64,000 bases of DNA from Vulcanimicrobiota bacterium (GCA_963812155.1 CAWETW010000002.1:128001-192000); one strand, 5' to 3'. Positions 1 through 64,000 are shown, numbered from the stretch's first letter. A program made the numbers and translations. The notes: generated by a model from the sequence alone, not told the origin.

Positions 1-487
1 TTCGCAGAGTGGCGTTCCCGGCGCTGGCAATGCACCGCAAGTCCCCACCACAACTGCAGACTATCGTGAACGACTCGGGCGACTATAGCGGTTCGTTCCA
101 GGACAGCGCACTTGGGGCCGGCAGCGCAAGCGCCTCGCTAGCCCAGGACGGCCAAGTCGTCGGCGGCGTCATAAACGTAGCGTATGGATCGAACAACGTC
201 TCGTACTCCGTCGCCGAGCAAACGCAAGACGGCCTATCGATCGGCGGTGCTCAGGTCGCAGAACTTAGCCAGCGGCGTGTGCTCGCTGAGCGTTACCGCG
301 ACGTACCACAAAAAAACAAACGTCCTGTCGGGAACGTACCAGGAACGCCAACGGATGCGCCGGAGTAACCGGTTCGTTCTCGCTTCAGCACGAGTGCGTC
401 TTCAAGCGCGCCGGCTTGCTCGATATCGTTTCGGCTGAAAGCCGCAGCGCCAGCATGAATCCAGACCACGGTCCTCAACCCTGCTAG
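1..487 (+). pseudogene. Secreted beta-rich hypothetical protein, 5' possibly truncated, split by two +1 frameshifts (~261, ~343)
   Basis: ORF 9..368 continues sensibly in the 184 frame (NLASGVCSLSVTATY...LSGTY), then in a third frame (ANGCAGVTGSFSLQHEC...GPQPC*, TAG 485-487). Confidence 0.55.
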
Positions 488-490
488 AAT

Positions 491-3190
491 TTAGAGAATG
501 CGGGAGGCGTGGGCCGCGGCTTTCTCGTCTCCCCAAATGGAACCGATCGCCTTGGCAGACGCGAGTTCATCCGGCCCTAAGGCCAAGTTAAGTGCTCGCA
601 GGAGGTCTTCCTCAATCGATACGATCGGTTTCGACTAAGTTGCCATTCCCATAGTCTAAAGCGTTCGTCGGCGTAGCCGTAGAGTCGGGCAGAGGCTGTC
701 GGCTCCTCGTTGCAGCGAATCGCCGCTACGTAGAAAATTGCTAGCGCCGTAGTAAAGCGCGTGACTCGCCCGCATCGCCGAGGCCAAAGCCTCTCGAATG
801 GCGTCGGCGGCCCTTTTGCGATCTTCCCGATGAATACGACAGCTTGCAATCGTGTTCATCAAGGTACAGGCTTCGAATCGTCGAAGCGCCCGCTAAGGCT
901 TCTTGCGCGATTGCGGCACCGGCCTCGAGTTCTCCAGCTAGGGCTTCGCGGTCGGCCCACCGCGCCAGTGCGCGAGCTGTTTCGTCATCGCGTCCCAGGG
1001 CACGAAAGAGCGATACACTTTCCGAAAACCGATCGCGCGCCGGCGCGATATCTTCTGCCCGATAGATACATGCGCAACGTTGCAGTGTCGCCGCTAGAAG
1101 ACGCCGATCATTCAGGGACCGTGCTCTCTCTAGGGCATCACCTGCGACCGGCAAGGCATCGTCATATCTTTCGCACGTCGGCGAGCTGGTAGGCTACTTG
1201 CGAAAGCGCTCGCGTCAAACCACGTTCGTCGCCCGATTCACCGTAGAGTTCGACGGCCTTTCGCGCGACCGTCAGCGCCGCCTGATTGGCGCCTTGGTTG
1301 TGATAAGAGCATCGACAGCGCGTAGTGGATGCGCGCGCGCATTTCGGGCGTTAGATGTTCCGCGAACTGCAGGGCACGCTCGCACCAGCCTATGCCTTCT
1401 CGTAGCAGCGATAGGCGCAGAAAAATCGGACCGGCACTTCCAGCGATCGTGCCGCCGGTCACGACATCGCCTTCGTGTCCGAGCGTCCATTCGAGTGCGG
1501 CGCGCAGGTTATCGAGCTCTAGCCGATTTCGCGACAGCCAATCGGGTGCGGGCGCCGTATCGAATTCGACGTACGCACGTTCCGCGAGGGCCGCGAACGC
1601 ACGCGCATGCCGGCTCAAAACGTCTTGCGTCGTGCCGCCTTGATCGAGCCGCTCGCGCGCATACTGGCGAATCGGCTCCAGCAGGCGGTAGCGATCGCCC
1701 GAATCGCGAGACTCGACCACGACTAACGACTTATCGACCAGCGACGTCAGGCGGTCGAGCGTGTCGAACGAATCCTCCTCGTCGGCCGCGTGAACGGCAG
1801 TCGCGGCGTCGAGCGTGAAGCCGCCGGCAAACACCGAAACGTCGCGAAACAGGCTCCGCTCCTCGTTTGTGAGTAATTCGTAACTCCAATCGATCAGCGC
1901 GTGCATCGTCTGCTGCCGGGCCTGGCGATCGCGCGGGCCGCCCGTCAGCACGCGGAGCTGCAACCGGCGCGAGAGCTCCTCGAGCGAGACGGCGCGCATG
2001 CGCGCTGCCGCCAGCTCGATCGCTAGGGCGATGCCGTCGAGCCGGTTGCAGAGATCTTCAACGGCAGCACGGTTTGCGTCGTCGACTCGAAACTTCGGAT
2101 TGACGGCCTGTGCGCGCTCGGCAAACAGCGCGACGGCGTCGCCGCTTCCAAGCGACGACAACCGAAGCACGCGTTCGCCCGCAACGTTGAGCGGCTCGCG
2201 GCTGGTGGCAAGAATCGTCACATGCGGACAGCTCGCAAGAATCGCGCTCGCGATGCGACTCACCTCCGCAACGAGATGCTCGCAGTTGTCGAGCACGAGC
2301 AGCAGCTCGCGCTCCTTGAGATACCCCAGCAAAACGTCGATGGCCGGAGCATCCGAAGTTTGGTCGGCGCCGAGCGCCGACAACATCGCGCTGGCTACCA
2401 ATGCAGGATCGGAAAGCGGCGCTAAGTCGACGAACCACGCACCGTCGCGCGTGTCTTCGAGCATGTCCGAAGCCGCCTCTACCGCCAAACGCGTCTTGCC
2501 GACGCCGCCCGTGCCGGCGATCGTGACGAGCGAATTCGCTCGCAACAGTGCTTCGACGTTGGACACGTCGGGCTGACGGCCGACGAAACTGGTTGGTTGA
2601 CGCGGCAGATTGTTCGGCGGCGTTTCCAGCGCGCGCAGCGGCTTGAACGCCGAACGCATGCCGGGCGCGGTCAGTTGATAGACGCGCTCGGCCTGACGGA
2701 ATCCGCGCAACGGCAGCATTCCGAGCGATCGCAGCCCCGTATCGGGCGCAAGATGCGGCGCCGCCTCGTCGGCCGCGACGCCAGAAACGAGCACCTGCCC
2801 GCCGTGACCGGCGGAAAGCAAGCGCGCGACGCGATTGACGGCCGGGCCGAAATAATCACCGTCGCGCTCGTCGGCATCGCCGCTGTGAACGGCCATGCGC
2901 ACGCGCAATCCGTCGACCGCGTCCCAATCTTGCGCGCCGAGTTCGCGTTGAGCCGAAGCCGCCGCCGCAACCGCTCGCTCGACGCTGGGAAAGGCGGCGC
3001 AGAATGCGTCGCCGATGGTCTTGAACACGGAACCGCCGTGCGACTCGATCGCGGCGCGGACGATCGCGTCGTGGCGTCGCAACGCGTCCTGCATCGCGGC
3101 GCGATCGTGGTCCCAGCGCTGCGTGCTGCCCTCGATGTCGGTAAAGAGAAACGCGACGTTTCCGCTTGGCAGCGGGTCGGCTTGAGTCAC
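491..3190 (-). CDS. Class III adenylate/guanylate cyclase + STAND/NB-ARC-like ATPase + TPR protein; 3' part frameshifted
   Basis: FLFTDIEGST, KTIGDAF, GDYFGPAVNRVARL; Walker A GTGGVGKT; LLVLDNCEH; helical tail continues through ORFs 741..1154 and 577..849 and a last frame ending ...AAAHASRIL* at 491. Confidence 0.85.
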
Positions 3191-3255
3191 CGATTACCGC
3201 GCCGCGAAAAGGGGTAAGAGAAAACGCTCGCGTGCTCGAGCGGAAGGACCTGCGT

Positions 3256-3681
3256 ATGTTTCGTATCAGCCTCCTCGCTTTGCTCGGATTCGCTCTCGCC
3301 GGTACCGCCCCCGCGTCGGCGGCGTGCGCCGGGCCCGACCCGGCGATCACGTCGGTCGCGGTCAAGAACGTGGCGCAATCCGGCGGCACCAGTCACTACA
3401 CGCTGGCCGTAACCGTGACCAACGACGGCAGCCAGGCGCAAGCCAAGGACGTCCTGCAATTCGTGGACATTTATCAAGTCCCCGGTGAAAAGCTCGACGC
3501 GAAAAGCGTGCCGCCGCTGCAGGCGGGCCAAACCTACACGGTTACCTACGAAACGATGCGCGCGAGCGATGCCGGCAACGGCACGACGCACCTTCGCTTT
3601 GCACTCGACCAGCGGCAACCGTCGCCCGGCAGCGGAACCGACTGCGACGCCGCCAACGACTCGTACCCGTTCACGTTCTAA
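3256..3681 (+). CDS. Secreted Ig-like (CARDB-like) protein
   Basis: Signal peptide MFRISLLALLG...ASA; VTVTNDG and PPLQAGQTYTV motifs; AAGGA RBS. Confidence 0.7.
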   Translation: MFRISLLALLGFALAGTAPASAACAGPDPAITSVAVKNVAQSGGTSHYTLAVTVTNDGSQAQAKDVLQFVDIYQVPGEKLDAKSVPPLQAGQTYTVTYETMRASDAGNGTTHLRFALDQRQPSPGSGTDCDAANDSYPFTF

Positions 3682-3714
3682 GACGCGGGCGGGGCGACGC
3701 AGCCGGCCGGCGCG

Positions 3715-5067
3715 TTATTCGTCGTCGACGGGATGGTTCGACGGGCGCTCGTGCTCGAAATACGAACGGGAGTAGCGAGCCTCGAGCGGCGTAAAGCTGC
3801 GCGGCGATTGATTGAAATTGAACGCGTCGTTGACGAAGCTGGCGGCGCGCTCGTCGGTCGTGCCCAGCGACGGCAGATCCCAGTTCTCCTCGACCAACTT
3901 GATGATGCTGCCGAACTCGTAGTCCGAATGCATCACGTAGCCGCGCTTTGCAAACGGCGAAACGACGAGCATCGGAACGCGGAAACCCAGACCGCCGTAT
4001 TCGATCGGAGCCGGCGGCGGCACGTGATCGTACCAACCTCCCCAGTCGTCCCACACGACGATCACCACCGTCGATTGCCAGGCCGGGCTCTTTCCGATCG
4101 CATTGATCACTTGCGCTACCCACGAAGGACCGGTATCGCCGGTCGCGCCGGAGTGGTCCGAGTTGAGAAAGTCGGGAATCACCCAGGATACCGAAGGCAG
4201 CGCACCGGCTGAAATGTCTTTGAACACGTTGGTTTCAGGCCAGGTCACGTTGGTATTCCATTCCGGTCCGTGGCGCACGGCATCGATCGCATCGAATGCG
4301 TTCCACAGAGAGCCGCCGAAACTGTGACCGACTTGCGGAGCGTAGTAGCGCCACGTGATGCCCTTCGCGTCGAGCGTGTCGCGCAGCGTGCGGTAGTGGA
4401 GGCATGGGTACGGCCCGTCGTTGGGCAAGACTGCGTTGTTGCGCGTAATGAGCGTCGTCAGCGTTCCGCGCGGCGCGTCGCAGCCCCACGGCGGAAACGT
4501 GGGGAAATCGACGATGGCTTTCGACGAATCGACCTTGGTGCCGCCGGCGATTAAATCCTGATGCGCGGTGAAGCTGCCGCTGCCCTGAGTCTGAAACATG
4601 TGATCGGCGAGCACGTACTGCGATGCCAGCGTCCAGTAGGGCTTGATTTGGGCGGGATTGACGTATTGATAGAGACCCTTCGGCGAATACTTTCCGAAAT
4701 TGATCAGGTCGAAGCCGTTCATTTTTCCGTGGTTGTATCCGAGAAGCCATGCCGCATGGTTGTTGCTCGGAGCGCCGACGTCGAAGAGATTGTGCTCCTG
4801 CAGCACGATGGTGCTGCCGTCGTGGAGTTTACCGACCCGCGTGCCGTCGGCGCCCGGATAGGTCGCGAAGAGATTGTCGAACGTGCGATTCTCTTGCACC
4901 ATGATGACGACGTGCGTAAAGTACTTGCCTTGCGTTGCCGGGGGCAGCGGGGGCAGCGGGCCGGAAGATCCCGAGGAGCCGCCGCCACCGCCGCCGCACG
5001 CGCTCAACAGCATGCACGCGGCTGCCGCGAGGAAACCCAAGCAAGCACGAGATCGCGATGAAGGCAC
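3715..5067 (-). CDS. Phosphoesterase / phospholipase C family lipoprotein
   Basis: Lipobox LSAC; HVVIMVQENRTFDN, SDH, WDDWGGWYDHV, GFRVP. Confidence 0.9.
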   Translation of the reverse strand: MPSSRSRACLGFLAAAACMLLSACGGGGGGSSGSSGPLPPLPPATQGKYFTHVVIMVQENRTFDNLFATYPGADGTRVGKLHDGSTIVLQEHNLFDVGAPSNNHAAWLLGYNHGKMNGFDLINFGKYSPKGLYQYVNPAQIKPYWTLASQYVLADHMFQTQGSGSFTAHQDLIAGGTKVDSSKAIVDFPTFPPWGCDAPRGTLTTLITRNNAVLPNDGPYPCLHYRTLRDTLDAKGITWRYYAPQVGHSFGGSLWNAFDAIDAVRHGPEWNTNVTWPETNVFKDISAGALPSVSWVIPDFLNSDHSGATGDTGPSWVAQVINAIGKSPAWQSTVVIVVWDDWGGWYDHVPPPAPIEYGGLGFRVPMLVVSPFAKRGYVMHSDYEFGSIIKLVEENWDLPSLGTTDERAASFVNDAFNFNQSPRSFTPLEARYSRSYFEHERPSNHPVDDE

Positions 5068-5106
5068 GAGGTTGTTGATAAATCGCGAGTGCGCGCCAAT
5101 CCTGTA

Positions 5107-6654
5107 TTACAAACCGTAATACTTGAACGACGGCCACATCGCCGCCAGCGGTGCGCGTGGCCGCGTGCAGAGGTAAATCGGCAACGGACCTTCGAGAATC
5201 CACCGATATGCGTTGCGATAGACCGCGACTTGAACGACGCTTCCGAACGACCGCAACAGCAGCGGATAGTCGGTCGCTCCGACGGCCAGAACCGAGCGGC
5301 CGCTATAACCGCGCGTTCCCCACAGATAGTACGAGTTGTTCGGACTGATGACGGGCGGCAATCCAAGCGGAGGTCCGTAGAAATCGATCGCCCCGGCGTA
5401 CGCGTAACGGTCGGCAAAGATCGCCGTCTGCGCTCGCGTCGGTCGCGGAAGCGCCCAGTACGCGGCGGCTACCGTCTTCGTCATGGCTTTCCAACCGAGC
5501 TGGTCGGCGTATAACGGGTTGATCAGATGATGCGTGCCGTCGGGAGGCATCGGCCGGCTCAAGCCGATGGCGATTTCGTATCGCATGTAAGCAGGCAGCG
5601 GCAAAACCGGGAGAGCGAGCGGTGCGAAAACGGCGCCGGCGAGCGCGGCGGCTACCAGAATCCCCGGCCGCCACCACGAGGAACGCCGCGCCGAAAAACG
5701 CTCGATGCCCACGGACCCTGCGGCGAACAACGCCGGATAGAAGCCCTCCAGGTAATATCCGCGACCGATCGAGACGACGATGACGCCGACCAGCACTGCG
5801 TAGGCGACCGGAACGAACCGGTACTCGGCTTCGGGCGTTCCGCGTGCGAGAACGAAGAGGCCTGCAATCCATACGACGGCGTAGAATGGATTTTGGTACG
5901 CGATTTGCGTCGCAACGAAGTAGCCGGCGTTGAGCGCGAGATTCGCCGACTCGTCGGCAACGCCGTTGGCGAGCGCGTGCCGGTTGAGTTGATCGCCGTG
6001 CAGCACGCCGAGCATCGGCAGCCCGTGAGAGATTTGCCAGATCGCATTCGGCAGCAGCGCCGCGACGACGAGCGCGATGCCGGCGGCGAGATATCGCGAT
6101 GCGAGCAACCTTGCGTTCCCGGTCAGCGCCAGCGCGACGCCCAAGGCCAGCGCGCACGCCGCGATCGAATACTTCGCATACATTCCGACGATGACGACGG
6201 CCGCCATCGCGAGATAGATCCGTTCGTCGCGCGTTTTCACTAGCCGCATCGTCAGATAGATCAGCGCCGTCCACGCAACCGGCGAAAGCACTTCGGTAGA
6301 AAGCGCGTATCCCAAGCCTAAAAATGCCGGCGCGATGGCGACGGTCAAACCGGTCAAGGCTTGCGCGAATCCGTTTCCGCGAAGATCGCGCGCGATGCAA
6401 CAGGCGAGGAACACCGTCACGCCGGCGAATAGGGCGGGGAGCAGGCGCAACGCCCACAACGCATAGCCCAATGGGGCCGTGAGCCAGGCGATCAACGGCG
6501 CCAGCGGCGGCTGGTCGACGTATCCCCACGCCAAGTGGCGCGCGCAATCGATGAAATACAGCTCGTCGCGATAGTAGCCGAATCGGTGATTGAACGCCAG
6601 ATGCACGGCGATGGTGCCCAACGCAAGCGCGTAGGCGACCGGACGAAGCCTCAC
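5107..6654 (-). CDS. GT39/ArnT-like (PMT_2) membrane glycosyltransferase
   Basis: YYRDELYF, LAWGYVDQPPL, many TM segments, YAGAIDFYG and NSYYLWG in the tail. Confidence 0.85.
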   Translation of the reverse strand: MRLRPVAYALALGTIAVHLAFNHRFGYYRDELYFIDCARHLAWGYVDQPPLAPLIAWLTAPLGYALWALRLLPALFAGVTVFLACCIARDLRGNGFAQALTGLTVAIAPAFLGLGYALSTEVLSPVAWTALIYLTMRLVKTRDERIYLAMAAVVIVGMYAKYSIAACALALGVALALTGNARLLASRYLAAGIALVVAALLPNAIWQISHGLPMLGVLHGDQLNRHALANGVADESANLALNAGYFVATQIAYQNPFYAVVWIAGLFVLARGTPEAEYRFVPVAYAVLVGVIVVSIGRGYYLEGFYPALFAAGSVGIERFSARRSSWWRPGILVAAALAGAVFAPLALPVLPLPAYMRYEIAIGLSRPMPPDGTHHLINPLYADQLGWKAMTKTVAAAYWALPRPTRAQTAIFADRYAYAGAIDFYGPPLGLPPVISPNNSYYLWGTRGYSGRSVLAVGATDYPLLLRSFGSVVQVAVYRNAYRWILEGPLPIYLCTRPRAPLAAMWPSFKYYGL

Positions 6655-7742
6655 GGATTGGAGCGCGCCTGAAATCCGCCGACGAGCAGTTGAGCGACGC
6701 AGACGCCGGAGATGCCCGCCAATGCGATCGAACCGAAGAGAAAACTATCGTCCCACCAGGTTCCTCCGAAGAGCGGGACCGCCAAAAGGAAGTACGCTGC
6801 CAGATATCCCGCCGGCACCACGAACCCCAACAGACGAAAGGCGCCTTCACGCTGCAGCGACGGTTTGAACCGCGCAACGACGGCGTCGCCGAGCAATCCG
6901 GCTGCGATGCTGGCGAGTACGAACAGCAGCACGAGTTTGACGTCGTTTGCTAGTTCGCCGCCGACCCACAGTTTTTCGGCGACGCAGACCACCGCCAGTG
7001 CGCCGAACCGCAGCGTCGTCCGCGCTGCGAGGTAGAGCGCCGCCGCCGCAAGCAGCAGACTCTGCCACACGACGATCATCATCTCAAGCGCTTGTTTGTA
7101 GAAAACGAACACCGAAAGCACGAACTGCTCGTCGTGAAACTCGCTCTGTGAAAGCGGACGGTCGCGGAGAAGCGCCTCGGGATAGAAGCCGATCTGCATC
7201 ACGAATTGAATGACGTGGAACGCGAGGCCGATGGAAACCAGCATCGGAAGCTGATCGATCAGCCGCGTTGCCGGCGGGCGCGCCAGCGCGCTGCGCACGG
7301 GTCCGACGGCTAAAAAAAACAGTCCCGTGAGAAGGATCAAATGCGGCGGGCTCAAGAGCAAATCGAGTTGATGCTCGAATCCGAAGACCGCGTGCCATGC
7401 CGAGTCGAGCGCGCCTCCCAGCAGCAGGCCGGCGACGCCCACGACGCTGAGCCGGTAACTGTCGGGTACCGCTTCCCACCACGATTGCCCGGGACGGCGA
7501 TTGCGTGCGGTGGCGACGGCGAGCACGGCGGCCGAGAATGCCGCCCCGCTGTACATGACGCCGTGCCATGGATTGAGAAACGTGTCGACCGTGGCCAAGA
7601 GGTGTTCGTGCGCGTCGATGAACAAACCGGTCATCGTCCAGGTCACGGCCAGCGTGATGAGCCAATCGAGCAGGCTCGGCGCACCGAGCCGCTCTTGACG
7701 AGGAAGGGGGGTTCGCTCGAGTTCGATGCTCTGTCCCCGCAT
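6651..7742 (-). CDS. Polytopic membrane protein with two D-x3-H...P-x-H motifs
   Basis: Many hydrophobic segments; DAHEH...PWH and DSAWH...PPH; stop overlaps the GT39 start (GTGA); start codon uncertain. Confidence 0.75.
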   Translation of the reverse strand: MRGQSIELERTPLPRQERLGAPSLLDWLITLAVTWTMTGLFIDAHEHLLATVDTFLNPWHGVMYSGAAFSAAVLAVATARNRRPGQSWWEAVPDSYRLSVVGVAGLLLGGALDSAWHAVFGFEHQLDLLLSPPHLILLTGLFFLAVGPVRSALARPPATRLIDQLPMLVSIGLAFHVIQFVMQIGFYPEALLRDRPLSQSEFHDEQFVLSVFVFYKQALEMMIVVWQSLLLAAAALYLAARTTLRFGALAVVCVAEKLWVGGELANDVKLVLLFVLASIAAGLLGDAVVARFKPSLQREGAFRLLGFVVPAGYLAAYFLLAVPLFGGTWWDDSFLFGSIALAGISGVCVAQLLVGGFQARSNP

Positions 7743-8190
7743 GCGGCCCGCTTTCCGCCTCGTTCGCAAACCCCTTCCGCTGTTATGCGCCGCGTTGTTC
7801 GCATCGCTCGTCGCATGCGAATCGAAGCCGCTCGCACCGCCGGCCAATCTCATCATTGCGGCGCGCGAACCGGCGCGCCCGAAAGCGCCGGTGCGGTTAC
7901 CGGATGCGCCGCCGCAGATCGTGCGCATTTGGATGTCGACGCTGACGCTGCGGCCCGGAATGTGGTTCGACGGTACGATCGTCGCGAGCACGAACGTCGC
8001 TTCGGTCGAGGTTCGAACGGCAGCGTTTTCAATCAACAGCCAGCACGTCGCGCCCGGATTCTTTCGTTTCCACGCACTCGTGCTCGAAGTGCCCGCGCTA
8101 TCGCGGCTTCGCTCCTACGAACTCTTCATCATTGCGCGCAACACGGCGGGCGAACAGGAAGTCGAACGCGCGACGCTCTCCCTGAAATAA
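7741..8190 (+). CDS. Hypothetical lipoprotein
   Basis: Lipobox LVAC after a hydrophobic stretch; beta-rich domain; start uncertain. Confidence 0.65.
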   Translation: MRPAFRLVRKPLPLLCAALFASLVACESKPLAPPANLIIAAREPARPKAPVRLPDAPPQIVRIWMSTLTLRPGMWFDGTIVASTNVASVEVRTAAFSINSQHVAPGFFRFHALVLEVPALSRLRSYELFIIARNTAGEQEVERATLSLK

Positions 8191-8203
8191 CGCGAAACGC
8201 CGC

Positions 8204-8719
8204 TCAGTAGTCCCGCGCCGGATTCGGGTCGTCTTGGTAGCCGGCCGCCGAACGCGTGCGCAGTAACGCGCCGAGCGCATTCGCATCGGCGATCGTCCGG
8301 TTTCCCTGGGCGAGCCATTCCAGCTTCCACGTCCCACCGTTGCGCGCGAACGCTGCCACGTAGAAGACGTGCGCGATTCCGCCGCGCTCGTAACTGAGCG
8401 CACAAACGGAAGCGTCGCACAGCGCGACCGACATCCGCCGTCCCGGCAGCGACGCGTCGACGATCACGTCGGTCGGATTCCATCGCCCTCCCGGCTCCGC
8501 AAGCACCCAGCCGCCCGCCTTACCGCCTCCCGGCAACGCGAAGGTTCCCGTTCGAATCGCGGTGGGAAGACCGGCGAGAGAATTCACTTCGCGCAGTTCT
8601 CCAGTCGCACCGGCGAGTGCAGTGGGCGGATGAAGCGCCGCCGCTTGCGCCGCCTCGAGGCCGGCGCCGGCAATGAGCGCGCACGCGGCGCACGTCAATA
8701 CAATCCATTTCACGGTCAT
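8204..8719 (-). CDS. Hypothetical secreted protein
   Basis: Signal peptide MTVKWIVLTCAACALIAG...AQA; GGAG RBS. Confidence 0.65.
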   Translation of the reverse strand: MTVKWIVLTCAACALIAGAGLEAAQAAALHPPTALAGATGELREVNSLAGLPTAIRTGTFALPGGGKAGGWVLAEPGGRWNPTDVIVDASLPGRRMSVALCDASVCALSYERGGIAHVFYVAAFARNGGTWKLEWLAQGNRTIADANALGALLRTRSAAGYQDDPNPARDY

Positions 8720-8862
8720 GAACGTCTCCGCCGTTGGTAGTTGACGATGGTACTTTTGTGGAGGGTTCGCAGCCTGCAGGGCGAACGGCCCGGCAGCCAA
8801 TTCGGGCCGCTTCGAACCGGCCGTTCTATTACCTCACGCTCTTATTTCGGAGGTCAAGTCGC

Positions 8863-10407
8863 GTGTTTCGTTCTCGAAACAGGTTTGCATTCGTCGCGTG
8901 CGTCGCGGCGTTCTCGACCGCCTTCACGGGGTGCTCGGGAAATCGATCGATACTGCCGTCTGTGCCGGCTCAAAGCGCAGGGAACCTGCGCGGTCACGCT
9001 GCCGTACGCTACGGCCTCGCACGACTCGCGAGCCAGCCTCCCGTGGGCATGCAGATGGCGTTCCTGATGACCGACGGCACCGTGCTCGGGCAGAGCTACT
9101 CCGGCAACACGTGGTACAAGTACGCGCCGGACGCCAACGGCGGCTACTCCAACGGCACGTGGACGCAGGTCGCGTCGCTGCAAAGCGGATACGCGCCGAG
9201 CGCCTTTGCATCGGCAGTGCTTGCCGACGGACGTCTGGCAATCACCGGCGGCGAATACAACACGCCGGGGCAGTACGATCTCCAACTTACCAATCTGGGC
9301 GCCGTCTACGATCCGGTCCGCAATACTTGGACTCCGCTCGGCCACCCCATGGGGTGGGGGTTCATCGGCGATTCGCCGTCGAGCGTTCTTCCCGATGGCC
9401 GCTTCGTCGTCGGCCAGAAGCTCACGCATCAAGACGCCGCGTTGAATCCCGCGACGCTGACGTGGACCAAGCTCACCGATACCGGAAAATCCGACTTCAA
9501 CTCCGAGGAGGGCTGGACGCTGCTCCCGGACGGAACGATTCTCACCGAGGATGTCAAGAACGCCGACAACTCCGAGCGCTATAATCCCTCGACGGGACAT
9601 TGGACGAGCGCCGGTTCGACCATCGTCGATCTGCACTCGCCGTCGCCGTATAACCAGTGTCTTACGTACGGGCCGAAGCCGAAGGATTGCTACTTGCCCC
9701 CCGGCGAGATCGGTCCGGCCGTACTGCGTCCCGACGGCACCGTCTTCGCGACGGGATCGGGTTCCGGACCCTACGGCGCGGGGGCGGGACACACCGCGAT
9801 CTTCCATCCTTCGGGCAGCGGCGGAAGCTGGACGCAGGGTCCGGACTTCCCCAACACCGACAACGCCGGCGACTCGTTCGCGGCGCTGCTCCCCAGCGGG
9901 AACGTTCTCGTCTTCGGCGTCAGCGGCGAACTCTACGAGTTCAACGGAACGTCGTTCACCCAGAAGGGAAGCGCTTTCGGTTCGCCGCTTCTGCTGCCAA
10001 CGGGCCAGGTGATGATTCTTGGCTACTCGACGGTCGGACTCTACACGCCGTCGGGATCGCCGCAAGCGTCGTGGCTGCCGAAGATCACGAGCACGCCCAA
10101 GTCGCTGGCGCGCGGCCAAAGCTACACGATTTCAGGAAAACAATTCAACGGGTTATCGCAGGCGATGTCGTTCGGCGACGAGTTCCAAAATTGCACGAAC
10201 TATCCGCTCGTGCGCATTACGAACAAGGCGACCGGCCACGTCTTCTACGCCCGTACGCACGACCACTCGTCGATGGGCGTGGCGACCGGCTCGCTGATCG
10301 TCTCGACGCACTTCGACGTGCCCGCGACGATGGAAACCGGTCCGAGCAAACTGCAAGTGGTCGCGAACGGCCTCGCGTCGACGGCCGTCGGCGTTACGGT
10401 GCAGTAG
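8863..10407 (+). CDS. Kelch/galactose-oxidase-like beta-propeller lipoprotein with C-terminal Ig-like domain
   Basis: GGAGG RBS then GTG; lipobox FTGC; repeated LxDG/LLPxG...YDP...W blades. Confidence 0.8.
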   Translation: MFRSRNRFAFVACVAAFSTAFTGCSGNRSILPSVPAQSAGNLRGHAAVRYGLARLASQPPVGMQMAFLMTDGTVLGQSYSGNTWYKYAPDANGGYSNGTWTQVASLQSGYAPSAFASAVLADGRLAITGGEYNTPGQYDLQLTNLGAVYDPVRNTWTPLGHPMGWGFIGDSPSSVLPDGRFVVGQKLTHQDAALNPATLTWTKLTDTGKSDFNSEEGWTLLPDGTILTEDVKNADNSERYNPSTGHWTSAGSTIVDLHSPSPYNQCLTYGPKPKDCYLPPGEIGPAVLRPDGTVFATGSGSGPYGAGAGHTAIFHPSGSGGSWTQGPDFPNTDNAGDSFAALLPSGNVLVFGVSGELYEFNGTSFTQKGSAFGSPLLLPTGQVMILGYSTVGLYTPSGSPQASWLPKITSTPKSLARGQSYTISGKQFNGLSQAMSFGDEFQNCTNYPLVRITNKATGHVFYARTHDHSSMGVATGSLIVSTHFDVPATMETGPSKLQVVANGLASTAVGVTVQ

Positions 10408-10669
10408 CGAATCGTTCTCGCGCGCGCTGCTTCGCCTTCGCGGCTTCGACGTCGCGGTCGCGCGGCGGCGCGTGCGTTACGAGGTGGGCGAGCAGATCGC
10501 GGGCCGCTTCGGCGACGCGATCGACGGCGCACTCGAACGCCGCTTCGTTGGCCTGCGAGGGCTTCGAAAAGCCCGAAAGTTTGCGCACGAACTGCAGCGC
10601 CGAGGCGCGGATTTCGTCTTCGGTCGCGGGCGGCGCGAAGTTGTGGAGGGTCTTGATGTTTCGGCACAC
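10394..10669 (-). CDS. DUF2277 family protein
   Basis: MCRNIKTLHNFAPPAT...ASALQFVRKLSG signature. Confidence 0.9.
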   Translation of the reverse strand: MCRNIKTLHNFAPPATEDEIRASALQFVRKLSGFSKPSQANEAAFECAVDRVAEAARDLLAHLVTHAPPRDRDVEAAKAKQRARERFATAP

Positions 10670-10738
10670 GGCTATCCCTTAGCCCCCGGTGCAGCGAGGC
10701 AGGAGGGCTGCCGACGTGCGAGCATTCATGTACGTCAT

Positions 10739-13700
10739 ATGAAGCGCTTCTTCGCCGTTCTGGCCGCGACGTCGTTCTTATCGATTCCGATTGCCGCGCC
10801 GGCGGCCGCCCGCCCGCCCGCACAGCAATTAATGGGCAAACTGCGCTGGCGTAACATCGGACCCTTCATCGGCGGGCGCGCCGTCGCGGTCGCGGGCGTG
10901 CCGGGCCGGCCGAACCTCTTCTACTTCGGCGGCGTTGAAGGCGGCGTCTGGAGAAGCACCGATTACGGCCAACACTGGGCCAACCTGACCGACGGCAAGA
11001 TTCCGGGCGTGGCCAATCCGATCGGCGCGCTGGCGGTGGCGCCTTCGAACTCGAACGTCATTTACGCGGGAACCGGCGAATCGGATATTCGCAGCGACTT
11101 CGACAGCGGCGACGGCATTTACAAAAGCACCGACGCCGGCAAAACGTGGGCGTACGCCGGTCTCCGCGACACGCGCATGACGGCCGATATGGCGATCGAT
11201 CCCGCGCGATCCCAACGTCGTCTACGTCGCGTCCATGGGACACGTCTTCAAGCCGAATGCGAATCGCGGCGTCTTCAAGACGACCGACGGCGGAAAAACG
11301 TGGCGTAAGATTCTTTTCGTCGACGAGAACACCGGCGGCGTTTCGCTCTCGATGAATCCCCGCGATCCGCGCGTCGTCTACGCCGCGACGTGGCAGGCGC
11401 AGCGCGTTCCGTGGAAGCTCAGCAGCGGCGGTCCGGGAAGCGCGCTCTACAAGACGACCGACGGCGGCGTTCACTGGAAGAAGATTTCGGCGAATCCGGG
11501 TTTCGCGCGCGGCGAGTTGGGGAAGATCGGCGTGTCCGTCGCTGCGAGCGATCCGCGCATCGTCTACGCGATCGTGCAGGCGCACGACGGAGGCGTTTTC
11601 CGTTCGAACGACGCCGGCGCGACGTGGAAGCGCGTCAATGCCGAGATGAAACTGCGCCAGCGCGCCTTCTACTACACGGCGATCTACGTGGATCCGAACA
11701 ACCCGCAGATCGCGTACGCGCCGCAAGTCGACGGCGTGTACCGCACCAAAAACGGGGGCAAGACGTTCGCCGAACTCGATACGCCGCACGGCGACAACCA
11801 CATCGTCTGGATCAATCCGCGCAACTCGAACGTCGTTCTCGTCGGCAACGACGGCGGCGGCACCGTGACGGTCGACGACGGCGATCACTGGAGTTCCGAA
11901 AACAACCAGCCGACGGGACAGTACTACCACGTCGCGCTCGACGATCAGTTTCCGTTTCACGTCTTCGGCGCCGCGCAGGACGAAGGCGCCTACGAAGGTG
12001 CGAGCGCCTCGATCGGCGGCATCCGCCGCGGCGACTGGCACGAAGTCGCGCTCGGCGAGAGCACGTTCGTCGCGCCCGAACCGGGCGATCCGGCAGTGAC
12101 CTACGGCAGCGGATACTACAGTTCGTTCGTGCGCCTCGACCGCCTCACCGGCAGCGCCAAGAACGTGAGCCCGTGGCCGCGCTACATGTCGGGCGCGTCG
12201 TCGAGCGCCACCAAATACCGCTTCGGATGGACGCATCCGATCTTCTTCTCTCCCGCCGATCCGCACGAACTGCTCGTTGCCGCGCAAGTCGTTTTCTCGA
12301 GCCTCGATCACGGACGCACTTGGAGCGTTCTCAGTCCGGATCTCACGCGTAACGACCCCGGCACCGAGGGAGCGACGGGCGGACCGATCGACAACGACCA
12401 AACCGGTGCGGAAACCTATCCCGACATTTCGTCACTTGCAGTATCGCCGCTCGATGCGGGCGTGCTGTGGGCCGGGTCGGCCGACGGATTGGTGCACGTA
12501 ACGAAGGATCACGGCGCTCACTGGACCGCCGTCACGCCGCCCCAGTTGCCGCAATGGGCCCAAATCAGTTCGATCGAGCCTTCCCACACGGACAAAGGGA
12601 GTGCGTATCTCAGCGCATCCCGCTACATGTGGGACGACTACCATCCATACGTCTACGCGACGACCGATTACGGCGCGCATTGGACGCCGCTTGCGAACGG
12701 GCTTCCGGCCGACCAATACGTGTTTGCCGTCCGGCAAGATCCGCGCGAACCGCGATTGCTTTTCGCCGGTACGCGCAGCACGGCGTACGTCAGCCTCGAC
12801 GGCGGTGCGCAGTGGCAGCCGTTGACGCTGAATCTGCCCGGCGTGCAGGTGCGCGACCTCGCCGTGGACGCACGCGAAGGTGAGGTCGTTGCCGCCACGC
12901 ACGGGCGCGCATTCTGGATTCTCGACGACCTCGCGCTTCTCGAACAGCTGGCGCGTCAATCGTCCTATTCCGTTTCGAACGTGCAGCTCTTCACGCCCGA
13001 GTCGGCCTGGCTCACCAACTCCTACGGAACGGGTCTATTCGAAAGCGACAACACCGGAGAAAATCCCGAGTACGGCGCGTCGGTCTTCTTCAACTTGCCG
13101 CCGGACTACAACGGCCGCACGCCCGCAACCCTGACGTTCTACGACGCGTCGGGAGCCGTCGTACGCGCGTTCGCGCTGCACCTCAAGCCGAAAAAAGAAA
13201 CGGAACTGACGCCCGAGCAAGAGGCAAACCTCGACGCAGCACAACAGCGGGCGCGTCAACTCGCCGAGCTGACGGCGGTGCAGCCGGGTACGAACGCTTT
13301 CCGGTGGGATTTACGCTACACGCCGGGCTACGATTTCCCGGGATTTCGAGCGCAGTATACCGACGATTTCCTCGACACTTCCGACGGGCCGACCGTGCTT
13401 CCGGGCAAGTACGACGCGGTGCTGCAGTATGGCACGCAAAAACTCGACGTCCCCGTGACGGTGCAACTCGATCCGCGCCTGCATCCGGCTCCCGGCGACC
13501 TTCAGGCGCGGTTGGCACTCGAAATGCAGATTCTTGCCACGATCGATAGTCTCGACCGGACGATCTCCGCTGCGATGACGGCCGCCTCGCGAAAGCCGGC
13601 AGCGCAACGCACGCAGATCGATGCCGGGATCGCCGACCTCGTGCAGCTCGACATCCACTCGAGCGAAGCCGACGTCCTGCATCCGACGCAGATCCGCGAG

Positions 13701-13835
13701 CAGCTCGCGTTCTTGATGAACTCGCTCGAGGGCGCATACGCGCGCCCGACCGCCGCCGAATACGCAACCTATTCGGATCTCAAAACGCTGGCGGAGACCG
13801 GTGAAGCCAAACTGAAAGCGCTCGCTTCGCCGTAA
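10739..13835 (+). CDS. Secreted VPS10/BNR-repeat glycosyl hydrolase-like protein; +1 frameshift at ~11202
   Basis: Signal peptide, LRWRNIGP..GGR, many (S/T)xDxGxTW Asp-box repeats; removing one C at 11201-11203 gives AIDPRDPNVVYVASMGH. Confidence 0.85.
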
Positions 13836-13914
13836 CCGTAGGACCGCAGCCACAAGGGCGCTGCCAGGAACGCGTGCGCTATCTGCGAAGATTCCGTTCA
13901 AAGGAGGGCTTTGC

Positions 13915-14487
13915 ATGATGCCCCGGATTTTTCGTATGTACGGCGCTCTCGCAGCGCTCGCGTTGACGCTCGTAACCGCCGCGCCGGCGCCGGCCGCTCC
14001 GGCAGTCGAAGGCACGCCGATTCCCACGTCGCCGAAACCGGACTTTTCCCAGATGCGATTCCTGGTCGGCACGTGGACGTGCAGCGATCTGAGTTCGCGG
14101 CGACCGGGCCCGTTCACGACGACCGAAGTCTATTCGATGGATCCGTCCGGCTACTGGATGCTGCGCGAGTCGACGGTTCACAAAGCGTCGTGGATTCCGC
14201 GTGATTTCCGCTTTGACACCAAATACACGTACGATACCTACGCGAAGGTATGGGTTCGCATCGTCACCGACGACCGCGGCAATTTTACCGTCGCGACCGC
14301 ACCACATGCCGCCAACTCCAAAAAGACGTACACGTACATCCTTCAGAGCAAAGCGCCGGACATCGCTGCCTACGCGCCGGAAGTCTTTACGAAGGTCAGC
14401 GATACGAAAAAGACGATGACGACGTCGTTCACCGAGACGTCGGGGAGGGTTGTTCGGGTCAGCGAGACCTGCACGAAGGACTCGTAG
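13915..14487 (+). CDS. Secreted hypothetical beta-barrel protein (FLVGTWTC motif)
   Basis: AAGGAGG RBS; signal peptide. Confidence 0.75.
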   Translation: MMPRIFRMYGALAALALTLVTAAPAPAAPAVEGTPIPTSPKPDFSQMRFLVGTWTCSDLSSRRPGPFTTTEVYSMDPSGYWMLRESTVHKASWIPRDFRFDTKYTYDTYAKVWVRIVTDDRGNFTVATAPHAANSKKTYTYILQSKAPDIAAYAPEVFTKVSDTKKTMTTSFTETSGRVVRVSETCTKDS

Positions 14488-14491
14488 CCCG

Positions 14492-15739
14492 CTAAGAAAT
14501 CCGGCAGCGAGCCGCGCGTTCGCACAGCAGCGTTCGCTCGCGCTCGTTGCCGGTCAACCTCGCAGCACGCTCGAACTCGGCGCACGCTTCGGCGAAACGC
14601 CCGAGGCGTTCCAGAAACTCCGCGCGCACGGCAGGCAGCAGGTGATACTCCCTCAGCACCGCCTCACCGCGTAACGCGTCGGCTCGGTCGAGCCCCGCCT
14701 GAGGCCCGTACGCCATGCCGGCAGCGACGGCGCGATTGAGATCGACGACGGCCGTCGGCTTCACTTCGGCCAGCGCGTCGTACAGCGATGCAATTTGCAT
14801 CCAATCGGTCTGCTCGAACGTCGCCGCCCGCGCGTGGCAGGCGGCGATCGCCGCCTGAAGCGCATAGGGTCCGTCTCCGGCGATCGCTTGCGCGCGCTCG
14901 AGAGCCCGCAGACCATGCGCAACGAGCACGCGATCCCAGCGCGTGCGATCCTGATTGGCCAGCAAAACCGGATTGCCGCGTTCGTCGACCCGGGCGTTCG
15001 CCCGCGACGCCTGCAGTTCCATCAACGCGACCAACCCGTGGGTTTCCGCCTCGAACGGCATCAGCCCGGCAAGCACGCGACCGACGCGCATGGCTTCGTC
15101 GCACAAATCCGGACGCAGCACGTCGCGTCCCGACGACGCCGCATAGCCTTCGTTAAAGATGAGATACACGATCTCGAGTACCGACGACAACCGATCGCGC
15201 CGCTCCGCCTCGCTCGGGAGTTCGAACGGGACGCGGGCGTGCGCGAGCGTGCGTTTGGCGCGCACGATACGCTGCGCGACGGTGGCTTCGGAAGTGAGAA
15301 ACGCGCGCGCGATCTCGGTCGTCGTGAGTCCGCCGAGCAAGCGCAGCGTGAGCGCGGCCCGTGCCTCGCGCGAGAGCACGGGGTGGCAGGCGATGAAGGC
15401 GAGCCGCAAGAGATCGTCGTCAATCTCGCGGTCGACCGCGTCGTAACCGGACTCGAGGGTAGCGGTCTCCATCTCGCTTGACGGTACTGCCTGCACGCGC
15501 ACCGGGCCGTTCTCGCGGCGTAAACGATCGATGGCCCGGCGCTTGGCCACGGCGTGCAGCCAAGCACCGGGATTTCGCGGAATGCCTTCTGCCGGCCATT
15601 GTGCGAGTGCGGCGACGAATGCGTCTTGCGCGAGCTCTTCAGCCGTGCCGAGGTCGCGCACGATGCGCATCAGCGATGCGACGAGCCTCGGCGATTCGAT
15701 GCGCCAGATCGCTTCCAGCCGCTCGTTATCGAGATTCAA
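14492..15739 (-). CDS. ECF sigma factor with C-terminal TPR-like extension (ECF42-type)
   Basis: AEELAQDAF, NPGAWL, DDLLRLAFIACHP, AQRIVRAK, YLIFNEGY; overlaps a DGPF gene. Confidence 0.9.
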   Translation of the reverse strand: MNLDNERLEAIWRIESPRLVASLMRIVRDLGTAEELAQDAFVAALAQWPAEGIPRNPGAWLHAVAKRRAIDRLRRENGPVRVQAVPSSEMETATLESGYDAVDREIDDDLLRLAFIACHPVLSREARAALTLRLLGGLTTTEIARAFLTSEATVAQRIVRAKRTLAHARVPFELPSEAERRDRLSSVLEIVYLIFNEGYAASSGRDVLRPDLCDEAMRVGRVLAGLMPFEAETHGLVALMELQASRANARVDERGNPVLLANQDRTRWDRVLVAHGLRALERAQAIAGDGPYALQAAIAACHARAATFEQTDWMQIASLYDALAEVKPTAVVDLNRAVAAGMAYGPQAGLDRADALRGEAVLREYHLLPAVRAEFLERLGRFAEACAEFERAARLTGNERERTLLCERAARCRIS

Positions 15740-16136
15740 TATCCGCCTGAATGCGTTGCTGCTGTTCGCGGAGTTCCGGCCCGGGCGAAAAGTCCTCCAT
15801 TTCGAAAACCTGTCGCAGCTCGATCTCGAAACCACCCTCGAACGGCGCGCGCGACATCCATTCGATCGCCTCGGCCTTCGAGCGCGTTTGAATCAGCCAA
15901 TATCCGGCAATCAGTTCCTTCGTCTCGGCAAACGGGCCATCGGTCACGGTTGTCCTGCCGTCCGCGAATTTGATGCGCGCGCCTTTACTGCTCGGCTGCA
16001 GCCCTTCGCCCGCGAGCATCACGCCGGCTTTGGCCAACTCCTCGTTGAATTTGCCCATTTCCGCCAGCTCTTCGTGCGTGGGAAGAACGCCCGCCTCGCT
16101 TTGCGGCGTAGCCTTGACGATCACCATGAAACGCAT
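15726..16136 (-). CDS. YciI/DGPF family protein
   Basis: TDGPFAETKELIAGYW; GAGGAG RBS. Confidence 0.92.
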   Translation of the reverse strand: MRFMVIVKATPQSEAGVLPTHEELAEMGKFNEELAKAGVMLAGEGLQPSSKGARIKFADGRTTVTDGPFAETKELIAGYWLIQTRSKAEAIEWMSRAPFEGGFEIELRQVFEMEDFSPGPELREQQQRIQADIESR

Positions 16137-16174
16137 GTGGTCTCCTCTCATTCGAACTGCGTCCTACCCGGTAC

Positions 16175-16201
16175 GTCGAACCGGCGAGGCGAAATTCGAC
16201 A
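16175..16201 (-). promoter_or_regulatory. ECF42-type promoter TGTCGA-N17-CGAC
   Basis: Matches the reported ECF42 consensus (-35 TGTCGA, -10 CG(A/T)C) just upstream of the DGPF-sigma pair. Confidence 0.75.
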
Positions 16202-16302
16202 CGGCGACCAAGAAATTTCTCGATTCAGCCGTGCCGCTAGATTCGAGCGGTGAGGGACTGCCCTCGCGCGAATCGCTGCCCAAAACGACGGAGGGACGAT
16301 GT

Positions 16303-18069
16303 ATGTGCGGAGTCTGCACGGGTGATGCCTTTGGGCTTCGGAATTTTTATCGAACCGATATGACGCGCGCGGGCTTTCTCGCCGCTTCGGCCGCCGCGGC
16401 TGGAGTCGCGGCGGCCGGCCTTCCGAATCCGGCGCGAGCGGCAGAGGCCGCGACGATCTTTTACGGTGGGCCAATCGTCACGATGGACGATCGGGTCCGC
16501 TCGGCTGCCGCGGTGGCGATCTCTGGAATGAGGATCGTCGCCGTCGGTGACCTGGACGCGGTCACGAGCGCGGCCGGTCCGGGCGCGCGGCGCGTGAATC
16601 TCGACGGCAGAACGCTCATGCCCGGATTGATCGATCCCCATCAGCACCCGATTCCCGGCGGCATCATGCTCACGCAGATGTTAAACGTGGGATACGATGC
16701 GTATAAAGACAAGGCCGGCGTGATCGGCGCGCTCAAAGCAAAAGCATCGCAACTTCCGGCGGGCCAGTGGATTTACGCAGCCTACTACGATAACGTTCTC
16801 CAGGGCGGTGACCTGACGCTCGCCGAGCTCGATGCCGTCTCGACCGAACACCCGATCTTCGTCTACTACGTCAGCATGCATTCGGCAACGGGCAACACCG
16901 CGGCGTTCAAAATCGCCGGCGTGACCGCGTCGACCGGCGATTTGCCCGGCGGCGGTCACTTCGGAAAAGACTCCGCCGGCAATCTCAACGGCATGATCTT
17001 CGAGCCGCCGGCGCTCGTAAAATTCATGGCGGGAATGCCGAAATTGACGATGGAACTGGTGTCGAGTGCGGTGACGAAGTTTCTCTATCAGAGCGCCGCG
17101 CTGGGCATCACGATGGTGCACGAGGCCGGCGCTTACGCGCCGACGCCCGATGCACTCGAAGGTTACAAAGCGGTCATGACCGACTCGCCGGTGCGCTACA
17201 GTGCCAGCCCTGCCGTCGAGTTTTTGAAGGCAGCGAATTCGTTCGTCGCACCGTACGGGAAGCCCGGCGCGCGGGCGTTGGAGATCCCCGGCACTTTGCT
17301 GTCATTCTACGCGGTAAAGATCGTCTCGGACGGATCGCCGCAGCAGCTCACGGCGTTTCAAATGGAGCCATACCTCAACAGCACCTCGACCGGGCTTGCC
17401 AATTACACGGCCGACGAATTGAATGCCCTGGTCGCGCAAGTAAAAGCGAGCGGGTGGCCGGTCTCGATCCACTGCAACGGCGATGCCTCGCTGGAACGCG
17501 CGCTCGATGCGATCGAGACTGCCTATGGCCCGAATTCACCCGTAGAAGGCATCAACCGCATCGAACATTGCACGCTCGCCAATGCGGATCAAATCGCCCG
17601 CATGAAGCGCATGGGCGTTCAGCCGAGCCACCTCATGAACAACCTGTACTACTACGGCGCGGCGTATCGGGACCACATTTTCGGGGCGCCGCGCGCGGAA
17701 CGCTTCAATCCGGCGCACTCCTTCCTCGCAGCTGGTATTCCTTTTACGATTCATAGCGACTGTCCGTGCTCGCCCATCGCACCACTGCGCGAGATCGGCA
17801 CCGCCGTAACGCGCGTCTGCGCGACCGACGGATCCGTCGTAGGCGCGGCCGAAGGGGTGCCCTTGGAAGCGGCCCTTGCAGGCATGACGACGACGGCGGC
17901 GGCGCAGTGCGGTCTCGGCGATAAAACCGGCTCGCTGACTGCAGGTAAGTATGCAGACCTCGTGCTGCTCGAAAGCAACCCACTCTCGACCGATCCGGCA
18001 AAGCTCGGCGACATTCGCGTCTCCGAGACCTGGGTAAACGGGAAGAAAGTCGTCGTGCCGAACGCGTAG
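16303..18069 (+). CDS. YtcJ-like metal-dependent amidohydrolase, probably exported
   Basis: PGLIDPHQH, IHCNGD, RIEH, HSD, GKYADLV; N-terminal MCxxC and Tat-like TRAGFL. Confidence 0.9.
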   Translation: MCGVCTGDAFGLRNFYRTDMTRAGFLAASAAAAGVAAAGLPNPARAAEAATIFYGGPIVTMDDRVRSAAAVAISGMRIVAVGDLDAVTSAAGPGARRVNLDGRTLMPGLIDPHQHPIPGGIMLTQMLNVGYDAYKDKAGVIGALKAKASQLPAGQWIYAAYYDNVLQGGDLTLAELDAVSTEHPIFVYYVSMHSATGNTAAFKIAGVTASTGDLPGGGHFGKDSAGNLNGMIFEPPALVKFMAGMPKLTMELVSSAVTKFLYQSAALGITMVHEAGAYAPTPDALEGYKAVMTDSPVRYSASPAVEFLKAANSFVAPYGKPGARALEIPGTLLSFYAVKIVSDGSPQQLTAFQMEPYLNSTSTGLANYTADELNALVAQVKASGWPVSIHCNGDASLERALDAIETAYGPNSPVEGINRIEHCTLANADQIARMKRMGVQPSHLMNNLYYYGAAYRDHIFGAPRAERFNPAHSFLAAGIPFTIHSDCPCSPIAPLREIGTAVTRVCATDGSVVGAAEGVPLEAALAGMTTTAAAQCGLGDKTGSLTAGKYADLVLLESNPLSTDPAKLGDIRVSETWVNGKKVVVPNA

Positions 18070-18080
18070 CGTTCGGGCGT

Positions 18081-18572
18081 TTACGCGTTGTAGACGCGGC
18101 GCAGCTCGTCGATATCGAGCTTGCCCATTTGCAGCATCGCGCGCATCGCACGTTGCGATCGCTCTTCGTCGCCGCCGCCGAGCACGTCGCGCAGTCCCTG
18201 CGGAACCAAATTCCACGAGAAGCCGAAGCGATCGGCGACCCACCCGCACGGCAGTTGGGTGCCGCCCTCGGAGAGCTTGTCCCACAGCGCGTCGAGTTCT
18301 GCTTGCGTCTCGCAACTGACGAAGAGCGCGATTTTCCCTTGCGAGAATTCTTCGGCGGACGGCTCCGATGATTCCGACGGCGCGTTGATCGCCATAAACT
18401 CTTGGCCGTCGAGCTCAAACTCGATCGTCATGACCGAGCCGGCCGGCCCGGGCCCCGCGTCGCCGTAGCGCGACGTATCGGTAATTCGCGAATTCTTGAA
18501 TATCGAAACGTAATAGTCGACCGCCTCTTCGGCTTGTCCGGCGAACCACAGGAACGGCGTAATGCTCGGCAT
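18081..18572 (-). CDS. VOC/PhnB-like (3-dmu-9 3-mt family) protein
   Basis: ITPFLWF..QAEEAVDYYVSIF, CGWVADRFGFSW, MLQMGKLDI. Confidence 0.9.
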   Translation of the reverse strand: MPSITPFLWFAGQAEEAVDYYVSIFKNSRITDTSRYGDAGPGPAGSVMTIEFELDGQEFMAINAPSESSEPSAEEFSQGKIALFVSCETQAELDALWDKLSEGGTQLPCGWVADRFGFSWNLVPQGLRDVLGGGDEERSQRAMRAMLQMGKLDIDELRRVYNA

Positions 18573-18720
18573 GAGCGTCAGCCTACGCCGCGCGGCCGGA
18601 CGGTCCTGTTGAAGCGGCGACACCGATGCCGTCAGGCCGCACAAGGATTCTCGATGACGTAGCGTGCGCCGGAATGCGCTCGCCAGGTCGTCGCCCGGCC
18701 TGTCCGAACCTATCCGCGGT

Positions 18721-20115
18721 ATGCCGCCGTCCGTTGCGCGTTTTACGCCGGCGATCGCGATCCTCGCGATTGCGCTTGCAATCGCCTCGTGTTCGAACAC
18801 CGTCGTAACCCCTGCGCTCTCGACGTCGCCGCCGCGCGGTTCTTTTCAGGCGCAGTGGCTGCTCGTGAGCGACGTGCATTTCACGCCGTTCGACGATCCG
18901 AGTCTTTTACCGCAGTTGATCGCGGCGCCCGCGTCGGACTGGCACGCGATTTTGGCGACGTCCCAGCGGCCGCCGAGCCCATACTTCAGCGACTCGAACT
19001 ACGCACTGTTTTCTTCCGCGCTTCGAGCGATGCAGGCGACGCTTCCCAATCCGCCGGTGGTCATCGTCGCCGGCGACGCCATGGGCCATCATTTTTCGGA
19101 ACAGTTTGCACAACTGGCGCCGAGCCAATCCCAAGCCGTCTACAAACGGTTCGTCGACAAAACGATTGCCTTTTTGGCTCTGGAGTTCGAAGCGGTTTTT
19201 CCGCACTCGCAGTTTTTGATCGCGCTCGGAAATAACGACGGCTACTGCGGCAACTACATGAGCACGCCGGCCAGCCCGTTTCTAGCGCACATGGCTTCGG
19301 CCTGGGAACCGCTGGTGAACCGCAACGGCCGAGCTCCGCGGTTCGTACGGGATTTCTCGAAAGCCGGCTACTATCAAGCATCGCTGCCGCTGGGCGGCTC
19401 CATGCCGGCGATCGTGATGAACAGCATCTTTTGGTCGTCGCTCTACGAAAACACATGCGGCAAACCCGGCGCCGACCCCGGTACGACGGAACTCAACTGG
19501 TTGAGCCGTGCGCTCGCCGCAGCGCCATCGCCGGCGTTGCTGCTGACCCACATTCCGCCCGGCATCGACGAATTCGCTTCGATCAATAACAACGGCGCGA
19601 CGCCGCTCTACAAGGAAACCTACACCGAGCGGCTGTTGCGCGTGCTGTCAAGACGCAGCTCCAATGTCCGCGCGCTCGTCTTAGGCCACATCCATCATGC
19701 AACGTTCGAGATCGTCCCGGTGGGGAACGGCCACGTAGGTGCGCTCGGCATCCCGTCCATTAGTCCGAATCAAGGCAACAATCCGGCCTTCGTCGTCGCC
19801 CTTTTCAGTCCATCGCAACCGGCAATCGTAGACACGACGACCTACGCCTTACCGCTCGCAACGATGCAAGGGTGGTCCGAACTCTACGCCTTCAACGCGG
19901 CCTACGGGCTTGAGGGCTACGACGCCTCCAACCTGCTGACGCTGCAATCCGCGCTCTCTGCGGATCCGGCCGTCCGTACCACGTTCTTTGCGAACTACAA
20001 CTCCGGCAGCACGACCGCGACGCCAGATCCGTCGAAGTGGCCGTGGTACTGGTGCGGACATACGAATCTCACGCCGAAATCGTACTCGAACTGCGTGCAG
20101 GACACGCCGCCGTAA
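18721..20115 (+). CDS. Acid sphingomyelinase-like metallophosphoesterase lipoprotein
   Basis: Lipobox IASC; SDVH, GD, LGNND, THIP, GHIH. Confidence 0.85.
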   Translation: MPPSVARFTPAIAILAIALAIASCSNTVVTPALSTSPPRGSFQAQWLLVSDVHFTPFDDPSLLPQLIAAPASDWHAILATSQRPPSPYFSDSNYALFSSALRAMQATLPNPPVVIVAGDAMGHHFSEQFAQLAPSQSQAVYKRFVDKTIAFLALEFEAVFPHSQFLIALGNNDGYCGNYMSTPASPFLAHMASAWEPLVNRNGRAPRFVRDFSKAGYYQASLPLGGSMPAIVMNSIFWSSLYENTCGKPGADPGTTELNWLSRALAAAPSPALLLTHIPPGIDEFASINNNGATPLYKETYTERLLRVLSRRSSNVRALVLGHIHHATFEIVPVGNGHVGALGIPSISPNQGNNPAFVVALFSPSQPAIVDTTTYALPLATMQGWSELYAFNAAYGLEGYDASNLLTLQSALSADPAVRTTFFANYNSGSTTATPDPSKWPWYWCGHTNLTPKSYSNCVQDTPP

Positions 20116-20230
20116 TTTTCCGGATCACCATGGCTATGTAAGGGTCTGCTGCGTCGATAGGGGAAACAAGCTTGAATCGCTTCTGCACCGTGATGTCGTA
20201 CGGTCGCAGCACGATTCGCAAAGGAGATGC

Positions 20231-20862
20231 ATGAACGTATTCGTTGGCGCGCCGGGTCGCGAGTTTCTCGGATCGAGCGAGATTTTCATCATCCTGTTCG
20301 TAACCTTGGGGCCGATCAATTTCATCAATCTTTTCGCTCGCATGGCGGCCGGCCTCGACGCAAAGGCGGTTGCCGGGCTTGCGGTAAGAAGTACGTTGCT
20401 TGCAACGGTCGCCATCGTATTCTCAGGGATTGTCGGGAGTTTCATGCTGGAGAAATGGAAAATCTCGGTCCCGGCGATCGCTCTCACGGGGGCGATCGTG
20501 CTGTTCGTTGCGGCCATGAGGGCGATTCTCGCCTTATACGGCGATGCGGCGCCGAACGCGGCGAGCGCCGGCTCGCGACGACGCCGTCGCAACTGGTGTT
20601 CCCGAACATCGCCACGCCGTACGGAATCGCGGCACTCATCGTTCTCTTGACGCTGGCTCCCGACGGCGCGAAGCAGATCTATCTCGTCGTGCTCGCGGTC
20701 ATGCTGATCAGCTTGATCATGATGATCTTCGTCAAGCCTCTCATGCGCGTGTTGGGCGTTCCTCTGGGACTGCTCGGCACGTTAGTATCGGTACTTCAAA
20801 TAGCGCTCAGCATTCAATTTGCGTTTTTCGCCGTTCGCACTCTGCTTGCAAAGGGCATCTGA
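20231..20862 (+). CDS. MarC family membrane protein, frameshifted at ~20570
   Basis: FIILFVTLGP, KWKISVPAIALTG, then VFPNIATPYGIAALIV in another frame; AAGGAG RBS. Confidence 0.8.
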
Positions 20863-20865
20863 GAG

Positions 20866-22038
20866 TTAGAACAAGATTCCGCTGAGTTTTTTCAGTATCT
20901 CGGAGAGCGGCATCTGGGTAAGCAGCAGCGGAGCGACGGGCAGGAGAGCCGCCGCGGCAAACGTCACGATCATCTGAAGGGTTATCGGTACGCCGCGCAT
21001 CGTCTGGACGATCTCGTAACTTCCCGACATGTCTGCGAGAGATTGGATGTCGGCGCTTCCGACCAGCGTCTCCTTATAATCGGTTTCCGGGACGATCCAC
21101 TTATCCTGAAATTCGTTCGCGTAACGGGCCGCCAGCGCGCCGTATTCGATAATGCCGCGCCGCTTTGCGCGCGTGAGCGAGCTCGCGAAGACCGTGAGCG
21201 GGGCGAGGGTTAGGCAAAGCACGAACACGACGACCGCCGCGATCTCGCCCTTGAACTCCGGTAGACTCGCCTTCGCGATGATGACTCGCGTCGAAAGCCA
21301 GCCGGCGAGCAAAGCCCCGTGCGCCATCGCGAAAAGCGCGAATACCTGCGTTCCGATAACCAGAAAGCCGAGACCTCCGACTCGATCGGGGTGCGTTGGG
21401 ACGAGGTTGAGCTTCAGCCGAGAGACCTGCGCCAAGAAGCGCGCCCAAATGAAGAGCCGGAAGTACCACCGCAGTAAGACGAACTCAAAGATAGGCAGGC
21501 TGAAATATGCGTAGCAAACGCCGGCGGGAGTCGGATGCGATCCTTGGGCGGCCGAACTTGCATACCACGTTGCAACGGATGCGACGTACAAACTGTGAAC
21601 GACCAGAGTGTCGAAGAAGTAGATGATGCCGATGAGCACCAAATCGGCGACGACGGAATCGCCAAGCCTGAACGCCGATGCAACCGCGGCCTCGAACCGG
21701 CGGCCCGACGCTTCGGGAACGAGACGCCGTGCGAGAAACTGCTGCAGGACGGGAAGCAGACGCGCTTCGCCCAACCGCGCTGCCAGAATGAAGAGCGGCA
21801 GCGCCACGAGCAAGCGGATGTGCGCCGAGAGATCGAGCAGGAACGGCTTTGCAACGCTTCCGGGGAGTAGCTTTCCGTCGAGCGTCGAGAGGATGAGGAG
21901 CGGAAGCCACGCGAGTAGCGGCAGTACGAGCATCGCCGCCATTCGGAGTCTCAGCAACGTGGCGTCCGTCACGCCAAGGCGCTGAAGGCCCCGCGAAACC
22001 AGGCCCCCGTTGAACGCCACGGCGCTGTTCGGAATCAC
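20866..22038 (-). CDS. Conserved hypothetical membrane protein
   Basis: Multiple TM helices; PTHPDRVGGLGFL and GSADIQSLAD motifs. Confidence 0.8.
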   Translation of the reverse strand: MIPNSAVAFNGGLVSRGLQRLGVTDATLLRLRMAAMLVLPLLAWLPLLILSTLDGKLLPGSVAKPFLLDLSAHIRLLVALPLFILAARLGEARLLPVLQQFLARRLVPEASGRRFEAAVASAFRLGDSVVADLVLIGIIYFFDTLVVHSLYVASVATWYASSAAQGSHPTPAGVCYAYFSLPIFEFVLLRWYFRLFIWARFLAQVSRLKLNLVPTHPDRVGGLGFLVIGTQVFALFAMAHGALLAGWLSTRVIIAKASLPEFKGEIAAVVVFVLCLTLAPLTVFASSLTRAKRRGIIEYGALAARYANEFQDKWIVPETDYKETLVGSADIQSLADMSGSYEIVQTMRGVPITLQMIVTFAAAALLPVAPLLLTQMPLSEILKKLSGILF

Positions 22039-22127
22039 TCCTGGCGTGCTTGCGCGGAAAGGGTATTTAGGCCTTCTCCCGGACTTACGTCAAACGCAAC
22101 TCCGTGAAATGAAGGGATCTGCCTGTT

Positions 22128-22688
22128 ATGAATTCGGACGAAGCCCGCTGGGAAAATCCGCAAGCGATGGCCATTCCAAAGGAAGGCTATTTCGAACGTG
22201 TGGAGGGCAACTATGGCCCGATCTTTCCGCGAACGCCGGCAAACTACGGCTTTACGATCATCGCGAAGCTCAAGCCGGGACGCGAGGCTGCGATGCGAAC
22301 GTTTGCCGATAACATAGAAAAGGCAATAAAAGCCGACCCGAACTTTCTCGCTGCGTTAAAATTGCACTTCTTAAAATGGGTGCTGTTCGATATCGGCGGC
22401 GAGACGTACTTTATGTATCAGGGAGTTTTCGATACCGATTTCGACAAGTACACTGATGACGCCGTGGCGCTGTTCGGGAAAGCGGGCTTGTCAACGTCGT
22501 TTGAAAATCTCGAGGGCTTTCCGGAAGACTGGAAAACCAATATTCCGGCTTTCATAAAGTTCGTCCGCGATCATCATCGGCCCAGCTTCTTGGAGTACGG
22601 CGAGTACCCGTACGTCAGCACGGACGAAATAAAGAAGGCGTTACGGATCAAGAAGACGTTCGGCGAGATGCTGGACCAGATGCAATAA
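22128..22688 (+). CDS. Hypothetical dimeric alpha/beta-barrel-like protein of the type found next to DyP genes
   Basis: LHFLKWVLFD...FDTDFDKY...EGFP...EYP pattern; fold assignment is inference. Confidence 0.75.
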   Translation: MNSDEARWENPQAMAIPKEGYFERVEGNYGPIFPRTPANYGFTIIAKLKPGREAAMRTFADNIEKAIKADPNFLAALKLHFLKWVLFDIGGETYFMYQGVFDTDFDKYTDDAVALFGKAGLSTSFENLEGFPEDWKTNIPAFIKFVRDHHRPSFLEYGEYPYVSTDEIKKALRIKKTFGEMLDQMQ

Positions 22689-22708
22689 GGCGAGCGAAGC
22701 CTATTTCC

Positions 22709-24133
22709 GTGACCGCATCGCATAACTCCGTGACCGAATCGTACGACCTCATCGCAATCGGTGCAGGGCCGGCCGGCGAGAGCGCAACCGAGCTGGCATC
22801 CTTCTTCGGCTTGCGGTCGGCCATAGTCGAGAAAAATCGGCCGGGCGGGACGGTTACGACCACCGGCGGCGCGCCGACGAAGACCCTGCGCGAAGCGGCG
22901 CTTTTCGTTTCGGGATTCCGCGATGCCGACGTCTACGGCCTGCGCGCGACGGTCCCGCCTGAAGTTGCGATGGACGTCATTCGCACCCGAACGTGGGGAG
23001 TGTGTTCGCTGCTTCAGGATCTTACGAAAAAGAACGTCCTGGCACGAAACGTCGATTATATCGAGGGGGAAGCGACGCTCGATCGCGAGGGCGGCGTTCG
23101 CGTTTCCCGCGAGGGTCGCACGCTTGCAACCCTGCGCGCGAAGGTCGTCCTCATCGCGACCGGATCGCGCCCGCGGCGGCCGAAGGGGGCCGCCTTCGAA
23201 CTATCCGGCGTTTTCGATACCGACACGATTCTCTATCGGGAGCGCGGCGCACCCAAGGCGATCGTCATCGTCGGGGGCGGCCCCGTCGGTATTGAGTTCG
23301 CGACCATCTGCCACGCATTGGGATCTCATGTCACGATCGTCGATCGCGGCGAGCGCTTGGCAACGATAATGGACGGCGAAATCGCCGAGCGCATGGAGCG
23401 TCTGTTTCGCGAGTGGGGCGTCGACGTGAAGTTCGGTTGTACGGTGGACGACGTCGCCGCGAGCGGAGACGATCTCGACGTTACGCTTTCGACGCAAGAG
23501 CACGTCGCCGCCGACACGGTGCTGATCGCAGCAGGCCGCGCCGCCAATACCGAAGGGCTGGGTCTCGAATCGGCCGGCGTGCGCGTCGACGCACGCGGGC
23601 AAATCGAAGTGGACGCCCGCTTTCGCACGTCGGCCGACGGTATCTACGCGGCCGGCGACGTCCTCAGACCCACGCTCGCCTCGATTGCGATGGAGCAGGG
23701 ACGCGCGGCAATCTGTTGCGCTTTCGGGTTCCCGTTTGAAGGGAACGTGGATCCGACACCCGTCTCGGCTATCTACGGCATGCCGGAACTCTCGGGAGCG
23801 GGTCTTACCGAAGAGGATTGTCGCGAGCGCGGATTGAGCTACGAGGTCGGCCGCGCCGACCTCGCACTGACGCCGCGCGGCGCGATTGCGGGACGCGGAG
23901 GTTTGCTCAAGCTGATTTTCCAAACGGACGACCGGAAACTCGTCGGCGTTCATTGCATCGGCGAGATCGCGTCGGAAATCGTCGGAATAGGCCAAATGGC
24001 GATTCGCTGCGGGGGTACGCTGAACACCCTAGCGACGATGTCGTTCAATACGCCGACGTATAGCTACGCGTACAAATATGCGGCACTCGACGGACTGCGG
24101 CGCCTCGCCGCACGGGGAGATGGCACACGATGA
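22709..24133 (+). CDS. SthA-like (soluble transhydrogenase-like) flavoprotein of the pyridine nucleotide-disulfide oxidoreductase family
   Basis: IGAGPAG, ATGSRP, GGGPVGIEFA, IYAAGDV, FNTPTYS; no CxxxxC. Confidence 0.8.
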   Translation: MTASHNSVTESYDLIAIGAGPAGESATELASFFGLRSAIVEKNRPGGTVTTTGGAPTKTLREAALFVSGFRDADVYGLRATVPPEVAMDVIRTRTWGVCSLLQDLTKKNVLARNVDYIEGEATLDREGGVRVSREGRTLATLRAKVVLIATGSRPRRPKGAAFELSGVFDTDTILYRERGAPKAIVIVGGGPVGIEFATICHALGSHVTIVDRGERLATIMDGEIAERMERLFREWGVDVKFGCTVDDVAASGDDLDVTLSTQEHVAADTVLIAAGRAANTEGLGLESAGVRVDARGQIEVDARFRTSADGIYAAGDVLRPTLASIAMEQGRAAICCAFGFPFEGNVDPTPVSAIYGMPELSGAGLTEEDCRERGLSYEVGRADLALTPRGAIAGRGGLLKLIFQTDDRKLVGVHCIGEIASEIVGIGQMAIRCGGTLNTLATMSFNTPTYSYAYKYAALDGLRRLAARGDGTR

Positions 24134-25143
24134 CGGCTTCGGCATTGGGCAGAACCTATAATCAGCCCCACGTACCGCGAAAGTACGCGGCCGGGAAGCG
24201 CCGATTCAGCGTGTACTGGACCTGGAGTTATCCCTTCGAGGCGAATCGCGACGTCACGCAGCTCGACAATCGCTTTTCGACGATGACCGAAGTCCGGCGC
24301 GTCGCGTGGCCGGCCTACGAGACGAACGAATATTCGGCGAAGATGTTCTTACAAGGCATCGCCGGAACGCTCGAGCTCTTTCATCTCTCGCTGGTGAATT
24401 TCCAAAACGCGGTTGAGGAAGCTACCGGGAACGCGGTGGCCGTGTACCAGCGCGTCGACCAGGCCGGCCAGAAGTTGCCGATCGACGAGCGCATTTTAGC
24501 CGATACCGACACGCTCATGATCTTCGGCCTCGACCACATGGCCGGCGACGAAGAAGCCTCGCCCGCGGAAATCGCGGCGCTCGAGGACTTCTTGAGTCGC
24601 GACGGCACGTGTCTCATTCTCGGGCCCCATCACGACGTCGGCGCGTCGTCGGATTTGAAGGTTCGCGACATGGAATACTACCATCACGGCGACGCGCTCG
24701 TGCCGCGGCAGCAACGCTTCGCGAAATACGTGCGCTCGCTGATGAAAGGGCTCGGCGTGCCGGTCGAAAACCGCTACGGGCTGCGTCCGGCGACGCACGC
24801 GGGCACGACCCGCCCGGTACCGATCGTTGCAGCCCACGATCTAGACGCGCGCGGCTGGCTGACGGGCGTCTCGTCGTTCGTGTTCCACATGCACCTGCCG
24901 CACTACGCGCTGACCGAAGAGCATCCCAAAGGCATTCACGTGCTTGCGCGCCAGCCGGTGGATTTGTCGAAGCCGCACCCCTTCACCGAGGCGGGCAATC
25001 GGGAGATCAACATGTTTCTTTGGATTCCGCCTGCGGGCAAACGCGCGGGCGACATCCTGTTCGCCGATTCGACCATCTTCACGACGCTCTTCGGCGGCGA
25101 TGAAAGCTTGACGCGTTTCTGGCAAAATCTCGCTACAAAGTAG
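24130..25143 (+). CDS. His-rich conserved hypothetical protein
   Basis: ATGA overlap with the upstream gene; GPHHDVG, YYHHGD, FHMHLPHY. Confidence 0.8.
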   Translation: MTASALGRTYNQPHVPRKYAAGKRRFSVYWTWSYPFEANRDVTQLDNRFSTMTEVRRVAWPAYETNEYSAKMFLQGIAGTLELFHLSLVNFQNAVEEATGNAVAVYQRVDQAGQKLPIDERILADTDTLMIFGLDHMAGDEEASPAEIAALEDFLSRDGTCLILGPHHDVGASSDLKVRDMEYYHHGDALVPRQQRFAKYVRSLMKGLGVPVENRYGLRPATHAGTTRPVPIVAAHDLDARGWLTGVSSFVFHMHLPHYALTEEHPKGIHVLARQPVDLSKPHPFTEAGNREINMFLWIPPAGKRAGDILFADSTIFTTLFGGDESLTRFWQNLATK

Positions 25144-25149
25144 GAAACG

Positions 25150-26472
25150 ATGGCAAATCTCGAACTCGACGACATTCAAAGCGGCGCGCTTCGGCCGCGC
25201 CCCACCCCTTTTGCCGCGACCTACATCATCCTCCGAATCGACGATCGCACCGCCGGCCGCGCGTTGATGCGCCGCCTGAGCGGCGTCGTCGCGTCGGCCG
25301 CGCATCCCGAGAGTCCCGCGCGCGATACGTGGGTGAGCGCGTCGCTAACGTTTCAAGGGCTCAAGAAACTGGGCGTTCCACAACCTTCGCTCGATAGTTT
25401 TTCACCGCAATTTCGGCAAGGCATGGCGGCGCGAGCGCGACAGTTGCACGACGTCGGCGAGAACGCTCCCGAGCACTGGGAGAAGCCGCTCGGCACGGAC
25501 GACGTGCACGTCGTGTTGACGGGAATTTCGACCGATGCGGCGCGGCTGGAAACGGCGATCGGCCGGGCGCGCGAAGCGTATCAGACGACGCCTGGAATCA
25601 CCGCGATTTGGCGGCAAGATTGCTACGCACTTCCGACCGAGACCGAGCCGTTCGGTTTCAAGGACGGCATCAGCCATCCGGCGATCGAAGGCAGCGGCAT
25701 TCCCGGAACGAACCCGCACGAGGTTCCGTTGAAGGCGGGCGAGTTCGTTCTCGGATACCCCGACGAATACGGCGGCATTCCGGCGATTCCGCAGCCGGAC
25801 GTGCTAGGCCGCAACGCGAGCTACATCGTGTTTCGAAAACTGTACCAGCGGGTTGCAGCATTTCGCCAATACCTCAAAGCAAACGCGTCGAATCCCGGCG
25901 ACGAGGAGTTTTTGGCGGCCAAGATGATGGGACGCTGGCGCAGCGGGGCTCCGCTCGCGTCCTGTCCCGTTCACGACGATCCTGCGATCGGCGCCGACTC
26001 GGCGAAGAATAACGATTTCTTGTTCAAAGCGGACGATCCGCTCGGATACAAGACGCCGCTCGGATCGCATATCCGTCGCGTGAATCCCCGCGACGCCGAC
26101 GTCGCGGGCGTCGCGCGAATTCATCGCATGATTCGGCGCGGGACGGCGTACGGGCCGCTCTTGCCCGAGGGCGTGCTCGAAGACGACGGTGCAGATCGAG
26201 GGCTCATGTTCGCGTTCGTCGGCGCGAATCTCGGCCGTCAGTTCGAATTCGTCCAGTCCGAATGGATGAACGACAGCGCCTTTTTTGGTGGCGCGTCGGA
26301 GCAAGATCCGATCGCCGGCGCGGCCGACGACAGTGGAATATTTCCGATACCGCGCAGGCCGATCCGAAGGGTCCTTGCGGGGCTGCCGCGATTCGTCGTC
26401 ACGCGCGGCGGAGAGTACTGCTTCCTGCCGAGTCTGAGCGCGCTGCGCTGGCTCGGAGACCTCGACGCCTAG
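25150..26472 (+). CDS. Dyp-type (dye-decolorizing) peroxidase
   Basis: LELDDIQ, GFKDGISHP (GxxDG), SHIRRVNPR, RMIRRG, QFEFVQ, GGEYCFLPS. Confidence 0.92.
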   Translation: MANLELDDIQSGALRPRPTPFAATYIILRIDDRTAGRALMRRLSGVVASAAHPESPARDTWVSASLTFQGLKKLGVPQPSLDSFSPQFRQGMAARARQLHDVGENAPEHWEKPLGTDDVHVVLTGISTDAARLETAIGRAREAYQTTPGITAIWRQDCYALPTETEPFGFKDGISHPAIEGSGIPGTNPHEVPLKAGEFVLGYPDEYGGIPAIPQPDVLGRNASYIVFRKLYQRVAAFRQYLKANASNPGDEEFLAAKMMGRWRSGAPLASCPVHDDPAIGADSAKNNDFLFKADDPLGYKTPLGSHIRRVNPRDADVAGVARIHRMIRRGTAYGPLLPEGVLEDDGADRGLMFAFVGANLGRQFEFVQSEWMNDSAFFGGASEQDPIAGAADDSGIFPIPRRPIRRVLAGLPRFVVTRGGEYCFLPSLSALRWLGDLDA

Positions 26473-26496
26473 ACCGCACATCACTATAGTAGTTCG

Positions 26497-27153
26497 ATGC
26501 AACCCCAGTCGAGCGAGCGGACTGCCTCGCGTCTAGGCGCGGTGCTCGTCGTGCTGACGATCGTCGTGCTTATTATGGTATTGCCGCGACGCTACAGCCT
26601 GATGCCGAGCTGGTTCGCGTATATCGGCGTTGCGTTGATGTTGGTGCCGATGCTTCTGGCCTGGGCGAAGCCGGGAAGTCGCGCGTGGCGACGATTCGAG
26701 CGCATCGCCGAATTCTTTGCCGTCGGTGCCGCGCTCGCGTTCAACTCGCTCAATCTTTTCGTGGCGGCGTACAACCTTGTCGAAAACCCCGGGAAACTCG
26801 AGCCGGTTCCCTTATTCTATACGTCCATCGGAATCTGGACGGGCAACATTCTCATCTTTACGTTGATGTATTGGCTGGTGGATAGCGGCGGTCCCGACGC
26901 CCGTCTGAACCACAAAGCACCGTATCCGGACTTCGACTTCCCCGCGATGGCCGACGATGCGCCGGTTCCACCCGACTGGCGGCCCGGCATGATCGATTAT
27001 CTTTTTCTCGGCTTCACGACGTCCACCGCATTCAGCCCCACGGAGGCGATGCCGCTAACGCAACGCGCGAAACTGCTCGTCATCGCTCAAAGCGCAATCT
27101 CGCTCATCACGATCGCAATCGTCGCCGCGCGCACGATCAATATCTTGAAATAA
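26497..27153 (+). CDS. DUF1345-like membrane protein
   Basis: TM helices; DFDFP...WRPGMIDYLFLGFTTSTAFSPT. Confidence 0.8.
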   Translation: MQPQSSERTASRLGAVLVVLTIVVLIMVLPRRYSLMPSWFAYIGVALMLVPMLLAWAKPGSRAWRRFERIAEFFAVGAALAFNSLNLFVAAYNLVENPGKLEPVPLFYTSIGIWTGNILIFTLMYWLVDSGGPDARLNHKAPYPDFDFPAMADDAPVPPDWRPGMIDYLFLGFTTSTAFSPTEAMPLTQRAKLLVIAQSAISLITIAIVAARTINILK

Positions 27154-27160
27154 CGTCGCT

Positions 27161-28186
27161 TTAGCTAGCCGGTGGTGCCGGCGATGACGGTTTGGCCGTA
27201 CCGTTGGTCGGTATGAGGTCGAGCGTAACGGTATCGAGCCGATACGTACCGGCGCCGACGAAGCTGTTGGGCTGCGCGCACACGACGCTGTTTTCCGGAC
27301 CGTAGACGACGACGAGCCCTGTCGGTCCGCACTGCGTCTGCGTTAGTTGATAGGTCGTAAGAAATGTTGCGCCGGGCGTACCGGCCTGAACTTCGTACGA
27401 GTTGTACGTAACGTCGGTATCTTCGTCGACGATTGCGCCGTATACGGCTGCCGACGTCACGCCGATCGCCATCGCACCCCAGAAGCCTCCACCCCAATAG
27501 TAAGGCACCGGAGCCCACATGGCGCCGCCGTTCCATCCGTAGTAGCCGCCGCCGCCGTACACCGGATTGTTCACGATGACGTTGTTGCCGCCACCGCCTC
27601 CTCCGCCGCCGGGACGAGTGCCACCGGCACCTCCGACGCCGCCCACGCCACCAACGCCGCCGACTCCACCGACGCCGCCGACGCCACCGACTCCGCCGAC
27701 GCCCCCAACACCGCCGACGCCCCCAACACCGCCGGGACGGCCAGGGCCTCCCACGCCGCCCACGCCGCCAACATTACCCGGGCCGCCGGGCCCGCCGGGA
27801 CGGCCTGGGCCGCCGACGCCGCCAACACCACCCGGACCGCCGACGCCGCCGACTCCACCGGGACGTTGCGCGACGCCGGGCCTTTGCATTCCACTGCCGG
27901 GAAGATTATTGGGACGCTGCGCCATGCCGGAGCGTTGCATCCCGCCCCCGCGCGAAAAATCTGACCCTCCGAGACCGAACCCCCCGCCGCCGGAGCGTCC
28001 ACCGCCGCTCGGGCGCGCGCCGCCGCTGGGACGCGCACCGCCGCCGCGTGCGCCACCGCCGCCCGCGCGCGCACCGCCGCCTCCGCGCCCGCCGCCGCCG
28101 CCGCGTCCTCCGCCACGCTGCGCGTCAGCCGGAATGCAAAACTGCGCGACGATCGCGAGCGACAACAAAAATGCAAGGTACTTCAC
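27161..28186 (-). CDS. Secreted glycine-rich repeat protein
   Basis: Signal peptide, RGG tract, (GGV)n and GGPG repeats, aromatic YYGW/YYWG segment, two-Cys C-terminal domain. Confidence 0.75.
   Translation of the reverse strand: MKYLAFLLSLAIVAQFCIPADAQRGGGRGGGGGRGGGGARAGGGGARGGGARPSGGARPSGGGRSGGGGFGLGGSDFSRGGGMQRSGMAQRPNNLPGSGMQRPGVAQRPGGVGGVGGPGGVGGVGGPGRPGGPGGPGNVGGVGGVGGPGRPGGVGGVGGVGGVGGVGGVGGVGGVGGVGGVGGVGGAGGTRPGGGGGGGGNNVIVNNPVYGGGGYYGWNGGAMWAPVPYYWGGGFWGAMAIGVTSAAVYGAIVDEDTDVTYNSYEVQAGTPGATFLTTYQLTQTQCGPTGLVVVYGPENSVVCAQPNSFVGAGTYRLDTVTLDLIPTNGTAKPSSPAPPAS
27590..28110 (-). repeat. Low-complexity tandem repeats encoding GGV/GGP/RGG
   Basis: Degenerate 9-nt units such as ACGCCGCCG on the + strand. 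Confidence 0.8.
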
Positions 28187-28638
28187 TCGCGTATGACCTC
28201 GTCCATTCGCCCACGCGCGTCGATAAACGTACCGTCCCGCAGCGTGATGGCAAGCATCACGCTATCCGCGGGGAGCTTCTGCGACGAGAACATCATCGTT
28301 TGTGCGTCGTTGGTGTCGTTAAAGTAGATCGTGCCGCTCTTCAAATCGAGCGCGTTGCTCTCGCCGTGCTGCACGAGAGCGGCCGACTTCGGAAAGCACA
28401 CCATGATCTTTCCCTGATAGGAACACGCGGCTCGCGTGACGACGAGTGTCCCGTCGCCGTCGTCGGACGTCAAGAAGAGCGATCCGGAAAAGACCTTGAT
28501 TTCGACGTCGTTATACGAACGCTGCCCGCTGCTTATCCGGTGGATGTTCATCGTTCCGATTGCGCTCGCCGGAGCCGGTACCAGAATGCAGCAGGCCGTC
28601 AATGCCGCCGCTACCACGATCTTTGATAGGAAATCCAA
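28183..28638 (-). CDS. Hypothetical secreted protein
   Basis: Signal peptide; GTGA overlap with the Gly-rich gene. Confidence 0.7.
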   Translation of the reverse strand: MDFLSKIVVAAALTACCILVPAPASAIGTMNIHRISSGQRSYNDVEIKVFSGSLFLTSDDGDGTLVVTRAACSYQGKIMVCFPKSAALVQHGESNALDLKSGTIYFNDTNDAQTMMFSSQKLPADSVMLAITLRDGTFIDARGRMDEVIRE

Positions 28639-28771
28639 GGCTCAGGTCACCTACGGTATAGCAATTCTGACGTAGCGTAACGCGGCGCCTGACTCGCTGC
28701 AACCACGCGCCAAGGTCCACCTGACAAATGGAGGCTGCACGTCAAAGAGCGCTCCCGCCGGCTCTGATTTC

Positions 28772-29722
28772 CTACGCCGACGATGCCATACGGCCAACCC
28801 GAAGCGTCTCATTGCGATCGGTCGAATCGACCCAATCGGTTCCGATGTCTTGCAGTTGTTTGAATTTCCAAGCCGTATCTTCGTCGGCGGGTGCCATCAT
28901 GCGCAAGATCAGGTCCGGCCGAATGGGTGCACTGCAGTTCGTGAAGTACACTGCCAGGCTCCCAACCAGAGGATGGTTTCGAACCGCGACGTTTTCGTCC
29001 ATCGACTCGCCCGCGACAGTCCGCCGGTTCCAAGCTCGTTGAAAGAGCACATGTCCCTTGCTCCGCTCGTAGACGGCGCTTGCGAACGGGCTGGGCCGCC
29101 GCGACGAATGGTTGAGCCGAAGCATTCCCACGGCGCGGAAGACGAACTCTTCCCGCTCGGCGCCAAGAAACGTAATCAAGGCGGGATCGAAGAGGGCGCG
29201 GATGAGCCCGTTACGCTCTACCGGGTGCTCGTGGCGGGTATGACCGTACATCGCATCCGCCAGGGCGTTCCATCGAAGCGGCGTGAGAATTTTATCGGTG
29301 ACCGTCACTGCGACGCCTCGGAGGCTACCCAACAGTGCCGGAAACGACGAGGGAATGGTGGCCTCGGATTCGGCGCCGTCGAAGGGTGATGGGCGCCGTA
29401 GCCCGGCGAGCTCGAGCATGTACTCGAACTCGGCGCTCGATAGCTGCAAAGCCGCGGCGATCCCGATCAAGGTCGATTCAGACGGGTGTATTTCGTCGCC
29501 CGCCTCGACCCGCGCATACCACTTGACGCCGATGTCGGCAAGAAATGCAACTTCTTCCCGGCGCAAACCGGGCGTACGACGGCCGCGGCGGGACACGATG
29601 CCCACTTGTTCGGGGCTAATGGCCTCGCGCCGCTTGCGCAAGAAGCGACCGAGGGCTTGGTGAGCTGTTTCAGTCGTCTCACGGGCCCCGGCTGAGTCAA
29701 AAAGCCGGTCAGGCATAGCCAC
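28772..29722 (-). CDS. XRE HTH + MmyB-like ligand-binding transcriptional regulator
   Basis: LGRFLRKRRE...RRTPGLRREEVAFLADIGVKWY, WNALA, HPLVG. Confidence 0.9.
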   Translation of the reverse strand: MAMPDRLFDSAGARETTETAHQALGRFLRKRREAISPEQVGIVSRRGRRTPGLRREEVAFLADIGVKWYARVEAGDEIHPSESTLIGIAAALQLSSAEFEYMLELAGLRRPSPFDGAESEATIPSSFPALLGSLRGVAVTVTDKILTPLRWNALADAMYGHTRHEHPVERNGLIRALFDPALITFLGAEREEFVFRAVGMLRLNHSSRRPSPFASAVYERSKGHVLFQRAWNRRTVAGESMDENVAVRNHPLVGSLAVYFTNCSAPIRPDLILRMMAPADEDTAWKFKQLQDIGTDWVDSTDRNETLRVGRMASSA

Positions 29723-29920
29723 ACCTTCGTAGCAACCGAGCGGTTCTAATCATACGCTTAGAAACCGCCAGTGTCAAAACGGCCTTCAAACCAGGTTTTC
29801 TTGCCGTGACCGCTGCGTGCATTTCGCGAAGTTGGACTGCCACCTCCGAAGGGTCACCTCGCTAGGGGACCCTTTGCGAGGGTTAATAACCAATGGCGCG
29901 GCGCCGCATCGTGGGTGTAG

Positions 29921-30511
29921 ATGAGCGTTATTGACCTCCAAACGAGGGACGTCACAGCCATCGAGATTGCACTGGATCTGGAAATACCGCGTTTGTTGGA
30001 TTCCTCGCAGTTTTTCTTTTCCGGGCCGTCCGAGCCGCGCATTTGCCTCATCGCGGGTTTTGCTCTCACCGCGCAATTGAAACTCACGGTCGCCGCCGTC
30101 GGCCGGGCGGTGCCGGCGCGAATGCCTTCCCGCGTCCAAGTCACTTTCGCGAATTCGCGCTCGCCGACGCTACCCGGAGCTAGTGGGATCACGATCCAAC
30201 CAATGCTCGCTCTTTTACGTTTGCAATCGAGACTGGTTCGCGCTATCGAACCAGGCTTGGCCAATGAAGTCGTTTCGTTTCGTACGAAGCGCGAGATGGA
30301 AGAAAGCGCCGCGCAGTTCATCAGCGGCTTCATCAATCGCAAGACCCTTCCGACGTTCGAGCCGCCTAGGGCATTCGCCGACTTCGACGCGACGGAGTTG
30401 AACGTAACCGGGCTCACGATTTATCGCTTAGGGCGCGGCGGCGCACCGGAATCGATCCTCGCGCACTGGGCCGGCGTCCAAGTCGCTGCAACGCTCCGGA
30501 ATCCCGACTAA
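29921..30511 (+). CDS. Hypothetical protein resembling a degenerate 2H-phosphoesterase (2'-5' RNA ligase-like)
   Basis: VTAIEIAL, GITIQP...LLRLQ, IYRLG..G pattern recalled from that family; no HxT motifs. Confidence 0.55.
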   Translation: MSVIDLQTRDVTAIEIALDLEIPRLLDSSQFFFSGPSEPRICLIAGFALTAQLKLTVAAVGRAVPARMPSRVQVTFANSRSPTLPGASGITIQPMLALLRLQSRLVRAIEPGLANEVVSFRTKREMEESAAQFISGFINRKTLPTFEPPRAFADFDATELNVTGLTIYRLGRGGAPESILAHWAGVQVAATLRNPD

Positions 30512-30523
30512 AGGAATTACGAC

Positions 30524-31408
30524 ATGCGCGCAATGGCTATTGCTTTCTCAGCGCTGGCGGCCACGGTAATGTACTTTACGACCTGCACCGCTTCAGACGC
30601 TCAGCCTACGCCCGAAAGCACGCCGGATAGCGGCGTAACCTCGCCATCGCCCGCACCTTTGCCGGCTGCCGAGAACTCCGCGGCGCCTCAGACGTCTGCG
30701 TCGCCCCAAAGCTTTGCGGTGCCGACGGAGCCTCCGCTCTACCAAATGAACGACGATATCTTTACGATCGACCGCGACGCGACGCTATTCTACTACTTCC
30801 AAGGAAATAACGATGGAACCGGCAAGGCCAAGTACGAGTTTCGGTACGGCAGAAATCTCTGGAACGACAACGCGCAGATACGGATACGAATTCCAGTCTT
30901 AACGAAGTTTCCGGTCGACGGTGATCCGTATTCGGGGCTCGGCAACATTGAGCTCGGTTATTCGTACAACGTGTCGTCTCCGACGTTCGATCACTCGCTC
31001 GAAATACGCGGCTCGTTTGCGACCGCGGCGAACAACGTGTCCAGCAACGACACGCAGCTTAAGGCGTTCTATACCACCAAGTGGAAATGGAAAGGCGGCT
31101 CGATCGCCTATGCGAACGAGTACGATCAGACCGTCATCCAGCCGCCGGGTTCATCGTACACGAGCTATTACGAAGGTAAGCTCACCCTCCCGGAATATGC
31201 CTTCAAGACGTTGCGCGGACTAAAGTTTTCGGCGTTCTACAACTACCGTGTGCTCTTCGACTCGGGAGGCATTTGGAAGGGCGCGCTTGGCGGCACGATC
31301 TTCGGCAACATGAAAGACGTCGCACTGTCGCTCACCGATTCGTGGGGCATCGGCGACCACGGGCTGTGGAAATACAAGTTCGAAGCCAATGCGACGGCGA
31401 GATTCTAG
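30524..31408 (+). CDS. Putative outer-membrane beta-barrel channel
   Basis: Signal peptide, P/S/T linker, amphipathic aromatic strands, C-terminal Phe (KFEANATARF). Confidence 0.65.
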   Translation: MRAMAIAFSALAATVMYFTTCTASDAQPTPESTPDSGVTSPSPAPLPAAENSAAPQTSASPQSFAVPTEPPLYQMNDDIFTIDRDATLFYYFQGNNDGTGKAKYEFRYGRNLWNDNAQIRIRIPVLTKFPVDGDPYSGLGNIELGYSYNVSSPTFDHSLEIRGSFATAANNVSSNDTQLKAFYTTKWKWKGGSIAYANEYDQTVIQPPGSSYTSYYEGKLTLPEYAFKTLRGLKFSAFYNYRVLFDSGGIWKGALGGTIFGNMKDVALSLTDSWGIGDHGLWKYKFEANATARF

Positions 31409-31447
31409 CATGACGATCGCGATTCACGTGAACGGGCACGTCGCGCA

Positions 31448-33145
31448 ATGATCGCTTGGTTCGTATCCACCCTGCAGCACAACGCGGAGCTCGCAATTTT
31501 TTTAACGCTCGCGATCGGGTATTTGGTCGGGCCGTTAAAAATTGTGGGGTTCAATCTCGGCAACGTGACGACGACCCTGCTCGCCGGCGTGCTCGTCGGT
31601 CAGCTGAATATTCCGATTCCAGGGCCGCTCAAAGCCTTCGTTTTTCTGCTCTTCCTCTTCGCGGTCGGGTATAAGGTTGGGCCGCAGTTTTTCGCCGGAC
31701 TGAGGCGTGACGGCGCTACGCAAATCGTCTTTGCGGTCTTTACGTGTTTGGTGATGCTTGCGATGGTAACGGCGTTTGCCAGCATCGTGCACTTCAACGT
31801 CGGCGAAGCGGCCGGGCTTCTTTCGGGCTCGCTCACGCAGTCGGCAGCCATCGGAACGGCAAGCGACGCGATCGGACGCCTTAGCCTGGATCCCGCGGTC
31901 ACGAAGACGCTGCAAGATCAGATCGCGGTCGGCTACGCCGTTGCCTACGTCATCGCTACCACGACCGGCGTGCTGGTTTGCTCGCGGCTCGTTCCGGCTC
32001 TCTTCCGGTTCGATCTCGCCGAGGAGTCTAAGAAACTTGGCGAGCGGATGGGCTTCAAGCCGGAGGTTCCCGCCGGCGTATTCGGAGCCTACACGGTTAA
32101 CAGCATTCGCGCGATTCGGTTGAACGCCGACGGAATGGCCGGACGAACCGTCGGGCACGTCGAGGACGGTTTCGAGCAGCGTGGCCAACGCGTTTTCGTC
32201 GCGGCGTTTAGACGGGACGATCGGATTACGACCGCTTCCCGAAGTGACGTGCTGCGAGAAGGCGACGTCATTGCGCTGGCGGGGCCGTCTGAAACCGTGA
32301 TTCCGGAAGCCTCCGGAAAGGAAGTGCACGACCCGACACTGCTCGACATACCGCTTGCGCAGCTCGACGTGGTCGTTACAAATCCAGCCTTGGCCGGCCG
32401 TACCGTGGAAGAGATTATGACTGGGCGGGCGCGGGGAGTCGTGCTCAAAAAGATTACCCGCAGTACGCTCGACGTTCCGGTTCTTCCGCGCACGGTGTTC
32501 GAACGGGGTGACACGTTACAGATCGCCGGCTTTCAAGCCAGCGTCGAAGCGGCCGCCAAGGTAATCGGCTACCCGTTGCGGCCATCGGCTTCCGCGGACG
32601 TCGTCTTCGTCGCTACCGCGATCGTCATCGGCGTATTGGTCGGGTCGCTTAGCATCGTCGTCGGCGGCATTCCAATCGGCTTAGGCGGCAGCGTCGGCGC
32701 TCTGGTCGCAGGGCTTGTCGGCGGCTATTTGCGCGCGAGATACCCGACCTTCGGCAACATATCGCCGGGCGCGCAGTGGGCGTTTGACTCGTTTGCGCTC
32801 ACCGTCTTCGTCGCCGTCGTCGGCATTCAGGCCGGTCCGGGCTTCATCGCCGGCATTCAATCCGTCGGCTTGCCGCTCGTCGCCGGCGGCGTTCTGATAC
32901 CCCTCGTTTCGTTGCTGATCGCGGCCGTCTTTGGGAAGTACGCACTGCGGCTCAACAACGTGATACTCTGCGGCGCGCTCGCGGGAGCGGACACCTCGAC
33001 CGCCTCGTTCGGTGCCGTTCAAGATGTTGCCAAGAGCAATCTCGTCACCCTCGGATACACGATAACCTACGCCATCGGCAACGTCTTGTTGACGGTTTGG
33101 GGCACGGTGATCGTCGCAATTTTTGCTCGCAGGACCGCCATTTAA
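31448..33145 (+). CDS. aspT: Aspartate:alanine antiporter (AspT/YidE family)
   Basis: FLFAVGYKVGPQFF, TQSAAIG, central TrkA-C domains, LGYTITYAIGNVLLT; directly upstream of aspD. Confidence 0.92.
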   Translation: MIAWFVSTLQHNAELAIFLTLAIGYLVGPLKIVGFNLGNVTTTLLAGVLVGQLNIPIPGPLKAFVFLLFLFAVGYKVGPQFFAGLRRDGATQIVFAVFTCLVMLAMVTAFASIVHFNVGEAAGLLSGSLTQSAAIGTASDAIGRLSLDPAVTKTLQDQIAVGYAVAYVIATTTGVLVCSRLVPALFRFDLAEESKKLGERMGFKPEVPAGVFGAYTVNSIRAIRLNADGMAGRTVGHVEDGFEQRGQRVFVAAFRRDDRITTASRSDVLREGDVIALAGPSETVIPEASGKEVHDPTLLDIPLAQLDVVVTNPALAGRTVEEIMTGRARGVVLKKITRSTLDVPVLPRTVFERGDTLQIAGFQASVEAAAKVIGYPLRPSASADVVFVATAIVIGVLVGSLSIVVGGIPIGLGGSVGALVAGLVGGYLRARYPTFGNISPGAQWAFDSFALTVFVAVVGIQAGPGFIAGIQSVGLPLVAGGVLIPLVSLLIAAVFGKYALRLNNVILCGALAGADTSTASFGAVQDVAKSNLVTLGYTITYAIGNVLLTVWGTVIVAIFARRTAI

Positions 33146-33157
33146 GGAGTAACCGTC

Positions 33158-34786
33158 ATGGCCACCCAATCGACCGAATCCGATCCTCTCGAACGCTTTC
33201 GCAGGTTTGAGACGCTCAGCCCCTTCGAACTCAAAGACGATCTGATCAAACTTGCAAAGGATCCGGAGAGCGTTCACGTGTTCCTCGATGCGGGGCGCGG
33301 CAATCCAAACTGGATCGCCACGACGCCGCGCGAGGCATACTTTCTCTTTGGACGGTTCGGCATCGAAGAGTCGAAGCGGGTTTGGGACGAGCCCGGCCTC
33401 GGAGGAATGCCCAAGAAAGACGGGATCGGCGCGCGATTCGACGACTTCGTGAAGCGGAACGCGAGCGAGCCGGGCGCGGCCGCGCTCAAAACGAGCGTCG
33501 AGTACGGCGTGCAGAAACTGGGCTTCGACAAGGACGCATGGCTCCACGAACTCGCGGATGCGATCATCGGCGACATGTATCCGGTACCCATGCGCATGGG
33601 CCGCCACATGGAGCAGGTCGTGCGCGCATACCTCGTTCGCGAGATGTGCGGCGACTCGCCGCCTCCAGGCACGTACGACGTCTTTGCGGTCGAAGGCGGA
33701 ACCGCAGCCATGTGCTACATCTTCGACTCGCTGATGGTCAACGGTCTGCTCAAGCGCGGAGACCGAATAGCATTGGCGGTGCCGACCTTCACGCCGTATC
33801 TCGAGATCGCGCATCTCGACAAGTACGCGTTTGAAACCGTGGAAATCGACGCGAGCGGCACGTACGACTCCGGCGCGCATTCGTGGCAATATCCCGACGC
33901 CGAGATCGACAAGCTGCTCGACCCCAAGATCAAGGCCTTCTTCGTAGTCAACCCGAGCAACCCGCCGTCGTACGCACTACAGCGCTCGACGCTCGAGCGC
34001 ATCGCGAGGATCGTGCGCGAGCAACGCAAAGACCTCATCATCATCACCGACGACGTCTATGGCACGTTCGTCGAGGGCTTCGAGTCTCTCATGAAATACG
34101 CGCCCCGCAACACGATCACGGTCTACTCCTACTCGAAATACTTCGGTTGCACCGGCTGGCGTCTCGGCGTCATCGCAATCCATCAAGACAACGTCTTCGA
34201 AGAAATGATCGCAGCGCTGCCCGAGCCGGAGAGGGTCCGCCTACGCAAGCGGTACAGCCCGCTCACGCTCACGCCCGACACGATCAAGTTCATCGACCGC
34301 CTCGTCGCCGACAGCCGTCAAGTCGCACTGAATCATACCGCCGGACTCTCGATGCCGCAGCAGGTGATGATGACCTTCTTCTCGCTCTCGGCCCTCACCG
34401 ACTCGAAGAACGCCTACCGCGACCTCACGCGCCTTATTTGCAAGCGGCGCATGGAACTGCTTTGGAAGGGGTTGAATCTGCCGCTCGTTCCCGACGCGAA
34501 TCGGGCGGACTACTACTCGACCTTGGACCTCATGAAGTGGGCCGAACTCACGTATGGCGATAAATTCATGAAGTTCCTCGTCGACAACTACCACCCGCTG
34601 CAGATCGTTTTTGCGCTGGCGACCTTCCATTCGATCGTGTTGCTCAACGGCAGCGGCTTTGGAGCCCCGGATTGGTCGGTACGCGTCTCGCTGGCAAATC
34701 TACCCGACGAGGCATATGGCGAGATCGGTGCCGATCTCTCCAACGTCGCGCAGACTGCGCTCGAGCGGTGGAAGAGCCAAGGATGA
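33158..34786 (+). CDS. aspD: Aspartate 4-decarboxylase
   Basis: LSPFELKD, AGRGNPNW, EGGTAAM, VNPSNP, TDDVYGTF, PLP Lys in YSYSKYFGCTGWRLG, ALNHTAGLS. Confidence 0.95.
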   Translation: MATQSTESDPLERFRRFETLSPFELKDDLIKLAKDPESVHVFLDAGRGNPNWIATTPREAYFLFGRFGIEESKRVWDEPGLGGMPKKDGIGARFDDFVKRNASEPGAAALKTSVEYGVQKLGFDKDAWLHELADAIIGDMYPVPMRMGRHMEQVVRAYLVREMCGDSPPPGTYDVFAVEGGTAAMCYIFDSLMVNGLLKRGDRIALAVPTFTPYLEIAHLDKYAFETVEIDASGTYDSGAHSWQYPDAEIDKLLDPKIKAFFVVNPSNPPSYALQRSTLERIARIVREQRKDLIIITDDVYGTFVEGFESLMKYAPRNTITVYSYSKYFGCTGWRLGVIAIHQDNVFEEMIAALPEPERVRLRKRYSPLTLTPDTIKFIDRLVADSRQVALNHTAGLSMPQQVMMTFFSLSALTDSKNAYRDLTRLICKRRMELLWKGLNLPLVPDANRADYYSTLDLMKWAELTYGDKFMKFLVDNYHPLQIVFALATFHSIVLLNGSGFGAPDWSVRVSLANLPDEAYGEIGADLSNVAQTALERWKSQG

Positions 34787-35949
34787 TTCGCGTTTTCGCC
34801 GCGGGCCTTCTGCTCGGAGTTTGCGTCGTAACCGCCGGCTGCGGCCACGGCAATGAGGCGAACGAAGCAAACGTCGCGCCCCCGCCGCCGACCGTGGTCG
34901 TGCAGACCGTTCGCCGCGAAACCGTGCCCATCGCCGAAGACTACGAAGGCACCTTCGGATCGGTCGAGAGCGTGGAGATTCGCGCGCGAGTCGAGGGAAC
35001 GCTGGACCGCGCGCCGTTCAAAGAAGGCGACCTCGTGCGTAGAGGCGATCTCGTTTTCGAGATCCAGCAGAACGAGTATATCGCCGCGCTTCGAGCGGCA
35101 CAGGCTCAACGCGCACAAGCGCGCGGGAATCTGTTCGCACGCCAGGCCGCACTCGCACGTGCGAACACGACGGTCGCGCGAAACCGGCCACTTGCCGCCG
35201 ACAGAGCGATACCGCAAAAAGACCTCGACAATGCGATTCAAAACGCCGAAATCGCGAAGGGCGACGTTCTGGTCGCACAGGCCCAGATTGCGTCGGCGCA
35301 GGCTGCCGTCGACAACGCGCAGATCAATCTCGGCTACACGACGATCTACGCGCCGGTGACCGGCTTGATCGGATTCCTCAACTACGACGTCGGCAACGTC
35401 GTCGGCGGACAGGGTACGCAAGTGCTCGACACGATAAACTCGATCGATCCCATCAAAGTCAACTTCGCGTTGGACGAGCCGACGTACTTGGCCTTGTCGC
35501 GCAACCGGACTGACCCCAACGTCAGCGGGCTGAGATCTCAAGAGTTGAGAATCATCTTGGCAAACGACCAGAGCTACGCTTACCCAGGAACGATTTACGC
35601 TTTTAGTCCCACGGTCGACCCGAAGACGGGGACGATCAACGTCGAAGCGAGGTTCCCCAATCCCGAGGGTCTCCTTCGCCCGGGCGGTTTTGCTCGGGTG
35701 CGCGTCGTCGTCGAAAACCGGCGCGATGCGTTGCTCGTACCCCAAACGGCAATCACGAAGTCGCAAGGCGTCGATACGGTCTATGTCGTCAACTCGAAGA
35801 ACGAAGTCGTACTTCGGTCGGTCACACTCGGCACTCAATATAAGCAGTCGTTCGTCGTGAATTCCGGGATCAATTCCGGAGATCGCGTCATCGTCGAGGG
35901 TACGCAGAAAGTGCAACCCGGTGTGAAAGTCACCGTAAAGGGAAAATAG
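34783..35949 (+). CDS. RND periplasmic adaptor (membrane fusion lipoprotein)
   Basis: Lipobox TAGC; EIRARVEG, IYAPVTG, VDPKTGT, FPNPEGLLRPG; ATGA overlap with aspD. Confidence 0.92.
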   Translation: MIRVFAAGLLLGVCVVTAGCGHGNEANEANVAPPPPTVVVQTVRRETVPIAEDYEGTFGSVESVEIRARVEGTLDRAPFKEGDLVRRGDLVFEIQQNEYIAALRAAQAQRAQARGNLFARQAALARANTTVARNRPLAADRAIPQKDLDNAIQNAEIAKGDVLVAQAQIASAQAAVDNAQINLGYTTIYAPVTGLIGFLNYDVGNVVGGQGTQVLDTINSIDPIKVNFALDEPTYLALSRNRTDPNVSGLRSQELRIILANDQSYAYPGTIYAFSPTVDPKTGTINVEARFPNPEGLLRPGGFARVRVVVENRRDALLVPQTAITKSQGVDTVYVVNSKNEVVLRSVTLGTQYKQSFVVNSGINSGDRVIVEGTQKVQPGVKVTVKGK

Positions 35950-35951
35950 CG

Positions 35952-38900
35952 GTGGCACACTTCTTCATAACCCGGCCGATCTTCGCGATCGTCCTATCCA
36001 TCGTGATCGTCATACTGGGGGGCGTCGCGATCCTCGTGCTTCCGGTGGCGCAATTCCCGCCGATCTCGCCGCCCCTCATTCAAGTGCAAACGACCTACAT
36101 CGGTGCGAGCGCTTCGGTCGTGGAGCAATCGGTCGCGTCGGAGATCGAGAACGAGGTCGTCGGCGTCGACAACCTGATTTACATGCAGTCGACCAGCTCG
36201 TCGAGCGGTCAGTATACGCTCAACTGCACGTTCAAAGTCGGTGCGGACATTCAAAAGGCGCTGATCGACGTGCAAAACCGCGTCGGGCAAGCCACCGGAA
36301 AGCTACCCGAATCGGTCAATCGGTTCGGGATCACGGTTCAAAAGAAATCGCCCCAGATCTTGATGGTGCTTGCGCTCTACTCACCAACCAATTCGTACGA
36401 CCGCCTCTTTCTCAGCAACTACATGACGCTCAATCTGATCAACCCGCTGCTCTCCGTTCCGGGCATCGGCGGCGAGAACACCATCGGGGATCAAGACTAC
36501 GCGATGCGCGCCTGGGTGCGCCCCGACCGATTGGCCAAATTTGGTTTGCAAGCGAGCGACCTTGCCGACGCGGTCAGCAAGCAGAACGTGCTGATTCCGA
36601 CGGGTGCCGTCGGCGCGCTGCCGGCTCCGAAGAACAATCAATTCCAACTTTCCGTCAACGCGCAAGGCCGGCTCGTCGATCCCAAGCAGTTCGGAAACGT
36701 CGTCGTCCGCTCCAATCCGGATGGATCGATCTTGCGCTTGCGCGACGTTGCGAGAGTCGAACTGGGCGCACAACTTTATCAGACGCTCGGATCGCTCAAC
36801 GGGCGACCCGCTACCCTCGTAATTCTGTATCAAACTCCCGATGCTAACGCGCTGACGACCGTAAAAGCGATCCGGACGAAAATGGAGGACCTCTCCAAAG
36901 CGTTTCCGCCGAGCTTGAAGTATGCGATCGCCTACGACAGTACGCTCTTCGTCAAGGATTCCATCAAAGACGTCATCAAGACGCTTTTCGAAGCGATCGC
37001 GCTCGTCATCATCGTCGTTTTCATCTTCTTGGGCAGTTTCCGATCTTCGTTCATTCCGATGCTGGCCGTTCCGGTTTCGCTCATCGGAACGTTCATCGCA
37101 TTCCTTCCACTCGGGTTTAGCGTCAACACGCTGACGCTTTTTGGGTTGGTGCTCGCAATCGGCATCGTCGTCGACGATGCGATCGTCGTGGTGGAGGGCG
37201 CCGAGCATCACATCGAAGCGGGGCTCGAGCCGTTGGCAGCCGTCGAAAGGGCGATGAAAGAACTCACCGCGCCGATCCTCGGCATCTCGCTCGTTCTCAC
37301 GTCGGTTTTCTTGCCGTCGGCCTTCATTAGCGGCATCACGGGCCAGCTCTATCGGCAGTTCGCGCTCACCATCACGATTTCGGTCAATCTTTCGGCGATC
37401 GTCGCGCTCACGCTGACGCCGGCACTCTGCGCGATCATTCTTCGCAAGCGAACGCGCATGTGGGGACCTCTTGGATGGTTCATCGACCACTTCAACAACA
37501 TTTTTGGAGCGGTAACGAAGGGCTACATGGGGCTGCTAAACTGGCTCATGCGCCGGGTAATTCTGGTCATTGGATTGCTTGCCGCATTCTACGTGCTCGT
37601 CGCACTGCTCGGCATGAAGCTGCCGGGCGGCTTCGTGCCGGATGAGGATCAAGGCGTCGTCTACGCTTTGGCGCAGCTTCCCTACGGCTCATCGTTGGAT
37701 CGTAACGCCGCAGTCGTCGCTAAGATGGAAAACGATTTGAAGTCGGTTCACGGCGTTGCCGACGTCATCTCGCTTGCCGGTTATAATTTGCTGACGTTCA
37801 TTCAGTCGCCGGACACGTCGAGTTTCATCGTCGTGCTGCATCCTTGGGAGGAACGAACCAAAGAGCACCTGACGCTGCACGATATCGTTGCCCAAATCGG
37901 CCAGAAGATGAACGCCTATCCCCAAGCAGCGTCGTTCACGTTCGTGCCGCCGACGATCCCGGGACTTGGGAACGCGTCGGGCTTCGCCTTCGAGCTACAA
38001 GACACCGGCGGTCACACGGTCGACCAGCTCGCCACCGTTGCGGACAAGGTCGTCGCCGAAGCGCGCAAGCGGCCGGAGCTTACGGCGATCAACAATACGA
38101 TGCGAACTTCGGTCCCGCAGCTCCAGCTCGACGTCAATCGCGACAACGCTGCCACGAGAGGCGTGGCGGTGAGCGACGTTTTCAAGCAGCTGCAGGCGTG
38201 GCTCGGCGGCATGGTCGTTGACGAGTTTACCTACTTCAATCGAACGTGGGACGTGATGATTCAAGCGGAGCCGCAGTATCGTGCGACTCAAAATAGCATC
38301 TCGTCGATTTACGTTCGCAATAACACCGGTCAAATGGTGCCGCTGCGAGCGGTATCGACGGTACGCCGCGGCCTCGGCGCCGATTTCATTCAGCGCTTCA
38401 ACACGAACCGCGAGATCGAGATATTCGGCGCGAATTCCGCGGGGTATAGCACGGGACAGGCAATCGCCGCGATGACCGAGGTCGCGAAAAAGACCGTACC
38501 GGCCGGTTACACGTACGGTTGGTCCGGCACGGCCTACCAAGAAGTCGCCGTCGGCAATACGCAAAACATCATCTTCGCGTTTTCGGTACTGCTCGTCTTC
38601 TTGTCGCTCGCGGCGCAGTATGAAAGCTGGGTGATGCCGCTGGCCGTTCTCCTCGCGGTCCCGACCGGCATCTTCGGCGCGTTTCTTTCGGTGCTCTTGT
38701 GGCGGCTCGATAACAACGTCTACGTGCAAATCGGCATGATTTTGGTGATCGGACTCGCGGCGAAGAACGCCGTGCTGATCGTCGAGTTCGCGCGCGAGCG
38801 GCGCGCCCACGGCGCCTCGATTGCGGAGGCGGCGAGGGACGCGGCTCGCCTGCGCTTCCGGCCGATCCTCATGACGTCATTCGCGTTCATCATCGGCGTC

Positions 38901-39116
38901 ATTCCGTTGATGTTTGCGCACGGTGCCGGCGCGGCATCGAGACACTCGCTAGGCTCGACCGTCTTTGCCGGCATGCTCGCGGCAACGTGTTTCGGCATTT
39001 TCTTCACGCCGTCTCTCTACGAGCTCTTCCAGCGGTTCGCCGAGCGCAAGAAAACCAAGACCAAATCCGACGTGTCGGCGGAAGCCGCGATTCCCCCGAG
39101 CGAAGAACCGGCATGA
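35952..39116 (+). CDS. HAE1/AcrB-type RND permease
   Basis: FFITRPIFA, GIVVDDAIVVVE, GLAAKNAVLIVEF, RFRPILMTS (proton-relay residues present). Confidence 0.95.
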   Translation: MAHFFITRPIFAIVLSIVIVILGGVAILVLPVAQFPPISPPLIQVQTTYIGASASVVEQSVASEIENEVVGVDNLIYMQSTSSSSGQYTLNCTFKVGADIQKALIDVQNRVGQATGKLPESVNRFGITVQKKSPQILMVLALYSPTNSYDRLFLSNYMTLNLINPLLSVPGIGGENTIGDQDYAMRAWVRPDRLAKFGLQASDLADAVSKQNVLIPTGAVGALPAPKNNQFQLSVNAQGRLVDPKQFGNVVVRSNPDGSILRLRDVARVELGAQLYQTLGSLNGRPATLVILYQTPDANALTTVKAIRTKMEDLSKAFPPSLKYAIAYDSTLFVKDSIKDVIKTLFEAIALVIIVVFIFLGSFRSSFIPMLAVPVSLIGTFIAFLPLGFSVNTLTLFGLVLAIGIVVDDAIVVVEGAEHHIEAGLEPLAAVERAMKELTAPILGISLVLTSVFLPSAFISGITGQLYRQFALTITISVNLSAIVALTLTPALCAIILRKRTRMWGPLGWFIDHFNNIFGAVTKGYMGLLNWLMRRVILVIGLLAAFYVLVALLGMKLPGGFVPDEDQGVVYALAQLPYGSSLDRNAAVVAKMENDLKSVHGVADVISLAGYNLLTFIQSPDTSSFIVVLHPWEERTKEHLTLHDIVAQIGQKMNAYPQAASFTFVPPTIPGLGNASGFAFELQDTGGHTVDQLATVADKVVAEARKRPELTAINNTMRTSVPQLQLDVNRDNAATRGVAVSDVFKQLQAWLGGMVVDEFTYFNRTWDVMIQAEPQYRATQNSISSIYVRNNTGQMVPLRAVSTVRRGLGADFIQRFNTNREIEIFGANSAGYSTGQAIAAMTEVAKKTVPAGYTYGWSGTAYQEVAVGNTQNIIFAFSVLLVFLSLAAQYESWVMPLAVLLAVPTGIFGAFLSVLLWRLDNNVYVQIGMILVIGLAAKNAVLIVEFARERRAHGASIAEAARDAARLRFRPILMTSFAFIIGVIPLMFAHGAGAASRHSLGSTVFAGMLAATCFGIFFTPSLYELFQRFAERKKTKTKSDVSAEAAIPPSEEPA

Positions 39117-40549
39117 AATTCGTCGTCGCGCTGATCGCGCTCGTTCAGCTCATCGCATCGTGCGTTCCGCCGACACCGTCGGCCCCGCCGAACGCAGAGA
39201 TGCCGCAGGTGTATCGCGGCGAAGCATCCACGGCTTCGTCGCTGGGCGATCTCCCTTGGCGCAAGTTGTACGAAGACCCGGTGCTGCAGGGACTCATCGA
39301 GAAGGCCCTGGCACGCAACTTCGACGTGGAAATCGCCTACGCGTCGATCCTCGAAGCCGAGGCAACCCTCGGAATCACCGCTGCGAATCAGTCCGTGTTC
39401 GTCAACGGAAATGTCCAGGCACCCTATCAGGCAACGGCCGGTGGGAAACCACCCGGCACTCCCAACTCCGAGTTCTATCCGCAGCTGGGAATCGGGGCGA
39501 GCTATCAGGTCGACCTTTTCGGCAAACTCGCGTCGGCGACGGGCGCTGCGCGCAACCGGCTTCTCTCCACCGATGCAGCAAAAAACACCGTTCTCGCGAC
39601 GGTCGTGGCGCAGGTCGCAAGCGACTATTTTCAGCTGCTCGAACTCGACGACGTTTTGAAGCTCACCCAACGAGCGATACCCGTGCGGCAGGAAAACGTG
39701 CGCCTCATGAAGCTGCGCGTTGAAGGCGGCGAATCCTCGGCGCAAGATTTGAGACAAGCCGAGCAATCGCTCTACGAAGTCACGCAGAACGAACCGACGA
39801 TTCGGCAAAACATCGCAAAAACCGAGAACGCTCTCGCCGTGTTGACCGGCGATTATCCGCACGACATCCAGCGGGGCTTGCCGTTGGAGAAACAGGTGCC
39901 GATGCCGGCGGTTCCGCAAACGGGCGTGACCAGCGAACTACTGCAGCGCCGTCCGGATATCGTTCAGGCCGAATATGCGATCGCCGCGGCGGCCGGCGAC
40001 GTCGACGTCGCGCGCAAGCTGCTCTATCCGTCGCTGACGCTCGGCGCCTCCGCCGCGGCGGCGGGGAGCGTCGTTCACGGCCAATACGCCAACGAGCCGC
40101 CGGCGCTCGAACCGCTGTCGGCCATCAATGGGGTTTTCTACGGGCCGTTCGGTCTCTTTTCGATCGTCGCGCAGCTCCTCCAGCCGATCTTCAACGGCGG
40201 CCAGATCAAATCGCAAATTCACCTGGCGCAGGCGCAACAGCAGCAAATCACGGTCTCGTATCTGCAAACGGTCCACCGCGCTTTCGAAGAAGTCTCCGAC
40301 GACGTCGTTTCCTATAACGAGTCCCGGCTGCGCACCGGACAACTCAAGCTCTATGAGGGTGCTTCTCTCGACTCCGTACGGCTCGCGAACGAGCGCTATG
40401 AAAATGGCTACACCTCGTACCTCGAGGTGCTCGATGCGCAGACGCGCGCCTATCAGGCACAAACCGACGTTGCAGCAGGGCAGCTGAACGAACGTTTGGC
40501 GCTCGTACAGCTCTATCTCGCCCTCGGCGGCGGCTGGCAAACGCAATGA
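39113..40549 (+). CDS. Outer membrane factor (TolC/OprM/NodT family)
   Basis: Lipobox [30 protein letters not shown]. Confidence 0.92.
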
Positions 40550-40577
40550 CACAACTCACGCAACGACAGAGGTGCAC

Positions 40578-42284
40578 ATGGACTGGCTCGTAGCGACTCT
40601 CAAGCAATATCCGGAGATCGCGCTCTTCTTATCGCTCGGCATCGGTTACTGGGTCGGCGGCAAGAGTTTCAAGGGATTCAGCCTCGGCGCCGTCACGGCG
40701 ACGCTGCTTGCCGCGATCGCACTCGGGCAGCTCGGCATCAAGATCTCCGGCGACGTCAAATCCACGTTCTTCCTGATCTTCCTCTTTGCGATCGGTTACG
40801 GCGTCGGACCGCAGTTCATCAGAGGCATCACGAAGGACGGCATTCCGCAAGCGGTCTACGCTGCGATCGTCTGCGTATTCTGTCTGGGCGCATGCGTCAT
40901 CGTTGGGAAAGCCGCAGGTTACGATGCCGGAGCCGCGGCGGGCCTTTTTGCGGGATCTCAAACGATTTCGGCGTCGATGGGGCTGGCGACCGATGCGATC
41001 AACCGGCTCGCGCTCACGCCCGATAAGACGAAGGCGATGCTCGATATCATGCCGACGGCCTATGCCGTCACGTACATTTTCGGCACGGTTGGATCCGCCA
41101 TCGTCATCGCGATGCTCGGACCGATTCTGCTGCGCATCAATCCTCGCAAGGCCTGCAAGGAGTACGAGGCGTTGCATGGCGGCAAACGCGAGTTCGGCGG
41201 CCTCGGCGACGCGTGGCAGGCGTACGACGTGCGCGCTTTCTTGATTGCACCCGACGCGCAAGTCGTCGGCAAGACGGTGAGCGAGACCGAAGCGCTGCTC
41301 ACGGAGGCGACGAAGGCGCTGGGGAACCAGATGTACGTCTTGGCAGTGCGTCGAGGCGGAACGATCTCCGAAGCGACGAGCGACCTCGTTTTGCAGGCCG
41401 GAGACGTCGTATCCGTCGTCGGAGAACGAGATCAGGTGATCGCGCTGCTCGGCTACGCCAGCAAAGAGGTCGACGATCCCGAGCTGATCTCCGCGCCGAT
41501 CGAGGGCGTCGACGTCTACGTCACCAGCAAAGAGGCTGACGGAAAGACGTTGGCAGAACTTGGGGGCCTTCCGGGCGCGCGCGGTGTCTACGTCCGGCGA
41601 ATCAAACGCGGATTTACCGAGACGCCGATTCCCGTGCTCGGCGATACCAAGCTCTATCGAGGCGACGTCGTGACGTTGGTCGGGCGCACGCAGGACACGG
41701 CCGTCGCGGCCGCGGCACTGGGTGTCGTCGATCGCGCCACCGACGTCACCGATGTGGCGTTCATCGGCATCGCGATCACGATCGGCGCGCTGATCGGGGC
41801 GGTCGTCCTGAAAATCGGCGGGGTTCCGATTACGCTCTCGACGGCCGGCGGTGCGCTGATCTTAGGCATCGTCGCAGGATGGTACCGCGCGGTCCGCCCG
41901 ACCTTCGGCCGCATTCCGACGCCGACGTTGTGGTTCATGAACTCCGTCGGCCTCAACATGTTCATCGCGGTCATCGGTCTCACCGCCGGCCCCAAATTCG
42001 TCGCGGGTCTGCAGCAGCTGGGCTTCGGCCTCTTCTTGTGGGGCGTCGTCGCGACGACCGTGCCGCTGATCCTTGGCATGTATCTCGCAAAATACGTCTT
42101 CCGCTTCCACGACGCCATTACGCTCGGCGCGATTTCCGGAGCAAGAACGACGACGGCCTCGCTCGGGATGGTCTGCGACGCCGCGCAAAGCCAGGTCCCC
42201 GGACTCGGCTACACCGTTACCTATGCGGTCGGCAATACGCTACTCACGATTTGGGGCATGTTCATGGTCATGCTCGTGAAATGA
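40578..42284 (+). CDS. aspT: Second AspT/YidE family antiporter paralog
   Basis: [13 protein letters not shown], TrkA-C domains, [18 protein letters not shown]; substrate uncertain. Confidence 0.88.
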
Positions 42285-42335
42285 CCGTGCGCAATTCATT
42301 TCTGCATCTAGTTCTGGTCATGCTGGGACGTTGAC

Positions 42336-45071
42336 ATGAGCAATCTGGAAAAAAACAAAAAAGGCCGGCGGGTAGACGTCTTCTTCGCAACCCCGGGAGC
42401 TCGAGAAGATCGTTGGCGCGATGTCGTCGATGCCGCCAAGAAGTGGGCTGCTGGGACCGGCAGCCGCGCGGAGTTCGAGTCGGCACTGAGCGAAGCAGCC
42501 GTGATCGAAGAGTTTCACGGCTATCCTGGGCCGAGCCTGATGGCGGCGCTACGCGATCGTGCCGAGAGCGATGATTCCACGGGGGCTTCCGCGCTCGCAT
42601 GGCGGATCGCTTCGGCGTTGCTCACGCGCTCGTTTAGGCAGCATGCGTCGGATTGGGATCCGCATGCTGATATCTCGAGCACCGTCCCCGACGTATTGCC
42701 GCCGACGCTAGGGCGGCCCGCGGCCGCGCCTCCGTATTTCGAAGTTCTCATCGTCACGGGAGCGCCGATCGAACGATGGGCGTCGATCGCGGCGGAGTGG
42801 CGCCGGCTGCGCCGTCCTCAAGACGAGTTCGTCTACGAGCCGGTCGTCGTCGGCACCGCCGAGGATGCAGTCTGCGCAACAATGTTGAACGCGGACCTCG
42901 CGGCCGTGGTGATCCACGAGGGTTTTGGATATCGCTCGCGACACGACGCCCCGGTCTTGCGCGGCATCGTCGATCCCGTCGCGAAGGAAGAGCTTTCGGA
43001 CGGATCCGCGCTACGCTTGGCGCGGGTCATTCATCAGGCGCGACCCGAGCTCGATCTCTACCTGCTTTCGGATCGACGCGTCGAGGAGATCGCCGGCGAT
43101 CCGGCAGCCGACATCGTGCGGCGCGTCTTCTACGCCGTCGAGGAGCTGCTCGAACTGCACCTGGCGATACTCGAAGGCGTTGCCGCGCGCTATGAGACGC
43201 CGTTCTTCGATAACTTGAAGAAGTATGCGGAACGCCCGATCACGACGTTTCACGCTCTCCCGATCGCCCGCGGCGCGTCGATTTTCAAGTCGGACTGGAT
43301 CCGGGACATGGGCGAGTTTTACGGCCCGAACCTGTTCCTCGCCGAGAGCAGCGCAACGACCGGCGGTCTCGACAGCATGCTCGAGCCGACGGGCACCATC
43401 AAGCGCGCTCAAGAGATGACGGCTCGCGCGTTCGGCGCCGAGCGCGTATTCTTCGTCACCAACGGGACATCGACCAGCAACAAGATGGTCGTGCAGGCGT
43501 TGCTGTCGCCCGGCGACATCGCGATCGTCGACCGTAACTGCCACAAGTCCCATCACTACGGGATGGTGCTAGCCGGAGCGCAGCCGCTGTACGTCGAGGC
43601 CTTCCCTCTGACCGATTACTCGATGTACGGCGCGGTGCCGCTGCGCACGATTAAACAGGCGCTCCTTACGGCAAAACGCGAGGGGCGGCTCGATCGCGTC
43701 AAGATGGTCGATCTAACCAACTGCACGTTTGACGGCCACATCTACAACACGCGCCAAGTTATGGAAGAGTGTCTGGCGATCAAACCGGACTTGATCTTCC
43801 TGTGGGACGAGGCGTGGTTCGGGTTCGCGCGCTGGTCGCCGTTCCTGCGCCCGCGCACGGGGATGGGCGCCGCAGCCGACATCGAGGAGTGGCTGCGCGA
43901 CCCGGCGAGCGTCGCCGCCTACGAGCGACAGCTCGCCGAGTTGGGGAAGGATCCGTCCGACGAAAAACTGCTCGATACGCGGCTGCTGCCGGATCCCCGC
44001 AAAGTACGGCTTCGCGTCTACCAGACCAACTCCACGCACAAGTCGATGTCGGCGTTGCGGCAAGGGTCGATGATCCTGGTGAAGGACGTGGAGTATCACA
44101 CCGTCGAGCAACAGTTCAAGGAAGCCGTGTTCACGCACGCTTCCACCAGTCCCAACCAGCAGCTGATCGCCAGCCTCGACGTTGCGCGGCGCCAGATGGA
44201 ACTCGAAGGCTTCGGCCTCGTCGCCAATGCGATCGAGATAGCGATGGCGATTCGCCGAGAGGTGAATCGGCATCCGCTGATTTCCAAGTACTTTCGTGTC
44301 GTCGGAGCGGAAGGGATGGTTCCTGCGGAGTACCGCCGGAGCGGCTTCACCGACTTCCTCGCAGCGGATTCGGACTGGGCCAAGATGCGCACGAGCATGC
44401 GGGACGACGAGTTCTGCCTCGATCCTACGCGGATGACGCTCGTTTGCGGCACGTCCGGCTACGACGGAACTCAGTTCAAGAATCTGCTGGCAAACGAGTA
44501 CAACATCCAGCTCAACAAGACGTCGCGCAACAGCGTCTTGCTGCAGTCGAACATCAACAACACGCGCAGCGACGTGGCGCACTTGATCCGGGTCCTCGTC
44601 CAGATAAGCCGTGAGATTGAAGAACGGCTCGCGTCCGGCGGCGAAGGCGAACGTACCGAGTTTGCGGCCCGCGTAAAAAGCTTGATGACGGACGTCCCGG
44701 ATCTGCCGAACTTCAGCTACTTTCACGAAGCGTTTCGACACGATGCGGGGGCCGGGACCAACGAAGGCGACATCCGAACCGGATTCTACGCCGCCTACGA
44801 TGTCGAAGGATGCGACCACATTCCGCTGCACGATAAGGAGATCGATCGCCGCTTGAAGGACGGGCCGCCGCTCGTATCGGCGAATTTCGTCATCCCGTAT
44901 CCGCCCGGCTTCCCGATCATGGTACCAGGCCAAGTCATCACGGCGGACACGATCGACTTCATGCGCAAGCTGGATGTGAAGGAGATTCACGGCTACAATG
45001 CGGCGCAGGGGTTGAAGCTCATTAGCTCCGCCGCGTTGGCGAAGCTCGACCGTCGTAAGGCGCACCGTTAG
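42336..45071 (+). CDS. Large PLP-dependent Orn/Lys/Arg-family amino-acid decarboxylase with N-terminal extension
   Basis: FFVTNGTSTSNK, DRNCHKSHH, NCTFDG, WDEAW, PLP Lys in STHK, STSPNQQ, PYPPGFP. Confidence 0.9.
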   Translation: MSNLEKNKKGRRVDVFFATPGAREDRWRDVVDAAKKWAAGTGSRAEFESALSEAAVIEEFHGYPGPSLMAALRDRAESDDSTGASALAWRIASALLTRSFRQHASDWDPHADISSTVPDVLPPTLGRPAAAPPYFEVLIVTGAPIERWASIAAEWRRLRRPQDEFVYEPVVVGTAEDAVCATMLNADLAAVVIHEGFGYRSRHDAPVLRGIVDPVAKEELSDGSALRLARVIHQARPELDLYLLSDRRVEEIAGDPAADIVRRVFYAVEELLELHLAILEGVAARYETPFFDNLKKYAERPITTFHALPIARGASIFKSDWIRDMGEFYGPNLFLAESSATTGGLDSMLEPTGTIKRAQEMTARAFGAERVFFVTNGTSTSNKMVVQALLSPGDIAIVDRNCHKSHHYGMVLAGAQPLYVEAFPLTDYSMYGAVPLRTIKQALLTAKREGRLDRVKMVDLTNCTFDGHIYNTRQVMEECLAIKPDLIFLWDEAWFGFARWSPFLRPRTGMGAAADIEEWLRDPASVAAYERQLAELGKDPSDEKLLDTRLLPDPRKVRLRVYQTNSTHKSMSALRQGSMILVKDVEYHTVEQQFKEAVFTHASTSPNQQLIASLDVARRQMELEGFGLVANAIEIAMAIRREVNRHPLISKYFRVVGAEGMVPAEYRRSGFTDFLAADSDWAKMRTSMRDDEFCLDPTRMTLVCGTSGYDGTQFKNLLANEYNIQLNKTSRNSVLLQSNINNTRSDVAHLIRVLVQISREIEERLASGGEGERTEFAARVKSLMTDVPDLPNFSYFHEAFRHDAGAGTNEGDIRTGFYAAYDVEGCDHIPLHDKEIDRRLKDGPPLVSANFVIPYPPGFPIMVPGQVITADTIDFMRKLDVKEIHGYNAAQGLKLISSAALAKLDRRKAHR

Positions 45072-45164
45072 GCGCAACGTGGCGCCTGAAAAGGAAGAGC
45101 TGGTCATGTCCTGATCTCTGCGACGTCATCTCAAATCGAGTACCACCGAATCTAACCGTCCTCC

Positions 45165-45854
45165 ATGAAAGAAGGATCACGAATGCAACGCTTGGCTATT
45201 TCGCTCTGCTGTGGACTCGCGCTCTTTGCGACGTCGGCGACGGCCGGCTTGGCCCAGCCCAACGTCTCGGGAACGTGGACGATTCAGCAGTCCGGATTGA
45301 ACGGCACTTCGACTTCGACCGTTACGCTGCACCAATCCGGCAACGGCATCGTCGGAACCAACGCCTCAAACGGAAACGGGTTCACGGGGGAGTTCGCCAC
45401 CAACGACCGGATCGACGCAAAGTGGCACGGTCCCGGCGGCGCGGGTTGGCTGACCGTCTACGTGACCGCAAACGGCCACAGCTTTAACGGCACGTGGGGC
45501 TATAACGGACGTCCTGCCAACGGCTCTTTTGTCGGAAACAAAGTTCTACCGCCGTCGCCGATCTCGGCGGCGGGCACCTGGCACGTTACCGGCGCGGGCG
45601 GTCAGACGAAATTCGTCGGAACGATGAAGTGTACGCAGTCGGGTCCAACCGTCGTCTGCCACGCCACCGATGTCACGTTCAACGGCAAGTTCGTCGCCAA
45701 GGACAAGGTCCGGGCAACGTGGACCGGCGGGGCCAAGTCGGGCTGGTTCTCGTTTTGGTTCAACGGCGACAACAATAGCTTCAATGGTATCTGGGGCAAC
45801 GGAACCGATATGAGTTCGGCGGTCGGCCGCGTCGTGGGTCAACGCTCGCTCTGA
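45165..45854 (+). CDS. Secreted protein with two tandem beta-barrel-like repeats
   Basis: Signal peptide; duplicated GTW...QSG...W.G...GW...SFNG.WG...VG. Confidence 0.75.
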   Translation: MKEGSRMQRLAISLCCGLALFATSATAGLAQPNVSGTWTIQQSGLNGTSTSTVTLHQSGNGIVGTNASNGNGFTGEFATNDRIDAKWHGPGGAGWLTVYVTANGHSFNGTWGYNGRPANGSFVGNKVLPPSPISAAGTWHVTGAGGQTKFVGTMKCTQSGPTVVCHATDVTFNGKFVAKDKVRATWTGGAKSGWFSFWFNGDNNSFNGIWGNGTDMSSAVGRVVGQRSL

Positions 45855-45902
45855 GTCCGAGCCACGGCTCGCCCGAGCTTGCATCGCGCGTGACGTAACG
45901 CA

Positions 45903-46703
45903 ATGGTCGATATTCTCGATCCAATTCCGACGTGGGCGCTCATGCTCGTATCGGTGCTCTTGATCCTCGCCGCAAACGAGGTTGGTTTCCGTCTTGGCCG
46001 AGGCAAGGGGCCGGGACTCGGCGCTCAGGATCCCGCCGCAATCGTGCAGGGAGCAGCGTTCACGGTTTTGGCGCTGCTTCTAGGGTTTTCGTTCGCACTC
46101 GCCCTTGGCCGGTATGACGCTCGGCGCGGCGCTCTCATGCGAGAGGCCAATGCCATCACTACGACGTGGCTGCGGTCGCAACTCCTCGATCCAGCGGACG
46201 CGCGGGCCGTGGGCGCCGATCTTCGCATCTACGTTGCGCAACGCATTGCATTTGCGCGAGCCGAGGCCGACCCCATTCTACGGGCAACCGCCGACGAGAA
46301 GTCGAGGGCGATCCAGCGCAAGCTTTGGCTAGCGACGCTGCAAATCGCGCATCGCGACCCGCATTCCACCATCGTGCCGCTCTTCATCGCGGCGCTCAAC
46401 GATGCCATCAATCTGAGCACCGAGGAACGCGCCGTCCTCACCACTCACATTCCGGACGTCGTAACGATCGGACTGCTATTAATCGCCTTCATCGCAGCGG
46501 CAATGATGGGCTATCGCTTGGGGCGCCAAGGGGAGCGTGCGACGATCTTCAAGGCGTGCTATGCCGTCATGCTGGCCATCACGCTCGGTTTGGTTCTCGA
46601 TTTGGACCGCCCGCAGCGCGGCCTGATCCGAGTCAATCTGACGCCGTTGCAGACCGTCCAAGGCGCCATCGAGGGAACGGCCGCGCAGCCCACTCCACCG
46701 TAA
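45903..46703 (+). CDS. DUF4239/bestrophin-like membrane protein
   Basis: LLLGFSF...RYDARR...EANAI, LDLDRPQRGLIRV. Confidence 0.8.
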   Translation: MVDILDPIPTWALMLVSVLLILAANEVGFRLGRGKGPGLGAQDPAAIVQGAAFTVLALLLGFSFALALGRYDARRGALMREANAITTTWLRSQLLDPADARAVGADLRIYVAQRIAFARAEADPILRATADEKSRAIQRKLWLATLQIAHRDPHSTIVPLFIAALNDAINLSTEERAVLTTHIPDVVTIGLLLIAFIAAAMMGYRLGRQGERATIFKACYAVMLAITLGLVLDLDRPQRGLIRVNLTPLQTVQGAIEGTAAQPTPP

Positions 46704-46719
46704 CGTTCTAACGTTACGG
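46698..46719. terminator. Perfect inverted repeat between a convergent CDS and the tRNA
   Basis: CCGTAACGTT-CT-AACGTTACGG. Confidence 0.6.
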
Positions 46720-46723
46720 CTCG

Positions 46724-46798
46724 TGGTGGGCCTGGTAGGATTCGAACCTACGCGCAACCAGTTATGAGCCGGCCGCTCTACCGCTGAGCTACAGGCCC
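46724..46798 (-). tRNA. tRNA with CAU anticodon, most likely tRNA-Ile2
   Basis: GGGCCTG acceptor stem, TAGCTCAGCGGTAGAGC D arm, CTCATAA loop, GGTTCGAATCC T arm, encoded CCA; G1-C72 excludes the initiator. Confidence 0.9.
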
Positions 46799-46851
46799 GG
46801 TAGACGCGCAACGGTTACACGATACGCCGCGGCAAGGCGCGCGTCCCCGTG

Positions 46852-47172
46852 CTACGAGCCGGGCGGATGAAAGGATACGTGCTCGCGAATCGCGCGATCG
46901 ACGTCCTCGACGGTCATCAGCGGCGTCATCCCGCTCGCGATTGCGCCCGACGCCCGGACCGTCATCGCAATCGCCAGCGCGGTATCGGCACTCGGAACGT
47001 CGATAATCAGGATCGCGTCGTCGGTCCCGAACATGAAGTAGAACGCTTCGAGCGTTCCCCCCAGCGATGCGAGCAGCGCTTCGACGGCTTTCTTTCGTCC
47101 GGAGCCGCCGTCTTTGAGCACGCCCTTCGCGCCTTCGGGCGTGTATTGTGCTTGAACCAAGAATTTCGGCAT
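46852..47172 (-). CDS. GYD domain protein
   Basis: YTPEGAKG, LGGTLEAFYFMFGTDD, TPLMTVED; GGAGG RBS. Confidence 0.85.
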   Translation of the reverse strand: MPKFLVQAQYTPEGAKGVLKDGGSGRKKAVEALLASLGGTLEAFYFMFGTDDAILIIDVPSADTALAIAMTVRASGAIASGMTPLMTVEDVDRAIREHVSFHPPGS

Positions 47173-47298
47173 AAGGACCTCCGTGCACGGATGCTACGCC
47201 GAACTTCACCGCCGTCCCGTTTTCGACGGCAAAGGACTCCCGCGAGCGTGGCCCTGAATAGCCGCCTCAGCGATCAACGCCTTCACGAAGGAGGTCTC

Positions 47299-47769
47299 GT
47301 GGCCATTCGAATCGGCGCTCTTGCGTTTGCGCTCGCGCTCGTGCCTGCGGCCGTCGCGGCCGCTCAAAGTCCGCCGCCACCCGCGCCGATTTTGCAGCTT
47401 GCGAACGCGGTGATCCACGCTGCGAACACCGACGATGCCTCCGCGCTCTCCGCCCTCTACAGCGGCGACGCGGTCGTCGTCGACGAGAATCCGCCGTTTC
47501 GCTGGCGCGGCGCCGGCGCGGGCGTCGCCTGGTGGCATTCCGTCGAAGCGGTCACGCGAAAGGCGAAGTTACTGCACCTCAAGTCGGTCAACGTTCGTCT
47601 TGGCGAGTTCAAGCAATCTGCAACCAATGCATATCTCGTCCAGGCCATGACGGTAACGGGCATCATGGCGGGCAAGCCGTTCGCCGAAGCCGGAACGATG
47701 ACGTACACCTTCCACGCGACGGGCGGAAAATGGCTGATTTCCAGCATGGTGTGGACGACGAAGCCTTAG
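47299..47769 (+). CDS. Secreted SnoaL/NTF2-like protein
   Basis: AAGGAGG RBS then GTG; signal peptide; LYSGDAVVVDENPPF, GKWLI. Confidence 0.75.
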   Translation: MAIRIGALAFALALVPAAVAAAQSPPPPAPILQLANAVIHAANTDDASALSALYSGDAVVVDENPPFRWRGAGAGVAWWHSVEAVTRKAKLLHLKSVNVRLGEFKQSATNAYLVQAMTVTGIMAGKPFAEAGTMTYTFHATGGKWLISSMVWTTKP

Positions 47770-47787
47770 GAGCATCGTTGTAACGCC

Positions 47788-48294
47788 GTGCCGGAATTTC
47801 GTTCGCTCTTTGAAACGCCCATCGGCACAATCGAGCTTGCCGTGAATGACGAGTGCTCGCTGACCGAGATTCTGCTCCCTAATCGCGGCCCATTCGCGCC
47901 CTCGCCGCAGCCGTCGTCGCCGGCGGCAGCGCGAACGATGCGTGTGGTGAAACGGCAACTCGAAGAATACTTTACGGGCAGGCGAACGATTTTCGATCTG
48001 CCGCTGCAGTTTTCCGGGTCGCCGTTCGAACGCCGCGTGTGGACGACGCTGCTCGAAATACCGTTCGGCGTTACGACATCGTACGGTGCGATCGCAACGG
48101 AGCTCGGTCTGATCAACGGGGCGCGCGCCGTAGGCCGCGCCAATGGTGCGAATCCCATACCCATCGTGATCCCATGCCATCGCGTGATCGGATCGGATGG
48201 TCGTCTGACCGGCTACGGAGGCGGCTTGCCCCTGAAACGCGCGTTGCTCGAACTCGAAGGAGCGCTCGCATCGCCGGAACTGCCTTTGCTTTAG
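47788..48294 (+). CDS. ogt: Methylated-DNA--protein-cysteine methyltransferase
   Basis: ARAVGRANGANPIPIVIPCHRVIG, GYGGG. Confidence 0.95.
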   Translation: MPEFRSLFETPIGTIELAVNDECSLTEILLPNRGPFAPSPQPSSPAAARTMRVVKRQLEEYFTGRRTIFDLPLQFSGSPFERRVWTTLLEIPFGVTTSYGAIATELGLINGARAVGRANGANPIPIVIPCHRVIGSDGRLTGYGGGLPLKRALLELEGALASPELPLL

Positions 48295-48328
48295 ATTCGC
48301 AAGGCGGTACGTTCGCGCTTAGGCGGCC

Positions 48329-49993
48329 TTAGTGCGCCAGCACTTGGTGCACGAAGGAGATGGCGATGGAGCCTTCGCCGACCGCCGAAGCGACGCGTTT
48401 GACGCTGCCGCCGCGAACGTCCCCCACTGCAAACACCGCCGGCAAACTCGTTTCGAGCAGAAACGGCGGCCGCGCAAGCTTCCATCCAGCGGCGGACAAG
48501 TCGTCGGCGTTCAGCTCGGGACCGGTCTTGACGAAGCCCTTTTCATCCAACGTCAGACAGCCGTCGAGCCAGGCGCTGTTCGGCTCGGCACCGGTCATGA
48601 GAAATACGTGGGGGATGTTGCGTTCCTCGGTTGCACCGGTTTGATTGTTGCGCCAGCGAACGCGCTCGAGCCGATCGCTGCCCAGCAGCTCAACGACTTC
48701 CGTATGCGTAAGGAGTTCGATGTTCGGCGTCAGCTCGATGCGTCGGCTGAGGTAGCGCGACATGCTTTGCGCGAGACCGTTCGACCGCACCAGCAGGTAA
48801 ACGCGCTTGGCGGTCGCGGCCAGAAACACCGCGGCCTGCCCGGCTGAATTGCCGCCCCCGACGATGACCACCTCGTCGCCGGCGCAGAGTTGCGATTCGA
48901 CGAACGTCGCGCCGTAGTAGACGCCTCTGCCTTCAAACTGCTCGAGGTTTTCCAACGCGGGTTTGCGATACTGCACGCCGCTCGCGATCACGATCGAACG
49001 TGCCCGAATCTCGCCGCCGCTTTCCAGCTGCACGCGATACGGATGGCGTTCGCAGTGCAAGCGCAACGCGCGGTCGATCAACACTTGCGCACCGAATCGT
49101 TCCGCTTGGGTGTAGGCCCGCCCCGCCAGTTCCTGTCCGGAAACGCCGGCGGGGAAGCCGAGATAGTTTTCGATGCGCGACGTCGACCCGGCTTGCCCGC
49201 CCGGCGCATTGGTCTCGATCACGAGCACGTCGAGCCCCTCGGACGCGCCATAGACTGCGGCCGCAAGTCCCGACGGGCCGGCACCGATGACGACGACGTC
49301 GCGAACGTGCCTCCGATCGATCGACTCGTTGAAGCCCAAACACTCGGCCACCTCGCGGTTTGACGGGTTTCGCAAAACGTTTTTTCCCCGGCAAATGACG
49401 ACCGGTATCTCGTGCGCGGCGACGTGGAACCCACGCATCAGCTGCTCGACTTCCACATCGCCCTCGAGGTCCATATACGCGTACGGATGGCCGTTGCGCA
49501 TGAGAAACTCTTTGAGCCGCCAAGTGTCTGCGGAATGCGCGGATCCGACTAAGACGACGTCGCCGATGCCGGCGGTGACGAAGGCAACGCGCCGAAGGAT
49601 GAACGCGCGCATCACGAGCTCGCCGATTTCCGCATCGGTTTGTACGAGCGCCATCATCGTCTTCCGGTCGAGCTCGACGAGCTCGCCGTCCGTGGCGGCC
49701 TGGATACGGAACATCGCACGCCGGCCTGAGAGCGTGTTGATCTCACCGTTGAACTGGCCGCGCCCCTTTAATGTGACGATTCGTTTCTCGAGATCCGTCG
49801 GACGCACCGCTTCGAGTTCGCCGGAGAGGATGACGAAAAACGGCAACGCCGCGTCCCCTTGCTCGATGAGTACTTCACCGGCGGTGACGCGGCGTCGCGT
49901 GCCATGGCTATCCAGCCTCGCGATTTGCGCCTCGGAAAGCGTCGGGAAGATGTCTTCCCGCGCAGCGAGGAGGGGAAGCTCCGAACTGCTCAT
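48329..49993 (-). CDS. cNMP-binding domain + thioredoxin-reductase-like FAD oxidoreductase
   Basis: N-terminal CNB domain; GAGPSG, IENYLGFP, GGGNSAGQAA, GDVR...KRVASAVGEG; CxxC replaced by GATFVE. Confidence 0.9.
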   Translation of the reverse strand: MSSSELPLLAAREDIFPTLSEAQIARLDSHGTRRRVTAGEVLIEQGDAALPFFVILSGELEAVRPTDLEKRIVTLKGRGQFNGEINTLSGRRAMFRIQAATDGELVELDRKTMMALVQTDAEIGELVMRAFILRRVAFVTAGIGDVVLVGSAHSADTWRLKEFLMRNGHPYAYMDLEGDVEVEQLMRGFHVAAHEIPVVICRGKNVLRNPSNREVAECLGFNESIDRRHVRDVVVIGAGPSGLAAAVYGASEGLDVLVIETNAPGGQAGSTSRIENYLGFPAGVSGQELAGRAYTQAERFGAQVLIDRALRLHCERHPYRVQLESGGEIRARSIVIASGVQYRKPALENLEQFEGRGVYYGATFVESQLCAGDEVVIVGGGNSAGQAAVFLAATAKRVYLLVRSNGLAQSMSRYLSRRIELTPNIELLTHTEVVELLGSDRLERVRWRNNQTGATEERNIPHVFLMTGAEPNSAWLDGCLTLDEKGFVKTGPELNADDLSAAGWKLARPPFLLETSLPAVFAVGDVRGGSVKRVASAVGEGSIAISFVHQVLAH

Positions 49994-50023
49994 TTTTCGG
50001 CGCTTTGCCGCGCAGGCTCGATG

Positions 50024-52234
<2,211 letters not shown>

Positions 52235-52274
52235 CTACTATCTCTCCGATTGCGTGAAAGGAAGAAGGGAAGGC

Positions 52275-52346
52275 TTGACTCCCTTCTTGAAAGTGAATAT
52301 CATTCTCAGTATTGCTAAGAGTAGCGCCGCGGGCGCTTGGAGTCAA
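52275..52346. promoter_or_regulatory. Face-to-face sigma70 promoters for fur and katG with a Fur box
   Basis: + strand TTGACT(52275)-N17-TATCAT; - strand TTGACT(52346)-N17-TACTCT; 52289-52307 matches the 19-bp Fur consensus at 15 of 19 positions. Confidence 0.75.
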
Positions 52347-52356
52347 TAGGGCTACT

Positions 52357-52773
52357 ATGGCGTCGATCCTGCACACGAAGCTGCCAAAAAATTACCGGCT
52401 CATCTACGACATCGTCGAGGAGAGCGGGCTTGGCCGCCATCTGACGCCGACGCAGATCTACGCGAAGGCGCGCAGGCACCGGCCCGGCATCGGATTCTCG
52501 ACGGTGTATCGCGGCCTCGAGCGCTTGCGCGAGCTTGGACTGGTTTCGGAACTGCACGTCCCCGGTGCGGTCGCTGCAACGTTCGAGCCGGCCGGGCCGC
52601 GGCACGCCCATTTCCGGTGCAGCGAGTGCGGCGAAATCGAAGACGTCGAATACGCAATCCCGTCGCGCACGATTAAGGCGCTCGCACTGGAGCACGGTTT
52701 CGAGATCGATGGCGAGCGCGTGACCTTCGAAGGTCGCTGCGCGCCGTGCGGCGCACCCTCCGGCAAACGCTAG
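52357..52773 (+). CDS. fur: Fur/PerR family regulator
   Basis: IGFSTVYRGL, HAHFRCSECG, CAPC. Confidence 0.9.
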   Translation: MASILHTKLPKNYRLIYDIVEESGLGRHLTPTQIYAKARRHRPGIGFSTVYRGLERLRELGLVSELHVPGAVAATFEPAGPRHAHFRCSECGEIEDVEYAIPSRTIKALALEHGFEIDGERVTFEGRCAPCGAPSGKR

Positions 52774-52794
52774 CTCGCAAAACGGAGGCTTCGA

Positions 52795-54438
52795 ATGGAA
52801 ATGCCCTCGCACGAATGGTTGCGCGGCATTGCGGCATTGACGTTGGCGGCCGCCCTCTCCGGATCCGCCGTTTCTGCCGCCGGAGCCAGCGGATCCGCTC
52901 CAAGCCGAACGGCCGTGCCGCCCGATATTCAAGCCGTCTTTCAAAAGCCGGCGTATGCCAAAGGCGTGTGGGGGCTGCGCGTTCTCGACGGCCAGAACGT
53001 GCTCGTCGATTACAACTCGCAACGGCAGTTCTACATCGGATCGGTTCGCAAAGTCTTCAGCGTCGGGCAACTGCTCAATGCCGTCGGGCCGAGCCACAGC
53101 TACGACACGCCCGTCTACCGCAGCGGCACCATCGACGCAAACGGCGTGCTTCACGGTAACCTCATCGTCGTAGCGTCCGGCGATCTCACGATGGGCGGCC
53201 GCACCAATCCGGACGGAACGATTGCGGTCAGCGATTGGGATCATAACGAAGCCGATGGCCTCGGCAATGCCGTTCTCACCAAACCCAATCCGCTCGCCGG
53301 GTATGCGAAGCTCGCCCGAGCCGTGAAATCGGCCGGAATCAAGCGGGTTTCCGGAAACGTCGTTATCGACGACCGGTTGTTTGCGCCGTTCTTCTTTCGC
53401 GATCAATTCTACGTACGCCCGATTTTCGTCAACGACGACGTCGTCGATCTTTCGATGGTGCCCGGCAGCAGCGCCGGCGCACTCGTCAACGTTTCGACGC
53501 GCCCGGTCTCTGCCGCGCTCGACGTCGTCAACCAACTGCGCGTCGGCGCGGCCGGCAGCAAAAACACGCTGAAGATCGAACCGGAACTGCTGCAATGCAT
53601 CGGCAAGCGCGGATGCACGGCCACGATTTCGGGAACCCTGCCGAGCGACTTCAAGCCCCCGCTCACCGGGCAGCCGGCGCTCGTACAGACGATTCGTATC
53701 GTGCAGCCTTCGAACTACGCGCGCACGGTCTTCATCGAAGAACTGCGCAACGCCGGCGTCACCGTTGCAGCGCCCGACGTTGGAGGAAATCCCGTCGCGC
53801 TGCTTCCGCCGAAAAACTCGTACCGCCCCTCCGATAAGGTGGCTGCGCTGACCGGCATGCGCTACGGCCAAAACGCAAAGTTCGTTCTCAAGATCAGTTA
53901 CAACATCGGAGCCGACACGAGTCTCGTGCTGTTGGGAGTAAAAAACCACGCACCTTCAATGAACGCTGCACTGGCGTACGAGCGCAACGATCTACGCGCG
54001 CATTGGGGGATCGCCGCCAACCAATACCATTTCATCGACGGCAGCGGCGGAGGCGAGACGACCGCGACCAACACCGCGGTGACACGGATGCTGGAAGAAC
54101 TCGCGAAGAGCCCAGCGCATCGCGCGTTCGTCGACGCCCTGCCGATTCTCGGCGTCGACGGGTCGCTGGGATTCGTCAAGAATTTCCAGTCGGATGCAAG
54201 CTTAGCCGGCGCCGCGGGAAACGTCCGTGCAAAGACCGGAACCTACGTCGGCGCCTCCGCGACCGGCGGCATGGAACTGAAGGGGCAGGCGCTCGGCGGA
54301 TACATCACCACAAAGCGCGGTCGCCATCTCACCTTCGAATTGGTCGTAAACAACATTCCGATGTCCGGCATCAACGATCTCATCGGCGTCTTTCAGGATC
54401 AAGGCGCCATTGCGGCAAGCTTGTGGCGAGACTACTAG
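52795..54438 (+). CDS. dacB: D-Ala-D-Ala carboxypeptidase/endopeptidase (peptidase S13)
   Basis: Signal peptide; SxxK (GSVRK), SxN (SYN), DGSG, KTGT. Confidence 0.88.
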   Translation: MEMPSHEWLRGIAALTLAAALSGSAVSAAGASGSAPSRTAVPPDIQAVFQKPAYAKGVWGLRVLDGQNVLVDYNSQRQFYIGSVRKVFSVGQLLNAVGPSHSYDTPVYRSGTIDANGVLHGNLIVVASGDLTMGGRTNPDGTIAVSDWDHNEADGLGNAVLTKPNPLAGYAKLARAVKSAGIKRVSGNVVIDDRLFAPFFFRDQFYVRPIFVNDDVVDLSMVPGSSAGALVNVSTRPVSAALDVVNQLRVGAAGSKNTLKIEPELLQCIGKRGCTATISGTLPSDFKPPLTGQPALVQTIRIVQPSNYARTVFIEELRNAGVTVAAPDVGGNPVALLPPKNSYRPSDKVAALTGMRYGQNAKFVLKISYNIGADTSLVLLGVKNHAPSMNAALAYERNDLRAHWGIAANQYHFIDGSGGGETTATNTAVTRMLEELAKSPAHRAFVDALPILGVDGSLGFVKNFQSDASLAGAAGNVRAKTGTYVGASATGGMELKGQALGGYITTKRGRHLTFELVVNNIPMSGINDLIGVFQDQGAIAASLWRDY

Positions 54439-54455
54439 CGGTCTCCTAAAAGAAA

Positions 54456-54485
54456 ACTGACCGGTTCGATTGCGAACCGGTCAGT
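54456..54485. terminator. Bidirectional intrinsic terminator
   Basis: 13-bp stem ACTGACCGGTTCG-ATTG-CGAACCGGTCAGT with flanking A/T tracts between convergent genes. Confidence 0.8.
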
Positions 54486-54515
54486 GTGGTTTTCGAATCG
54501 GCTAGCGGGGCCGCT

Positions 54516-55250
54516 TCACGGAGTGAGCATCGGCAACGCTTTTCGAATCTCGTTGACCCTCGCTTCGCTGAACGTTTGCCTCCCGACCAGCGTGATCGTT
54601 CCGGTCGTGTAGGTGGCGCCGCCTTGCTGCTTCAGCGTCATCTTTCCGGATCCGCCCTTGCTCGAAAGCTTTGAGATCACGAGCGACGCGATCGGACCCT
54701 CTTCCACGGTCTTACTGTTGTAGTTGAACGATGCGAGGTTTGGAGTACCGAGCGTCTCTCCGCTAAACTTGAGATCGCGTAACGGCTTTCCATCCGTCGT
54801 CGTGAACAGAATCGCGCAGCCGTTCTGCTTGTTCGCGGTCGCGAACGTTCCCCAGTAGTAGTAGACCTGCTGCGGCTTGGGCGTCGGCGTCGGTTTCGGC
54901 GTCGGCGTCGGTTTCGGCGTCGGCGTTGGTTTCGGCGTCGGCGTCGGCTTGGGCGTCGGCGTGGCCTTCGTATAGCTGGTCAGCACCCACAGCGCCTCAT
55001 TCGTTTGTTTGGTCGCGGTGAACGTCGTGCCCTTGACCTGTCCGAGCGCGAAGTAACTCAAATACTTTCCGGGAATTTTGCGCTTCGGCGCGGTGCACGA
55101 CGGCGTTCCCGCCGCCGGCGACATTTGATCGGTTGACGCATCACCCGGCGCAACCGACGGCGTAAAACCCGTACCGGCTGCATGACACGCGACCAGCAAC
55201 GTTGCCACAAAGAGTGCAACGCCGCCGTAAAGTGGAGACCTCTTGATCAC
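54516..55250 (-). CDS. Hypothetical lipoprotein with internal (KPTPTP)n linker
   Basis: GGAGG RBS then GTG; lipobox LVAC; 18-nt tandem repeat. Confidence 0.75.
   Translation of the reverse strand: MIKRSPLYGGVALFVATLLVACHAAGTGFTPSVAPGDASTDQMSPAAGTPSCTAPKRKIPGKYLSYFALGQVKGTTFTATKQTNEALWVLTSYTKATPTPKPTPTPKPTPTPKPTPTPKPTPTPKPQQVYYYWGTFATANKQNGCAILFTTTDGKPLRDLKFSGETLGTPNLASFNYNSKTVEEGPIASLVISKLSSKGGSGKMTLKQQGGATYTTGTITLVGRQTFSEARVNEIRKALPMLTP
54874..54963 (-). repeat. 18-nt tandem repeat (about 5 copies) encoding KPTPTP
   Basis: TTCGGCGTCGGCGTCGGT-like units. Confidence 0.85.
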
Positions 55251-55391
55251 GATCCGAATCCTCCAAAAGAAGCTGGCTGCGGGCTCTTTGGGGTCGAGAC
55301 CGCCGATTCATCTTTTGAGGAACGCAAGCGTGGGGTAGAATACCTGCTCCCTGGGTGGAATCGTTGCCTGCCGCCCGAAATCGTCCTCGAC

Positions 55392-56447
55392 ATGAAGGTG
55401 ACCGAGCCGGCGCGCGCCGACCGCGTGCGTCTTACCCATCGCAGTACCTGCGCGGGATGCGCCGCCAAGGTACAGGCGAGCATCCTTGCGGATATTTTGC
55501 GGCGGCTGCCTCCGATTACGGATGCCAACGTTCTCGTTGGGCATTCGAGCGGTGACGACGCCGGCGTCTACCGTCTCGACGACGAACGCGCGCTCGTTCA
55601 AACGGTCGATTTCTTTCCGCCGATCGTCGACGATCCGTACGATTACGGCCGGATTGCCGCCGCCAATGCGCTTTCCGACGTTTACGCAATGGGCGCGCGG
55701 CCGCTGTGCGCGCTCGCGATCGCGGCATTTCCGGAAGACCTCGATGCAGATTTCGTCGCCGCGATTTTGCGCGGCGGCATCGACGTTGCCGCGCAAGCCG
55801 GCATTGCCGTCATCGGCGGCCACACGATTGCGGACGACGAACCGAAGTACGGTTTGGCGGTGACGGGAGTCGTCCGACCGGATCGGATTCTGCGCAACGA
55901 CACCGGACGTGCCGGCGACGTGCTGATTCTGACCAAGCCGCTTGGCACCGGGATTCTGACCACCGCTCGGCGAGGCGATGCAATAGATGAAGCAACTCTC
56001 GCGCCCGCCGTAGACTCTATGGTGACGCTTAATCGCGCCGCGAGCGAAGTCGCGGCGGGATTCGACGTTCGTGCGATGACCGACGTGACGGGCTTCGGAC
56101 TGTTAGGCCATTTGCGCGAGATGTTGGCCGGCCGCCTGGGCGCGCGCATCGGCGCTGCGTCGGTACCGCTGCTTCCGGAAGCGTTGTCGTTGGCAGCCAA
56201 AGATTTCGTGCCGGGCGGCACGCGAAAAAATCTGGCGGCCGCCCGGGAAAACGGCGTGCGCTTCGACGCCCGTCTCCCGGAGGGACTCGCGACCGTCTTG
56301 TGCGACGCACAGACCTCCGGCGGCCTCTTGATCGCGATCGGCGAGGAAGACGCAACACCGCTCGTGGCGGCGCTTCACGAAGCCGGAATCATTGCGGCGT
56401 CTATCATCGGCGCGCTTACCGCATCGGGCAGCGTCGAAGTCGTATAA
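55392..56447 (+). CDS. selD: Selenide, water dikinase (Cys form)
   Basis: CAGCAAK, DDAGVY, QTVDFF, ANALSDVYAMG, TDVTGFGLLGH, DAQTSGGLL. Confidence 0.95.
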   Translation: MKVTEPARADRVRLTHRSTCAGCAAKVQASILADILRRLPPITDANVLVGHSSGDDAGVYRLDDERALVQTVDFFPPIVDDPYDYGRIAAANALSDVYAMGARPLCALAIAAFPEDLDADFVAAILRGGIDVAAQAGIAVIGGHTIADDEPKYGLAVTGVVRPDRILRNDTGRAGDVLILTKPLGTGILTTARRGDAIDEATLAPAVDSMVTLNRAASEVAAGFDVRAMTDVTGFGLLGHLREMLAGRLGARIGAASVPLLPEALSLAAKDFVPGGTRKNLAAARENGVRFDARLPEGLATVLCDAQTSGGLLIAIGEEDATPLVAALHEAGIIAASIIGALTASGSVEVV

Positions 56448-56475
56448 CCGGCTCCGGGGGTGCGCGACGCCACGC

Positions 56476-56516
56476 TTGACGGCGTTCATAGTTAGCTGTA
56501 TAGTTATATAACTATA
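56476..56516 (+). promoter_or_regulatory. Sigma70 promoter with an overlapping 18-bp palindromic operator
   Basis: TTGACG-N17-TATAGT; TATAGTTATATAACTATA (56499-56516). Confidence 0.8.
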
Positions 56517-56860
56517 TGGTTAATCAAACGCGGATAGATGCGGTCTTTGCGGCTCTCGCCGATCCGACGAGGCGCCGGATGGTCGAACGCCTGGCGCGCG
56601 GTTCGATGAGTGTCGGGGAGATTGCCCAGGGCTTTGCGATCTCGCAGCCCGGAATCTCCAAGCACGTCAGAGTGCTCGAAGAAGCCGGCTTGCTTAAGCG
56701 CGAGGTCGTCGGCCGCGTACACCACTGCACCATCGATCGCAAGGCGATGGAAACCGCGTCGGCGTGGTTCGAACGACAGCGCCGGTTCTGGAACGCCACG
56801 CTGGATCGCCTCGACACCTACCTCACATCGCCACCGAAAGCACGGAGGAAGCATTCATGA
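56516..56860 (+). CDS. ArsR/SmtB family regulator
   Basis: FAALADPTRR, SQPGISKHVRVLEEAGL, FWNATLDRL. Confidence 0.92.
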   Translation: MVNQTRIDAVFAALADPTRRRMVERLARGSMSVGEIAQGFAISQPGISKHVRVLEEAGLLKREVVGRVHHCTIDRKAMETASAWFERQRRFWNATLDRLDTYLTSPPKARRKHS

Positions 56861-57678
56861 GTTCCACACCTGCGGCCGAATCGACGAGGCTCGAGTTGCG
56901 GCGCACCTATCCGGTCGCCCGCGAACGCCTTTTCGACGCATGGACCACGCCCGACGCGATCAAACAATTCTACGGACCGAAGGACGTCGTCATCAGCGAC
57001 GCGTCGGTCGATCTGCGCGTGGGCGGCGCTTACCGTATTGCCATGACACATCCGGACGGCGATGTCTGGATCGTCAAAGGCATCTATCGCGAACTCGATC
57101 CTCCGTCGAAGATCGAGTGTACGTGGGTCTGGGAAGAGGACGACCCCAAACTCGAACACGAGTCTCTGTTGACGCTCGAGTTTCTCGACCGCGGCGAGGA
57201 AAGCGAACTGGTGTTGACGCACGATCGCTTCCGCGACGCGACCCAACGCGATAATCACGAATCGGGCTGGTCGACGATCCTAGCGCAACTGGATGGCTTC
57301 ATGCGGCCGTTTCGCATCGCCGGCATCGATCTGAGCGGCTACATGGTCAACGACGCGCAGCGCGCCATCGGCTTTTATCGCGACGTGCTGGGCCTCGAGC
57401 CGTCGCGCGTGTATCCGGAGAACCGGGGTGCCGAATACGAACTGCCGGATGGGACGGTCTTCGGTCTGTGGGGCGGCGGAGGAAAAGTGATGCCGTTCCA
57501 GCCGAGCAACGGCATCCTGTTTGCCGTCGGCGATTTTGCAGGCGCCGTGGCAACCTTGAAGGCGCGCGGCATTCCGATCGTACGCGAGATCGAGACGCCC
57601 AACTGCCGGATGGCGATGATCGAGGACACCGAAGGTAACCTCATTACGCTGCACGAGCGCAAAGCCGGCGCCGTTTAA
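56857..57678 (+). CDS. SRPBCC (AHSA1-like) + VOC/glyoxalase fusion
   Basis: DLRVGGAYRI, HESGW, then FYRDVLGL and DTEGN; ATGA overlap with the regulator. Confidence 0.88.
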   Translation: MSSTPAAESTRLELRRTYPVARERLFDAWTTPDAIKQFYGPKDVVISDASVDLRVGGAYRIAMTHPDGDVWIVKGIYRELDPPSKIECTWVWEEDDPKLEHESLLTLEFLDRGEESELVLTHDRFRDATQRDNHESGWSTILAQLDGFMRPFRIAGIDLSGYMVNDAQRAIGFYRDVLGLEPSRVYPENRGAEYELPDGTVFGLWGGGGKVMPFQPSNGILFAVGDFAGAVATLKARGIPIVREIETPNCRMAMIEDTEGNLITLHERKAGAV

Positions 57679-57709
57679 CGCGCGCCCGCAGGGCTTTCGG
57701 CTGCATGAG

Positions 57710-57739
57710 AAACGGGCCGCGCGGATGCGCGGCCCGTTT
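57710..57739. terminator. Bidirectional intrinsic terminator
   Basis: AAACGGGCCGCGC-GGAT-GCGCGGCCCGTTT. Confidence 0.8.
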
Positions 57740-57766
57740 TGCCTTCGATCGCCCAGTGCGATCGCG

Positions 57767-60151
57767 TTACAGGCCGTTGGCCAGTGCCCAGCCCTTCGGA
57801 GCTCCGATTCCCGCGGCCTGATTGTAGTGCGTCGCGTTACACGAATAGGCGCCGTTACTGCCCGACGTGCACGGCGTGTAGTACGTGCTGTATCCCGTTG
57901 AGGAGAACAAGCTGTAGACCGTCGGATCGATCCATCCGAGTTTCGTTCCGTGAAGTTCGTTGGCTTCGACGATCAACGCGACCGAGGCCGGCGAAGACCA
58001 CGAGGTTCCCAGATACTCGCCCCAACTGCCGCCCGTATAGACTGCGACGGGGAAGAACGGCAGCGAGAAGTCGGGTTGATTGCGCCCCGACGTGATCATC
58101 CCGGTGATGCCGCTTTGATAACTCGGAAGCGCGAAGACCGTTGAGACGCCGCCTCCACCCGAGTCGCCGTCGGCGGTGCCCATGGTAACGGTTTGAAGCA
58201 CGCCTTGACTCGTATCGGTGAAGTTGATGCCGCCGATCGACGTGAAGTACGGATCGCCGGCAGGAGCGCTTACGCCTTTGCTGCCGCTGCATTCGTTGCT
58301 TCCGGTGTCACCGCTCGACGCCGAGAATTCGACGCCTTCGGAGGCACCTTGTTCGGCGATCGAGTTTGTCGAATCGTCGAACGAAACGTCGCTCGATTCG
58401 CAGCCGCCGAACGACGAGTTGACGGACGTCGCCTTCCCGTCGGTCAACGCTTTATTATAGGTATCTTCAATCTGCTGATCGCCGAGCGATCCCATGTCGT
58501 ACACGATGATATTTGCGCCGGGGGCCAATCCCGCGATCGTTTGCACGTCGAGATCGGTTTCCGGCTCGTCACCGCTGCCGCCGCCGTCGACGGCGACGTT
58601 AGTCACGGTGCCGGTTTCCGTCACGCCGGCAGCCGTCAAATACTTAGACAGATAGCTGCTGTTCACCGGATCGTCGATGGCAATGGCTGCCGTGTAGCCG
58701 GCACCGTTGCACCCGTGCTGAACGGGGAAATCGAACGGTTTGGCGACGCCGGTCGCCAGCGTTCCGGAAGAGTTGGTCAGCGGCCCGTTATCGGGTGCCG
58801 CGCCGTTACAGCCTCCGCCGGGTGTCGACGATGGTGACGGAGTCGGCGTCGGCGGCGCCGTCGGAGTTGCGGTTGGCTGGGACGTTGGCGTCGACGTCGG
58901 CTGTGACGTCGGCGTTGCCGTCGGCTTCGCGGTCGGCGTGGGCGAGGGCGTCGGCGTCGGCGATCCTACCCACGTCACGTTATCGACGTATTGATAGACG
59001 TACGTTTGACTGTAGCCGTCGCCGTAGGAACCGAAGTAAATGTAGTCGGTCTGACCGGCCCACCTGTTGAGATTGACTTGGTAGTTCACCCAGCCGTTGG
59101 TGTTGTTCACGGTCTTGTAGAAGGTCGTGAGGATGCCGCCGCTCTGATTGAGCAGGTAGGCAGCCTGAAACGCGTACCTCGTACTGGTCTCGTTCGTTCC
59201 TTGGTAGACCCAGAAGCTCAGGACGCCTTTCGACGGAACTTTCACGATTTGCGCGACCGACGCCCACCCGTTGACTTCGGGCGGCTGCAGCGAGCCCATA
59301 AATGCCGAGTACGAGCCTTGCTGGGCTCGCGCGGTCGTGATCGAAAGGTAGGTCGACTGCGTGCTTTCGTTGATCCAGCCCGGATTGACAGAGCCCGTCT
59401 CGAAACTTCCGTTGACGAGATTGCCGGAAGAATCGTCGGGCCGAATACCGAGCGGAATAACGGTGCGTCCGTTTGCGTCGCGCTTGAACTGCGGCAGCGT
59501 GCGCTGCGTCTCGACGCCGCTCTGTTCGGCGACCGTTCGCACGACGACGAGATTATTGAGGGAAACGTCGCGCACGAGCGGCGCAATGTCTGAAGGCAAC
59601 GTCGCCGGCGCCACGTTCGTGTAACGCTCGCCGTACTTGCCCTGACGAACCGTGTGGATTTCGGTGGAGAAAAAGCGTTCGGCTACAGCCGTTCGCGCCG
59701 TCGCATCGACGATGGTGCGATTGGGAAAACGTTGGACGATCGTAAAGCCGGCGCGCTCCAGCGCGCGAGCGACGCGCTCTTCTTGCGCCGCCGTGGGCGC
59801 ATAGCGTTCGGCAAACTGCGTTGCGGTAAGAAAACGGTGCCGGCCTACGCCCGGCGCGGCCGCGTTGGCCACGAATGCGTCGAGTTCCGACTGATTATTA
59901 TAGCGCAGCGTGAGCGAAACTCGGACCATTTGGTTCTGTGGACGCCGTCCGGCATCGGTGTATGCGAGATTTCCGGAGAGTCTCGGAATCGAAATCAAGG
60001 GCTTATCGGGCGCCGACGTCCGGACGGAAGAATTCGTGGACGTTCCGTTCGCCGGAGCGAGCCCCGGTAGCGACGAGTTCTGGCCGCCGCAAGCGGTGAG
60101 CGTCAGTGCCAGCCCTACGGTTGACGCGATCACGCGTGATGATCGTTTCAA
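57767..60151 (-). CDS. S53 (sedolisin/kumamolisin) protease lipoprotein with pro-domain and inserted CBM-like domain
   Basis: Lipobox LTAC; FLTATQFAERYAP pro-domain; NGSFE domain; PT linker; ETDLD, SSGD, GTSWSSP, GIGAP. Confidence 0.88.
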   Translation of the reverse strand: MKRSSRVIASTVGLALTLTACGGQNSSLPGLAPANGTSTNSSVRTSAPDKPLISIPRLSGNLAYTDAGRRPQNQMVRVSLTLRYNNQSELDAFVANAAAPGVGRHRFLTATQFAERYAPTAAQEERVARALERAGFTIVQRFPNRTIVDATARTAVAERFFSTEIHTVRQGKYGERYTNVAPATLPSDIAPLVRDVSLNNLVVVRTVAEQSGVETQRTLPQFKRDANGRTVIPLGIRPDDSSGNLVNGSFETGSVNPGWINESTQSTYLSITTARAQQGSYSAFMGSLQPPEVNGWASVAQIVKVPSKGVLSFWVYQGTNETSTRYAFQAAYLLNQSGGILTTFYKTVNNTNGWVNYQVNLNRWAGQTDYIYFGSYGDGYSQTYVYQYVDNVTWVGSPTPTPSPTPTAKPTATPTSQPTSTPTSQPTATPTAPPTPTPSPSSTPGGGCNGAAPDNGPLTNSSGTLATGVAKPFDFPVQHGCNGAGYTAAIAIDDPVNSSYLSKYLTAAGVTETGTVTNVAVDGGGSGDEPETDLDVQTIAGLAPGANIIVYDMGSLGDQQIEDTYNKALTDGKATSVNSSFGGCESSDVSFDDSTNSIAEQGASEGVEFSASSGDTGSNECSGSKGVSAPAGDPYFTSIGGINFTDTSQGVLQTVTMGTADGDSGGGGVSTVFALPSYQSGITGMITSGRNQPDFSLPFFPVAVYTGGSWGEYLGTSWSSPASVALIVEANELHGTKLGWIDPTVYSLFSSTGYSTYYTPCTSGSNGAYSCNATHYNQAAGIGAPKGWALANGL

Positions 60152-60360
60152 GTGCGTGCCTCCTCACGTTTCAGTAGCTAACTGGGTCGTGGGAGGCAGG
60201 TTCTCCAGCCCTCCTGCCACACCCGCCCCTTGCAAGCTTTGGCGCCTCGCCCAAGCAACCTCCAATCAGAGAACGGGAGGGAACGGGCGCGGAGCACTTG
60301 GCAAGCAGCCTCTCGTTTCCCAGACCACCGTGCGGCCGGAATGGAGCAGCTTAGTTAGGG

Positions 60361-61506
60361 TTACGAGCGCGGCCAGTATTTCAGCGACGTGCCCGTATTG
60401 AACAGTACGATCGGTTCCGGCAACCGCGTTCCGGCTGCCCGCAGCGATCGAAGACCCGCGAGCGTCGCAGCGCCTTCTTCCGTCACGTCGATGCCTTCAC
60501 GGCGGTGGATTTCGCGCATTGCCGCAAAGGCGGATTCATCGGTGACTGCAACGGCGTGGCCGCGCGACTCGCGCAGTGCTTTGAGCGACAGCCGATCGCC
60601 GATTCCGCCGGGTACGCGTAGGCCCCACATCGCGGTCCGGCCGTTTTCAACTCGTGCGGCGGATTCCTCACCAGCGTGGAATGCCCGCACGATCGGCGCG
60701 CAGCCGTCGGCTTGCACGCACACCATCACCGGGCGCGCCGTGCCGATCCAACCCAACGTTTCCTGTTCGCCGAAGGCCTTCCACATTGCGACGAGGCCGG
60801 TGCCGCCGCCCGTCGGATAAACGATGGTTCCAGGTACGCGGCCGAGCTGCTCGACCAACTCGTAGGCCATCGTCTTTTTACCTTCGACGCGATATGGCTC
60901 ACGGAACGTCGCACAGTTGAAGGAGCCGCTCTCTCGAGCATATTCGGCCGCCAAGCGCCCCGCATCGTCAATCAGGCCGTCAACAAGCACCACTTCGGCG
61001 CCGTATCCCCGCATCTCGTCGAGCAACAATGCCGGCGTGTCGCGCGGAACGTACACCCGCACCGGCATTCCGGCGCGTGCGCCGTAAGCCGCAAGCGCGC
61101 TGCCGGCATTACCGGCGCTCGGAGCGACGAGCGCGCGGGCGCCGAGACGCTTAGCGACCGTCACGGCGACGGACATGCCGCGCGATTTGAACGACCCCGT
61201 GGGATTCTGGGCCTCGTCTTTGACGTACAGCGGTCCGTCTCCGAACTCTTTGCTCAAGGCAGTTGCCGCGAGTAGCGGCGTCGCGCCTTCACCGAGCGAA
61301 ATCGGTTCCTCTCGTTCACCGATGGGCAGCATCTCGCGGTAGCGCCACATCGTCCAAGGCCGCGGAGTGACCGTCGCGCGCGACATCTCCACGGCCGAAT
61401 AGCGCGCCAGCAACGGCGCACCATCGTGCGGACACGTACCGGCTAGAGCATCTGCCGGCACGCGATGCGATGCATCGCGCGAACACTCTAAACGTTGCGG
61501 CAGCAT
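60361..61506 (-). CDS. Threonine synthase-like PLP enzyme (fold type II)
   Basis: MWRYRE, LGEGATP, NPTGSFKSRG, SAGNAG, EPYRVEGKKT, YPTGGGTG. Confidence 0.88.
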   Translation of the reverse strand: MLPQRLECSRDASHRVPADALAGTCPHDGAPLLARYSAVEMSRATVTPRPWTMWRYREMLPIGEREEPISLGEGATPLLAATALSKEFGDGPLYVKDEAQNPTGSFKSRGMSVAVTVAKRLGARALVAPSAGNAGSALAAYGARAGMPVRVYVPRDTPALLLDEMRGYGAEVVLVDGLIDDAGRLAAEYARESGSFNCATFREPYRVEGKKTMAYELVEQLGRVPGTIVYPTGGGTGLVAMWKAFGEQETLGWIGTARPVMVCVQADGCAPIVRAFHAGEESAARVENGRTAMWGLRVPGGIGDRLSLKALRESRGHAVAVTDESAFAAMREIHRREGIDVTEEGAATLAGLRSLRAAGTRLPEPIVLFNTGTSLKYWPRS

Positions 61507-62834
61507 CAGTTCGTCAGCGTTGCTGCGGCTTTGCCGCGCGTCCACAGGAGGTAGGCCGGGACGGCACTGAGGACGATGACGATCCCGACGAGCCCGTCGC
61601 GCGGATCGGCTAGGCATGCGGCCGCCGCGACACCCCAGGATGCGACCAAATAGAGGCCGGTCGAAACGGGATGACCGGGCGCGCGAAACGTTCCCGGCGG
61701 CATCGCATGCGTGTCGCGCGCTCGCAGAACGAAGACGGCTAGCGCGAGCAGGCCGTTGAATGCGTAGAACGTGGCGACGACGTAATTCAAAATCTGTTCG
61801 TAGTTACCCCAGAGCGCGACGATCGTCGCGACCACTCCCTGCACCGCGATTGCGAAGACGGGCGCGTGCGTGCGCGGATTGACGTGTGCGACGTGGCGAA
61901 AGAAAAGCCCGTCTTGCGCCATAGCTTGATAGAGGCGCGGGACCGTCAGCATCCGATTGCTGATGAAACCCAGCGTCACCACCGCCACGACGATCGACGC
62001 GACGCGGCTTGCAGCCTTTCCCGTCGAAGCGAGCAGCACCGACGAAGCGGGTACGGCCGTGTGCGCCAAACCATGCAGACCCAGCACGCGCACGCAACTC
62101 ACGTTGACGAGCACGTAGAGAATCGTCACGCACGCCATGCCGACGATCAGACCAATTGGGAGCGTTCGAAGTTCATTTTTTGTTTCGGGGGCCATGAAGT
62201 TGGCGACCATTGCGCCGTTATAACTGAAGAGAATCGGAACCATCGCGAAAGCGAACGCGGCCGGCCACACCGGCATCGTCGTCGCGCTTACCGCAACGGA
62301 ATCCGCGGCGGGACGCGCGTAGATGCCGGCAGCCACGATCGCCAGCAGCGCGACGATCTTCAGCAAGGTCAAGGCGCCTTGCAGCCGGTTCCCGGCGCGC
62401 GCTCCCAGGGCGTTCACGACTGCCAGGATTGCGATGACCGCGGCCGCGACGATTGCGGGCCACATGCGAAGCCCGGTAAGCGAAAGAAAATACCCCGCAA
62501 ACAGTACGGCGGCCGCCGCAATTCCGCCGCTGAACGAGGCCAGCAATCCGGTCCAGCCATACGCGAATCCGACGATGGGATGAAAAGCGTCGCGCAGATA
62601 CGCGTACGGTCCACCACCTTTCGGAAGGCGCGCGCCGAGTTCGCCCAGGACGAACGCGCCGCACAGCGCGACGATGCCGCCGGCCAACCACACTGCCGGC
62701 ACGAAAGCCGCTGCCGGCAGACGTTGCGCGACGACCGCCGGCGTCCGAAAGATTCCCGAGCCGACGACGCTCCCGACGACGATGAGCGCCACGTCGTAAA
62801 GCCCGAGGTGGCGCGGTAGCGCCGGCGAGCGCAC
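61506..62834 (-). CDS. APC family amino acid permease
   Basis: VGSVVGSGIF, ELG..P..GG.Y.Y, PRLYQAMAQDGLF. Confidence 0.9.
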   Translation of the reverse strand: MRSPALPRHLGLYDVALIVVGSVVGSGIFRTPAVVAQRLPAAAFVPAVWLAGGIVALCGAFVLGELGARLPKGGGPYAYLRDAFHPIVGFAYGWTGLLASFSGGIAAAAVLFAGYFLSLTGLRMWPAIVAAAVIAILAVVNALGARAGNRLQGALTLLKIVALLAIVAAGIYARPAADSVAVSATTMPVWPAAFAFAMVPILFSYNGAMVANFMAPETKNELRTLPIGLIVGMACVTILYVLVNVSCVRVLGLHGLAHTAVPASSVLLASTGKAASRVASIVVAVVTLGFISNRMLTVPRLYQAMAQDGLFFRHVAHVNPRTHAPVFAIAVQGVVATIVALWGNYEQILNYVVATFYAFNGLLALAVFVLRARDTHAMPPGTFRAPGHPVSTGLYLVASWGVAAAACLADPRDGLVGIVIVLSAVPAYLLWTRGKAAATLTN

Positions 62835-62837
62835 GGG

Positions 62838-63662
62838 TTAGACCGGCGTTTCGCCGATTACCGTCGCGCGGCGAACCAGCCGGCGCGCCGGAAAGTAGTC
62901 GGCCAGCGCGCAATGCTGCGTCCAGCGATTGTCCCATATGGCAACGGTACCCGCGCTCCATCGCCAACGCACTTGAAACTCCGGCGCGCTCATATGCTCG
63001 AAGAGGAAGCGCAGCAACGCTTCGCTCTCGCGCGCGGAGAGGTTTTCGATATGTGAGGTGAAGTCTTGATTGACGAAGAGCGCTTTTCGTCCGGTCGCGG
63101 GATTGGTGCGCGCGACGGGATGCGACACCGGCGGATGCGCCGCATAGATGGCCTCGCGGCGGTTTTCCATCCCGAGCGCAGAAAAACGATCCGGCGTGAA
63201 GTTCTTAGCGAAGGAATGGACCGCGCGCAGGCCGCCCACGAACTGCTTCATCGGGCCGGAAAGCGCTTCGTATGCCAGATACATGTTGGCCCATAACGTG
63301 TCCCCGCCGATTTCCGGTATTTCTTCGGCGTAAAGAACCGCGGCCTTGGGCGGCTTCGCGAGATACGTTACGTCTGTGTGCCACCGGTCGCTGTTGGCAC
63401 GCCGCGCCGCGTCGTGCTCCAACACCATAATTTCCGGAGCGCTCTCGTGACCCGGATAGAACGGATGGAGGTAGAGCGGACCGAAACGCGCGGCAAGGTC
63501 GCGCTGCTGCACGGGCGTAAGCGATTGATTTTGGAAGAACAGCACGAGGCGGTCGCCGAGCGCCCCTTCTAACTCGGCGATATCCGTTTCAGAGAGCGGC
63601 TCGCGCAAATCCACGCCTTCGACGACGGCGCCAATGCCCGGCGTGAGCGGTGTCGTCTTCAC
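62838..63662 (-). CDS. tauD: Taurine dioxygenase (TauD/TfdA family)
   Basis: WHTDVTY (HxD), GGDTLWA, HPVAR, WDNRWTQH. Confidence 0.9.
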   Translation of the reverse strand: MKTTPLTPGIGAVVEGVDLREPLSETDIAELEGALGDRLVLFFQNQSLTPVQQRDLAARFGPLYLHPFYPGHESAPEIMVLEHDAARRANSDRWHTDVTYLAKPPKAAVLYAEEIPEIGGDTLWANMYLAYEALSGPMKQFVGGLRAVHSFAKNFTPDRFSALGMENRREAIYAAHPPVSHPVARTNPATGRKALFVNQDFTSHIENLSARESEALLRFLFEHMSAPEFQVRWRWSAGTVAIWDNRWTQHCALADYFPARRLVRRATVIGETPV

Positions 63663-63675
63663 TCCGTTGTCCTCA

Positions 63676-64000
63676 TTATGGTGGGAGCGGCGCCCAGGCG
63701 TGCACGCCGTCGTCTGAAATCGACCACGGCCGCGCGCCGGTACGGCTGCGATAGTATCCCCCGTTCGTGCAGCCGCCGCCGGCGCCTATCGCCAACGCAC
63801 AGAAATAGGCGCGTACGTAACCACCGTCCCACGACAGCGATTCGCGCATACATGCCGTCATGAACTGCGGATATGCGGTGGCACCCCAATCGGCTGCAAG
63901 CGTCACGTCCCAACCGGTAACGTCTTGGTGCTCGATGCGCGCGCGATAGAGTTTGCATCCGCTTGCGCCCAAGATGAGCGGGTCAGCGTGCCCCGGGAGG
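63676..64000 (-). CDS. Hypothetical protein, 5' end outside the window
   Basis: Frame stays open to the window edge; stop lies 13 nt upstream of tauD. Confidence 0.5.
   Translation of the reverse strand, partial: LPGHADPLILGASGCKLYRARIEHQDVTGWDVTLAADWGATAYPQFMTACMRESLSWDGGYVRAYFCALAIGAGGGCTNGGYYRSRTGARPWSISDDGVHAWAPLPP

Follow-up and report, generated by a model that had tools for sequence, protein, structure and literature searches.

Decarboxylation of aspartate combined with electrogenic Asp:Ala exchange uses up protons and makes proton-motive force. The closest described example is the AspD/AspT cycle of Tetragenococcus halophilus (AAE family, TC 2.A.81; PDB 8XW5/8Y1X), which is encoded by a two-gene operon and generates proton-motive force (PMC12462496). 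In E. coli, glutamate decarboxylation is encoded together with an RND pump, MdtEF-TolC; MdtEF sits in the Gad island and is beneficial only after exposure to pH 2 with bile acids (bioRxiv 10.1101/2020.11.21.392837). The "cloaked" glutamate decarboxylase Rv2531c of M. tuberculosis (PDB 9N0N/9N0O/9N0P; PMC13506015, PMC12329521) represents a long-form family shown in 2026 to decarboxylate glutamate. Rv2531c itself acts on Glu and not on Lys, Orn, or Arg. It feeds the GABA shunt, with a K0.5 of 509 mM at pH 7.3, and the main text of that paper nowhere mentions an antiporter (PMC13506015). Many bacteria decarboxylate glutamate without GadC, their exchanger being unknown, as stated for Castellaniella and mycobacteria (PMC12915299).

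Here we describe a gene cluster in a 64,000-nucleotide stretch of DNA from a soil-dwelling Vulcanimicrobiota bacterium (GCA_963812155.1 CAWETW010000002.1:128001-192000; hereafter the window). Its parts are individually known already; the titles and abstract openings of matching papers held no description of the cluster. Nine open reading frames (ORFs) lie on the plus strand, encoding a degenerate 2H-phosphoesterase-like protein (29921-30511), an outer-membrane β-barrel (30524-31408), the exchanger AspT1 (31448-33145), AspD (33158-34786), a periplasmic adaptor (MFP; 34783-35949), an RND permease (35952-39116), an outer-membrane efflux channel (OMF; 39113-40549), the exchanger AspT2 (40572-42284), and a long-form decarboxylase (42336-45071). 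As originally predicted, the nine are co-oriented with gaps of about 50 nt at most (12, 39, 12, -4, 2, -4, 22, and 51 nt, 5′ to 3′), and ATGA overlaps of 4 nt join aspD to the adaptor gene and the RND gene to the channel gene. The predicted labels also held for AspT1, AspT2, AspD, MFP, RND, and OMF, which pass NCBIfam cut-offs, for the barrel, which has a 12-stranded model, and for the 2H protein as to family; the label given to the last decarboxylase did not. The cluster exceeds the ends first assigned to it, since a divergent MmyB-like regulator gene (28772-29722) and two co-oriented genes (45165-45854 and 45903-46703) accompany it in relatives. In comparisons with five relatives, dN/dS ranges from 0.05 to 0.26 over all cluster genes, which rules out chance ORFs, and the pump genes are under purifying selection. 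Their GC content (0.57-0.63) is slightly below the genome's 0.64. The nine genes may well form one transcript; scans for promoters (1 promoter-like site, 3.7 expected) and terminators (29 terminator-like sites, 19.5 ± 4.9 expected) were rated as chance level and are therefore uninformative about co-transcription.

With moderate confidence, we read the locus as an acid-fitness island in which aspartate and glutamate decarboxylation, AAE exchange, and an RND pump, inherited along with them and likely under common control, share a proton economy. AspD would convert aspartate to alanine and the long-form enzyme, as predicted, glutamate to GABA, each using one cytoplasmic proton, while the AAE exchangers likely trade substrate for product. 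The putative cargo of the pump is amphiphiles or permeant weak acids; their efflux would let protons in, and the decarboxylases would offset this, so that pump and loops would be linked by shared regulation and proton economy and not by a private energy supply. The cluster would be induced by acid. The locus had been proposed as an acid-resistance or energy module; acid resistance remains the best reading, but there is no sign of direct energy coupling.

The aspartate arm resembles the T. halophilus cycle in that AspD and both AAE exchangers pass curated cut-offs. AspD, an aspartate 4-decarboxylase (Asp -> Ala + CO2), scores 773 bits against the TIGR03801 equivalog cut-off of 435, and AspT1 and AspT2 score 554 and 632 against 547 for TIGR03802; both exchangers have the duplicated Asp-Al_Ex domains with TrkA-C domains that define the family. 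Beyond the two genes of the T. halophilus operon, the window has a second decarboxylase, a barrel, a tripartite pump, and an altered core exchanger. The AspT1 binding site is close to that of T. halophilus AspT, keeping eight of nine aspartate-binding residues (T130, Q131, S132, Y163, Y167, L431, T496, and Y524), with Thr for S498. AspT2 keeps seven of the nine (Q131 is Ile and S498 is Thr), and further carries Arg for D495, beside T496, and Gly for R76; its altered hairpin residues are I132 and R525. The original prediction treated two antiporters as a core feature, which the relatives contradict: aspT1 adjoins aspD in only 7 of 23 genomes, being lost more often than any other gene, and is thus accessory and dispensable.

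AspT2 is the sole AAE exchanger in three near-complete genomes that also lack GadC, which makes it a candidate for both Asp:Ala and Glu:GABA exchange, the latter being the putative activity. No match over the TIGR00910 cut-off for the GadC family was found in G000 (84% complete) or five relatives. AspT2 is a concrete candidate for the exchanger of GadC-less glutamate decarboxylation, and genomes with AspT2 as the only AAE protein beside both decarboxylases would offer a clean test. A plain Asp:Ala exchanger fits its motif equally well. The binding-site motif is identical beside aspD alone and beside glutamate decarboxylases, and a Glu-specific signature was rejected, the motif also occurring in rows of a quick tree that stand beside aspD alone.

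The last gene had been called an Orn/Lys/Arg-type decarboxylase, implying a second loop on basic amino acids. Its product does match PF01276, but it falls far under all LdcC, AdiA, CadA, and ODC cut-offs (94-176 bits against 794-1310) and instead matches Rv2531c (PDB 9n0o) with E 8.5e-222, the next family reaching 1.3e-50. With 911 amino acids, aligned to Rv2531c over residues 51-906, it belongs to the long-form class (about 900-950 amino acids, with an extra N-terminal domain) and not to the KOR form of about 700-750, and it has the domain order and PLP lysine of Rv2531c. The Rv2531c network residues K406, K570, R576, T606, and N731 are present as K404, K569, R575, T604, and N727, and R718 is conservatively replaced by K715. 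All 25 long-form rows that span this position have an Arg equivalent to R576, as does one of eight short or intermediate homologs; the specificity role of R576 rests on modelling, and R576 mutants are unstable (PMC13506015). The protein is 72-73% identical to Ensifer/Rhizobium members, a group that falls in the Rv2531c cluster (PMC13506015). We predict from these features that the enzyme acts on glutamate (Glu -> GABA + CO2), and the second loop would run on glutamate.

In the 23 genomes, the slot after aspT2 holds the long form in 11 and a GadB in 4 (TIGR01788, 516 against 380), is empty in 1, and is not on the contig in 7. Just after the window's long-form gene, 37 nt survive as a scar from the 3′-terminal part of a canonical gadB gene (45078-45114, plus strand; VAPEKEELVMS-stop, compared with HAIEKEELVMA-stop at the end of an intact relative's GadB, L013). 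It is all that the locus retains of canonical GadA/B, which is intact in 4 of 23 relatives; remnants are graded, being longer in L005 and L002 than in the window. The occupied slot and the scar indicate that the long-form gene likely took over a former gadB slot, a replacement of one glutamate decarboxylase by another at the same site. Its dS against four relatives (0.20-0.25) is below that of the RND gene (0.64-1.23), so it likely arrived later than its neighbors. Two observations count against the acid-island reading: a separate gadB lies elsewhere in the genome, and the cluster is patchy, the long-form gene being present in 1 of 40 close relatives. The long-form family had been assigned only in 2026, and to the GABA shunt only; unlike Rv2531c as described, the window gene follows an AAE exchanger in a former gadB slot. 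This swap is genomic evidence that the long form can also work together with an antiporter, likely in defence against acid.

Regulators of the MLTR type bind small molecules. The MmyB-like protein (minus strand; XRE HTH, PF13560, and MLTR ligand-binding domain, PF17765, E 1.5e-18), transcribed divergently from the cluster and adjoining the 2H gene in relatives, is likely the cluster's small-molecule-sensing regulator; a sigma-70-like site lies beside it at 29777-29749 (minus strand), in a promoter scan at chance level overall. Such ligand-sensing control, the neutral-pH role of Rv2531c in the GABA shunt, and the presence in the genome of class III aminotransferases, although none is over the GabT cut-off, would suit a metabolic unit in which the exchangers import aspartate and glutamate, AspD leads to alanine and pyruvate, the long form feeds the GABA shunt, and acid is not the selective force. 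We consider this unlikely: exchange exports the product instead of keeping it, the cluster has no GABA-shunt gene, the slot earlier held GadB, an acid-activated enzyme (PMC12329521), and a cluster in another lineage, L103, has additional amidase-like genes of the sort usual in acid-resistance systems. A point against our own reading is that GABA synthesis can give acid protection even without an antiporter (PMC12915299).

HAE1 pumps are drug/H+ antiporters. The window's pump has the marks of this class: the permease passes family cut-offs (NF000282, 1261 against 1250; TIGR00915, 1107 against 940), the adaptor (TIGR01730, 245 against 95) has a lipoprotein signal, the channel is of NodT type (TIGR01845, 248 against 210), and D408, D409, K938, and R970, which by their role in AcrB we take to be the proton-relay residues, are intact. 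Its best solved matches, CmeB among them, have E values of 6e-274 to 4e-273. It shares the MFP-RND-OMF gene order, passed cut-offs, and intact relay motifs with OqxB/CmeB/BpeF-type pumps, and differs from them in having a decarboxylase gene on one side and an exchanger gene on the other. We considered and rejected an adaptation of the pump to acid, periplasmic net charge (-5.6 linked; -4.2 and -7.8 unlinked) and pI not separating 17 linked from 20 unlinked RNDs.

Within one phylum the pump stays alongside the two decarboxylases and the barrel in an operon-like conserved unit, in line with the operon originally proposed. It is adjacent in 20 of 23 Eremiobacterota genomes with this aspD, the other 3 ending at a contig edge; RNDs of 80% identity or more are at such a locus in 12 of 12 genomes, as against 0 of 23 sister pumps inspected. 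The linkage persists through inversion (L019, L020, L032, and L086), and in three genomes with core losses (G103, G153, and G145) pump and decarboxylases have gone together. Linked pumps form one clade (support 100), whose sisters are unlinked and stand beside unrelated genes, so the linkage is a single capture event in one phylum. The counts are therefore non-independent, and block inheritance could explain them. Conservation across phyla, also expected, did not materialize: among nine exchanger-bearing genomes sampled from 702 genomes of two other phyla, none brings an RND gene together with the decarboxylase and exchanger genes in a span of about 9 kb.

The nesting of the one linked clade among unlinked sisters would also result if a single insertion had placed an ordinary multidrug RND operon between aspD and aspT2, where it was then inherited as part of the block and kept for its own efflux role; the decarboxylase-exchanger module would then stand without it. 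The same core is pumpless in all nine genomes sampled from the two other phyla and in seven of eight plasmid records inspected, the pump lacks charge adaptation, and co-loss could be one block deletion. Yet aspT1, the 2H gene, the barrel gene, and the glutamate decarboxylase gene have been repeatedly lost or swapped, and none of 20 informative genomes has retained the decarboxylases while losing the pump. Moreover, unrelated RNDs adjoin such cores in L103, L080, and L142, those of L080 and L142 being outside the clade of the window's RND, and the same pairing exists in E. coli. L103 reads aspT-aspD-gad-asparaginase-like-glutaminase-like-porin-aspT-MFP-RND (ORFs read by eye), an acid-resistance-island layout. 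A passenger pump seems a rather unlikely explanation.

The preferred reading, an acid-fitness island with a co-inherited pump, makes the cluster an analog, not a homolog, of E. coli Gad/MdtEF. Its genes include no GadC, GadE/X/W, or Hde chaperone; its RND is not an ortholog of MdtF (which it matches with 768 bits, whereas the best solved match reaches 915); an outer-membrane channel is encoded with the pump, and an aspartate loop is added. If the pump was co-selected, the pairing of Gad and RND evolved on two occasions out of different components, a point relevant to the question of why it exists. Going further, it is conceivable, and we propose it only tentatively, that AspT2 founds an AAE subfamily for Asp:Ala and Glu:GABA exchange that stands in for GadC across soil bacteria, that the long-form enzyme is spreading through these operons as it displaces gadB in situ, and that Eremiobacterota independently built a Gad/MdtEF-like island with an acid-dedicated pump.

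Proton-motive force is delocalised and common to the whole membrane. In the original prediction, the loops' proton-motive force powers the pump, or else the pump exports a product of decarboxylation. A translational-coupling-type overlap does join aspD to the adaptor gene, the AspT/AspD cycle generates proton-motive force (PMC12462496), and the pump's proton relay is intact; nothing tested points to either idea, however. A supply dedicated to the pump would require a physical complex, and no sign of one was seen; in the inverted layout, moreover, aspD points away from the pump genes. Pumpless cores and coreless sister pumps are both common. The exchangers already export the products, and the RND pocket segment, as hydrophobic as in unlinked sisters, would poorly fit Ala or GABA. 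We regard such coupling as very improbable.

The cluster lies in a 28.1-kb variable region (18613-46720); in the congener G001, the corresponding flanks enclose 7.6 kb with a different set of genes. At the right edge, in the flank common to G001, is a tRNA gene with a CAT anticodon (46724-46798, minus strand; ARAGORN). Integration targeted to this tRNA was considered and rejected: there is no tRNA-end repeat in the window, no integrase was recognized by eye among the ORFs of 15-52 kb, and none of 19 other cluster loci has a tRNA. The region is simply variable and next to a tRNA gene.

The 2H-like protein has no Pfam match itself, and an Atlas search returned nothing; a profile search extends to remote homologs, and of 26 that were scanned, 8 match PF13563. 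Those matches retain the HxT histidines, but the window protein has both replaced, in place of the two HxT/S motifs of a 2H phosphoesterase, and 41 aligned members have no invariant His there, so it is predicted to be non-catalytic. The barrel has a signal peptide and a terminal Phe. Its alignment-based AlphaFold model (12 strands, pLDDT 93, pTM 0.86) resembles FapF/COG4313 channels in Foldseek (FapF, PDB 5O65, E 9e-9, TM about 0.7; COG4313 channel, 4RL8, TM 0.70); at about 10% identity, without a Pfam match and with only unnamed clusters in the Atlas, its membership is by fold, not sequence. Amino acids may enter through it, and other lineages have unrelated porins (general porin, DcaP-like) at its position. 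It is less integrated than first supposed, as G187 and G388 carry the regulator-2H-barrel-aspT1 block at a different genomic site. Downstream, the secreted protein (45165-45854, plus strand; no Pfam or NCBIfam match) has paralogs elsewhere in the genome and is loosely attached, though present in many relatives' loci. The bestrophin-like-domain membrane protein (45903-46703, plus strand; PF14023, 47.9 against 32) usually ends the cluster and also occurs without it, and a homolog adjoins aspT and gad in Cupriavidus (L081).

ORF reading bore out the layout of the original prediction, namely nine genes in a shared orientation with two ATGA overlaps, encoding in order a 2H-like protein, a barrel, AspT1, AspD, MFP, RND, OMF, AspT2 and a decarboxylase; the intergenic gaps are 12, 39, 12, -4, 2, -4, 22 and 51 nt. 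NCBIfam scores exceeded the cut-offs for AspT1 (554 vs 547), AspD (773 vs 435), MFP (245 vs 95), RND (1261 vs 1250), OMF (248 vs 210) and AspT2 (632 vs 547), the two exchangers being 40% identical to each other. Each of the nine genes is single-copy in the genome at high identity, and dN/dS was 0.05-0.26 for every gene compared with five relatives. The closest relatives of the RND protein come from records titled Eremiobacterota/Vulcanimicrobiota.

The cluster lies inside a 28.1-kb region (about 18613-46720); at the same place, the congener G001 carries 7.6 kb of other genes. The cluster is patchily distributed: its last gene was present in 1 of 40 close relatives (a set that includes G036, a genome without an orthologue), and aspD was found in 27/401 genomes of the phylum. 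Besides the window's own genome, 26 genomes matched in the aspD search, 23 with the window's clade of aspD and three with a distant aspD that has only a gene of the AspT-type exchanger family (AAE) nearby. The full set of nine genes occurs in 4/23 genomes, in one of which the cluster is spread across two contigs. The stable core consists of aspD, MFP-RND-OMF, aspT2 and a glutamate decarboxylase; a bestrophin-like gene generally comes next, and this gene is also found where the core is lacking. Locus L178 of genome G153 (6995-10614) reads regulator, 2H-like gene, barrel, a 5′ fragment of aspT1 (39 codons) and then the bestrophin-like gene; it is an empty-site derivative from which the whole core has been deleted.

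The decarboxylase at 42336-45071 had been labeled Orn/Lys/Arg-type, a label that had to be dropped, as it scored 94-176 bits on the Lys, Orn and Arg models, whose cut-offs are 794-1310. Residues 51-906 of the protein aligned with Rv2531c at an E value of 8.5e-222, the next family reaching 1.3e-50. According to the accessible text of PMC13506015, Rv2531c converts glutamate to GABA, as determined by knockout metabolomics and NMR, and is inactive on Lys, Orn and Arg; the residues named there are K406, T606, R576, R718 and N731, of which R576 owes its role to a model and gave unstable mutants. At these positions the window enzyme has K404, T604, R575, K715 and N727, and its PLP lysine is K569. The arginine equivalent to R576 was found in 25/25 long-form sequences covering the motif vs 1/8 shorter homologues. 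The exception is L068 (genome G016), a distant (28%) OKR-family protein that is possibly a further enzyme for an acidic substrate; the other seven short or intermediate homologues lack the arginine. The last gene is predicted to encode a glutamate decarboxylase.

The gene position after aspT2 provides independent genomic evidence for glutamate as the probable substrate. Among the 23 other genomes of the aspD clade, this slot holds the long form in 11 and canonical GadB in four (TIGR01788 score 516 vs a cut-off of 380), is empty in one and falls off the contig in seven; such alternation between two unrelated enzymes would be expected of a slot whose function is fixed. A decayed gadB 3′ end separates the long-form gene from the ORF that follows it at locus L005 (about 300 nt) and, shorter, at L002, and a remnant of about 37 nt persists at L085 and in the window (45078-45114), while L015 has none. 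The dS of the long form relative to the window was 0.20-0.25 at L005, L018, L016 and L002, where that of RND was 0.64, 1.10, 1.23 and 0.64, respectively; at L015 the values were 0.44 and 1.02. We infer that the long form arrived later than the divergence of its neighbors and replaced gadB at its original site. The window's genome also has a separate canonical gadB elsewhere (G000:C5:7958-9244, minus strand; TIGR01788 629 vs 380), 42% identical to the GadB of locus L013.

We compared the exchangers with the binding residues of Tetragenococcus halophilus AspT, as given in the accessible text of PMC12462496. AspT1 keeps 8/9 of them. In AspT2, Q131 is replaced by Ile, S498 by Thr, D495 by Arg (Arg525) and R76, an important residue, by Gly. 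The hairpin arginine was present in 37/37 AspT2-clade sequences, whether the only decarboxylase gene beside the exchanger is aspD or the long form, or whether the exchanger neighbors GadB, so that the motif is no marker of glutamate specificity. At the aspD locus, aspT1 adjoins in 7/23 genomes, is a remnant in two and is missing from 14, and aspT2 was the sole AAE gene found in G154, G192 and G215 (93-96% complete). No GadC, the E. coli-type Glu:GABA antiporter, scored above cut-off in the five genomes tested or in the window's genome. Either AspT2 serves both decarboxylases, or the glutamate enzyme works without exchange. Outside the phylum, an adjoining AAE gene also accompanied the long form in 15/15 plasmid matches above 60% (mostly from related rhizobia) and in 5/9 sampled exchanger-bearing genomes (G790, G794, G451, G646 and G812). 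According to the accessible text of PMC12915299, glutamate decarboxylation can protect against acid without GadC, the exchanger there not being identified. That the genes form a catabolic or GABA-shunt unit seems to us improbable.

Within the phylum, an adaptor or RND gene adjoins aspD in 20/23 genomes, and the other three have a contig edge on the expected pump side. Searching 300 genomes of the family with RND gave 12 genomes at 80% or more, 12/12 of them at aspD-type loci, and 24 matches at 48-74%, of which 23 were inspected and 0/23 had aspD, an AAE gene or either type of glutamate decarboxylase within about 8 kb. In a FastTree phylogeny omitting frameshifted and partial sequences, the linked RNDs form one clade (17 sequences, support 100; the contig of one of them is too short to reveal its neighbors) nested among unlinked sisters, indicating one capture. 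The captured pump persists in several genera belonging to two families, and it has survived an inversion (L019, L020, L032 and L086) that leaves aspD and the barrel pointing away from it; where the core was lost (G103, G153 and G145), pump and decarboxylases went together. The closest unlinked sisters (L027-L030 and L033; 72-74%) are followed by a beta-propeller/phosphoesterase-like gene, and the RND of L028 has Asn in place of the first relay Asp.

The conservation of RND with aspT/aspD expected under the original prediction holds inside the phylum and largely fails outside it. Close AAE relatives occurred in 8/401 and 1/301 genomes of two other phyla, and in none of these nine genomes did a decarboxylase, an exchanger and an RND gene lie together within about 9 kb, although in one (L142) an RND is accompanied by an AAE gene. 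Among eight plasmid records opened, one had an RND, unrelated and divergent (L080), and of nine longer metagenome loci that fall outside the close clade of the window, only L103 had adaptor and RND in the run. The latter (10001-21692) reads aspT, aspD, gad, asparaginase-like, glutaminase-like, porin-like, another AAE gene, MFP and the beginning of RND; a GadC-like gene was not seen in the part of the locus covered.

The proton relay of the linked pump is intact, its pocket segment resembles that of the unlinked sisters, and its periplasmic charge showed no shift relative to them. The pump link is a single event with no sign of coupling. The proposal that the loops are dedicated to energizing the pump, or that the pump exports a product, is the least probable reading, and that of a passenger, retained since its capture, is unlikely but weightier. 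H953 and H990 of RND, invariant in 17/17 linked and absent from 20 unlinked sequences, may respond to pH or may simply reflect the history of the clade.

The most likely mechanism, to which we give about an even chance, is acid defense by decarboxylase-exchanger loops with a co-regulated pump. At low external pH, aspartate and glutamate would be exchanged in, each decarboxylation would remove one proton, and alanine and GABA would be exchanged out; the pump would clear amphiphiles or permeant acids, the proton influx through it being offset by the same decarboxylases. A precedent comes from the acid fitness island of E. coli, whose MdtEF, per the accessible part of bioRxiv 10.1101/2020.11.21.392837, is useful only after exposure to pH 2 with bile acids. 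Acid tolerance of the phylum is suggested by the title of one paper, cited elsewhere, and by a passage in PMC11437008 that deals with peatlands and acidic springs. Every working part comes from a known family, and together they follow the logic of acid resistance by decarboxylase and antiporter. A literature search, covering few subscription journals and no supplements, found no paper on this gene combination, and the words "antiporter" and "neighborhood" do not occur in the accessible text of PMC13506015. Of value are the scar left by gadB, the genomes with a single exchanger and the proposal, open to experiment, that an AAE exchanger stands in for GadC.

The barrel model (pLDDT 93) resembles FapF and a COG4313 channel. 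Unrelated porins take its position in other lineages, as would fit an amino-acid entry route. The 2H-like protein shows kinship with members of PF13563 and has lost both catalytic histidines; together with a divergent MmyB-like regulator, it is absent from inverted and GadB-type loci. The regulator-2H-barrel-aspT1 block stands apart from aspD in G187 (L155) and G388 (L156), with aspT1 frameshift-split in both assemblies. Accessory genes at 20227-28638 encode membrane proteins, a protein that by eye is MarC-like, a DyP-like protein, a Gly-rich protein and a pyridine nucleotide-disulphide oxidoreductase; several relatives have them as well, next to the cluster or to the site it left empty, and they look like one larger mobile gene pool. 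The conserved right flank includes a catalase-peroxidase-like gene, recognized by eye (50024-52231, minus strand).
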